From contig JBHGNT010000011.1 in NCBI GenBank assembly GCA_043228905.1, forward strand, positions 21,576,001 to 21,640,000: DNA of 64,000 bases. Direction: 5' to 3'. The position numbers were made by a program, and so were the translations under genes. The notes under the pieces are model-generated. The model was not told the DNA's origin. It did not search any database and saw only the letters and a program-made list of their open reading frames with translations. The DNA comes from Azolla caroliniana. Taxonomy: Eukaryota; Plantae; Polypodiophyta. Shown piece by piece: positions 1 through 64,000 of the stretch; positions within the stretch are counted from its first letter, which is position 1, and each line of letters starts with the position of its first letter.

Positions 1-875
1 ACAAGAAGCGCTAAAAAGAGGGAGACAGAAAGTCCAAAAATGGTAAGCCTTGACATTGAAAAAGGTAAGGATAAGAAGAGTCCCTTGTTCAAATTATTAT
101 CTGATATTGAAGCTTCAACTGATTTAAAAAAAGTATTGGAAGAAAGAATTTTAGATAGCAAAATGGAACTTTCCTTGGTGGAACTTTTGGGCATAGCTAA
201 AAAACAATTTCATGATGCAATAATAGATGGAATTAAAAGAAAATGACAAAATATTGAAGCCGCAGAAAACCCAGGAAGTGAAGTAAAGAAAGCAATGGTG
301 GAAGTTCTCAAAGGTGAACCAAGCTCTTCCATTGTTGGTACACAAGCTATTGCGACGACAACTTTTGAAGAGAAGCCGAAAGAGCTAAAAAGCTACTATG
401 CTAAGAAACATTGGGCAAGAGCAACAACTGAGACACCTGTGAAGATCCAGTCGTGGCCTTAATTGACCACGACTAAAAAATTAATCTAATTTCTTATGAT
501 ATTTATAGGAAAGGCGGATGACCAATGGAAATGAATCATGGGTGGAGGGTAAAATTGGCTAATTCAATGACCGAGCGACTTCATGGAGCTTGCCCAAACA
601 TCAAAGTCACCATTGGAGATGTGCCAATGGAGCAACATTTCTTTGTCCAAAAGACCTCATTATACCCAGTGATTCTTGGTCAACCATATATCACATCTTT
701 TAGGATGGAGACAAAGGTGCTTGAAGATGGCTCAACATATGCTAGAATTCAGAGTACTGATGATAAAAGGAGTGCTCAATTTCTTACTGTTAGGTAGGAG
801 CATGATAGAAATAAAGAAGAATTACGAATTAACTCATATGAGCATGATATGTCATCTTATGAGTCGGATTTTTAA
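1..875 (+). pseudogene. gag C-terminus and aspartic protease of element 1 (disrupted)
   Basis: Segments ...LKKVLEERILDSKMELSL..., HWARATTETPV, ALIDH and QHFFVQ..YPVILGQPY align with ORF 7645..8478(-). The frame ends GAT TTT TAA at 875. Confidence 0.85.
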
Positions 876-1087
876 ATAGGATCATTGATGGGAAGGGACG
901 CAATGGTCCCAAAGCTTTTCTTTCCTTGCAAAAATGTTTTCCAATTAATAAAACATACTTTGTCTAATAAAATGGATGGATTTACTTGTTACTTTGGTGT
1001 GGAAAGTCATGCACAAAATAAAGGGAGTAGGAAGATGTTGGATGCATTGTGCACTTCAGGGATGATTGAATGGGATGACATTTAGAT

Positions 1088-4000
1088 GTGGATATAGTCA
1101 AAATATTAGAAAATTGCTTGAATGAGAAAGAATGCGACAAGAGATTTGTTCATGTAAATTCTGTTGATATGTACCTTCATATTGTTGATTTTATTGAAAA
1201 AAATGGTTGTATAGCTAATAGCGAAATGGTTGGAAATAGCTATCATGAAATGGCTAAAAAAGCAAGTAAAAATAACTATGCAATAAAAGTTAACACTAAA
1301 TATAAAACAATAGACAAAAAGGTCAAGCCCGTGGCCATGCATCTACTATGGATAGTACTGAAATGAAAAAGAATGTCGCGTTTGAGCCAACATTGTGGGA
1401 TTCTAAGGATATTGGTCATAAGTTTACAAATGCTACTCTAGATCAACTAAAAATTGGTGAGAATGATTTTCTTTTGCCTGTTGAGATACAATGTTTTCGA
1501 AATATGATTGCTAGTAATGGGAAAACGTTTGCATTTGAGTTGAGTGAAATTGGTTGTGTAGACCCAATAGTTGTGGAACTAATGATTATATTTATAGTTC
1601 TGCATATTCCTTGGAATTTAAGGCCTATCCTTGTTCCTCGAGCCCAAATACTGCTAGTAATAACTTTGTCTAAGGAAAAAATAGAAATGGGTATCTTGGA
1701 GCCATCAGATGACCCGTACTCAAATAAGTGGTTTATTGTACCTAAAAAGAACGGTTCATTAAGGTTCATTAAGGATTTACAGCCTATCAATAGAGTTACT
1801 ATTCGAAACATCGGTGTTGGACCGATTGTAGATGCCTTTGCAGAAGCTTTTGCAAGAAGAGCTATATATTCTATGTGTGATTTGTATTCAGGATATGATA
1901 AATTTCAGCTTGCTATTGATAGTCGTGATATAACTACTATACGAACACCAATTGGATTGATGCGAATGTGTACATTGCCTCAAGGTGCTACAAATTCTGT
2001 AGCACATATGGTGAATGCTATGAATAAAATTTTAAGAGATTTTGTGCCAAAAATAACTATGCCTTTTCTAGATGATGTTCCAATTAAATGATGCTCGATG
2101 AATAAGAAGGATGAAAAACTCATGCCAAACGGATGTAGAAAGTTTGTTGCAGACCACATTGGTGCTTGTGAAGGAATCCTTTCAAGGTTAGAAGAGGTTC
2201 ATCTTACATTTTCAAGTAAAAAACCTATGTTTGGGGTTCCTGAAGTTCTGATTGTAGGGCACATGTGTGAACCCTACGGAAGAAAGCCATCCCCAATTAA
2301 GGTAAATGCAATTCAAAATCTGAAGGATGATTGTAAATCTCTAACAAAAGTGCGTAGGTTTTTGGGTGCTTGTGTGTTTTCCGAATTTGGATTCGACATT
2401 TCGCACATGTGGCTTATCCGCTTTATGTGCGACATGTGGCTTATCCGCTTAAGAAGAATTCAAGTTTCCTTTGTACTAATGTACATAAAGATGCAATTCG
2501 CCAACTAAAGGAAATGTTGTTGAATTGTTTTACGGAAGGCTAGGTATGATAACGAACACCCCATCATTGTTACTGTGGATACAAGTCCAATCGGGATCGG
2601 TTGGGCTGTTAGCCAAGAAGAGAAGGATGGGTTGAGATATGCAGTTCGATTTGGTGCAAAAATCTTAACAGAATGCGAAAGAGTTATGGGGTATGTTAAC
2701 AACTATTAAAATAGATCGTGAATACTTAATTGGTGCTGAAGTTGTGGTTGAAACACATTTGTCATCCATTGCTAGGAATGATTTCAAGTTATGAAACATC
2801 TGATATAGCTATGCTTAGATGGATAGTTTACATAAAATCACTATGTCCTGAAATCAAGCACATTGCAGGAACGGATAACCCATTTGCCGATATGCTCTCA
2901 AGAGCGAGGTTTAAAGGTAAAAATACTATGGTAATGACTGATGAAGAAGATGAGAGTTTTGATTTCTTTTCCATAAATTGTAACTTGAAGGGGTCATGTG
3001 ATTTGGGTGTTCATGTTATTCTTCGTGAATTTGAGTACGAGGGGGAGATGTTACAAATTGGAAAATACTTGAGTACTCATGAGAAAGATGGAACATGGTC
3101 AAGGGAGCTATTTCATAAAATAAGAAAAAAAGCTTATAAATTTTCTCTTCATGAGGGGTATCTTTGGAGACATCCAAAAGTTGTGAAAGGGATTCCGCAA
3201 AGGATGGTTGGAAGAAGGGAAGAGCAACAAAAACTAATATTTGAATTTCATGATGCTTTATGGGCAGGTCATCGTGGAGTTTGGGCCACCTATTCAAAAT
3301 TAAAAGAGAAGTTTTGGTGGGTTGGAATGTACAACGATGTTGCAGATTATGTACAATCATGTGAGAACTGCCAAATTATTCAAATATTCGGCATCGTGAT
3401 GGGTTGCAACCTACTTATTCTTTATCTCTACATTATAAATGGGTTGTGGATATTGTAATGATGCATGTAGGGGTTTGGCAAATGAGATATCTTGTATTGG
3501 CAAGAGAAGATTTGACAAATCAAGTGGAAGGCCGAGCCCTACGCCAAAAAACCACTTCAGATGTTTGTATGTTCCTTCTTGAAGATGTGATATGTAGGTA
3601 CGGGTGCATTGGGAAGATTGTTGCAGACAGAGGAGAACTAGATTCTAACGAAGCTGAACAATTTTTTTCAAGAATGGGAATTCTACTATCCTTAACTACG
3701 ACATATAACCTTGAAGCTAATGGGAAGGCTGAGCGTGGACATAGCCCTATAGTAAAAGCTTTGGTGAAAGCTTGTGATGGCAAGATAGCTAACTGGCCTC
3801 ATCTATTACTGTATGCACTATGGGCTGACCGCACTACTCACAGTTTCGTAATTGGCTTTATGCCATCAGAATTGATACTTGGTCAAAAGCCAATTATGCC
3901 AGTAGAGCAATCGATATTTTCTTGGGTTTCCTTGCCATGGGCAAATGAAATGAGTCGAGAAGATTTGCTTCCTCTTAGAATAAGACAACTAGAAAGAAAG

Positions 4001-4396
4001 GATGAAGATGTTCAAATAGCTACGGAAAGGATGAAACAATGTCAACTACGGAACAAAGAAAGATTTGATAAAACCCATCGCCTTCGACCAAGAAAGCTCC
4101 AAGAAGGTGATTGGGTCATAGTTTATGATAGCAGCTTGGATAACCAACATAGTACTTCTCGCAAATTTTCCAAAAGATGGTTCGATCCATATATCATTAG
4201 ACAAGTGAATAAAAATGCAACGTATTTCCTAATTGAAATGGATGGAGTTGCTTTAAAGTTACCAATTGCAGGAAAGCGAATTAAGCTATTCAAGAGAAGG
4301 GAAGATCAAAGCACTAACTTCCTCAACGAAGATGACATCCATGAAGCTGAAGAAGGAGACATTCATTGGCTCATGCTAGAGGATGTGCAGGTCTAG
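1088..4396 (+). pseudogene. pol (RT, RNase H, integrase) of element 1, with frameshifts and stops
   Basis: RT motifs DLYSGY, LPQGATNS and PFLDDVPIK. RNase H motif VTVDTSPIGIGW. Integrase zinc finger H..AGHRG...C..C and core VADRGE / YNLEANGKAERGH. Confidence 0.93.
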
Positions 4397-4400
4397 TTCT

Positions 4401-4412
4401 AAAGGGGGAGGA
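4401..4412 (+). other. Polypurine tract of element 1
   Basis: AAAGGGGGAGGA lies just after the integrase stop and directly before TGTCGTGA. Confidence 0.85.
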
Positions 4413-5293
4413 TGTCGTGACATTTCCATGCCACGACAGGGTTTCGGGCACACTTCATTTAAAAAATGAGTAGAGCACACTTCTTTTAAAAAATGAGTAA
4501 GGTTTCTCATAAAATGTAACAAATGAAATATTCTCTCTCGTTTAAGCAAATGTTATTAGAGAAACGTAAATTATTCATTGATCAATTCCTTGTTTTTACA
4601 TTTTGGCCTCATTTAACATTTTTCTAAATATAGCAATAATTAACATTAATTATGCAAACTCACAATTATCAAACCAAACTCGAAAATTTTATTGAACTTT
4701 TCTATGCATTTCATTTATCTAAAAAATATATGTTCGAGGTCAAAATGACGATTGGCATTTTTATATCCACTCTTCTTCTACTCTCTTAAGTCCTCATTGT
4801 TGGGCTATAAACCCCATGGAAATTTGAGAGTCTATTAATTAATTGAGTAATTAAGGGTGTTTGTTAAGTATCAATCAACGAATTGCATGTCAACATCTTG
4901 AGTCTCTTGGAGGATACTTTACACTTCCCAACTTTCAACTTGATATTCCACTTCAACCAAACAATTCTGTCTGACGAGAAGCCACTTCACAATGCCTTTT
5001 CACCGTCTAAGGTTATATTTGACCAACATACAATCAAGAAACGTTTGGCAATTAAGGTCATTCAACTTGCTAATGTCCTCCTCAACGTCTCGAACTACTC
5101 GTAGCCTACCAGTGAAGACAACAATGTGTTATATTTGTTTCCTTAATACCGTGATGAAGACAATGATGATCGTTGTTCATGAGCATGGCCCACCGAAACT
5201 CAAAGTTTTACCTCTTAGTCTACCTCCAATTTTGAAAAGGAAATGTTTTTGCAATCAAATTAGTGGTGTGTTGTCTTAATCTACGAGTTATTG

Positions 5294-7190
5294 TATTAAA
5301 TATGAGTAACTAGTCTTAACCCCATGTAACTGTAAGGAAATGAGAGGCACATGAACAAAAATAAGGAGAATTGCAACTGCTATGTAATAGATAATAAGAT
5401 GGGATTACAGGCTGGAATACAACTACAAGAGTTAATTGCTACATTAGCTAGAACATAAAAAATACAACAATCTAACGTTCCTAGCTTCCACCTTATATAA
5501 TAGAGGAAGTGGAGGGAACATTGGATGTGTTTGAAAAGTACAATTACTAATAGAAAAAGAAAAGTTTAACACTAATAGTTAATAATAGTAACTAATGTAG
5601 ATGTGGTGTAGAGTTAATGTGGCAACTAAAAGTAGTTGCTTTGAAACTGTTTTGTTGTTTCTAACACCCTCTCGTAACTCTAGCACCACATTTGAGGCCA
5701 ACATGTTGGTAACAAGACCAATATTTGTCAGCAACACTAGTTTGGTCAAGAAATCTGCCCACATGTGGAGGGTAGGAGTATAATTATGGCAAATGGTACC
5801 ATCCTCAAATAATTCACACAAAAAATGATAGTAGGCCCAAATGTGCTTGTTCTGTTCAGTGATATTTGGATTCCGTTGTCGTGAAGATTTCTGGTTACGG
5901 TGAGAAAACCGGGAGGGACAAATAAAATGGGGATGTGCAACATTGCACATGCACTTGTAAATTTGTGTAATAAGAATAAGTAAACAAATGTAATGGGAAG
6001 GGTAATAATCGAAGGTGCTAAAGGTGCACTACGAAGTTTGTAGAGGCATAAATGTGATGTGTACTTTGTAGAGTAAAATGAGTAGTGGGCATTGAGAGTG
6101 AATGTGATAGGAGAGAGAGAGTTAAGGCCCACCGATTTAAGATCATGGGAGATATTCCCCATTAAAGGAAAGGGGATTTGACTCCCTCTTGTAATGTGCT
6201 CACCCCTTACTACTATAAAAGGGAGTGAGGGTTCACTTGTGAAGGGGTTGCCTATTTTGAGTGAGAGAGGTATACCACTTAGGTCGAGGGGTTCTATTCG
6301 GTTTTAAGGGTTTCTTCTAGGGTTTTCTTCGTGGGTTTCTTTTAGGGTTTCTATGCTTCTTGGCTTACTTATCCAATTAGGGTTTTCTTGTAGTCGTTTT
6401 TGGTTGTGGCCAATGCGGCCTTGGTTGTAATCTTTTGTGAACTCTTAATATAACATGTTGATGTTTCTTGTCTTGTGGGTGTATCTTGCCTCCATCTATT
6501 CTATTCTATGCTTATGTGCTATTCTTCCTCTTCTCCTCTTGAGCTAAGCTTCCATTTTGTGTCTTATTCCTTCTCCTCTACTTCCTAGTCCAAGACCCCC
6601 GTGGTCTCGCCTCGGATCCAACACGTACTCGCGGGAAACCGCGACACCGTGCTAGCGTAATGCATGACTTATTATCACACCAAAGCTGGAACTTATTAAT
6701 GTGGATAATGTTGAGTTCATCGAAAATGGAATTTAGCCAAAGTCCCTCTTTAGCGACCAAGGTGGCAACAATATACTTAGCCTTTGTGGAGGACAATGCC
6801 ACCGTAGATTGTTTCTTTGTTTTCCAAGTGATGGCACCGCCATTGAATGTGAAGAGATATCCTGATGTAGATCATGAGGTATCTTTGCCACCACCCCCAG
6901 TCTACATCTATCCTGCCATGTTGTGGAGCCGCCATTCCACCTTTAGAGAAGTCAGACAAGGCTTTGTAAGAGAGGGTCATATCACGTGTATAGTTTTAAG
7001 TACTAGAGGACACGCTTCAAGGCTTCCCAATGACAAGGACTTGGATGCTCCATAAAACGTGATAGAAAACCTGTGGAGAATGATAGGTTAGGGCGAATGC
7101 AACTCACTAAGTACTACAAACTACCAAGAATTTGGTGATATGGTATATTTTTCATAAAAGCAACTTCTTCAAGAGTAGAGGGGGAGTCGG
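5294..7190 (-). mobile_element. Degenerate Ty1/copia 3' part (RT end, RNase H, PPT, 3' LTR), interrupted by solo LTR C
   Basis: Copia RNase H motifs ALSSTKAKY..EGLWL, WCDNKSCITLAR|NPN..NKHI and ADFLTK. PPT GAGAGGG then TGTTAG at 5666(-). Outer ends are approximate. Confidence 0.8.
5877..6646 (+). mobile_element. Solo LTR C of the TGTCGTGA gypsy clan
   Basis: Termini TGTCGTGAAG...CCGCGACA. 4-bp TSD CCGT at 5873-5876 and 6647-6650. Excising it restores the copia frame ITLARNPN. Confidence 0.93.
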
Positions 7191-7644
7191 ACCTAGATAG
7201 ATGGCAAGGAACAGTGAGTGGAGGAGCAATCCATCATATCAAACATTTGAAGAATACCATCAACTAATCTATTTTGGTAAAAACAAAAAACAAAAAACCG
7301 ATCTGACCCAAGCCCCTGACTGAAGTTCGCGATGACTTCGTACATCTCTTCGGAACATACTGGTATCATCCGGTCTTCGTTAAGGTCTTCTCCGGCTACC
7401 TTCCTCAGCATTCCCAAGGTGTCGTTGAAGGAGACCGCCTCCATGGCTCCGCTGATTTCCTCGTCCGGGCCGCGAACTCCGCACGCTCGAAGTCGCACTT
7501 CCGCCCTTGCCTTTTCTCGGCCAACGATGCCGACTGTCATACACCCTCCGTTGTTGGAGAAGCAAAATTTTTTACCTATCGTACAACTGTGGGGTCTTTC
7601 CCGAGTGTCCGGACTGTCTTGGCCCCACGCCTTGGCAACCCTCT

Positions 7645-9771
7645 CTAAAAATCCTCCCGGTTCTCGCCACCGAGGGATTCGCGGTTTCGCTCGTGGTTCG
7701 GTCGCACCGTCAGAAATTGGACCGAATGGTGCCCGTCCTGGCTTTTGACCCTTGCGTAGGCCGAACCGTTGTCCAGCACCTTGGTCCCCATTCGCGCCGC
7801 CGTGATGTATGGTTCCCCTAATATGACCGGGTGCGAGGACGTCTCCTGTACGAAGAAGTGCTGGTCAATCTCGACGTCGCCGATCTTGACTCGCACGTTC
7901 GGGTAGGCCCCATGCAGTTCCTCGGTGGCGCGCGTCGCCGCCCGTATCTTCCACCCGTGCTTGGTGTTGATCGGCCACTTTCCCTTCTTATAGAAGTCCA
8001 TGGACATCAGGTTTATTTCCGAACCGTGGTCCACCAGTGCCACCACCGGTTCCTGAACATCTCCGATCTTTACCGGGGTCTCCGTGGTCGCTCGGGCCCA
8101 GTGCGGCCTTGAATAGTGACTCTCCGCCCACTCATCTTCCAGCGCCATGTTGTCGATGTGCGTCGTCCGCACCTCCACCGGTCTTTCCGGTTCCGTCTCC
8201 GTCGACAGCCTCTTCCGTTTCACCAGGTCCACAATGGACTCGTGGAACTCCTTCTTGGCGATCCCTAGCACCTCCCGCAATGACAGCTCCACTTTGCTGT
8301 CGAGGATCCGTTCTTCTAGGACCTTTCGTAGGTCCGTGGTCCTTTCTATTTCCGTCCCCAGTCGGTATCCGCCCTTCCTGGGGTTATCTTGCGCGCTGGA
8401 CCCACCGGCTTCGTTCCGTCGTTGCCCGAATCGGGTCTCGTATCGCTGTGAGGGCCCGGCCGCTCCGACTTTCCCCACTCGTTTGTCTTCTACCAGAGCC
8501 TCGTAGTTCCGGCAGGCGGCTTATACGAAGCCCGTCTTCTCCTCGACCGGGTCGCTCCACCTGGTTATTTCCCAGACCCGTCTCTTAGTGCGGTCCGCTT
8601 CATCTTTCCTCAGCCGTGCGCCGGCGAGGCCTTCCAGCATTGCTGACCAGAATCCGTCTTTGCTCTCCTTTCGGGCCTCGCTGCCCCCGACCCGAATACC
8701 GGCCGACACCGAGTAGTGGATGGCCTCCACGTGTCGGGTCGCTGCCTCTTCCATCAGTCTCTTCATACCTCCTCGCCCGTCGTTTCGGTTTAGGGCCCTT
8801 TTGGTATCGCCGGCATGCACTCGGCCTTCCCACAGGTACACCACCCGGTTCCTCAATGCCTCTGTGAAATCGCCGCAGTCCTTCCGAATGTGGCCGACCT
8901 CGTCGCACCACATGCACATGTTCCCTGCTGTCGGCCGTCGGTCACGAGCCGGTTCGCCGCCTTCCCTTCGAGTCTGGGCGATCTGGAGATCCTTTATCGC
9001 CCGCGTCAACTCCTCCAGCGCTGCTCCTCCGGACGAGTCATCGACCATGCCGGTCGAAGCCGAACCGGTTTCGAGCCACTCCCGGGTCTCTGCCCTTCGC
9101 CCTTGCGGTGCCGGTTCAAGCCTCCTTGTTGTGATAGAGCCCGCACCGGCCGCCCCGTTGTCAGCCCATTCTCACCGTTTGTTGAAACGGCCATAGACTC
9201 TCTTAACCGCAGCCCAGTCGGTCGTCAGTCCGTCTTCGGTTTCGAGCAAGGAGCCGACTTGATCCCGGTCCCGCTCGTCCACCGACTTGACAAACAGTAG
9301 GCCCCGGCTTGTATCCAGAACGGTTCGGTCAAGCATCGAAAGGCGCGCAAAGCGTTCCTCAAACTCCCGGAGGAGTGCCGACGTGTTTCTTCCCTTGCCG
9401 AGGGACTCCACCCATCCCATGAAGTCCCGTTTCGAAAGCCGGAGCGCGTCGTCCAGGCCGTATTTTTCTAGGAGTCGGCCTTCGAACTCCTCCCAGGTAC
9501 GACTCTCCGCCCGTACCTCGAGCACCTCCGCATGGATGCTCGGCATCGCCACTCGAGGGAACCCGGCAAGACGCCTCTCTTCCGGAATGTCCCGCATCAG
9601 CATTTTTGCCCCGTAGGACGCCAAATACTTCGTGGCATCCTTTCCGCTGAACCGGCCGATCGTACCGACGACCACCTCAATGGCTCTGTCGAGGGCGCCG
9701 GTGCCCTCGCGCGCGCTCAATATCTGATCCACGGCTGAAGCCATGGCCTCCGCAAGATCCGACCCCTTCAT
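7645..9771 (-). pseudogene. Gag-protease polyprotein of element A (single frame, two premature stops)
   Basis: ORFs 9172..9951, 8521..9048 and 7645..8478 share one frame. Zinc knuckle CMWCDEVGHIRKDC and protease motif VALVDHGSEINLMS. Confidence 0.88.
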
Positions 9772-9793
9772 CTTCTGCTCTTCTGCCGCCTCC

Positions 9794-9811
9794 TTCACGT
9801 CGGGTTCACCA
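9794..9811 (-). other. Primer-binding site (tRNA-Trp) of element A
   Basis: Minus strand reads TGGTGAACCCGACGTGAA, 3 nt from the LTR end. It is complementary to the plant tRNA-Trp 3' end ...TTCACGTCGGGTTCACCA. Confidence 0.85.
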
Positions 9812-10441
9812 AGATATCGAGGTATTCCTCGCGGATGCGTGGAATGAGGCGGAACCTCGGGGGTCTTGTACCGAAGAGCAAGAGAGAAAGGAGAAGGGAA
9901 GGGACCCACTAGGTGCGAGCGTAGATCCACAGGGACACGGCCCTTCGACACGAAGACGCGAGCGGGAAACCAACACAGAGAGACACGAAGGTATGTATGT
10001 ATATATTAACAGAGACAAACAACAAGAAGCACGAAGTCGGTTACAACCGAACAGGCCGGCGAATAGATGCCGATGCCTGTTCGCAAACGCTCAGAAAGAA
10101 AGGAGTAGGTTGGAGGTGCTGCCGAAAGCACTTGGGCATTCCTCAGAGCAGCGCGAGCCTCCCGAAAACTTGCACAGAAAGAAGCTACGGAGTATGGAAG
10201 AGAGAGAAGCCTTCGACCGACAACCCGACAACACTTCGTCCTCTCTGATTCCGTGATTCTTCCCCCCTCCTCGTCTCCCTCCTTTTATAGGCAAGGAAGG
10301 AGCCGTTTCCCATTAACTTCCTACCTACCGAATCTACCTACCCAGGATCTTCTATGTACAACATAAGGCGTACGTGCATGAAGAGCCGGTTCCTACGCTC
10401 CGGTGCACCGATTCCGCTTGTGGACGGTTTTCTTCACGACA

Positions 10442-11076
10442 GCGTGCGTGGAGAAAACGAGGCGGGACCACCGGGGTCTTGAACCGAAGAGCAGGTGATA
10501 GGAGGGGAAAGAGAAAGAGAGAGAGACGATCGGTTACGTATGAGCAAAGAAACACAGGGACACGGCCCGTCAACGCAGAGAACACGAATGGACACAGAGA
10601 CAGAGAGACACGAAAGTTTGTATATTAATGAATAACAAATACACAACAGAGTGCGCGAGCGGTTACAACCGACCAGGCCGGCGAACAGATGCCGATGCGT
10701 GTTCGTTTGCGCACGAAAGGGGATAGGATGGAGGTGCTGCCGGAAGCACACGGGCGTTCCTCGAAGCAGCACGAGCCTCCCGAAAACCTGCAGAGAAGAG
10801 CGATAGAGAACAAACAGAGGAGAAGCGTTCGGTTACGGTCCGACAACACTTCGTCCTCCTCAACGCGCGATCCCTTCTCCCTGCGTCTCCCTCTCCTTTA
10901 TATCGTCAAGAAGGGAGCCGTCTCCCTCATTTACTTCCTACCTACCGAATCTAACTACCCAGGATATACCTATGTACCTAATTCCCTATTATATACATTA
11001 AGGGCGCGCACGCGTGAAGAGCCGGTTCACGCGCGCTATGCACCGATTGCGCTAAGGGACGGTTTTCTTCACGACA
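10442..11076 (-). mobile_element. LTR B of the clan, with its last ~16 bp displaced by insertion of element A
   Basis: Similar along its length to LTR A and starts TGTCGTGAAG at 11076(-). It is cut at GCGT inside the conserved U5 terminal motif. ACGT flanks it at 11077-11080. Confidence 0.85.
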
Positions 11077-11105
11077 ACGTGTTTTACCCTTATACCGCCC
11101 CGTAC

Positions 11106-11680
11106 TGTTGGGATTACGGTCCCTTCGAATGGGATGGTCGGATCCGGACGGGACGGTCCCGGTTTCGGTTTCGGTACCGGATGACGAATGTACCCGGAGA
11201 GCGATCCGGATGCAGGGACATATCCGTGAATATGTTTCCTATGGGCCCATGTGGCTACAGTTGTAAATAGCCCAAAGTCATATAAGTATAAATATGACTT
11301 AGGGCAAACAGTTTTACTGTTGCTTCTTATTTTTTTCTGTTTTTCCACTTTAGAGGAGTGAAGAGGGAGCAGCCGTGCGAGAGAGAGAGAGATAGAGCGC
11401 GAGAGAGGAAGAGGACGACGCCTCTGTGTATTTCCGCCGCCTGTGGCGAGGACAGCGAGCTCAAGGTCGTCGCCTTGAGCTCGTCATTGTATACTTCTCT
11501 TTGTATAGCGTTGTTTGGAGTCTTGTACTCCCGTGGTTTTTTCCCATCTAGGGTTTTCCACGTTAATCCCTGTGTAATCGTGTATTTCTCTCTTTTGGTT
11601 CCTATTTTCTGCTTCATTGATCCGTAACTACTCGGTTGTGGCCGAGTGAAGAAGGTGAATCGAATCGTTGATTCACGACA
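11106..11680 (+). repeat. Copia 5' LTR
   Basis: TGTTGGGA...CACGACA, a direct repeat of 15798-16372. Confidence 0.97.
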
Positions 11681-11683
11681 AAT

Positions 11684-11695
11684 TGGTATCAGAGC
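11684..11695 (+). other. PBS (initiator tRNA-Met)
   Basis: TGGTATCAGAGC, 3 nt after the LTR. Confidence 0.95.
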
Positions 11696-11710
11696 GAACT
11701 GCTGCAGAAA

Positions 11711-14700
11711 ATGGAAGGCGGCGGCAGCGGGCAGCCGGGGATGATGGTGCTGAATGCACAGAATTACGCCGACTGGAAGATCAAGATGGAGGATCTTCTG
11801 ATTGTTCGGGACCTGTACGAACCGATTGACAGGTTGGAAATACCGAAGGGGGTACTTGAGTCGGAGTGGAAGCTCCTGAACCGGAAAGCCGTAGCGACGA
11901 TCCGACAATATGTCGATGTAAGCGTCCTACAACATGTGGCGAACGACACCAACGCATATGAAATGTGGAAGAAGCTGTCGGGCCTCTACGAGAGGAAGAA
12001 TGCGTTGAACCGGACCTCCCTGATGAGGAAGATTGTGAATCTCAAGTACCGGGACGGCGAGAGTATGGTGGAACACGTAAGCACGTTCATGGGATTCGTG
12101 AATCAGCTTGCGGCGATCAAGTTCCCGCTGGAGGATGCAATGCAAGCCATCATCCTGATGTGTACATTGCCGGACAGCTGGGAGAACTTGGTGGTGACTC
12201 TCAGCACCTCCTGCACCGAAGATAACTTGTCCTTGCAAACGGTAAAGACAAGTATCTTGAACGAAGAAGCGCGTCGGAGAGACAAGGAACCGGCCTCCGA
12301 ACCGAAGATGCTATTTACCGAATCGGATCGGGGAAGACAATGGAACCGGAGTCCGCAAAGACGGGAGAAGTCGGGGACCCGGTCGCAGTCAAGAGGAAGG
12401 CCCACATGCTTCCACTGTGGGAAGCCGGGGCACTTCCGAAAGAATTGTCGGCATTACCGAAAAGACAACGGAGCCGACGACACCGATTCGAAGAAGTCAC
12501 CGGAGAGAAACGGTGCATACCGGGGAGCCACGGACCGGAGAGGTTCGGATCGGCGAGGGCAGGACCGGAAAGGAACGACGGCACTCGCGGCAAGTGAAGA
12601 AGAAATCATGCTCATCACCGAAGAAGGTGAGCTAAACATTGCCGGCGATGAGACGACCTGGGTGGTCGATTCCGGAGCATCGTTCCACCTGACCCCGGAG
12701 AGAAGATACTTCTCATCCTACACAGCCGGTGAGCATGGCTGTGTTCGGATGGGAAACGAAGGTACGTGCCGGATTGCCGGCATAGGAGATGTGTGGCTGA
12801 CAACCCCGACCGGATGCAAAATGCTGCTGAAGAATGTCCGACACGTTCCGGAGGTCCGACTGAACCTGATTTCGGCCGGGAGGCTAGATGACGAAGGCTA
12901 CACGGGTAGCATCCAGAACGGCGTAATGAAGTTCAGCAAGGGGAGCCTGATAGTGGCTCGGGCCCGGAAAGACAACACACTGTACCTGATGAATGCCCGG
13001 TTATGTCCGGAAGAGCTGAATGTGGCAGCCGACACTGCCGGTGAGCTGTGGCACAAGAGACTGTGCCATATGAGTGAGAAGGGGATGAAGAGGCTTGCAG
13101 AAGACAATCTTATTCCAGTGAAGCATGTGCACCTGGAGAGGTGCACCGACTGTCTGGCCGGTAAGCAAAACCGGACCTCCTTCCACTCAAGGCCACCGAC
13201 GAGACGTAGCGCACCATTGGAGTTGGTGCACACTGATGTGTGTCAGGTAGAAACGAAGTCACATGGCGGAGCCCAGTACTTCGTAACATTCATCGATGAT
13301 CATAGCCGAAAACTGTGGTCGGCACCGATGAAGACAAAGGACCAAGTGTTGTGCGTCTTCAAAGATCTCCACGCGAGAGTGGAAAGGGAATCCGGCAAGA
13401 AGCTGAAAGCGATACGAGCGGATAACGGAGGGGAATACCGGGGGCAGTTCCAGGAGTACTGTCGCTCGAAGGGAATCCGGCTCGAGTTTACTGTGCCGAA
13501 GACGCCGGAACTGAACGGGCTGGCCGAGAGGATGAACCGGACCATAATGGAGAGGGTCCGGAGTATGCTGGCGCATGCGAAATTACCCAAGGGATTTTGG
13601 GCTGAGGCAATGTCGACGGCGACATATGTGATAAACAGATCACCCTCAGTACCTTTGGACGGAGACACGCCGCAGAGAGTGTGGACCGGTAGGGAAGTAT
13701 CCTACCGGCATCTGAAGGTGTTCGGGTGTCTCGCATACGTGCATGTGGCAAAGGACCAGAGAGGGAAGCTAGATCCAAAGACCCGGCCATGCATATTCCT
13801 CGGTTACGGCGACGACGAGTTCGGCTACCGAGTATGGGACCCGGTCGACAAGAAGATATTCAGGAGTCGAGACATCATCTTCATGGAGGACAAGACACTC
13901 GCCGACTTGGAGTCGGAGAAGAAGATGAAGAGCTCCAAGTCGACCGGTGAGGATAAACTCTACGAGGAGCAGTCCCGACCGGCAAGGGACCGGTTAGCAC
14001 TCGAGGATCCGGCCGAAGACGGTGAAGAAAGAGAACCGGCCGAGGAAGATGAAAATGATACCGGAACCGTTCCCGATCCCGAAATGGATTCGGATGAAGA
14101 AGAAGAATCAGAAGAACCGGTTACCGAAGCTCCGGAACGGAGATATCCTCTAAGAGAGAGAAGGGCCCCCCGGAGATTTCCGGAACCAGAGCACGTGCTG
14201 CTAACCGACGAAGGGGAGCCGGAGAGCTTTGAAGAAGCAAAGCATGACACCCAGAGCCGCAGGTGGTTGAGTGCCATGCAGGACGAGATGGATTCCCTGC
14301 ATGAGAACCACACATATGAACTTGTGGAGTTGCCGAAAGGAAAACGGGCACTCCGTAACAAGTGGGTGTTCAAGCTGAAACCGGGAGATGCCGGAAACCC
14401 CCCGAGATACAAAGCCAGGATCGTGGTGAAGGGGTTTCAGCAGAAGAAGGGCGTCGACTTCGACGAGATATTTGCCCCGGTAGTGAAGATGACCTCCATC
14501 CGGACGGTGCTGAGCATAGCGGCAAGCATGGACCTCGAGGTAGAACAGATGGACGTGAAGACGGCATTCCTTCACGGTGACCTCGAAGAAGAGATCTACA
14601 TGCAGCAACCGGAAGGATTCGAGAAGAAAGGGAAGGAGCACCTGGTATGCCGGTTGAAGAAGAGCCTTTACGGACTGAAGCAGGCTCCCCGGCAATGGTA

Positions 14701-15787
14701 CCGGAAGTTCGACTCCTTCATGACCGACGAAGGGTACCTCAAAACGCAGTCCGACCACTGCGTGTTTGTGAAGAAGTTCGAAGGAGGAGACTCTCTAATA
14801 CTCCTCCTGTACGTGGACGACATGTTGATCGTCGGACGGGACCAGGTCAAGATACGGATGCTGAAGAAGGCTCTTCACCGAACCTTCTCAATGAAGGACC
14901 TGGGTCTGGCGAGACAAATACTAGGGATGCACATCATCCGGGACCGGAAGAAGAAGCAGTTGTGGCTGTCACAGGAGAAGTACGTGACGAAGGTGCTTCA
15001 CCGGTTCAACATGTCGGAAGCGAGACCGGTCGGATCGTCCCTCCCGACAAACTGCAAGCTGTCCAGCAAGCAAAGTCCCAAGACAAAGGCTGAAAAGGAG
15101 GATATGAAGAAAGTGCCGTATGCCTCAGTCGTCGGGAGCTTGATGTACGCCATGGTGTGTACGAGACCGGACATCGGATATGCAGTCGGAGTGGTGAGCC
15201 GGTACATGAGCAATCCCGGTAAAGAGCATTGGAACGCGGCCAAGTGGATACTCCGATACCTGAAGGGCACAGCAAACGTGTGCCTCCGATTCGGCTCCGG
15301 AAAGCCCGAACTCGACGGCTTTACCGATTCGGATATGTCGGCTGATGCAGATACCAGCCGGTCCACATCAGGGTATGTGATGACGTATGCAGGGGGAGCT
15401 GTTTCATGGCAGTCGAGGCTGCAGAAGACGGTTGCGCTGTCAACCACGGAGGCGGAGTACATGGCGGCTGTTGAAGCCGGCAAGGAAATAATATGGATGA
15501 AGGACTTCATTGGAGAGCTCGGTATCCGGCAGAAGGAGTACCGACTCTACTGCGACAGTCAGAGTGCAATCCACCTTGCAAAGAACGCGGCCTATCACTC
15601 CCGGACGAAGCACATCCAGCGAAGATATCACTGGATCCGGGAAAGGATAGAAGACAAGGAGTTCGTGCTGACGAAGATCCACACGGACGAGAACGGGTCG
15701 GATATGCTGACCAAGGTGCTCACACCCGACAAGCTGGAAGCATGCCGGAAGAGGATCGGATTGGAGAGACATCCCATGCCGAAGTGA
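11711..15787 (+). CDS. Copia Gag-Pol polyprotein (1358 aa)
   Basis: Knuckle CFHCGKPGHFRKNC, protease WVVDSGAS, GAG-pre-integrase LWHKRLCH, integrase HTDVC/DNGGEY/NGLAERMN, RT LLYVDDML, RNase H FTDSD/CDSQSA/SDMLTK. Confidence 0.97.
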   Translation: MEGGGSGQPGMMVLNAQNYADWKIKMEDLLIVRDLYEPIDRLEIPKGVLESEWKLLNRKAVATIRQYVDVSVLQHVANDTNAYEMWKKLSGLYERKNALNRTSLMRKIVNLKYRDGESMVEHVSTFMGFVNQLAAIKFPLEDAMQAIILMCTLPDSWENLVVTLSTSCTEDNLSLQTVKTSILNEEARRRDKEPASEPKMLFTESDRGRQWNRSPQRREKSGTRSQSRGRPTCFHCGKPGHFRKNCRHYRKDNGADDTDSKKSPERNGAYRGATDRRGSDRRGQDRKGTTALAASEEEIMLITEEGELNIAGDETTWVVDSGASFHLTPERRYFSSYTAGEHGCVRMGNEGTCRIAGIGDVWLTTPTGCKMLLKNVRHVPEVRLNLISAGRLDDEGYTGSIQNGVMKFSKGSLIVARARKDNTLYLMNARLCPEELNVAADTAGELWHKRLCHMSEKGMKRLAEDNLIPVKHVHLERCTDCLAGKQNRTSFHSRPPTRRSAPLELVHTDVCQVETKSHGGAQYFVTFIDDHSRKLWSAPMKTKDQVLCVFKDLHARVERESGKKLKAIRADNGGEYRGQFQEYCRSKGIRLEFTVPKTPELNGLAERMNRTIMERVRSMLAHAKLPKGFWAEAMSTATYVINRSPSVPLDGDTPQRVWTGREVSYRHLKVFGCLAYVHVAKDQRGKLDPKTRPCIFLGYGDDEFGYRVWDPVDKKIFRSRDIIFMEDKTLADLESEKKMKSSKSTGEDKLYEEQSRPARDRLALEDPAEDGEEREPAEEDENDTGTVPDPEMDSDEEEESEEPVTEAPERRYPLRERRAPRRFPEPEHVLLTDEGEPESFEEAKHDTQSRRWLSAMQDEMDSLHENHTYELVELPKGKRALRNKWVFKLKPGDAGNPPRYKARIVVKGFQQKKGVDFDEIFAPVVKMTSIRTVLSIAASMDLEVEQMDVKTAFLHGDLEEEIYMQQPEGFEKKGKEHLVCRLKKSLYGLKQAPRQWYRKFDSFMTDEGYLKTQSDHCVFVKKFEGGDSLILLLYVDDMLIVGRDQVKIRMLKKALHRTFSMKDLGLARQILGMHIIRDRKKKQLWLSQEKYVTKVLHRFNMSEARPVGSSLPTNCKLSSKQSPKTKAEKEDMKKVPYASVVGSLMYAMVCTRPDIGYAVGVVSRYMSNPGKEHWNAAKWILRYLKGTANVCLRFGSGKPELDGFTDSDMSADADTSRSTSGYVMTYAGGAVSWQSRLQKTVALSTTEAEYMAAVEAGKEIIWMKDFIGELGIRQKEYRLYCDSQSAIHLAKNAAYHSRTKHIQRRYHWIRERIEDKEFVLTKIHTDENGSDMLTKVLTPDKLEACRKRIGLERHPMPK

Positions 15788-15797
15788 AGGGGGAGTT

Positions 15798-16372
15798 TGT
15801 TGGGATTACGGTCCCTTCGAATGGGATGGTCGGATCCGGACGGGACGGTCCCGGTTTCGGTTTCGGTACCGGATGACGAATGTACCCGGAGAGCGATCCG
15901 GATGCAGGGACATATCCGTGAATATGTTTCCTATGGGCCCATGTGGCTACAGTTGTAAATAGCCCAAAGTCATATAAGTATAAATATGACTTAGGGCAAA
16001 CAGTTTTACTGTTGCTTCTTATTTTTTTCTGTTTTTCCACTTTAGAGGAGTGAAGAGGGAGCAGCCGTGCGAGAGAGAGAGAGATAGAGCGCGAGAGAGG
16101 AAGAGGACGATGCCTCTGTGTATTTCCGCCGCCTGTGGCGAGGACAGCGAGCTCAAGGTCGTCGCCTTGAGCTCGTCATTGTATACTTCTCTTTGTATAG
16201 CGTTGTTTGGAGTCTTGTACTCCCGTGGTTTTTTCCCATCTAGGGTTTTCCACGTTAATCCCTGTGTAATCGTGTATTTCTCTCTTTTGGTTCCTATTTT
16301 CTGCTTCATTGATCCGTAACTACTCGGTTGTGGCCGAGTGAAGAAGGTGAATCGAATCGTTGATTCACGACA
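15798..16372 (+). repeat. Copia 3' LTR
   Basis: One difference from the 5' LTR found by eye (C11419 vs T16111). Confidence 0.97.
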
Positions 16373-17160
16373 CGTACAACTCCTATGGGTAACACATGAC
16401 ACGCCTGTGGGACAGTGCATCGCACGGTGAACCCACTCGCCATGGCAACTATTCACGACCGGAACTCCATCGGTCATCTCAACGGTCGGAAATCCATCGA
16501 CCGGATCATAGCTCTACGATCCATAACGTCGATCGGAGCATTGCATAACTCGAACCTTCTCATTCGGTCAGCATATCGCTCAATTGGATCACACACCAAT
16601 TGGCTCCTCCATTGCGGCATGGCCCTTTCATGATTCTGTTACATGTATGTGTATTTTTCGGTTTCTTCATGTGAATTGAGCTTTGTATTTTGTACCCTTG
16701 GTCTCTAAAATTTTTACCCTCAAGTTTTTTGTTTTTTGTTTTTTGGCCCTTGAGTTTTCGAAATTCTACATTCTGCCCTCCACTTTTTGAAATCTCACCC
16801 CTTGAGCTTTTAAAATTTCATCTTCTCTGCCCTTATGTTTCTAAAATTTTCTCTTCATACCCCTCTTCTCTTTCTTCGTTTCCTTCTGTCTCCTCTTTTT
16901 CTTCTTCTACGTTCTTCTCTTCTTCTGCTTCTTCTTCCTCCTCTTCGTTTCTTCCAATTTGTCTTCTCTTGGCCTCCTCTCTCCTTCTATCTGGTGGCCG
17001 TCTCGACCCGCTAGCTCTGTCTGCTGGTTGTTTGGTTCTCTCGGCCGGCTGGCTGGCTCTCTGTCTTTCCGCCACCGTCGGTTGTCGTCGTATCTCGGTA
17101 GGCTCTTGGCTGACGCTGATCTCTCAGCCAATTCTTGGCTCAACCTTCTTTCGGCCATCA

Positions 17161-17450
17161 CTTGGCCGTACTCTTGGTCGCGCGTCTCGACCGTATACTC
17201 AGCCATGCGTCTTGGCCGTACACTCAACCACACGTCTCGGGGGCATTCTTGGCCGCGTGTCTCGGCTGTACTCTCGGTCATGCGACTTGGCCGTACTCTC
17301 GGCCCTGCATCTCGGCCGTACTCTTAGCCACACGTCTCACCCACCCGCATTCTCAACCGCTCGTGTCAGCCGTACTCTCAGCCACCCATCTCGGCCGTGC
17401 GTCTAAGCCGTGCATCTCAGCCGTAATCGCGCCACGTGTCTCGGCCGCAC
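17161..17450. repeat. GC-rich 25-bp minisatellite, ~11 degenerate copies
   Basis: Consensus approx. CTCGGCCGTACTCTCAGCCACGCGT. Units start at 17161, 17186, 17211, 17236, 17261, 17286 and 17311. Confidence 0.85.
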
Positions 17451-18546
17451 ATGTGGGCCACCTTCGGATGTCTGCTTATGGCCGTTTGTGACCGTGGCCA
17501 TCTCTGCCACCATTCTATTCAGAGTTCCTCATGTGTAAAGACCTTCCACTATTATAGCCATATGTTGGGGAAAATGTTATCCGCAACTGATCCCAAAGTC
17601 TTTGTAATCGCGGGGATGCTAGATCGGATAGAACGGCAGATTGTTGCCTTCCCATCTTCACCTTGAGCTTGACCTTGACCAGAGGCGGGGATAATTATGC
17701 ATCAGAGATCACACTCCATGAGATTGGATAGCCGTATCTCACTTGGCCTCAACAGGTGCGTGTAGATAAAGCAGAAAGATTCGAGATCTGAAGCAAACTC
17801 CGAAACAGGGCATGGCAGTGGGAGAACAGTAGCTACAATAAAAGAGCATGAAGAGGACAACCCCCTAGTATCGTTGTGGCAGAAGAGAGGATTAATAATG
17901 GCGATGGATCCAAGAAATGGCGGCAATGGAAGAAGTGTTGTAGGGATTAAGAACAGATACTCTGTCGCGTTGCAGGGAGCACGGGAACAGAGTCAGCGTG
18001 CATTTGTGCTTCGATCCATGTTCATGCAAGCAGTAGTAAGCTCTTTATCTGATCCGGCAATGGGGTGTATTATCATGGGATGTGTGATCTGTTGGCGGCT
18101 CCTCTTGTTGGGCCACTAGCAGTGGCAGCCGCCATGGCTCCTCCTCCTGCTCCAACTCCTTCTGCGTTGCCCCACTATACATGCAGGTTTGGGAATCAGG
18201 GGCACTTAGAGGAGGCCAAAGTTTACATCCATGGCGTTCATCCTACAGAAGAGGAAGCGTCATCATCATCATCATCATAGGTGGGGGTTGGTCTTTGGGT
18301 CTCTCTTTCTTTCCAGTTGGCTATGGCTTCTTCTTCTACTACAACGGCGACGATTCATTTGATTCTTCTTCTCCCATTCGAAATGCAGTCTCATGCTTTC
18401 GATCGTTTTCTATTCACTCGTTGCACCCCCTCTAGCATCACATCTTTAATGATGTCTTGCATACTATTTGGACATAGAGATGCTTGAGTTGCAAGTGAAG
18501 TGTTACCCGTAGGAGTGGTACGGGGCGATATAAGGGTAAAACACGT

Positions 18547-19227
18547 TGTCGCGTTGTTACGCGCGTGCGTGGAGAAGGGCGGAACCACGGGGGTCTTGGA
18601 CTAAGGAGAAGGGGAGAAGGAATAGGACTTCGGAATGGAGCTTAGCACAAGAAGAGAAAGAATGAACAAGAGGAAGATGGAGGCCAAATGCTCAACAAGA
18701 TATATTAGAAACGAAAACCGATTACAAAATGGCGGCCGCGTAGGCCGCACCGAACGGCTATGATAAACCCGAAACCCTAATCCGACGAAGAAGAAAAGAA
18801 ACCCTAACTAAGGAACCCTAAACGAAATGGTATACCTCACTCACACTCCAAAATAAGGCAACCCCCACAATGGTGCTCTTCCTCTCCTTTTATAGCACAA
18901 GGAGAGAAGACCGTTTTCAAAAAGGGTGCTACAAAATATCCCCTTTCAATCAATGGGGATATTTCCCTTGATTTTAGGGGAGGTGGGAAGGATGGGTCTT
19001 AACTCCCACCTCTACACGAACTACCACGTACCTATCTCCCTCTCTCACGTGGATGTGCGCGCAAAAGCACATCACCTTTACACTTTACAAATCCTAAGGT
19101 GCATTTCTAGCACCATACTTATCACTATCGATAAATAGAAATACAACATGGTGATGTGCAACGTTGCACATCGCGGGTTTGCTTGCTTCGCTCGGTTTTC
19201 CGCCTATGGACGAAAATCTTCACGACA
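18547..19227 (-). mobile_element. Solo LTR D of the clan
   Basis: Minus strand reads TGTCGTGAAG...ACGCGACA. TSD ACGT at 18543-18546 and 19228-19231. Confidence 0.92.
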
Positions 19228-19231
19228 ACGT

Positions 19232-22200
19232 TGTCGTGAAGAATTTCGGCCAGAGGCGGAAACCGGGAACATCGGTTACATCGGCGGGGTGTAGCGTGTG
19301 TACGCACCCATGTACATTTAGTGTGAATATCGAGGGCGCCTTTATGGCGCCGAAGAGTAGTCAAGTCGGGACAGACGATCCCATGTAAGTCGGGATTTGT
19401 CCCACATTTTAACGCATCCCTTTCCTTGTTCTATAAAAGGAAGGGGACGCCCTTTGTGAAAGGGTTGCCCATTTTGCATTAGAGGGTATACCGTTAGGTT
19501 TAGAGTTAGGTTTTTTTTTTCTTCTTCTTCTTCTCCTTCGTGTTCGCTTAGGGTTTGCTTCAGCTCATCTCCTGTGCAAGACCCTGCTCGGCGCGACGAG
19601 CCCGTGAGCTCCCCGACGGCGGCTTGGCAGCTGGCGACTACTGTAACCTGCCTTGAAACGGCTCGAAGCCGGGAATGTATTCTTCTGTTTATATATATAC
19701 ATTTGCGTCTGTCTGTCTATTAGCGTCTCGGTCGGTGTCGGGTGCTTCCCGGAAACGGTGAAGCACGACTTCCTACGCTCTGTCACTCCCTGGTCCAAGA
19801 CCCCCGTGGTCCCGCCTTTCTCCACGCACGCGCGTAACAACGCGACATATTTGGTGAACCCGACGTGAAAGACGGCAAGGGAGGATGGAATTGGAAGACG
19901 ACGACCTTGCGGAGATGGTGGCCGAAGTGGTGTTGGAGTCGGCACGAGTGGTGATGAGGTGAGAAGTAGCGCAACAAGCTGTTGAGCGAGTGGTCGAAAG
20001 AGTCGACCGTTTCAACGGGGACAAAGTCCCATCTTACTTGGAAGCCTATAACGCGGAAATGGAGGAGCGTGGCGTAGACGAGGCGTTGAGGCTGGAGTTC
20101 TTCTGTCGGGTCGTGCCTGTCCGGATGCATGCGGAAATAAAGGTGCTCCGTGAGGCTCACAGTTCATGGGAAGCCTTCGAAGAGACGCTCCCGAGGGCAT
20201 TCGGAGGATGGCGGAAGAGTCGGGGATGACACGACTTCGACCAGTGGGTAGCATCGGCAAAGACCCACCGGGGCGCGACCAAGGCGTTCCGAGAGTTCGA
20301 GCGACGGCTTGCTCGGCTCCCGGAGCGGGAACAAGGATTGGTGGGGGTGGACAAGGTCCTATTGTTCGTCAGGTCGATCGACCGAGCGGAACGGGAGGCC
20401 ATCGGGATTGAGCTCGAAGACGATGACGGAGCGAATGGGCTTACAGAGGACTGGTTGAAGGTCAGAAGGGTGTGCCGACGGCTAGATGATGAGCGAGCCG
20501 ACAAGGCTAAGAGGAAGGTACGCGACGGCGTGCCATCACAGCGGGAAGAGGCCGAATGACAAAGAGAGTCGGCAAGGGTCGGCGTTGGGGCTAGGATTGC
20601 GGAGGCGTACGCAGCTCTCGAGGCGATGCTCGAGGAAGAGGAAAGACGGAAGCTGCAAGCCGAGACTGAGAAGACGGACTTGCCCCACGCGACGACAGAA
20701 GATCGATACGTCGGTACCACGGGAGAGGGTGCGGAACGAAACGCCCTCTCGACTTGCGGAGATAGAATGGCCAAGGACGAGGCCAAGATACAGATCGCGG
20801 AACCGGAACGTTGGGACCGGCGGTTTCGGGCGTGTCCGCCCGAGATCCCGGTCATTGGAGAAGCAAGCCCAGACGGGGCTTGCGCGATCGGTAAGAAGAC
20901 GACCGCCGACCACGAAGAGTCAGTGGCTACGGACAAGGGTGTAAAATGGACGGGCGATTCTTTGTGTCTTCCCACACTTGCTCCCGAGACGATGGCAGTC
21001 GGGCCCGAGTGCCCACGTGAGTCCCAAGCGGAGGAAGGCGGCGACGAAAGACCGAGAATCACCGGCGAGACGATACGGGGAAGGAGCGGACGAAAGCCCA
21101 CGGACCCAATTCCGGAGAACTTGGCATTCGGGCCCGTATGCCCATGTAAGATCAAGGAGATGGATGGCGGTACCGAGGAGTCCTGGCACGATGCCAACGA
21201 AGTCGGATGGGAAACGGCCTGCGAGGAGGCCGAGGACGGACGCGGCACGAGGAGATCGGCATTCCGATACGGGTGGAGCATGATCCGGTCGTGGATTGTT
21301 CGATCGGGGCCGGGTTCGGCATCACAGTGCCGAAACGGAAGAGGGTGCGGGACGAGCCACCCTCTTTTACATGGGGAGAAAGACCGACCGAGCGAAGGTC
21401 GAGATTTGGAATGAGAATGAAAGCCGGTCCTATGGGATTCCTTATGTCGATTCGGCTGCAGGCCCGAGTGCCGGCGTGAGTCCTATAAGAGAGATCGGTG
21501 GCGACAGGAGAATGGGACTCGGCAATCCGGAGAAAGACGAACGAACCCGAGCGAGAACCGGGCGGAGCGGACTCCCGGATGACCATTCCGGGAAGGAGGG
21601 AGAGAGTTGGCCTACGAAGAGGCCGAGGACACGGTACGTCAGTACCACGGGAGAGGGTGCGGAACAAAACGCCCTCTCGGCATGCGGAAAAGGACGACTC
21701 GGGACAGGGTCGGGAAGGCAAATCGGAAGCCCAAGGAGGTTCCTTCACACCGGTTCTAGAGACTTCGACAGTCGGCAACGCGGTCGACGTAAGACCAAGA
21801 TACTGACGGTGACGGCGAGGTGACAAAGGCAATGGGCGTAAGGAAGTCCGGTCCTACGGGATCCCCACACTTAACCGGAGACTACGGCTGTTCGGCCAAC
21901 GTGGCAACGTAAGACCGAGGGAGAAGGAAGGTGGCGGCGGGAAATGGGACCCGACTATGCGGAAGACACGAGGAGAGTCCGGGAGGGACTCAAAACAAAG
22001 GCACCTGAATTACGGCAAGCATAGAAACGGGGTCCGGTCCTATGGGACCCTCACACCGAACCGGAGACTCCGGCAGTTCGGCCAACGTGGCAACATGAGA
22101 CCGAGAGAGAAGGTTGGTGGCGGCAAGGAACGGGACCCGACGACACGAGGTTTTGGAAGGAGCCGGTAGGGGCAAACACGGGGAGGTGTGTCAGGCTGGA

Positions 22201-24067
22201 AAGGCACACCTGGGATAGAACAAGAGTCTCGCAAGTGGCCATCGCGGGCCGGATCGGCGCGGACGGGGCTGAACGAAGGAAGCGGAAGACGGCACAAGGG
22301 AGGTGCCGAGAACGAGGTGACAAGTGCCTAGTGGACTGCACAAGGTCGGAGTCAGGGGATGGCAAGAGAGGCCGGAGGAGGATCCTCCACACTCGCTTCG
22401 TAGATCTCGGTAGCTCTGTCGAAGTAGCGAAGACAGACACGCCAAGCCGAGATGACAAGCTGGTGGGGGCGAGGGGATGACGGCAAGCGGAAGAATCAGG
22501 ACCTATTGCGGCAGCACGAAGACGGGAAGGGCCAAGCGGGCTACTACGGGGTTTTCCTCGGATGCAAAGGACACCGGTATGTGGGTGAGTGGTGATGCAC
22601 GATCTGGTCGGAAAAGGGCCGACAAGGCGTGCAATGAACCGGAGTACGGCACAAGCGGTGCCAAACCACGGGCGGGGGTACATGGCACACAGAGGTGTCG
22701 AAGCAAAAAGGCGAGCATGGAGATAAGTTGCGCGGTTTGGAGGTATCGCGGAGAAGACCGGAAAGGGATCCCCACACCGTTCTAGAGACCATGGCGGTTC
22801 GAGCCGACGCGGCGATGTAAGACCATGAAGAAGGAAGGTGGCGGCGAGAGGACGAGGGCAACGCGAAATGACAAGGGATGGCAATCAGGGCGACGCGAAT
22901 GATCAACGGAGGCCAAGCGGGCCATCGGGCATACAACGAGAAGCGGGGCGTTCATACGGCCGAACAAGGGCCAACGGAAGTACGCGTACTACGGAGATTG
23001 CGGCGGAGGACCCATCGACGGGTCGAACGAGCCTACGGGGAGGCGAGCGCGAAGGAAGACTCGAAGCCGGCGGATCAAACCGGTAGCGAGCCAAGATGCG
23101 GATCACGGGAGACCGGTTTCTCACCGGCCGAAATCTCTCACCCTTCAACCAGATTTGGCACGTACCGGTGGACGTGCAGTTAGGTGGGGGCGGATGTCGT
23201 GAAGAATTTCGGCCAGAGGCGGAAACCGGGAACATTGGCTACATCGGCGGGGTGCAGCGTGTGTACGCACCCATATACATTTAGTGTGAATATCGAGGGC
23301 GCCTTTATGGCGCCAAAGAGTAGTCAAGTCGGGACAGACAATCCCATGTAAGTCGGGATTTGTCCCACATTGTAATGCATCCCTTTCCTTGTTCTATAAA
23401 AGGAAGGGGACGCCCTTTGTGAAAGGGTTGCCCATTTTGCATTAGAGGTCATGAAACGTGGCAGGGTTCAGGAACCCCAAGACACGACTCTCCCGCGAAC
23501 CGTGATTCGCGGGTCGTAGCGAGGTTCTTGAGTCATGAAACGTGGCCCAGTCACGGTATATCGTTAGGTTTAGAGTTAGTTTTTTTTTTCTTCTTCTTCT
23601 TCTTCTCCTTCGTGTTCGCTTAGGGTTTGCTTCAGCTCATCTCCTACGCAAGACCCCGCTCGGCGCGACGAGCCTGTGAGCTCCCCGACGGCGGCTTGGC
23701 AGCTGACGACTACTGTAACCTGCCTTGGAACAGCTCGAAGCCGGGAATGTATTCTTCTGTTTATATATATACATTTGCGTTTGTCTGTCTATTCGCGTCT
23801 CGGTCGATGTCGGGTGCTTCCCCTTTTCTGCGTTTCCTGTACATAAGGGCGTGAGTCGTGTCGGCATGTGTGTGTATGTGTGTGTGTGTGCGTGAGTCGG
23901 TGTTAAGCGCGCGCTCCCTCTCTTTCTCTCTCTCCCTTCGGTCGCTTCCGATGTTCTTCTGGGGTCCCCCGGAAACGGTGAAGCATGACTTCCTACGCTC
24001 TGTCACTCCCTGGTCCAAGACCCCCGTGGTCCCACCTTTCTCCACGCACGCGCGTAACAACGCGACA
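19232..24067 (+). mobile_element. Full-length non-autonomous (gag-only) gypsy element E
   Basis: LTRs at 19232-19847 and 23195-24067. TSD ACGT at 19228-19231 and 24068-24071. tRNA-Trp PBS at 19852-19869, PPT at 23182-23194. No RT or integrase motifs inside. Confidence 0.93.
19885..21414 (+). pseudogene. gag-derived ORF of element E (one frame, three TGA stops)
   Basis: ORFs 19990, 20338 and 20626 share one frame. RFNGDKVPSYL, REFERRLARL, LLFVRSID and GLTEDW align with element A gag. Confidence 0.8.
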
Positions 24068-24580
24068 ACGTTAAAGGGGTTGTTCGGTATGTGTAATGTG
24101 TATGAGTGTGAGGATGAGTATGTGTGAGCACATGCACAATTATGCGCATGTGACAAGAATGTAACAGTCTCTTTTTGTAACGGACATATTATTTACCGTT
24201 ACATTATGTATTATATAAACCCCTTATGGGGCATGTAATGGGATATAGTTTTCTCCCCTCTCATTTGGTGTCATTTTCTATTTTTCTTTCTCTCTCGCTC
24301 TCTCTCTAACGTAACCCCCTTGGGAGGGGGTGAAGCCATTCTAGGCTTCACCCCCCACCCCAACAACACTTTTGGCACACTTGAAAGGCCGACCCTCTCT
24401 TGAGAGGAAGTCTATCGCTCACTCTCCCTTTCCCTCACTAATATGTCTTTGCTCTCTCTCTCTCTCTCCTTGTTGGTCTTTGTGTTAGAGAGTGTGATTT
24501 GTGCATGAACTCTCTATGTGAGAGCTCACGTGCGATGGAGATCTCCACACTACCTCCCTTGAGAAGAAGTTATGTGTATA

Positions 24581-26234
24581 TGTTGCAAAACAGCGCTCGG
24601 TCACAAACCGAGGAGTAGGATCAACTCACAGAAAACGGGAAATACAAAGTGCACGAAGACAATAGAGAGAAGACTACACAGGGTGTTTTACGTGGAAAAC
24701 CCTAAATGGGAAAAACCACGGGAGTCCTCAAACTCCAACTATCACTATACACAGAGATGTACAATGGTGAAGCTACAAGCCAACAACCTTGAGCTCACTG
24801 TCTTCGCCACAGGCGGCGGTAATACACAGAGGCGTCGACCTCTTCCTTTCTCTCTCTCTCTCTCGGCTGCACTCACTTCGCTCTCTCGGCTGAAAACATA
24901 AAATGAGCAACAACAGTAAAACTGTTTGCCCTAAGTCATTTTTATACGCATATGACTTTCGGGCTATTTACAAATATAGCCTCAAGGGCCCTTGGCAAAC
25001 ATATTCACAAATATGTCCCCGCATCCGGATCTCGCTCTGGGTACATTCATCATCCGGCTCCGTAGCCGGGGTCTTCATCATCCGGCTCCGTAGCCGGGAC
25101 CGTAACCGTAACCGGGATTGCCGTCATTCATCTCCTTCTCACCCTTTGTCTTGGGGCTTTGCTTGCTGGACAACTTGCAGTTTGCCAGGAGGGTTGACCC
25201 GACCGGTCTTGCTTCCGACATGTTGAACCGGTGAAGTACCTTTGTCACGTACTTCTCCTGTGACAACCACAACTGCTTCTTCTTCCGGTCCCGGATGATG
25301 TGCATCCCTAGTATTTGCCTCGCCGGACCCAGGTCCTTCATTGAGAAGGTTCGGTGAAGCGCTTTCTTCAGCGTCCGTATCTTGACCTGGTCCCGTCCGA
25401 CGATCAACATGTCGTCCACGTACAGGAGGAGTATTAGAAAGTCTCCTCCTTCGAACTTCTTCACAAACACGCAGTGATCGGACTGCGTTTTGTGGTACCC
25501 TTCTTCGGTCATGAAAGAGTCGAACTTCCGGTACCATTGCCGGGGAGCCTGCTTCAGTCCGTAAAGGCTCTTCTTCAACCGGCATACCAGGTGCTCCTTC
25601 CCTTCCTTCTCGAATCCTTCCGGTTGCTGCATGTAGATCTCTTCTTTGAGGTCACCGTGAAGGAATGCCGTCTTCACGTCCATCTGTTCTACCTCGAGGT
25701 CCATGCTTGCCGCTATGCTCAGCACCGTCCGGATGGAGGTCATCTTCACTACCGGGGCAAATATCTCGTCGAAGTCGACGCCCTTCTTCTGCTAGAACCC
25801 CTTCACCACGATCCTGGCTTTGTATCTCGGGGGGCTTCCGGCATCTCTCGGTTTCAGCTTGAACACCCACTTGTTTCGAAGTGCCCGCTTTCCTTTCGGC
25901 AACTCCACAAGTTCATATGTGTGGTTCTCATGCAGGGAATCCATCTCCTCCTGCATGGCACTTAACCACCTGCGGCTATGGGTGTCAAGCTTTGCTTCTT
26001 CAAAACTCTCCGGCTCCCCCTCGTCGGTTAGCAGCACGTGCTCTGGTTCCGGAAATCTCCGGGGGGCCCTTCTCTCTCTTAGAGGATATCTCCGTTCCGG
26101 AGCTTCGGTAACCGGCTCCTCCGTTTCCTCTTCATCCGAATCCATTTCGGGATCGGGGCCGGTTCCGGTATCAGTTTCATCTTCCTCGGCCGGTTCTGTT
26201 TCTTCACCGTCTTCGGCCGGATCCTCGAGTGCTC
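24581..26234 (-). mobile_element. Deleted relative of the young copia (integrase/RT linker, RT fragment, partial 3' LTR)
   Basis: ORFs 25792..26145 and 25078..25749 are nearly identical to the 11711 polyprotein. RT is fused to the LTR interior near 25128. The LTR ends ...TGCAACA at 24581. Confidence 0.92.
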
Positions 26235-26978
26235 ACATCGACGCTCAAAAAGGCGATTATCACACCGTATTGCTCGACTAATAGCTTCTGTAAGTGACCT
26301 TGGATCCTCGGGGAAGGTAAGAAGTAAGTCTTTGACATCACTACGAAGGCCTGAACGGAATTGCTCCATTAGGGCTTGTTCATCCCAAGGAATATCGCTT
26401 GCGATGAGACGGAAATTGGCAGCATATGTTGAAGCTGGTTGATCACCTTGACGAAGTGTACGAATCTTGTTGATAGTTGTTCTCGCCCCATCAGTATCTC
26501 CGAAACAAGCCTTAAATTCCTTGATAAATTCCTCGAAATTATTCAGTAGAGGAGAATTGGTCTCTAGCAATGGAGCAAACCACGACAACGCTATGCCAGT
26601 CAATAAAGTGCCCACTAGCCCGACTCGTGATGCATCTGTTGGATAACGTGCGGGATGCATTTGAATCACCAACCGTACTTGATTCAAAAAACCTCAGAAA
26701 TGCGCCCTCGACCCATCAAATTTAGTTGGGAGGCTAATTTTGGGCTCCTTGATAAGTCCCTGACCTTCAACCCTTTGTTGTTGTAACACGACGATTGTCG
26801 ACTCTAACTGTTGCACTCGTCGCGTGAACTCCTCTTGTTGTTGTTGCTTCTCTATAGTAACCTTTTGTAGATCCCCAAGTAGACGTTGATTCTCTACTTC
26901 AAGAGATGCGAACTTGGATTTAAGGTTCTCCATTTCTGCAATAAGGGTGAGATATTCTTCTAAGTTAATGGCAGCCAT
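26235..26978 (-). pseudogene. Chromovirus gag (one TGA at 26694-26696, truncated at fusion to copia)
   Basis: ORFs 26694..26978 and 26079..26687 are in frame, with a coiled-coil N-terminus followed by capsid motifs. Confidence 0.85.
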
Positions 26979-27002
26979 GGTTTCAGGATGGTTACAAAGG
27001 AG

Positions 27003-27041
<39 letters not shown>

Positions 27042-27365
27042 GAATCAAACTGTCAGAACCAAGGATAAAAGATAGAGTGATGGAAGAAGGATAGAGAAGA
27101 ATGGATGTATAAGATAGAGAAAGAAAGAGAATGGATACAAGATATGTAATGAGAGCTAAAGACTGGTGTTGATTCGAATTGATTTGAGAATACATGTATG
27201 CGCTTATTTATAGGTTCCTATAGAATAGCTTAGAGATTTCTAGAATGTTCTAGAATGTTCTAGACCTAGAATGCTCTAGGACATTCTAGAACATTCTAGA
27301 ATAATCTAGAGTTTTTACAATAATTAATGTAATATAAGAAGTAGCTTTTATTGTTTCATATAACA
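26235..27365 (-). mobile_element. 5' part of a Tcn1-like chromovirus (LTR 27051-27365 plus gag)
   Basis: LTR TGTTAT...CTGACA with TATA near 27212. Gag reads EPKISLPTKFDGSR..FLNQVRL..LLTGIALSW..LRQG..FRSGL, a sushi/PEG10-type capsid. Confidence 0.85.
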
Positions 27366-27739
27366 ATAAGCTATCTTAATGGTTGAGGTTTTCAAGTATG
27401 AATTACAAGGTTCGAGGTTCAAGTCCGGGTGACGCCATAATGGTCATGTGTTCATGACAACTACTCACTTTCACACGTGAAATGTAATATTTTTGGTCTC
27501 ATAGGTCATATTTGACCTCCGAAGACGATAATATAATCTATCTATCTATCACTCCACACACACACGCACAATTCTTCCGCATCACTCTCGATTCTTTACA
27601 CCTCTTGTTGGAACTATGAGTTGAAGAGAAGCATGTAAAGAAAAGACGAGGGAGTCCGGGCCTCGAAGAAATACAATATGTCATGACATGCAAAGAAGGT
27701 TATGTGGTAGCCATAATATGGGTAAGAGCAGCTTACGAT

Positions 27740-28200
27740 AACCCAACTGCAAATACAATATGTCAATGGAGATATAAACTTGATGTCCATGGACGTCTAC
27801 AAAAGGGGAGATGGTCGATATACATTGAACACATGTGGAAGATAACAATGGTTGTGTGAGTGACTTGGGAGCTACATAGGGATTGCCCAATGATAAAGGA
27901 AAAGGTCAGGGATGTGGAAATTAACCATGATTTCTTCGTGCAAGAGACATTGTCTCGGCCACTTATTTTGGGAGAGCCATACGTTACAACGACTCATATG
28001 GAGATGATTGTGTCAAGATGGGAAGAGTTTGGTTTAGTAGTTTTTTACGGTTAGGCGGAACCACAAGCAAAACAAGAACCCCCTCAAAGGCGAGATTTGG
28101 GAGGATTTTTTATGCAGTAGATTATTAAAGCGTGGGATCGCAATAGCTTGGGACATGTTAAGTCCCCAAATGTTATGATAAGTGTTGTTGTCCCAAATTT
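27740..28200 (+). pseudogene. Highly decayed protease region of the TGTCGTGA clan
   Basis: INLMSMD.YK and DVEINHDFFVQETLSRPLILGEPY. GGATTTT at 28103-28109. Confidence 0.75.
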
Positions 28201-28325
28201 AGTAATTTTGTTTTGTTTTCGGAGAATGAGGCCTATAAATAATCTAGTTTAGATAGGAAAACAGGCCTAGGGTTCAAAGGTTTGAAAGTCGTTTGAAGCT
28301 CACAGGTAACAACCATGTCTTTTGT

Positions 28326-28842
28326 TGTCATAAATTTCCATGCCCTCTTTCGCCACCTCCTCTTGAAGATCCTTCTCCTTTACCCAAGTAAGAAAACCTT
28401 AATAAAATATCCCAAAGAAAAGGAAGTGTACACTCACAAACCCTAAAACAACCCAAGTAAGAAGGAGGAGAAGTGGCTCAATATCCACTCTCACACCACA
28501 CACAGTAAATCCCTAAAACCCATGAAAGAAAGAAGAAGACAAGCTCTTCAAAAAGACCAAATGCTCCCCAACAATCTCAAAACATAATCAACCCTCAAGC
28601 CTCGTTTATAGCAAGAGAATAGGCTAATAAACCACATTAAATGTTTACGTACCCGTTCTCATGAAGATGCTAAAAAAGGTAATTTCTTCATACGCCAACC
28701 ATATTTGAACCGTTCCCCTTTCCGCCTTTTCCACATTTTTTTATTTATTATCATATTATTGTTTTCATATATACATATACTATATATTTGTAGTTGTCCC
28801 CTTTTCCTTATATTTTGCTTCTCGACATGCCACGTCATGACA
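28326..28842 (-). mobile_element. Old solo LTR F (probably same clan)
   Basis: Ends TGTCAT...ATGACA look like CpG-decayed TGTCGT. Flanks are TTGT and ATGT. A minus-strand TATA and TAGGGTTT motifs are arranged as in LTR D. Confidence 0.5.
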
Positions 28843-31053
28843 ATGTGCATATTCTTTTTCACAAAATTGTTAGGATCTCTTCTTGTAATAGTGTATTGTG
28901 TAGGTAATAAGCATCATTGACGCTACCGCAATGAGCAATCTTTTGTGAAGGAGCTCCAAATTTTGTAAGGTGAAGGTGGAGGTCAATGGGGAATTCTTAA
29001 CGTTGAGTATTATGTCAAAGGAATAATTGAGGGTGGACCCTTAATGAGTTTCTTCTTTGCCCTTGCTTTTTTGGGGTTAAAATTTTGTGAACCACATGCC
29101 CGTAGTTTACTTGAGCAGGTGGCGTTGACTTCCACAATGATGGCTTCCTCCACATAATTGGCCCATTTGACCATCTAGCCAAGGGCCATGAAAAGCCAAG
29201 ATGATGATCGTTGCCTCATTGCATAATATGTAGAGTAACTTATGGTGGAGATATCCTACATTGAACATGAACGTTGCCACCCTTTGGATTAGTCTGTTTG
29301 AGTTGTCATTGGTATTGTAGGTATTGGTGTTGCAAGTTGATGTGGTAAGTGGCTCCATTGCAAGCTAAGTTCAATAATTTGTTGATGGCACCGCTGGAGG
29401 GCAACCAAATATTGTCATGTTGTCAATCTAGGGTTAAGTGTCACTAAAGTACACTGCCACTAAGTGAGGTGTTTAATTCTTGAATTGGGCTAAATTACAC
29501 CACCCCTAAGTGAGGTGTTTAATGCAAGTTGTTATCTTTGTATCTCAACTCATTATGGTTGCTCACACAATATTCACATGACATTAGTATATAGAGTCAT
29601 GATATTGAACGATCACTTTGTTGAAACATATGATCCGAATGGTAGCATTACAACAAGTATGTCTTTTGTTTTAATCCATTTGACATGATGTTATTTCCCC
29701 CTGGTAAATGGCTCTTATCTCTTGTGTTTGTGCATTACTCTACGTTGCTTCATGAAAACTTAAAATTGATATAATTACAATCTTCAACCATCTACCAATA
29801 TTTGTGGACAAATTCTACGTCTTGGCTTGACTGATGATTTTCTGTACATGTCTATTGTTTAGCGTAAAAAGTTTGCAATTGACATCGTTAGCTAATGACG
29901 AGTTGTTGGGATGAATTATTCATGGGCACCCACAGGTGCGCCTAGAAAATAAACATGTTCTTTCTTACAAATAGATTTGTTTGATTCTCCATAGGGAAAA
30001 AAATAATAGTCTTCTTTTTATTAGAATAGAAAATAATGTCACTCTAAGAAAAGAAATAGAATCTATACCTTGCCATTATACATGCAAAAATAACTCATCA
30101 ACAATAATGCAAATTGGGAAGGCAAACCATGTGCTAGTTGGTAGCTTGTTGTTTTTGGTGAGTGACACCTACAAAGGGAGGTCACAAAGTGCAAGATTTC
30201 ATATGGTTGGTGGAAAAAGTCGTAGGCCAAAGGGGTCCGAACTAAGTTGTAGTTGTAGTTTTTTGCATTCAATTATGAAATACTTATATGGACTCCATAT
30301 TGTTTTTTTATGTAGATCGACAAGTGGAATGGTAGGGTTTTATTAGCTCATCAATGTTTACTCCAACCACTTTTTTCCATGGATAAGGCTTCGAAAAGTT
30401 GGAACTTGTACAAGATAGAACCAATCAAGCCTAAGTTATGCAACATCATAGAGCATTCATCATTTTTGATACGTTGGATTTCACCATTTATTTGCCCCAT
30501 CACGGGGCCCATGACCTCTTTTACGTCCTATCCATGAATGATGTTTATCACAGACCTTAGCCATATATGTAGGATTGAAATCTTACCATAAAAGCCAAAA
30601 ACGCGCAATGCAATGCAAAAACTGCATAAACCTTATTATATGCATTGCATTTTTGTGTATGACAAATTTCTAGTGCCCCCATATAGTAAAACTACTTACT
30701 TGGTATGTGTTGAAGTTTGAGAGTTTTTCATGGTTGAACGTGTGTTCCAAGCTTATGATTTTTTGACATGTTATTATGGTAGCTATTGCGAACATATAGT
30801 CATTGACATTGGAACTTTGGACCTTAATTGGAACAACTAAACATTTCACAAAATGTGACCATCTACCTACTCATAAGTTCAAAAACCTCAAACACGTTAT
30901 TTTTTGTCACGATTACCTCATTTCAATCCTATGTGGCCCACATTTCCTAGTTGAATTGCTAATATAAACTTCGATCAACCTCTATGGGATAAACTGTCCA
31001 CCAAACATTTTTCTAAGATGAATGACTTTTTGCTCCATCAACATGGTTGTCAC

Positions 31054-31374
31054 CATTGTTGTAAAATACTTAGCATAAAATACATGTAGAATACGTATTC
31101 TACAAGTATTCTAACTTCTTTTTTTTAAATACTTAGAATACGTGTAGAATACTTGTAAAATACATTAAATACTTCTTAAAATTTAAAGTTTGTTCTCAAA
31201 TATTATTTTTTTTGAAATGATAAATACTTGTTAAATACGTAGAATATGTCAAATTTTTAGAATACATAGAATACCTCAAATTTTAAAAAATGACATTTCT
31301 AAAACATAGAATATGTGTAGAATACTTCAAAGTATTCTAAAACATACTCTAAACGTGTTTTTTAACAATTTATG
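31054..31374. mobile_element. Putative hAT-type MITE with internal AGAATAC/AAATAC subrepeats
   Basis: 8-bp direct repeat GTTGTCAC at 31046-31053 and 31375-31382. Imperfect TIR ATTGTT..AAAA.AC and many short internal repeats. Confidence 0.5.
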
Positions 31375-33031
31375 GTTGTCACTAATGAGTAATGCCAACC
31401 TCACATTTTTTATGAGCAATGATATTCATCCTCTTTTGGGAACTTATTTGAACGTAGCCCAAGTTCTGTTTGATGTGACCTATTTTTGTAACCAATGGTT
31501 ACGTGCCATCTCAAGATGAACTTTTGCCTCAAGTGTATCCCACTATTGATCTATGCCACAATCAACATGAATTTCCATTGGAGTGTAGCACAAACATAGT
31601 CGTGTCTTTATTGTCTCCGTGTCATGTACATATAGTTTTTGTGTCCAATGATGATGGTGGGTCAGACTAGTCACGAATTTACAAGCAATAATTCGAGAAA
31701 ATATAAGATTAGAGCATATTCTTTCATGCCAATTATGTTGAGCCTCATTGGTCATATATTTTGTGTCACATCGGTCATATTTTGGGGATCAATATTATTG
31801 TTCGTACATCCACATAGACTTATTTCAAGACCATAGGTTTTGTGCCACATCAATTACAATTTGTTTTTCTGTCTGTATCTATCTCACAACATTACCACGA
31901 AACATTTCGAAGAAAGTAGAATATCGAGCGTTGGTTGTTTATGATATGAGGGGAACTTCGATTAGGGATTTTTATAATGACATTACGGAACTACGAACAA
32001 TGGACTCTCGACTGATAGTACTCTTGAAAGAATGGAAATTTTCATATTTTCACAACATTTTTTTCGAATCCAAGAGGGATAAAGACATCATCAGAGCAAA
32101 TCATGATGTGTTTATTAAGCAAATGACTTTTACACCACAGGTTCACAAACCACAGCAGGTCCAAAGTTTTCTTAGTATGGAGTCTAGACCAATGGCCCGA
32201 CGCCACATGAGGTGTGGGCATGAACCAATGATTCGGTGCCACATCAACAGTAGCTATCCGTTATCGATGTCGTGTTAACAGAGGAAAAGGTCGGTTAAAC
32301 CAAGTATTGTAGAAATTAAAATTAAAAGATAAAAAAATAAAATAAAAATAATTCAGTTGCCTCGAAAGGCGAAATGGATAAGTGGATAAGTAAAGGAAAG
32401 ATAGTAGAAAAGTGAGGATTAAAAAAAGAGGGGGAGAAAAAGAGTAAAAGTAAAAAAAAAAAGGCTCAGCCAATGGCGTGCCGAAACGTATACTGGTCTT
32501 TGATAGGCATTCATGTGGCCGCGTTTGCCATGCGGTTTGAAATACCCATATTTTTGTTTTTTTAAAATACTTTTTTGGTTCAAAAGAGAGGGCCTCGCCT
32601 CTCTTATAACTAGGGTTTCAGAACAAAACTGCACGAACCTTCGAGATCGCCATAGCCACATACAGACCCTACTTCTTCTTCTTCTTCTTCTTCTCTCTCT
32701 CTCTCTCTCTCTCTGATCATCCCCTCGAGACTTAAGAAAGGAACCAGTCTTTCATCTATCTCTTTTCCCGTTTTAACACCTCCCTTGCAACTTTTCCTGA
32801 GGTTTCTGTATTAGTCTTCTGAATCTGCGTCAACAAAGCTTCTGATCTCCGTCTTCTTGTCCGATTGTCACACACATCCTCTTGTGCTGATCTAAGGGAT
32901 TTCTGATCGTTTTCATCTTTTGCAAAGTTCGCCTGCGACTCTGCGTACGTCCATTTCTAAAGAATCTGTACTTGCCGTATCTAATCAGCTCTGTCGTGCC
33001 AAAAAAAACATACAAAACTTAGTCACACAGC

Positions 33032-34167
33032 ATGGCTTTTTCGACGTTACAACCTCTTTCTCGTTCTCTGTCTGCGGATTTCTCCTCCAACGCCGTTGCT
33101 CCTCGGAGTTCTATAAGATCTTCCCTTCCTGCTTTTTCTGGAGCAGACTCCTTCTCTTTCAGCAAATCTCAATTTGTTTCTCTCCATTTTTCTCAATCAC
33201 CTCCTAATTCTGGCTCAAAGATGACTCGGCCACTCAGAAAAACTTCTCTGCAGGTAATTTTATCCATCGTTAGATATGCATTTTGTATCTCTCTTAAGTG
33301 ATCCCACGGTGTTTCTTTTGCGCTGTTTTAATCTCTATTTCGAAGCATCTTCCGCAACGTCTCAGTTAACTTTTCTTATTGCTGCGTCTCAGTTAATTTT
33401 CGTGCTATTTTTGTCAGAATTTTGATCTATTTCATTCTAGCATTCTCGTACCCTTACCTTTTTATCGTTATTCTGCACCTTTTGCGTTGTTTTGTTTATC
33501 TTCTTACCATTTGTTTTCGTTTCAGCAGGTAAATGCAGCTGGAACAATTTGCTATCCGACCTCCATGACATGGTGGAAGAAAGGGAACGATTTGAGTAAT
33601 GTTCGAGAAATCAATTCTGCACAGGAGTTCAATGAATCCCTCGCTACAGCTCAAAACAAACTTGTACTTGTGGAATTCTTCTCTGTTGGATGTCGCTCGT
33701 GCAAATCCATGCATCCCAAGGTGATAAAAATTTCTGCATTCTGATTTTTAATTTTCATATTGTCGATGCAAACTTGCTCTCTCAATATTGATTTATCTAT
33801 TGAAGATCTTTTCAGTACGGAAAATATAATTTAGGCGTGTGCCTTATTTTTAACTCTACTTAACATTATCAGTTTTTTTTTTGGTAGCACCATATGTTTG
33901 AGTGCTTCTAATGGCATTATCATATTCTGCAGGTCTGTCAAATTGCAGCTGATAATCCAGACATTGAGATACTGAAGGTGAATTTCTATGACAATCATGC
34001 ACTCTGTAAGAGCCTCAATGTCAACATTCTGCCGTTCTTCCACTTCTATCGGGGTCAGGAAGGCCTGGTGGATGCTTTCTCTTGCTCATTGACAAAGGTG
34101 TGCTTTATAATTCATGCACATGCCTCCGTTTCTTTTTCTCTTTCTCTCTGTGTATGTGAATATGTAA

Positions 34168-34198
<31 letters not shown>

Positions 34199-34508
34199 GT
34201 ATGTATGTATTTATTTATTTATTTTTCTTGGTAATTATAAATATGGAAGTTCCAACATCACATTTTGTATTGTGTGCTTTCATGTCCATTAACATGAGAA
34301 TTAACGAACTTTTGTTTGTGAATTTTTTCAGATAAACAAGCTAAGAGAAGCAGTTTCAAAGTATAAGAATTGTGATCAGCAATTGAGCATTGCACATGCT
34401 CCTGGTCCAGTTGAACCGGTGAGGGACTGGAATGATCTCTTGAATGTATCAAATCCGGCAGTTGCGACATATAATCCTGCTGTGGTGACATATAGCAGCA
34501 GCAGCTAG
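33032..34508 (+). CDS. Plastid atypical thioredoxin, ACHT/Lilium type; exons 33032-33253, 33526(or 33529)-33720, 33933-34097, 34332-34508
   Basis: Ser-rich transit peptide, then WWKKG..NVREINSAQEF..LVLVEFFSVGCRSCKSMHPKVCQIA..NILPFFHFYRGQEG..FSCSLTKI. All introns are GT-AG and in phase. Confidence 0.92.
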
Positions 34509-35153
34509 TAGGACAAACTAAGAATGTAGCAGTTGGAAGGAGAAGGTACATCAGAATCAAAGCAATCAAGAATATCATAATGTCTGTGGAAGTTGGATAC
34601 ATTACCACGTCCAGTTGCTGTATATATCTGAGAATCAATCGAAGATTCCCGTCATTGTAATTGAGATGTGGAGTCGCTCAATCATGATCGTTTTTCTCTC
34701 TCTCATATAGGATTTGATCATCATTCTTTTATTGGCTTTCTAGCTATGATCTCCTTCTTCACATTGAATGCCATTATCATCATCATTCTTTTTATGCTTC
34801 AGCAGTGTAGGACTAAAACCTTGTTTGCCTAGGATGCGATGATGATCATAATTCTTTCGCTTAAGCCTATTCATGTTACCATGCAACCTTGTAAAGTTAG
34901 CTTTTTAGAGAAGATTAAAGAAAGCATCTCTTATTGTAGTTTCCAAATTACTGGTCCAGTTACTATGAGACCTTGTAAATCTTGTTCCTTAAAGAGGATT
35001 AATGAATGCACTCTTTGTTTTCAAAAGTTTTTGTTTTGAACTGTGGATAATGAATCTGAAATTGTTTCATTGTTAATCTTCAATATAATGGTAAGCCTTC
35101 TGTTCTCAGCTGTAATTAAAAACCTGTTGTATTTTTAAGGTTGAGTGCGAGGT

Positions 35154-35612
35154 TAAATCCACTGATGAAATACATATATAATTTAGCTATATTTTGGATA
35201 AAATCACCCCATTGATAAGACAATTGTAGCTTCATAGATTGATGAAAGTATTATAAGACAATTGTATCTTCATATAGTAAATAAGATGGCTCCATTATGT
35301 GATTGGTATGTAAAGAATGTTAAATCCGTTGATTAAGTATATAATGATAAAATGTAGCTCCATTCTGGATAAAATCATTCCATTGATGCAAGTATGATAA
35401 TAAAATTGTAGCTCCGTGTTGTGAATAAGATGGTTCTATTGGGTGAGTGGTAATGTAAAGAAAACGTAAAATCCATTGATGAAATATAAAATGGCAAAAT
35501 ATAGCTTTTTTGTGGATAAAATCATTCCATTGATGGAAGTAGCTCCACATTGCGAATCAGCTAGCTCCACTGTGTGATTGGTATGAAAAGAAATGTCTGA
35601 ATCCGTTGATGG
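35154..35612. repeat. Degenerate tandem repeat, ~3.5 units of ~130-165 bp
   Basis: AAATCCRTTGAT...TAGCT...GGATAAAATCAYYCCATTGAT recurs near 35154, 35320, 35467 and partially at 35599. Confidence 0.7.
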
Positions 35613-38600
35613 ATGGCTGGAACAATGGATTGATTTCAACCTCTAATTGAAACGCATTCTTCCCTTTTCCCGCATTCCCACACTTTTGTGATAAGGTTAG
35701 CTTTTTCTTTTCACTTTTTCTCGCTTTTATTTTTATGATGTGGATAAGGTTGGGTGTGTGGATTAAAGCTTTTTCTCTTTTCCCTAGATCACAGGAGAGG
35801 ATGATAGCGTGGACCAATGAAAGGAGAAGAAGAACAGCACCGTGGAAAAGCCATTGCATGGCGCGAGTCTTATATAGTATCTGTTATGGGCAAATGGCGC
35901 GCATACAATCCTATGCATTCCTTGTCTTTGCACATTCATGTAACCGAACATGAATGAGTAATTTCTGTAATTCTTCTATTACTTTTTTGTCTGCAAACTT
36001 ACCCAAGTATCCCCCTTCGATGTGATTCCTCAAAATTATTATTTTGGAAGGGGAGCCTTTATCTATCATTGACCTTTATCCGGCAAATTCATTCCCCTGG
36101 TATGAGGATGGTAGCTTTGGGGCAGATGACAACTATCGAAGTTCACTTAGCTTCAAATTTCAATATGATCTGAGTTAGTGGAGTTGTGCACAACAATATG
36201 GAAGATTCTTGCCCATGGGTAGGCTCATCGTTTATTATCAACACACATTGATAAGATATCTGTATAATTTAGTGGCATGTTTATGTAGTAGCGCAATAGA
36301 ATTCAAGAAGGTTCAATCGAAAAATGGCTTATGATGGAAACCTAAGCAGTAAGAGAACATGAAAGAGTTTAGTAAACCATGAAATGTGGTATGAAGCTAA
36401 GAAATGACACAAATTTTAAAAAACTATTAAAAAGGTATAAAAATAGTTAATGTTTATTAAAAACTATTAATACTATATGTAGATATAGAATTTTATCGAA
36501 GTATTGATGTTGTCATGTTGTAAGTGAGACAAAAAAAAGGCTTCTTCTTCATCAATACTACTATAACAAAGAGAAGATTTACTGGCGAGAGAGGCATGGG
36601 CTTGCTTGTCAAATCGTGGCATCCCCCTCATAAAATTTCTGTTATCCGCTTAATCTTTTGAAAACATATATTTTTCTCTTTGGCAATTGGCTTGGTCGTT
36701 TACACTAGAGAATCAAGATCATAAATTTCGTGCAGGTTTGATCCTTGCCATGGGCTAAGCCCCATCCAATAGATTGCAAACAATCGCCTACATACCCTAA
36801 AAACCCTCTTCCTCTCTCAAGCTCAAGTTTTGACACATAAAGTGTCCCTTAGTAAAATAGTTTGATGGAAAAGAAAAGACTCTATTGACCTCACAAAATT
36901 TGGAAAACTTCCATTTCAAAAGAATTTAAGGAAAATGACAAAACAAAAACATTGGTTATCTCTTCGGTGGGATCAAATCATGTTACATTGAGAATTCCTT
37001 TCCCACTTAAGCTAGCAATTGTTAGCTCATCCCAAAGAGATAAAATGATGTTATATTAAATTCTAAAAGCAATACAATATAATATAAAAACAAGATTTTG
37101 AGTTTGGTCAAATGTGACTAACCTTCTTGCCTCTGGATATTAAAAGAAGGTACGTGTAATCCCTCCCAATTGTCTAACATTGTCTTTGATTCTTGCTAAT
37201 CTTGCACTCCTTTTTTGGTCACATACCAATGAGTTTGTCATATAGCATTGGTTTAGATTAGTTAGTAGATGTTGCTTGTTCTTCTCTTTCATTCTAACAT
37301 TTGGGTCTTGTGTATGCTTGCTTTTTCCCTCAAAAGTTATGTACAATTTTTACTTTCTGACCCGATACGCAATTGTGGTCATGTGGTTATTATAAAATAT
37401 GCATTCATGCTAGTAGGACTTGCGGACTCATAAAAACCATTTTCAAATAGATTGGTGTATGAATTTGAACTCATGAGTCATGGTACAAACTCAACTTACA
37501 AATACACCATACATCAATTTACTTTCATGAAGCTCTAATTCTTGAACTCTTAAACATTCTCCACCACAAAGTCCATTCGAAATTTCAACATAAACCATAT
37601 AGACATTGACTACGTCTATACTTAGGATTAACTAAATAAGTGCAATTATGTCAATTTACATTGTAAAAATAAAGCTTAGCTTATTCGGCTCTTAAACATT
37701 GCAATTTGCCCATAATAACTTCGTTCACATTTTCATTTATTACCTCTACATATAGCATTAGCTCAAGAATACGTGTAAATGACATGACACATTGCCACTT
37801 CTCTGTGAATGTAGTGATGAATTAACGTTCTCTTTGTGTCCTCTAGATCTTTACATTGTGGCAAAAATTACTGATAATTCCTTTGCAAGTTGAACCTCAA
37901 CTCTATTGGGTGTGATGGGTTTACAACATTAACATTTAGTTCCGCTAAACAAAAAAATGAACAATGATGGCAATCTTAACAAAATGAATTTCAATCTAAA
38001 GATGGATCAAACTTCTCATCATTGTTGCCATTGCCTTGAGGTTACTTGTCCTCTATCAAGAGTTCTCAAATAATAAAGAAGAATCAATAGATTTTTTTTT
38101 AACTCTTAAAACATTGTCTCATACACATTTTTAATAAGGTTAAAATCTTATAAGATATAAAGTAAAACACTTATGGGTAGCTTTAGTAGCCAATGGAATG
38201 AGTCCAAAGCTTGTGAGCTGGCCATTTTAACATGAGTGGCTTCAAAAGATGGTAGAATATTTTAACCTTCTCGTGGTGATCCTCTAGTTGTCATACATAA
38301 ATAACTGAGAAAGAAGTAAAAACATTTGTGGTAGCTTGGCTAGGAGATGGGGATGCATGATGACCATTTGCTCCACATTCGTTTTCCCCTCGATACAACA
38401 TGCATGGCTTCGAAAAATGATAGAGCATTTTGACCTTGTCCACTTATACATTGCGACATGCTCCTCCCTTTGTCACATGTGAATCCGCAAGATTTGTGCC
38501 CTTGATTGGAGGAGGCCTCAAACATTGCCCTTACAATCAGTTACCACTCAGTGACCCGTAGTGTAAGCACACTCCAAGGAGTTTCTTCACATAGTAAATG

Positions 38601-38979
38601 CCCATGGAGGGGGGGGGGGGTACTCAACGCAAGGATGGCCGTGGCCCTATTGTTTTTGTAACCTTCAAGGTGGGCCCGTACCATGGTTATTGCGAGGAAT
38701 TTCTTTCATTCAAAGAGGCTAACCAATGTTGGTTGGGGTGGGGTGGGGGAGTTTGGCCATGGGGCCGATGAGACCACACAAACCGAAAATGTAACTTATT
38801 TTATACATATACATATATTTACAAAATTACACATATATACATACATACATACATTATGTATGTACGTATGTGTATGATATATATATATATATATATATAT
38901 TCATATATCATTATATGTATGTATCATGTATGTATAGAATCAGCATTCGAGAAAGAAAAGTAAGCAGATAAAGGCAGTC

Positions 38980-41900
38980 ATGGCCGTAGCTATGTCTTCT
39001 TCTTCTAATTTCCTTCTGTGCAGGGGTGTCTCTTCACTCACTTTCCTCAACCATAACGAGTTAAGGAGACCCTCTAGCAATAGTAACTCTAAGAAATGGA
39101 GAAATCGGTCTTCATCCAGTATAGTTTCTATTGATCACAGCCCAATACAACCGAGAGCGACGACGACGACGACGACAAACCTGAGCATTTTGGAGCAAGA
39201 AGAAGGAAAAGTAGAAGATGAGCAGAAATTTGATTGGCATCGTCAATGGTACCCTGTTTCAGTTCCCCATGAACTTGATAGGAAAGTTCCTAACGCTGTA
39301 AGGGTTTTGGGTAAAGACCTTGTTGTGTGGTGGGATAGGAAGGGAGAAGCTTGGCAAGTGTGGGATGATAAATGCCCACATAGGCTTGCCCCACTCTCTG
39401 AGGGTAGAATTGATGAAAAGGGAGAGCTGCAATGCTCTTACCACGGTTGGTCATTTGCTCCTTGTTCTGGAAGTTGCACACGCATCCCACAAGCTCCTCT
39501 TGATGGAAAACAGGTAAGACCCACCCAATCTATTTGATAAATGAATGATTCTAGAAATGAATAAATTGGATAAATAAATATGCTAGAGAGAGATGTAGTT
39601 GTGCGTGTTGAAGTGGAGAGTGTTTGTGCATGACATGGATTTGGATGTGTATGTGGTTATATTGATATTGAATTGCACTAAAACATCTGATATAATTAAA
39701 AGAAGAGAGAATTTGTACTGATTTCAAAAAAATAATTTGAATCTATTATTATGTGTATAGTCAATTATGGCTCATTGGATCACCACATCTTATAAATCTA
39801 AAGGAACAGAGGATTTGTATTGACTTCATAACTGGAATAATGTGCTGGTCACAACTACAAGAAAAGAGGATTTGTACTGATTTCATAAGTACAATTTGAT
39901 TCTATTATCATCCTACAGTGTGAGACATGGTTGGTTGGAGCAAAACATTTGCTACTCCTAAATGAAACTTAGAAGATTTGATGCAAAGTAATACATACCT
40001 CACTGATCCAAAACATCTGATGCATCTAAAAGTAAAAATAAACATTTGAGCAGGCCATTGCACTGTGCATGTAACCTATAATATCCATTGGTTCAACATC
40101 AATTTAATTAAAAGTGTTTTGATTGTTATCTATAGGTGTGGAAGTCACAACGTGCATGTGCATCCATTTATCCAACTGTTGAACAAGACGGAATGATATG
40201 GTTTTGGCCAGACGTGAGACCAGAATTTAAAAACATAGCTTCCTCCAAGCGACCTCCATCAATAGCTGGACTTGGAGATCCGGCATTCAAGGATGCATTA
40301 TCTTCTAGAGATCTTCCATATGAGTAATCCCCATTTCTACTTGTGTTACACATTACCTATATGGTGTTGTAGATAATGTTGAATCAATATAAGTAGAGTT
40401 TCTGATATTAGTTGGTGGATGGCAGTTATGATCACCTGATTGAAAACCTCATGGATCCTGCCCATGTACCATTTGCACATCATGGATTGCAGGTATTTCT
40501 ACAGGATTTCTTTCTTTTTTTTCTCCTAAATGGTGTGGTTATTATACAACACTATTGATACAAATTCAAGATTGCTGTTGAACATTGCACTCACTGCATC
40601 AATTGCGAATGTCAACTCATAGCGAGGGGCTTCTCTAGGATTTCTCTCTGTCTCACAACAAGCAACCTGCAAGCAAATCAGAACCCTAAGGTTCAGAAAG
40701 AAGCGCATAGTCAACAAACCAAGTCATTTGTGTGAACCATTGTGATGTGCTTGACACATGAGGTGACGAAGTTTTGGAAATCATTATGATAGACAAAGAT
40801 ACTGTTCAAACTATGCTTGGCAAACAATATTCGAGAAATTAGCTCACAATAAACAACGAACCAAGTCTTTGATGTGGACCATTGTGATGTGTTTGACACA
40901 TGAGTTAACGAAGTTTAGGCAATCATTCTGATAGTAAAAGACAGTGTTCAAACTATGCTTGGCAAACAATATTTGAGACAGTGCTCGATACACCTTTAGA
41001 TGTGTGATATAAGTTTCGATTCCAATCACTCACTAGTATCCAACAGATTTGGGAGTGCCCTAAATGAAACTAATCAAAGTTGGCAGAACATCAATCAGCC
41101 CACAACATCTCTTGGTAGGATGATGGTCCAATATAAGGCACACAATTTACACACATCGGAGGATGAATTTCTCACTAGGCCCTCTTATATGGTAATACAT
41201 CTATCCACATGTATTGTGTTGTGTGATAGGGTCACTGTGGATCTTTTCATATTAGTTAGAGATTGAGGGAGCCAGATATGCGCACATGCATTTGGAAGAA
41301 AGAATTTGCCAGTTTTGTCGTCAGGGAATGGAATTTGAAGAATATTGTTTGTTATGGTACTATTTTTTATGAAAGAGGGAGATACCATTGCCTCTTAAAG
41401 CATGGTTTTGACCCACTACACAAGGTAATGGATTATGAGCACCAATTGTACTATTTTTTATGAAAGAGTGAGTGAGAGAAAGAGTGAGCAAGCATGCCCA
41501 CTCTCTCTCACTCTTTGGTCTATGCATCAATAAACTTGAAGAAATAGTAAACAAAGCTGCAAAAGGAGGATTGAGTGGCCAAAACTCATGCATGAGTTTA
41601 TTGTAATACTCCTAATTGTTAAAGTAGACAAAATAAGCAATGATGTCAATAAAGGCAATACAAACACTTTTCCATACAAGGGGGAACCAATAAAAGTGAT
41701 GCAAAGTTTCAAATTTCTTGATGTCATTGTCCCAAATAGGTGGAATGTAAACTATGAGTCTAGACTTCAAGTGGGTTGGAATAGTTATTATATGATTGAG
41801 AATCAATGCAATCAAAGTGATACTCAAGGATAAAAAGTGAGATTGGTGGTCCAAGTGTTGCGTTATGGAGTGGAAGTGTGGGGTGGCAACATAAGGTGTA

Positions 41901-44900
41901 TGGAATGAAATAGATAAAATTAAAAAATTGTTCTTATTTAGACAATTTTGGAAAAATTCTCAACGCCTTACCTTGTTATGCTTTTACAAACAAGTGCTTG
42001 GCCCATAGAGGCACTAGACCTACGAAGAGTATACAAGTATGTCACAGAAGTCAAGAACTTGTGGGATCATATTTTGCCAAAACAATCTTGGAACGTAAGA
42101 CACAAGTTACAAAAAACTAATAAGAGCAAAATCCTCTCCTCTATCTGGGTGCTTGACATTATGAAATGGTTTAAAAGATGGCGAATAAAAGACCTATTGG
42201 AGCTCACATGTGATGTTATGAAACATGTGATCATCAAGGATGGATTAGTCAAGGCACTAAGGATGAAGTAGCAAAACCTAAAAATGTCAAAATTGAAATA
42301 TTATACTGAAAGTAAAGTTACTGGAACATATCCAATTGCATCTGACTACCCTCCATGAGCCTTGGTTCTTGTAGAGACTTAAAACTTCTTTGAATTCGCT
42401 CACACAAGTTAGGTGTTGAGGTAGCATCATGGCATTATCACCGAAATATGGATATGCAAGGTATGAAATGAAAACCATGACGAATGAATATCACTCACTT
42501 ATCACATACCCAACATTTGGAGTAATTTGTGAGAAATGTGATAAAATGTTAGATGGGCATGATAATGTAATTGTCATACTTAATTGTCCATCTAGAATGG
42601 TGAGCACATATGTCCATGCATTATTTTCACATCGAGAGATTTCACTGCAGAGTAGTAGTAACCACACTTCTTAGGAAGTAGTTACATACAAGATGATATG
42701 TTGATTTGGTCCCATCAGCCAAAATTGGCCTCTTCGTGGATGATAAAACATCTATTTTGTCCTATTCTATTGTTTTTGTCCACCATCTCATCTTATTTAC
42801 ATTTTGAATTTTAGTTAAATCAATCTGCAATGTGTTCTTTTGTCATATAACCTTATTCTATTGTAATTAGTAAATTCCCATATGTTATTAACCAGTATAA
42901 ATTGGAAAAGACTAAGTATGAATCTAGACAGTTTACATATAAATCATATAATATATCTAATAATATGGATTCTACTGTATATGACTCATATAATATCTTT
43001 AATAATATATAAATTTTAAATTTAATCTTCTTTTTGGGGGATCCAATTTTGTTTTTTCTTAAGGGACACAGAACAATCTGTTTCTTAGTTTCTTCATTGT
43101 TTCTAAAATGGTATGATGACAATGGAGATTTTGAGTATTGGGATACAATGTGCACATGGCCTGTACCAACACTATATCATGGAAATCATTGGTCTCCAGG
43201 TTTGAGGTGCCTGAGGACACCCAAATACAATTGACCCCTCATCACTACTCATCCTGAAGCTAGTATTTATGAACGTCATGATTCTAATGCCATTTTATGC
43301 ATTGAATCAAATTGTCCCAAATTGTAATGGTGGTATGATTGAAACAAAGTGAGGATTCCTTGATGGTTACAAGCCTTCATTTGGCATCATGTACTGTCTA
43401 CTAAAGTCATGTCGTGAAAATGTAAGATGAGACATCTAATCACGCATTATATCAAAGATACAAAAGCAAATATTAGATGGTTCTTGAAAATTCTCCACGA
43501 AGGAAAATAGGAAAAACTGAGTCTCTTTCTGAGCAATGCTCCAAGTTGTGAGGCAAAACATTTAAGAATTGTAACACTGTTCTTGTTTCTTACTGCTTGA
43601 ATGTTGGTGTCATTCTAAACAAATGCTTTGCAAACAAATTTAAGAAGTTTGATTCTAAGGTAATATTCATGTTTCTTACTGCTTTTATGTTGGTTTTTGG
43701 CATTGCAAGAAAGTTTGGAAGAAAGATTACAAGAAATACTAACCCATGCTTTTTAAGAATTAATTTACTGTCACCTTTCAAAGTATACAATTGATCATAG
43801 ATTCATGACAAACTAAATGCTCAAAAAGAGTTTGTTTTTGTATTTGACCTATGAAACAATAATTAAAGACTTGAGAGGTTATCACTCTATTTCTCTTTGA
43901 AGAATCGTTGTAATCTTTTCATGTATTTCACATGTACCCTATTCCTAGCTCAGAGTGAGAAAATTTAGTTTCAAAGCATTGGCAAAGTTATTGGATATTG
44001 CCTTTATATCCAATGGCACCTGACCTTGTAGGACTACCACTTTGTCCTGATGAAAGAATGTTTATGAAAAATGTCTTTATTTGGATTGATATATGACCTA
44101 ATGAAAATCCATGCCTTACAAAATGACATCTGAAGCTATGGTGAGTATTGGGGTTAAGTTAGATTGTTAACCTTCACAATCCAGGTCTTCAACTTAATGA
44201 ACCTTATTGTAATTTAAAGGAAATATTTGATGCATAAATGTTGTACAGTACCCACTTTTGGATGATATATAACGAGACAAAGTGTGTACAATGGCATTTA
44301 TTTATCTGTATGATTCTTTTGTTATCACCAGGGTAACCGGAATCGGGCAAAACCTTTGAATTATGTATTGAAAACACTAGATAAATCTGGCTACACAGGA
44401 GATGCAGAAGGTGCAGAGGCAGTCTTTACAGCTCCTTGTGTTTTTACCATCAATCGTCCTCTAGTGGTTTGTGGATTTTTTTGATCCTATATTGACATAC
44501 AATTCATCAGTTGTGTTTATTATTGTAATCCTTGCATTTTTAACACCATTTCGGCAAACTACTTTTGTATTTGTTTTGTGTTTAGAAAGATGGGGAGCAA
44601 GTCAATAAATCAACAAAGAGGATTGTTTTGGTCTTCATCTGCATTCCAGTTTCTCCCGGGCACAGCAGAGTGATATGGTCATTTCCTAGGAATTTCTCCA
44701 CATGGATCGATAATTTTATTCCTCGGTGGTTTATTCATCTGCGCCAACTGCTTGTTTTGGATTCTGACTTATATTTACTTCATGTGGCGGTAGCAACACT
44801 TCCCCTGACTTGTCATGTGGAAAAAGAAATTTATATATGATTATGTTCTCACTGGTGGGATCGATAGAGATCTTATTCTTGATCATCTTTGCATGCATGA

Positions 44901-47900
44901 CATAGGATTGTAGACAAGGAAATAGTGGAAAAGGAAATCTCTCTCTCTCTCTATATATATATATATTTATATATTTCTATTTACTTTTTTACATAGTTAT
45001 GTTCATTTTGGTGTGCTGTTCACAAAGGTGAGACAATATTTCAAGATGTAATATCTTGTTTGGTCTTATAGGCCCTTTTGGCCTTTTAAAAGACATTAGT
45101 ATATCTTTCTTTCTTTCTTTGTGTATGTGTGTGTATTAGCGAATTGTTTTCATTAGTGGAATCAATAGGAACTCATTCTTGAACCTTTTTTTTTTTTGAA
45201 TGGCAAAAGGAACGGAAGATAGAAGAATCAGGTGTGAGATGGGAGAAGGCTTGTTATGTGCCAACATCATCAGATACTTTTGTAATTACTTTCCGGAAAT
45301 GGATGAGAAACTATGCTGGTGGAGGACCAGATTGGGGTGGTAGGTATGAAAATCGTCTACCTCCAACACAGCCAAGGGAGCTACTTATGGACAGGTTTAC
45401 AATACTATACTGAAACTTGCATATGGTTATTTCTCTTGTCCCTTGTTTCCTGTTTGTGCACATCCAAATATTCTTGACACATGCCATCTCGCAAACCACT
45501 CCTGAATGTCTGAATCCAACTCAATGAAAGATATTTTGCATTTGTGGTTTTCTTTTGTAAACATCCAATCTCCCATGAAGCTAGGCCAATGAACTTTTTG
45601 AAGAACTCTAACATCTATCTATGTACAAGTAGGGTTTCTCGGAGCCTCTTAAACCCGGAGAGTCCCACAAAGATCTCTCCTGACTAAGTAGAGAGAATGT
45701 TAAATCTATCCGAGTTTCAAATCCTAGTACTTAAACTAGGAAAAGCTGGAAGAGAAACGTGAATTCCCTGTGGGTTCTAACGAGATTGACGAGCCTATGG
45801 ATTTTTTATCAACAAGAAATCGATGAGGATACTTCTTGTTATTCCGAGTAATTTCGTAACTCGTCCCTTGCGACGCAATGACGACTCTCTCCTAGATTGG
45901 AAAAATCTGTCAAGGATCCAATATTATTGAAATGTTTCCATGTATGGAGTTAGAACCCGAAACAGCAGCAGTTTTGGAACGGGCTTATTTGCATTAGCAA
46001 CTGTAACGGATGTCAGCCCAATCCGAAGGACCATGCAGTAATAGAAACTCAAAACATTTCATAGAAATCTATGATCTATGAGAATGGTCCAATTCCCCCT
46101 GCTAAAGGAATAGTGTAAATGTCCTTTAGATGTCATAGTAATGTGTGTAGTGATATCTATAATGGTCCTCAAACTGTCTCTGTGTAGCATAATTGACATA
46201 TCATCGACTCGGGGGTACACCCTATTACATGCCTATCTCTATCTCTAGCTGATGTGACAAGCTGAGGATCTGTCCAATAGTGCATCTGGATCCATAAGGC
46301 AAATGGCCATCCATTTATCCAGGACAAAAGTGACATGGAGATAGTCTTGATAGAACGCGATATTCATACATACCTCCGGCATAGGTTTGCTCCATGTCCT
46401 CCTAGGCTCTAGCTCACATCTGAGTGAGTTACCGTGAGAGACGTTGGCTGAACCATATTTGGATATTATGGCTCACATTGAAAGATTATGGTTCAAACAT
46501 TTGGTTCCATTGACTTTCCATAAAAAATGAATGACTTCATTAAAAGTTGATATTTATCCTTATCCATTATCTTCACCCGCATTTGATTGAATTCCTCACT
46601 AATACTGGCAAGAAAGCTATAGATTCAGCCCTATTCTGTAAGATTGTTGAAGATCGTCGAATCCTTCTCACATTCTGGTTTTGTTTGCCTTCAATGGTCT
46701 ATTTGACTGCATCCCAAATCTCTTCTGCAGTGGCAAAGCAAACACTTGTCACTGATTTCAAATCTTCCTTATCCCATGCAAAAAATCCTGGATCACCTTC
46801 ATGAACATGCAAAAGTACTGTATGATATCCCTAGGCAGCCCCCACCTCATGGCCCACTCCCACATGAATCCACCTTTTTTACTTCACAAAATGTAAGAAA
46901 CGCCAGTGATCGGTTACAATTTGGGAAAGCCCAAAATCATAATGGATTGATCGATGGGCACTTTATCTATACCTGTGATATCTTGCTCTTGCTCCCATTG
47001 TTAGCACTCATCGTAAATATACCTATGTTTGAAGGTTTCCCTGATAGTCCTTGTGCGTCCCTATAGATATGCAATGGGGAATGTATGCACTATATGAATC
47101 CATTTCAGAAAATTGCCTCTTTCAATGGGTTGCTGGAGGTTATGGCTAGCACATTTGGAGTAAAACAAGGGTGCCCACTATTAGCTACTCTCTTTGGTCT
47201 CTACATAGATGAGCTTTCATGTTACATAGAGAGATTTCGGCGGTTCAGGAGCATGCCTAGGAGGTCTAGTCATACATATGTTACCATATGCTGATGATAT
47301 TGTGCTGATCTCTAACTCTCTAGAGGGACTACAAAGACATCTAAACACCTTAAAGATGTATTTTGTACAGAAAAAGGTTTGCTGGTAAACATGATAAAAA
47401 AGTGATGGTGCGTAACACCACTCAAGAATGGGTAACAAGATCAGATTGTGAATACTGGTTGGGACATGAAAAGATCTCCACATACTTGGGAGCACCATTC
47501 ATAGGGCGTTGGTTCTCCTTATGGGAGGCTGCTTGTGCTTATTTTCTCATGGATATGCAACCATAGTTCTCTTAAAAGACAATGTGCACCTTTGTGGTTC
47601 CAAGACCTATGAACTAAATTGTGATTATTTGATATACTTGTCACAATAACTCTTCTCTATGGAGTACAAACTTGTGGACCGAATCTTAACAAGGGAAAGG
47701 ACTAGAAAGATTTAGAGAGATTATTAGTCTCAATGCTTACCCGCATGATAAGAAACAAACCATCAGTTATCCAAATCCAAACAGAGATATGACCAAATGT
47801 GTTGAGTCCCATTTTCCAAAACATTTTTTGATATCTTGCATCCAATTGGAATATAAAGTTTTGCTTCTATGTGTCTTTTGGATCTTTTTCCTTGCTTCCC

Positions 47901-50019
47901 ATACGATTCTATGAAATCATTGTGAAGGACTTTTTTGAACCTTAAGCATATATTCAACAACTCTTTCTATGGCCATGATCTCGCTGAGAAGTGATATTGT
48001 CTATAGAAGTGGGAGGGTGCATAGTGTTTGTTTCTTGACTTGGAGAAACTTTGTAAGAAAATGTTTTTGACTATTTTCAAACTCTTTGCAAGTGGACTTA
48101 GGGATGTAACTGGCCCATTCTTGAGGTATTTCTTGTGGAACAAACACATAATTTCTCCACCATTGTGTGTGATCTTGAATGCATAATTTGCTCTCTTTCT
48201 TGCCTCTAAGTGGTGGGTAATACATTCATTCCATCTCCAATTTGAGGGAACTTTAAGGCCAAGGTATTTAAAGCTTTCCACAATCTCAAGTGGCTGATTA
48301 CTGTAATGTATGGTTTATCCTTATTTTGGCTCTTTATAAGCATAATCTTTGTTTTAGAGATATTGACAGTCCACTTAATTTGCATGCAAAACTTTTCCAA
48401 TGCCCTCATAATCTTTTGGCATTTTCTAAAGTATTTGCAAAATGCACCACATCATCTGCATATAACAAAAGCATGATAATTACATCCCCGATAACAACTT
48501 CTTCAATGCCTTTTTCCCTTACAAAGTTGGCAACTGTTTGTTCTAATTAATCAATGCATTGACAAAATGGTACGTGAGAGTGGGCATCTTTGCTTGACAC
48601 CAATAGGTTTGCGAAATATAAATGATAGACAAAATAGATTTGGGCACCCCAAGTTCTTGCATGGACTTGCAAAGATGCTCACGAGTTACCATATCAAAAG
48701 TTTTCTTGAAGTCTACGAAGCAACAATATACATTGTTACCTCTTAAGCAACTTTCTTCCATCAATACTCAAAACATGACATGGTGATGAATGGTGCTTTA
48801 GTGTTTTCGGAAGCCAACTTGTCCTTGCGCTCTCTTACCATTTTTTTTCAGCCGATGCACTTACCTTTGATTCCATTATACATTCAAATAGTTTTGCCAT
48901 AAGTGAGCCGACCATGATAGTCTCATAATTGTTTGCATCCTTTATCTCCGCCTTTATGTAAGGTTAAATTCAATTCGTACCCCAATTGTAGGGCATTCTA
49001 TGTTGTAATGCATGACTAAAAATATCACTTTGTATTCCATGCATATGTTTCCTTTCCCGTCAATCTAAGCATCTCAGCCTTTATACATCGAAGAGCTCTT
49101 ACCTTTCAATAGTCTAGTTTCTTAAGCCCTATGTGCACATCTTCAATTGTAGAGAGAGAGAGAGACAGAGAATGCGTGGTGGAATGATTTTGTGATGGAT
49201 CACAACTCACTAATTTGAAGTGCACAGCTAATATACAAGAAAGTAGTGGTGACTGGACTTCATATCCAAAGTTTGTTAGTGCGTTGGATTATATGAAGCT
49301 TATAGAGAGTTGATGATGACACTCATAAACTAATCATGTGAGGCCAACATGCCGATGCGACTAATAAGTCATCCATTGAGAGCTAATAAAATATCCAATG
49401 AACAGATTTGCCAAACAGATCTATGAGACAATATAAGATGCACTCTATGTGAAAACGATATTTATCATCTTACTGAGAATTGTGGATGTTTAGTTCTACA
49501 GTTTCTTGTGAATGGGGTTTGGTCCTATAGTCATTGACACTCTTAACCTTTTAATGCAAAGTTGTTTGTTTGGCAAATAACTATTGGAGGTTAGTGGCTA
49601 AACTAGTAAGATTTGAACTATGTTTAACCAGCCTATAGCAAGACAGATGATGGTGATATATTAATCGCATTATGTAATGTTAGTCATATTTAGTTTTGTG
49701 TACTAACATAAACATTCATGAAAAAAGATGAAGAGAGACTTGTTTGTATTTCAGGTATTTGTCACATGTAAAGAGGTGTCCCGATTGTTCTAAGGCACTC
49801 AACTTTGTCAAAGGGCTTGAATTGTTTCTTGAAGCTTTATCTGTTGGGATAGCTGCCTTGTTAGGGGCTGCTGCAATCAAGCCATTACCACAATTGGGAA
49901 GATGGAGTTTGTTATTAGTGATTGGTTCCATATGTTCTTTGGTAGCTTCTAGATGGTTGGGTCACGTAATTAAGAAAACATACTACGTCCATGATTACAA
50001 TCACGGGCTTATTAAGTGA
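38980..50019 (+). CDS. PTC52: PTC52/ACD1-like Rieske non-heme iron oxygenase (PAO family); exons 38980-39513, 40136-40323, 40426-40492, 44332-44466, 44586-44789, 45210-45394, 49755-50019
   Basis: Transit peptide, Rieske motifs CPHRLAPLSEG..CSYHGW, iron motif ENLMDPAHVPFAHH, PVSPGHSRVIW..PRNF, C-terminal HVKRCPDC and HDYNH. GT-AG introns keep the frame. Confidence 0.92.
40717..40978. repeat. Two-copy ~120-bp tandem duplication in PTC52 intron 3
   Basis: 40717-40836 matches 40859-40978 (AACCAAGTC...TGTTCAAACTATGCTTGGCAAACAATATT). Confidence 0.8.
41590..42660 (+). mobile_element. Degenerate LINE 3' fragment (RT C-terminus, RTE-like) in PTC52 intron 3
   Basis: YKGEPIKVMQSFKFL, LRYGVEVWG and a C-terminal region resembling the LINE relics at 47-49 kb. 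Ends are approximate. Confidence 0.65.
47060..47760 (+). mobile_element. Degenerate LINE RT fragment in PTC52 intron 6
   Basis: GVKQGCPLLATLFGLYIDEL and YADDIVLISNS.EGLQRHL. Confidence 0.85.
47763..49140 (-). mobile_element. Degenerate LINE RT fragment (opposite orientation)
   Basis: YCCFVDFKKTFDMVTREHL, LYADDVV, VNISKTKIM and ESFKYLGL. Confidence 0.85.
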
Positions 50020-50573
50020 TTGTAAATAAAATGTCGGCATGACTTAAAATAAATATATGTAACCCAACATTCTACATTCTACTTTTATGGCACAATTAAT
50101 AAACTAGTGTCACATTAGCCCATTAATCAATTGTCACAATTGATTGTGTGCATTATGTCTGCCTCTCCTTATTGTTTTTAATACCTCATGTCATTTTTCA
50201 TGTTGATATATATTGATTTATTAGATTATAAAAATGGTGGGTTCAAATGAGTATAATGTACTTACAACAAGAGTGCAAGCAAGCCACACGCTTTCATAGT
50301 ACATATGGGGATTAGTTTAGCATTAACGTGGAATCTATAATAAAAACATATAGCCACGCGATGTGATCGGTGATTCGTAGACCTTGGGTTGCTTAAGCCC
50401 AATATCTTCCATACAGTTATGTATAACTAGTAGACCGACCAATGATACTTTACTCAGTTTTCAGTAAATGGAGAAGACCTTTAATTGTCATTGTAGTGTT
50501 ACCAGTTCACATTTCACAGACTAGTGAGACCAGTGACCACCACAGTTTCATCGCGAGACGTTTTGTTTTTGGA

Positions 50574-50712
50574 TGACATTCTGCTTTAATGACACATTCA
50601 GTTTTTGAGGTGAGTTGTACTCAATAGCGTATTTAGGTTTTTGATGTGACATTCCGTTTCAATAGCATATTTAGGTTTTTGAAGTGACATTCCACTTTAA
50701 TTGCATATTTGG
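50574..50712. repeat. ~38-bp tandem repeat, ~4 degenerate copies
   Basis: Units resemble TGACATTCCGTTTCAATAGCATATTTAGGTTTTTGA. Confidence 0.7.
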
Positions 50713-51997
50713 ATTACATTAATCATCCTTCAATTCCGTTTTCCATTGATTGGATGTTCATTAACTATCCTTCCTTGAAAATTGCAGGAAGCTCTATACC
50801 CATGTTTAATGCACACTAATAATAATCTTAATTATTACAATAAACAGAAATCATATGCTAATCAGTGTTGTGATTAGTCATCCCTCTGATTTTTTGAAAG
50901 GTGATTTTTACAAGCTGATATTTTGAAGGGCAGGGGACTGAAACTAAACTAATTGGAGGGTTAATATTGCTATTTTCCTTTACATGAGGTCTCTCACAAC
51001 ATAGATGAGATAGGAAGTGGTTGAAATGTGGTATTATAGGATCTAGGACCCCAAACAATCCCATCAATAGGTTAGTGTAGGCCAAAAGAATTGTATGCTT
51101 GATAAATTATCATGCCATGTATTGAATGTTGGTATATGTAATAGGATCTTGGATCCTGAATGTAATATTTTAGGGAATGTTGTCGAATATCTTAGAAGAC
51201 AAATAGTCCTTAGATTTATGAAATATGTTGACACTAAAGGACAAATCACATGGGACCACATATAAATACATATGTGTAAGATCCTCTTGCAATCGTATCA
51301 TGGTCTACATTTTTGGAATGAATTGGATAGCTGAGTATACCAAAAGTTTGTATAGCGTTGGACCACTGACTTGTAGGCTCCATTATTCAATATTGCTACA
51401 ACTAGCATAACGAAGCAAGCCACGGGATTCTTGTCAAGGTTCCATAAAATTTGGGCAATATAACATAGTTGAGAAATTTGGGCAATGCAATTCCAATAAA
51501 TACATCAACTTGAACCCAACTTGAACTCATCCTTGGGAATTATGTTGGAGTGATGGTACGGAATTTGGGCCAATCTCTCTAACATACAAGAAACATAAAG
51601 TAATTGGATGATCATACCCTTGTGTTGAATCCCCCATCCATAACCTATAGGGATCAAATATCCAATCGCTCAACGGTTTTCATCACAAGGGCATTGGTGT
51701 GTGCCCCTAACAAGTAGATCACGGAAGTTGTAATTGAATTTCTCTCATAACATACACGAGAAAGTAAGTGGATAGAGACATCTCATATGGAATGTTCTTG
51801 GGTCGAGTATGAAATACGTCAACTAATCCCAACAGCTAGGGTAGCGTGCTAGGCCCTTAGATCCCCTAGAAATTTGGTTGTCCTAGAGATCACAGGATCT
51901 TCCCTAATGGACTTTTTAACATCCATAATGATTTGAGAATAAATGGGTTCCCAAGGTGAAAGCAATGATTCCTCTGGTTGAAACTTGAGTGTTCACA

Positions 51998-52015
51998 TAT
52001 ACATACATACATACA

Positions 52016-52045
<30 letters not shown>
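51998..52045. repeat. (ACAT)n microsatellite
   Basis: Direct reading. Confidence 0.9.
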
Positions 52046-52046
<1 letters not shown>

Positions 52047-52616
52047 GTATACATATCATAACTTAGGAAAAGTGGTGACAAATTGGCTATTGGGCACTTA
52101 AAATGATTCAAGAAACAAGTCCCTAGGCAAGACGAAGAATGGAATTCTGAAGCCCTAGAGAGAGAGAGAGAGAGAGAGAGAGATCATGTCCAAGATCTTC
52201 CTCCTAGATGGGCACCCAAATTCTGATTCCAAGAATCAAGACAAGCAGTGTGGTCAACGAAGGAATGGGCATGAATAGGCAGGCACTTGCCTATCTAGAG
52301 TTTAACAACCCAACTAACACGACTCTGTTTGTCCCTCCCATCCCATAAACCGAGGCTCTCAGAAGAGGACCAAAACGAAGGGTTCGTAAAAAGAGAAAGT
52401 TGGAGGAGGAGAAAAAGATACTTGAGCTCTATCTATTATTACTACACACACGGACGGACAGGTGTGAAACCAAAATAGGGAGAAGAAGAAACAGAGGAGG
52501 AGAGATGCTCATTTCTCTATCATCAATCTTCCTCCTTATATGGATGGCTCTACAGAATTAAAGAGTAAAAATATGCTTCACTAAAATCCATCTCCAGAGA
52601 GAGACACCACAATACA

Positions 52617-54695
52617 ATGCCGCCCACTATTATTACTCCTTTGTCTCGCATTCTGTTAAGCCTCGCCTTGTTCAGCTTCTGCTTCCCCAAAGGTTCTCAA
52701 GGTAAGAGAGACATTCATGATAAATAAATTTCTATCCAAATCTCCATTTGAATTTGCTCCTTAAGTTGTGCTTAATTCCATCAAGCTGTTAACAACAACA
52801 GTAGCCACATCTCTCTACTAAATCCTGTCCTTGATCCATGTATATGTATGTGGATACCATTTAGGTAGTGCATGATTTGTGCCCAAAAGGGACCCATTTG
52901 TGAATGACATGTTAAAGAGTAAATTCAACATAAGTGGTTGGTTTTGCAAGGTGGATTTGTGGGAATCACATTGGGCACGCAATTCTCTGGCTCGCCATCA
53001 CCACAGTCAGTGGTCCAGCTCCTTGTCCACCAGTCGATCTCCAACGTCCGCCTCCTAGATGCGAACTCATCCATGTTGCAAGCCCTGGCCAACACCGGTA
53101 TCCAAGTCATGGTCACTGTCCCCAACACCCAACTCCTTGGGGTCGGAGAGTCTAACTCGACCGCCACGAATTGGATCAAGAACAATGTGTTGGCCTACTT
53201 ACCCAGCACCAACATTACCGCGGTCTGTGTGGGCACCGAGGTCCTGTCCACCGATCCGAATGCCGCCCTAGTCCTTGTGCCCGCCATGAAATTCCTCCGA
53301 TCCGCCCTCCTCGCATCCAATCTCTCCTCTCACATCAAAGTTTCCACAACCCATGACCCTTCCCTCATCCTCGACTCCTTCCCCCCCTCCCAAGCCTATT
53401 TCAACAAGTCTTGGACGGCTTCGGTCGTCGGCCCCATGCTTGACTTCTTGTCCTCCTCTGGCTCCTTCTTCATGCTGAATGTCTTCTCCTATGACATCTA
53501 TAAAGCGAGTGCCGGCATCATCAACCTCGATTATGCACTCTTGAACCCGATTACCCCCGGTAAAGTAGTGGTCGACTCCAACACTTTGTACCAATACCGG
53601 AACCTCTTCGATGCTGTTGTCGACTCGACTTTTTTTGCTTTGGCCCAGCTCAACCATAGTGAGATTCCAGTGGTCGTGTCCGCCTCGGGATGGCCGTCCG
53701 CTGGGGACCCGAGTGCAGACCCAGACGCCACCGCCGACAACGCAGCACAACACAATAGTAACCTCATTGCCCACATCATCAACGGCACCGGCACCCCGAA
53801 GCGACCAAAGGCTGTGATCAACACATACCTTTATGAGCTCTTCAATGAGGATACGAAGATCGGTTCGGTGACCGATCGGAATTATGGGTTGTTCAATGCC
53901 AGCTCCATGGCAGCTGTTTATGTTCTTCGATTGAGCAATTCGGGTCCCTTACTAGCGAACGACACGAGCACGCAACTCTATTGCGTGGCCAAGTTGGGGG
54001 CGGACCCCGATGCCTTGCAAATTGCTCTCGACTGGGCGTGTGGGGTCGGGCAGGCAAACTGCACGGCCATCCAGCCCGGACAACTCTGCTATGAGCCCGA
54101 CAATGTGCAATCACATGCATCGTATGCGTTCAACAACTACTACCAAATGAACAACCGGGTCGATGGGAGTTGCGACTTCAACGGTGTCGCTACCGTTTCG
54201 ACAACCAACCCTGGTACTGGAACGAGACTACTACCTTGTCCCCCTCCCCCTAGTATTTTGAGACCACGAGCTTTTCTGTGTGCGTGTGTGATTGGTTACT
54301 ACCCACATATATGTCTACTACACATACTTATAAGGTCTACTTCCTCTAGACCATAATTTGAGCTGAAACTTGAGAATGGTGGAGGGTGTCTCTGTCCACT
54401 TGGAAACTGTTCTTTTGATTTTAGTCATGGGAAATGGGGCTGTTTGCTACATGGGCAAATCTGTGGACATTAATTTTCGAGTCCAGACTGAGTGGACATT
54501 ACTTTCCACACTCACACACTTATCTTATGCACTAATTGTCTAGACTCCTCCTCTATATATGTATAGCTCTCTCCTTTTATTTATTTACACTTCTATTTCT
54601 CTGCCATTTTGCCTTGCTTTTTGTGATATGTGTGTGACATGTGTGTTGGGTGGGTGTGTTGGGTGGGGTTGATTCCATTCCAATTTCCCATCACA

Positions 54696-54726
<31 letters not shown>

Positions 54727-55650
54727 TCCTTTTTTCACCCCCTCCAATTGATTGTTACCCACAATTTTTCCCATCACATATTCCCTTTTTCCCATTGATT
54801 GTCCACCCTTTTTTATCTCCCCTCAATAGGACTACTTAGTACATAGACCTCTGTTTTTCCAATCTTATTTACTCTGTGTGTGTGTGCAGAGTGTGGCTGT
54901 CCCCCTTCTTCTTCACTTGAGATTTGTGCTTCTCAACTAATGATAGTATTCCTTCCTTTATTTTCAACTTCATACTATTATTATTGTTGTTATTCAAATC
55001 TCCATCCTTCTTTTGTCAGAGCCATTGACAAGCTACACCCAACTCACTCCAACAAATATTCAAATCCCCCAAAACTGCAAAGAAAAATAATAGTAAAAAA
55101 ATAATAATTTAAAGAGTAAAGACTAAAGAAAGGAAACTGTTCTTCTTCTTTTTGTTGGGGGTTTTCAGATAATTGCTCACTCACAGAGAGGGCTTTTTTA
55201 TTATTAAATGTTTGTATTGATTTGGTTCTTTCTTTCTCCTAATAACTACATATTTGAAAATACTGTGCAGGTAATAATGTGTGCATTTACATGGGCAGGT
55301 AATCTACCCCTTCCTTTCAATTCACTTGCTCACTCATTTAATTCAACAAATGTATGTATGTATTTGCTTTCTTAAAGTTATTACATACATATCCCTTACA
55401 ATGACCACCTTGCTTTTCACACCTTTGAAGCAGCTCTGCCAACATCAATAGTACGGCCACCAGCACCAACGGTACGGCCAACAGTACCAATACCTCCAAC
55501 AACACTACCAACTCATCAGCCACACTCAACACCAACACCTCCTCTTCCTCCTCTCCTCTTGTCCATGGTGCCCCCTCTCTCTTCCACACACAAATCGCTT
55601 TCACACTTGCTTCCCTTTTCCTTGTCTTGGCCGTCTCGGCCCAATTTTGA
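52617..55650 (+). CDS. GPI-anchored GH17 beta-1,3-glucanase-like protein with X8 (CBM43) domain; exons 52617-52701, 52951-54213, 55271-55298, 55431(or 55434)-55650
   Basis: Signal peptide, GH17 barrel (FVGI, VGTEVL, YRNLFDA, GWPSAG, YELFNED), X8 domain (YCVAK..ALDWACG..HASYAFN.YYQ..CDFNG), S/T/N-rich stalk and hydrophobic tail. Confidence 0.93.
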
Positions 55651-58600
55651 ATCGAACCCACCAATTCTCTTATCACTTTGTTTAAAATATTCATTCCGAC
55701 TTACCCTTTTTCTTCCCGTGATCGTGCTAGAGAGCATCTATTCCATTTTATAAACCATCAACGGTGACACTTTAGGATTCTCCTCCTCCCCCCCCCCCTT
55801 CATCTTTTTGTCGACTTCCCTCTTCCCGAGGACGGAAAGAAAAAAGTGTAGTGTGTGGATGAGTTCAATCCCCATTCTAATATTTGTTGCTTTGTAAAAA
55901 AACAAAAATCCCGATATATGAAACAAACCTGAGTCATATCTGTGTTGTGTAATACAAACTCCAAAAAATGTTTCGATCTAGTCGTGCTTTTCATCATTGG
56001 GATCTTGTAAAGTAATTAATATAAGCTCCATGAATAGTGATTTGTAAGTCATGAAATTTTCAAGTTAATAAACTTCTCTAGATAAATTACGTGTGTTTTT
56101 AAGGGATCCACAATGTACGTACCAAGGGCCTTTTTTATTGATATAAAAACTTTTTAACATCATTCATCGAAACTAGTAGAAAAACATGTCTAGTGGGTTA
56201 CGGAAATTTTGTTTGAAAGTTTGTATAAACAAGCTCTTTGATCATACTTCCGAAAATTGCATAGCAATTATGCATTGGACTATTGTGCAATGTCAAAATA
56301 AACTTGACACTTTTTAATTTATATTATCATGTGTGTATTGTGAGAGTGTAGAAAATGTAGACTTTAGTTATTTAAAGGTTAATGGCATGTGTATTTCCTC
56401 TTAAAATGAATGGCCAACAACAAAGATTGGAAACTAGGGAGCTAGAATAGAAAATAAGGATAAGAAAGAATAATATTCATCATCCTATTGACTAGGTGAT
56501 TTTTGTCATGTTGATGTAATATCAAAGAGACAAATAAACTCGTAATCATCTAGGAAATAGAGACTCGTTTGATAAGAACATGGTTTAAATGCTATTCACA
56601 ACTATATGGGACGTTTCCTTGCGACTACGAAGAAATGCTTGGTATTTAACTTTTTATGCTCGAGAAGTTGATGACATATTCAAAAGGCTTAATAAATACC
56701 AAAATCATGGCACTAACTAGAGTTACTCGTTGAACATGTTCAGGCTTTGTAGGCCAAACCTTTAATACATTTTTGACGGAAAATAACCAAGAGCTGGGAT
56801 TATATATAAAGAAATCCAAATCGCGAATACAATCAATCTTATAGTAACATGATTTTGTGACCACATGCTCAATTCCAATTGCATATACTTAACAATTGTT
56901 CAAGTAAAATTTTATAACTAATGGAAGGAGTTTTTTGGAAAAAAAAAAAAAACAATTGGTCAAGACGAATATACATATACCATGGGCATCTTTCACTAAT
57001 ATCAACTTTAGAAGTGGGGAGACAAACATGTTGGATTTGGGGTTTGAAGAAACATTTATTTTAGATAATGGATAGTTTGTCACTATTTCTTGTTTTAATT
57101 CTTTAATATAGGTAGACTGGTATCCTTCATTCTTTACCAAATTTGTCATATAAGATAATGGAAGTTACATTTTAAAATAAAATAAAAACAAAAGCAATAC
57201 TTTTATTTCATGCCCTACTTGGGGAACTTTCCCTAAAGGACATGCAAATTGACACTCCACGTGACTCTAGCTTGATAGTAACGTGGGTGTATGAATCTCG
57301 GGACCCTAATGAAACAAATGCAAATTAAGTCATGGTGAGTGTGATTGTAGTTCACATCATAAGTGGCTGTATGAGTTTTAGTATGAATGAGTTAAAAAAT
57401 CATCTAACGTCTTGACAAACTCATGTTTAAATTGGAAAATATGCACATGTATTCTTGAAGTGAAACAAGTGAGGTGAAAGAATATGCTTCTCAAATTCAT
57501 GAGTATTTGACTTTATTATATAAATGTGGTGAGAAAACTAGAATTGACATGAAGTAAAATTCACATCAAGTACACGTAAAACTTGCATTGAAGTTTCTTT
57601 GGGGAACTCCAAACTTTGAATTTTGGGGGTTCCTAAACATTAACATATCCTCAATTTCCAACGAAACATGGAGGGAATTTGCCAAATTCACTTACCTCGA
57701 TCCTTTAATTTCAAGATCCAATGGCTACAACCGTATCCTTCCATTTTAAAAAGCTAGAAAACAAATAGCAAATAAACTGTTATTACCACCTTGGTTCTTA
57801 GGGTTAGGCTCCAAGGGAAACCATGAGAATCATGATGCTTAGTTATGGTAATTATTTACTGTTGAATATGAAGATCACAATTTTGGTACAATAGTATTGG
57901 CCAATATGAATATTCTATGATGTCCTCTTTGTATTTAGAGTGTATTGATGGGAAAACAATCTTTAGCTAGTCAAATAAGACATCACTTGTGACTACACAA
58001 GAATCTCTATTAAGTTCTTTTTGAATAATTTCTTGAAAGCAAACATGAAGTACATAATAATACACTTAGGTAATGTGCCCACTTGGTTAAGATTGTAATT
58101 CTTGAGTTGGGCTAAGGCACGACACCCTTTTTGCAAAATAAAATATACCCGCTTTCCCCCCAATAATTGATATAGTCGTCGTTTTTGCTTCCAACACTAT
58201 GGATAGTTAGAATGTATACAACATGTAGTTGTTGTATTGCTAACAACCCTCATTACGTTATTTTGTGCCACTTCATTGTTGAGTCTTCCTGCCCAACCTT
58301 TTCATTAGTAGTGTTTCCAGTGATGGATGTAATCTCCCACCAGGTCTTTGGTGTCACTTACATCGAAGATATAATGGGAGTAATATTGATAAAATAAACA
58401 TCTTCAAAAATGGGAGCGAAGCACTAGCTTGTCATCATTTGAGAAACTATCTGATTTACTGAGGCCATGTGTGATACTTTTAGTTCGTACTCGGTTATTT
58501 TTTAGCATATGAATCGTGCATGATGTTAGTACATCATAATTGAACCCACATAAAAACAAAAATGTGTGAATAAATATTACTCTTATGCCTCATATTGTCC

Positions 58601-60975
58601 TTGTTTCTCCTATGTAAACATCTCCCTAAATAGCAGTTTATTTTGTGCTTTATTTGGGTTTTCTTCTAGCATTACTAGGTTCTATCTGCAACACTAGAGC
58701 ACCAAACTCCATGGTCCCTTAACCCTTGGTTAGAAGTAAACTATGTTGGTTCCGCCATGGTCTCATGCTTCTTATCAAATTGGACTAAGTAGCTTTTTAC
58801 TTAATTCAAAAATTTCCTCTCAAGGTAGCTCTTTCTTATCGTAAATATTGAATGAGTTTCTCCGAAGGGGCCAAGACTGGTCATGCCTTAGAGTGTTGCA
58901 CTTCCATGGTCACTACCAAATCCTTGGAGGTCACTTTTCTCATGGTAGACTAACCAAGGGATTGGGAGATGTCACTCCACAATGGCAAAGACCACATTAT
59001 ACTTTACCACATAGAATAACTTACCTCTCCACTCAATCCAAATGAGGAAGCTTGAAAGGATACTTAAGCTAAATAAAAAATAACACACACCTAATCGCCA
59101 CATATTTAAGAAATATATTTTACTAGTTATTAAGTAAATAAATACTAACTAAGAAACATACGAGTGTCTCAATTAATAGATCATTAATTTAATTCTTAGT
59201 GGATGCAAAAGGGAGACAATCATGAGCAAATTGTAGCCCTAGAGTTAGAGCACTCAAAGGTCGCTTTTAACATGAGAGTTATTGCCCTTTTATACAAGTT
59301 AGAACCCCTAAATGGTCCTTATTACATTACAAACCCATTCTCCGCACATATTACAATATGACCACGTTCCTTACTTGCATTTGGCATACAACCAATATTT
59401 TAGATTGAAAATATTATGCCAAGTACGAGGTTGTTAAAACTAAAGAATATAACATCATTTCCCTTAACAAGTAACATGCACTAAGGTAAAAAAGCTAGTT
59501 TGAGCCTATTAGCTATACCTATATAACGAGAAATAGGGCTTGCAAAGATTCGATTGATTGGTGGATTATTAACTATGAAGATGAATTCTTGTAGTAGCCT
59601 TAGTTGATAACAAAATATAATGTACTATGTAAAAGCTTCATTGGCATACTCCCTATGTATTTGGGTAGCATTGATTTGACTATTGTAGCTTCAAACTGTG
59701 TAGGGAAGATTTGAGAAGCCTTATGCTACTACTAACAAAAAGCAACACACATGTAGGCATAATCAAAGAAGATGAGACAATATAGGAGGTCATAATGAGG
59801 AAGCCAACAACACAAACATCTCCAATACCGAATGTAAGATAATAAATTTATAAAATACCATAAAGAGCCACAAGCTTTGATGATGTTGGCTTAATTAGGT
59901 GTTATCATGTGCTTGGGAAACCGCATTCAGTTGTTCACTTGATTCATCAATGGATATTGTTATGAAACTATCCAACTAGTCGTAATTGAGGTGGACAATG
60001 AGCCCCCAATAATCTCATCTATGGTGGAAGACATCTAAGCCATTTTTCTTAATACTATTGAAGAAAATCTTTCAAGAAGAAGAAGAAGACATCTAAACCA
60101 TCCCATATTTCTCCCGAAATAGATCATCCTTCGCCACTTGTCACCTCCAAGAAGTGATTACCCAAAATCATCCCATGGGTGTTAGGAAATGGTAATGAGG
60201 GATTGCCTTGAATGGAAAACATAGAAAACTCGCACAATACATGTTGAGGTGAACTTGTTGGCATGTTGTACATTGATATGATCGAAACCTACTTGAGCAT
60301 ACACCTTGCATATGAATATATAACACTCCTTTGGGCATGTATGTGCACTAAAGTCTACCATTGCCCTTACCAGTGGGAGATTCCAACCTTGCATTGATTG
60401 AAGTAGATGCATTAGACATAACTCTCTTATCATTACTAGGTTGATCCTAAATTCTCTGTGTACTCACATAGAATTCCTATACAAACAAAGACTCCCCTCC
60501 CCTCCCCTCTCGTGTTAAGGCATCGATTATCTAGTTCATTATGGGTTTATTAATATTTGAGTGGATGTGTTCTTATAAGAACCCACACATCTTAATACAA
60601 TATGGTATCTTTGATATAATCTCTCTCTCTCTCTCTCTCTAAGGCACACACAAACCACATACCTTATTTAATCTATTCGGCAAGACATAGACATTGTATC
60701 CTTCAATATAGAAGTATATTCTTTGGTTCTTTACATAGTATTTCGGTGTGAGGATGATTCCTTATTGTTATCGTGCAAGAAGAACTAGTTGATACACATT
60801 GACATGGTCAACTATTGCTAATGTAGAGAGAGTGACTACATAGCAGACGCATGGGAGAGCACCACCACACTTCATGTGTTGTGAATATTGAAGGAAGAAA
60901 AAGAGAAGAAGAAACTACCATGAACAAAATGAATGCACAAATGGGTAAGCCTCTTTGGGGGTAAGAAACCCGGCC

Positions 60976-61045
60976 AAAGTGCATATTTAAGTAGTGAAAA
61001 AGAAAATTATACAAAAGTGCATATTTAAGTAGTGAAAAAGAAAAT
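60976..61045. repeat. 32-bp perfect direct duplication upstream of tubulin
   Basis: AAAGTGCATATTTAAGTAGTGAAAAAGAAAAT at 60976-61007 and 61014-61045. Confidence 0.85.
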
Positions 61046-61104
61046 AGTGGAAAAATAATTATAAGCAAAAGGCACAATTGGAGGAACGAACAACACATAT
61101 GCAC

Positions 61105-61106
<2 letters not shown>

Positions 61107-61152
<46 letters not shown>
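61107..61152. repeat. (AG)n microsatellite in tubulin promoter
   Basis: Direct reading. Confidence 0.9.
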
Positions 61153-61154
<2 letters not shown>

Positions 61155-61301
61155 TTAAAAAAAGAAGGAAAAAAAGATTGAGATGCGGAGGGGTACGTGG
61201 GGTGGCGGGGGTGGCCATGCATGAACAATTAAATAAATCAATGGAAGAAGAAGTTATAACAACCGCTACGTCCCTCCATATCATAAGAACAAATTTTAGC
61301 G

Positions 61302-61313
61302 TATATATAAATA
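61302..61313 (+). promoter_or_regulatory. Probable TATA box of beta-tubulin
   Basis: TATATATAAATA about 110 bp upstream of the ATG, followed by a pyrimidine-rich patch. Confidence 0.6.
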
Positions 61314-61422
61314 CCCCTCCCCTCTGCAAACCCATCGCTACCTCCCTCTCTTCTTTCTTCATTCATTCTGCAGCAAAATACATATTAGATTTTAAGTCCG
61401 GGCGTCCATCATCATCATCAGC

Positions 61423-63314
<1,892 letters not shown>

Positions 63315-63568
63315 AGATTACATTTTTTTTTTCTTAATGTCTCCCATTAGGTCCAATGTACTCCTTCTTTTGATCACCACCTCATAATAAACGTAGATCA
63401 ACTATATCCATACCATTGTTATATCCATCCACACTTCCCTCTCCAATTTTCCCATCATGTCTCACTAAACATCTAAATAAACAAACATAGCTAGGAGAGT
63501 TTCGAATAAATGTAATCACATAGCATCGTGTATTCCCACCATCACCCCCCATTAGTTAATAAAGGTTG

Positions 63569-63679
<111 letters not shown>

Positions 63680-64000
63680 AATATGTCTCTTAACTAACAC
63701 AACACCTTAGTATTGCTAAAATCTCAATAAACATGACATTATTAAGTGCACTGCGCATTAGTATGTGTCCATTGGAAACTAGAATTACAAATCGAAAATG
63801 TGTGATGATGTTGTTGATTCAAGTTTAAGAGAAATGTTTCTAATGGCATGTCCATTGTAAAACTATTATGCTTGGTGTGTGCCTCTCAAAGTACGCAATC
63901 ATGGAAGGTCTTGGTGTTAGAATTTCAATTTTAGTTCAAATGTGCTCCAATCAAAGAAACGTCGACAACATTCGAGCACAAAGTATGGAAAGGACAATAT

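What the first reader, a model, noticed from the sequence alone, without database searches (positions are those of the whole stretch)
5873..24071. Gypsy clan that integrates at CpG-centred 4-bp targets (NCGT)
Seen: every readable junction of the TGTCGTGA...CGACA clan has a central CG. These are CCGT/CCGT (solo LTR C), ACGT/ACGT (solo LTR D), ACGT/ACGT (element E), ACGT beside LTR B (11077) and GCGT where A cut LTR B (10442). Old LTR F has TTGT/ATGT, the expected CpG-decay product. Known: most plant LTR elements make 5-bp, weakly specific TSDs, as the copia here does (CGTAC). Sequence-specific 4-bp TSDs are known from insect errantiviruses and, from memory, Ginger1 integrase transposons. Inference: this integrase reads CpG, possibly methylated, which would steer it into CpG-rich TE nests and away from AT-rich genes. 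Only about four of the sites are independent.
Basis: partly seen in the sequence, partly recalled or inferred. Interest (0 to 1): 0.78.

Follow-up and report, generated by a model that had tools for sequence, protein, structure and literature searches.

The report
Fern retrotransposons that insert at CG
A family of jumping genes in a fern inserts almost only at four-base sites with CG in the middle (78 of 85 independent junctions), a habit already described for the likely related Phygy elements of moss, while the idea that the enzyme senses DNA methylation remains untested.

Summary
The window's junctions read as reported: CCGT/CCGT, ACGT/ACGT, ACGT/ACGT, ACGT and GCGT. They reduce to three target positions hit by five LTR insertions. 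Old LTR F (TTGT/ATGT) is not a clean duplication. In 120 metagenome loci with a clan LTR start, 78 of 85 de-duplicated host junctions have a central CG against a 3.4% background; ACGT accounts for 36. The preference is not new. Neumann et al. 2019 report 4-bp NCGN target duplications for the moss Phygy lineage, with tRNA-Trp priming. This clan matches on TSD, primer site and domain order, shows no chromodomain or extra RNase H, and is 45-57% identical to Physcomitrium gag-protease proteins. A tree with REXdb references could not be built. Not found in my literature searches: a fern host, the narrower [ACG]CG[CGT] rule, repeated use of single ACGT sites, and an unusual DRGEL target-contact loop. 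Methyl-CpG reading and steering away from genes are untested, and many flanks are CpG-poor. Verdict: a new member of a known kind.

The parts
1..4396 (+). Degraded autonomous clan element: gag end (DUF4100-type), protease, GGATTTTT frame junction (866-873), RT, RNase H, integrase (HHCC, DDE with DRGEL, GPY/F-type C-terminus, no chromodomain found)
   Evidence: Pfam; tblastn with P0001 at 77-92% identity
4401..4438 (+). Polypurine tract followed by a short (about 26 bp) recognisable LTR start beginning TGTCGTGA; no TSD readable
   Evidence: not hit by the A-E LTR profile
5873..6650 (+). Solo LTR C (5877-6646) with CCGT/CCGT duplication
7300..10441 (-). Truncated element A: LTR 9815-10441, Trp-type primer site 9794-9811, gag-protease, frame junction 7647-7654, start of pol; left end approximate
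10442..10445 (.). GCGT target, where A inserted near the 3' end of LTR B
10446..11076 (-). LTR B, last ~20 bp displaced by A; ACGT at 11077-11080
11081..18542 (.). Insert of 2190 bp (excluding the copia) with 43-bp terminal inverted repeats (40 of 43 match) and ACGT on both sides; likely a non-autonomous DNA transposon
   Evidence: longest stop-free frame 243 aa
11101..16377 (+). Young copia element (LTRs 574 of 575 identical, 1371-aa ORF) with 5-bp CGTAC duplication, inside the left inverted repeat; internal control
18543..19231 (-). Solo LTR D (18547-19227) with ACGT/ACGT
   Evidence: 36 contigs of run X1 fit up to 18543 and then diverge
19228..24071 (+). Non-autonomous element E (19232-24067): LTRs 594 of 616 identical, primer site 19852-19869, gag remnant 19969-20526, no pol found, PPT before 23195; ACGT/ACGT
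27475..27478 (.). Empty ACGT in a short dispersed repeat; three metagenome loci (L011, L045, L107) carry clan LTRs at this same base
28322..28846 (-). Old LTR F (28326-28842) with TTGT/ATGT flanks, beside a decayed clan protease relic (27770-28110, +)

Best explanation
This is a fern Ty3/gypsy LTR-retrotransposon clan, likely of the Phygy lineage, that makes 4-bp target duplications centred on CG, mostly ACGT, and whose integrase likely selects that local sequence itself. Shown: the TSD rule, the Trp-type primer site, the RT-RH-INT order, no chromodomain detected, and non-autonomous (E) and solo-LTR (C, D) derivatives. Inferred: reverse transcription is primed by tRNA-Trp and pol is reached by a frameshift at GGATTTTT. 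Inferred: the intasome kinks the target at the central pyrimidine-purine step, as 4-bp retroviral integrases do. Inferred: it must also read the bases, because the commoner TA, CA and TG steps are barely used. The DRGEL loop after the second catalytic Asp is a candidate contact. Each insertion leaves two fresh ACGT copies and CG-rich LTR ends, which would let later copies stack on one site.
For: 78 of 85 junctions have a central CG; ACGT is 36 against 5 expected among NCGN sites. T-first or A-last sites are 5 of 78 against 58% expected. Central steps among 84 sites: CG 78, TG 3, CA 1, TA 0, with background TA 6.1%, CA 7.3%, TG 7.1%, CG 3.3%. Phygy is described as 4 bp 100% (NCGN), tRNA-Trp 81%, no extra domain, n=186. 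The primer site matches the reverse complement of a human tRNA-Trp end at 16 of 18 bases and is the exact complement of a CCA-ended plant small RNA. 18 Physcomitrium proteins are among the 120 listed hits to A's gag-protease, at 45-57% (50% over 318 aligned residues). Riccia integrases are 52-68% identical where they cover 85% or more of the query. Pfam finds no chromodomain or second RNase H. The model folds like PFV integrase (Z 20.6, rmsd 2.8 A over 160 residues). Central YR steps and avoidance of T at the joining point are general retroviral rules (PMC4422553).
Against: No REXdb Phygy RT or integrase was available, so lineage placement rests on diagnostic features and gag-protease similarity, and the tree (quick mode) has no named lineage references. 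Only 2 of 7 solo-type loci with both flanks had identical 4-mers. One differed at one base and four disagreed; I read those as recombinants or short-read chimeras, which is untested. The metagenome hosts are not shown to be the window's species. The scan covered only the A/B-type LTR start. The window's pol belongs to an older copy whose own TSD is unreadable.
Confidence: 0.82

Rival explanations
1. The integrase prefers methylated CpG, so the clan is steered into heterochromatic TE nests without a chromodomain.
For: Strict central CG; dense nesting in this window; 4 of the 6 non-CG sites are single CpG-decay products, so such sites are methylated at least after insertion.
Against: No methylation data. 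Decay after insertion is expected for any TE flank. Many flanks are CpG-poor (25th percentile CpG observed/expected 0.44, n=83). Local preference of PFV and HIV integrases is largely independent of chromatin (PMC4422553 abstract).
Confidence: 0.12
2. The clan is a separate non-chromovirus lineage (sister to Phygy, or TatI-like without the extra RNase H) that shares the NCGN rule.
For: Fern host, whereas Phygy was defined as specific to Physcomitrella; TatI also has 4-bp TSDs and tRNA-Trp; no direct tree with references.
Against: All tested Phygy diagnostics are met; no extra RNase H detected; close Physcomitrium homologues exist; Phygy has also been annotated in a liverwort (PMC12885004).
Confidence: 0.13
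3. The CG excess is an artefact of CG-rich nests, of shared TSDs, or of ascertainment.
For: In the window three LTR insertions share one ACGT, and the nest is 7.5% CG.
Against: The 20-nt scan pattern lies wholly inside the LTR. CG counts at other flank positions are 0-6 of 85, against 78 at the TSD centre.
Confidence: 0.01

Closest known systems
Phygy (REXdb non-chromovirus Ty3/gypsy; Neumann et al. 2019, PMC6317226)
   Same: 4-bp NCGN TSD, tRNA-Trp primer site, no extra domain; Physcomitrium gag-protease homologues at 45-57%.
   Different: Fern host. The rule here is narrower ([ACG]CG[CGT], ACGT 46%); per-element Phygy TSDs were in an unreadable supplement, so this may not differ. Non-autonomous 4.8-kb derivative.
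TatI (REXdb)
   Same: 4-bp TSD, tRNA-Trp.
   Different: TatI always carries an archaeal-type RNase H; none was detected here. No NCGN preference reported.
Selgy (REXdb)
   Same: Non-chromovirus, 4-bp TSD.
   Different: tRNA-Ala primer; no NCGN preference reported.
Ginger1 DNA transposons (PMC2836005)
   Same: Gypsy-type integrase, TGT termini, 4-bp CG-centred TSD (CCGG 75%, CCGT/ACGG 24%).
   Different: Cut-and-paste animal elements without RT or LTRs. CCGG dominates there but is 2 of 78 here. Kinship of the integrases was not tested.
Prototype foamy virus intasome
   Same: Among the top structural matches of the model (Z 20.6, tied within 1 Z with several PFV entries); central YR preference; avoidance of T at the joining point.
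   Different: Only a weak sequence preference. Small neutral Ala188 where this clan has DRGEL and a loop one residue shorter.

Membership tests
Ty3/gypsy | Domain order protease-RT-RNase H-integrase | tested here: met
Phygy | 4-bp TSD with NCGN preference | tested here: met
   78 of 85 junctions; window pairs C, D, E; exact pairs in L016 and L050
Phygy | tRNA-Trp primer binding site | tested here: met
   A and E sites; 16 of 18 to a published tRNA-Trp end; exact complement of a CCA-ended plant small RNA
Phygy | No chromodomain and no additional RNase H | tested here: met
   Pfam at E<=0.05 on the intact relative P0001; Riccia P0020 gives only a sub-threshold RVT_3 hit overlapping its RNase H
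Phygy | Clusters with REXdb Phygy in RT/RH/INT trees | not testable with these tools
   REXdb fasta too large to read; indirect support from Physcomitrium gag-protease hits
Phygy | Element size 7.7-10 kb | tested here: inconclusive
   No intact autonomous copy in the window; E is 4.8 kb and non-autonomous
TatI | Additional archaeal-type RNase H | tested here: not met
Selgy | tRNA-Ala primer site | tested here: not met
   primer site is Trp-type
Chromoviruses (Tcn1 and others) | C-terminal chromodomain; mostly 5-bp TSD | tested here: not met
Ginger1 | TIR DNA transposon without RT or LTRs | tested here: not met
   RT, LTRs, primer site and PPT are present
Methyl-CpG-targeting integrase | Preference for methylated over unmethylated CpG | not testable with these tools
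   no methylome or biochemistry available

The most novel reading that the evidence does not exclude
The Phygy-type integrase is a chromodomain-free reader of methylated CpG, using its distinctive DRGEL loop. It re-targets its own freshly made ACGT duplications and CG-rich LTR ends, and so builds self-stacking heterochromatic islands across mosses, liverworts and ferns.
Probability: 0.12. Interest if true: 0.75.

Novelty: new member of a known kind. Interest (0 to 1): 0.3.

Why it matters
Phygy was singled out as the one plant LTR lineage with a sequence-specific target, on evidence from a single moss. This extends the rule to a fern clan with a quantified site profile. It suggests the specificity is old and conserved among spore plants; liverwort homologues carry the same DRGEL loop, though their TSDs were not examined. 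It also gives an intact pol (P0001) and a candidate loop for asking how an LTR integrase reads CG and whether methylation matters, which I found addressed in none of my searches.

Tried and rejected
No whole genome was held and the genome index did not complete, so there is no genome-wide TSD logo for the window's own species. The inverted repeat of the B-D insert was not found in 120 loci, genome contigs or viral contigs, so its family is unassigned. A 6-bp GingerRoot-like duplication was rejected because the bases after E's ACGT do not fit. Seven viral-contig hits to an LTR-start pattern were dropped: five had no LTR-profile hit and two only weak ones (bit scores 7.7 and 8.3). Two of their four distinct flanks happen to have a central CG. 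L047 has no profile support and counts are given with and without it. A search for a tRNA gene matching the primer site gave one locus with no tRNA. No LTR end lay directly upstream of an LTR start in the 91 host-type junctions, so head-to-head stacking is not common in short-read contigs, which would tend to miss it. LTR F was rejected as clean evidence. Three look-ups of earlier scan findings were empty. The careful integrase tree did not finish; only the quick tree was seen.

Full report
OBSERVATION. A profile built from six window LTRs and 14 locus LTRs finds exactly six LTRs in the window (C, A, B, D, and both of E). Solo LTR C (5877-6646) has CCGT/CCGT, solo LTR D (18547-19227, minus) ACGT/ACGT, and element E (19232-24067) ACGT/ACGT. 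B has ACGT at its start, A entered B at GCGT, and the copia has the 5-bp CGTAC. The arrangement is B, ACGT, insert, ACGT, D, ACGT, E, ACGT, which most simply derives from one ACGT hit four times (inference; B's other flank is lost). The window therefore holds five LTR insertions at three positions, p about 4e-4 at the nest's CG frequency. LTR F is at 28326-28842; its TTGT/ATGT flanks need a transversion besides CpG decay.

OUTSIDE TEST. No genome was held, so I scanned metagenome contigs with the 20-base start shared by LTRs A and B. This gave 120 loci from 43 of 64 parts of the collection. Of these, 29 follow the polypurine tract and are 3' LTRs; 91 do not. Six were removed as duplicates, leaving 85, of which 78 have a central CG (background 3.35% in 24,756 flank positions; p 4e-106). 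Two of the six removed (L045, L107) later proved to be distinct loci, both ACGT, so the count is conservative. L047 has no LTR-profile support; without it the count is 78 of 84, and four of the six exceptions are TG or CA. The leading sites are ACGT 36, CCGT 12, ACGG 8, ACGC 7 and GCGT 4. Sites starting with T or ending with A are 5 of 78 against 58% expected. At LTR 3' ends, 10 of 11 host flanks have a central CG. In run X1, 36 contigs fit through ACGT to 18543 and then diverge (559 loose-end rows were not shown). Against this: of seven solo-type loci with both flanks, two match exactly (L016, L050), one differs at one base (L066) and four disagree (L035, L048, L052, L070). The hosts of these contigs are not shown to be the window's species.

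IDENTITY. The host is a fern: the best named hits of the GH17 gene are Adiantum and Ceratopteris at 71-77%. The element at 1-4396 and element A share gag-protease homology and the GGATTTTT junction, which links the pol to the LTR clan. The intact relative P0001 (89% identical in integrase) has RT, RNase H, HHCC and core integrase domains, with no chromodomain or second RNase H at E<=0.05. A and E carry the same 18-base primer site. It matches the reverse complement of a human tRNA-Trp end at 16 of 18 bases (10.1101/400127, one passage) and is the exact complement of a CCA-ended plant small RNA (PMC5846777, passages). A's gag-protease hits 18 Physcomitrium proteins at 45-57% among 120 listed, plus four Adiantum proteins and one Riccia protein. 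The integrase groups with Riccia integrases in a quick tree without named lineage references.

WHAT IS KNOWN. Neumann et al. 2019 (PMC6317226; passages; supplementary file 5 read whole) state that Phygy elements have an insertion preference for NCGN, unlike other plant lineages: 186 elements, 4 bp in 100%, tRNA-Trp in 81%. Their per-element table and the REXdb fasta were too large to read; they may already show the ACGT bias and would allow the direct membership test. PMC6911290 (passages) confirms 4-bp TSDs for Phygy and reports Phygy nested in Tcn1. PMC12885004 (passages) lists Phygy in a liverwort, enriched at centromeres. Ginger1 uses CCGG/CCGT/ACGG (PMC2836005, passages); GingerRoot uses 6 bp (PMC6839031, passages). 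PMC9002660, PMC7466625, PMC11899658, PMC8282616 and PMC9033089 (passages) added nothing on target sites of this lineage. I found no paper on NCGN targeting in ferns or on its link to methylation in searches; for most hits I saw only the listing, and the library lacks most subscription papers.

MECHANISM. Shown: the site rule. From established knowledge (PMC4422553, abstract and section 14): retroviral integrases favour a flexible central pyrimidine-purine step, more so with short TSDs; they avoid T at the joining point; and a small residue (PFV Ala188, HIV Ser119) shapes flanking preference. The clan obeys the first two rules, but flexibility alone cannot explain it: TA, CA and TG are each about twice as common as CG in the flanks and account for 4 of 84 sites. 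Direct base readout is therefore inferred. The model (mean pLDDT 84.5) matches PFV integrase (Z 20.6, rmsd 2.8 A over 160 residues). After the second catalytic Asp the clan has DRGEL in 56 of 78 aligned rows and aligns to PFV with a one-residue gap in this loop. This is a candidate determinant, not a demonstrated one. Re-use of single sites (the window's stack; three loci at one ACGT of a repeat that is empty at 27475) hints at context effects beyond four bases, but the base preference outside the TSD is weak and the repeat's copy number is unknown.

METHYLATION AND STEERING. Nothing here tests methylation. Flanks have median GC 0.42 and CpG observed/expected 0.65 (5th to 95th percentile 0.27-1.2; n=83). 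Their CG density is 3.3 per 100 bp (n=57), against 1.3 in the window's genic part and 7.7 in the nest. Of 85 flanks, 18 hit TE proteins, 23 with window matches added, and 31 with matches between flanks added. A CG-requiring integrase would drift toward CG-rich DNA passively, and these data need no more than that.

VERDICT. A real and strong feature, correctly seen, but a published property of the lineage to which the clan most likely belongs. The added value is the fern host, the quantified profile, the re-used sites and a testable loop. New member of a known kind; interest 0.3.

Noticed in passing
window 11077-18546: A 2.2-kb insert with 43-bp terminal inverted repeats sits between LTRs B and D with ACGT on both sides. 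It can be read as G-ended with an ACGT duplication or as TG-ended with a CG duplication. It contains a 25-bp tandem array near 17160-17440.
   Followed up: partly
window 27475-27554; L011, L045, L107: A ~90-bp repeat next to (AG)n/(ATAG)n tracts is empty in the window but carries clan LTRs at the same ACGT in three distinct loci, with two LTR subfamilies: a possible hot site.
   Followed up: partly
window 10442-10445; run X12: One X12 contig joins a D-type LTR start plus ACGT to the same CG-rich spot near an LTR 3' end where A cut B; L081 and L073 also show LTR-in-LTR insertions at GCGT.
   Followed up: partly
window 866-873, 7647-7654, 28103-28110: All three clan gag-protease copies end at GGATTTTT, a likely frameshift site between gag-protease and pol.
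   Followed up: no
window 24660-26236 (-): A second, truncated copia copy about 95% identical to the first in RT but with a ~79% identical LTR.
   Followed up: no
window 52923-54356, 38938-39537, 62628-63314: Host genes: GH17-X8 glucanase (best named hits Adiantum and Ceratopteris, 71-77%), a Rieske-domain protein and a tubulin; these indicate a fern.
   Followed up: partly
window 19852-19869: The primer site is the exact complement of the abundant plant small RNA annotated as miR894, which ends in CCA and is likely a tRNA-Trp 3' fragment; it could silence this clan.
   Followed up: no
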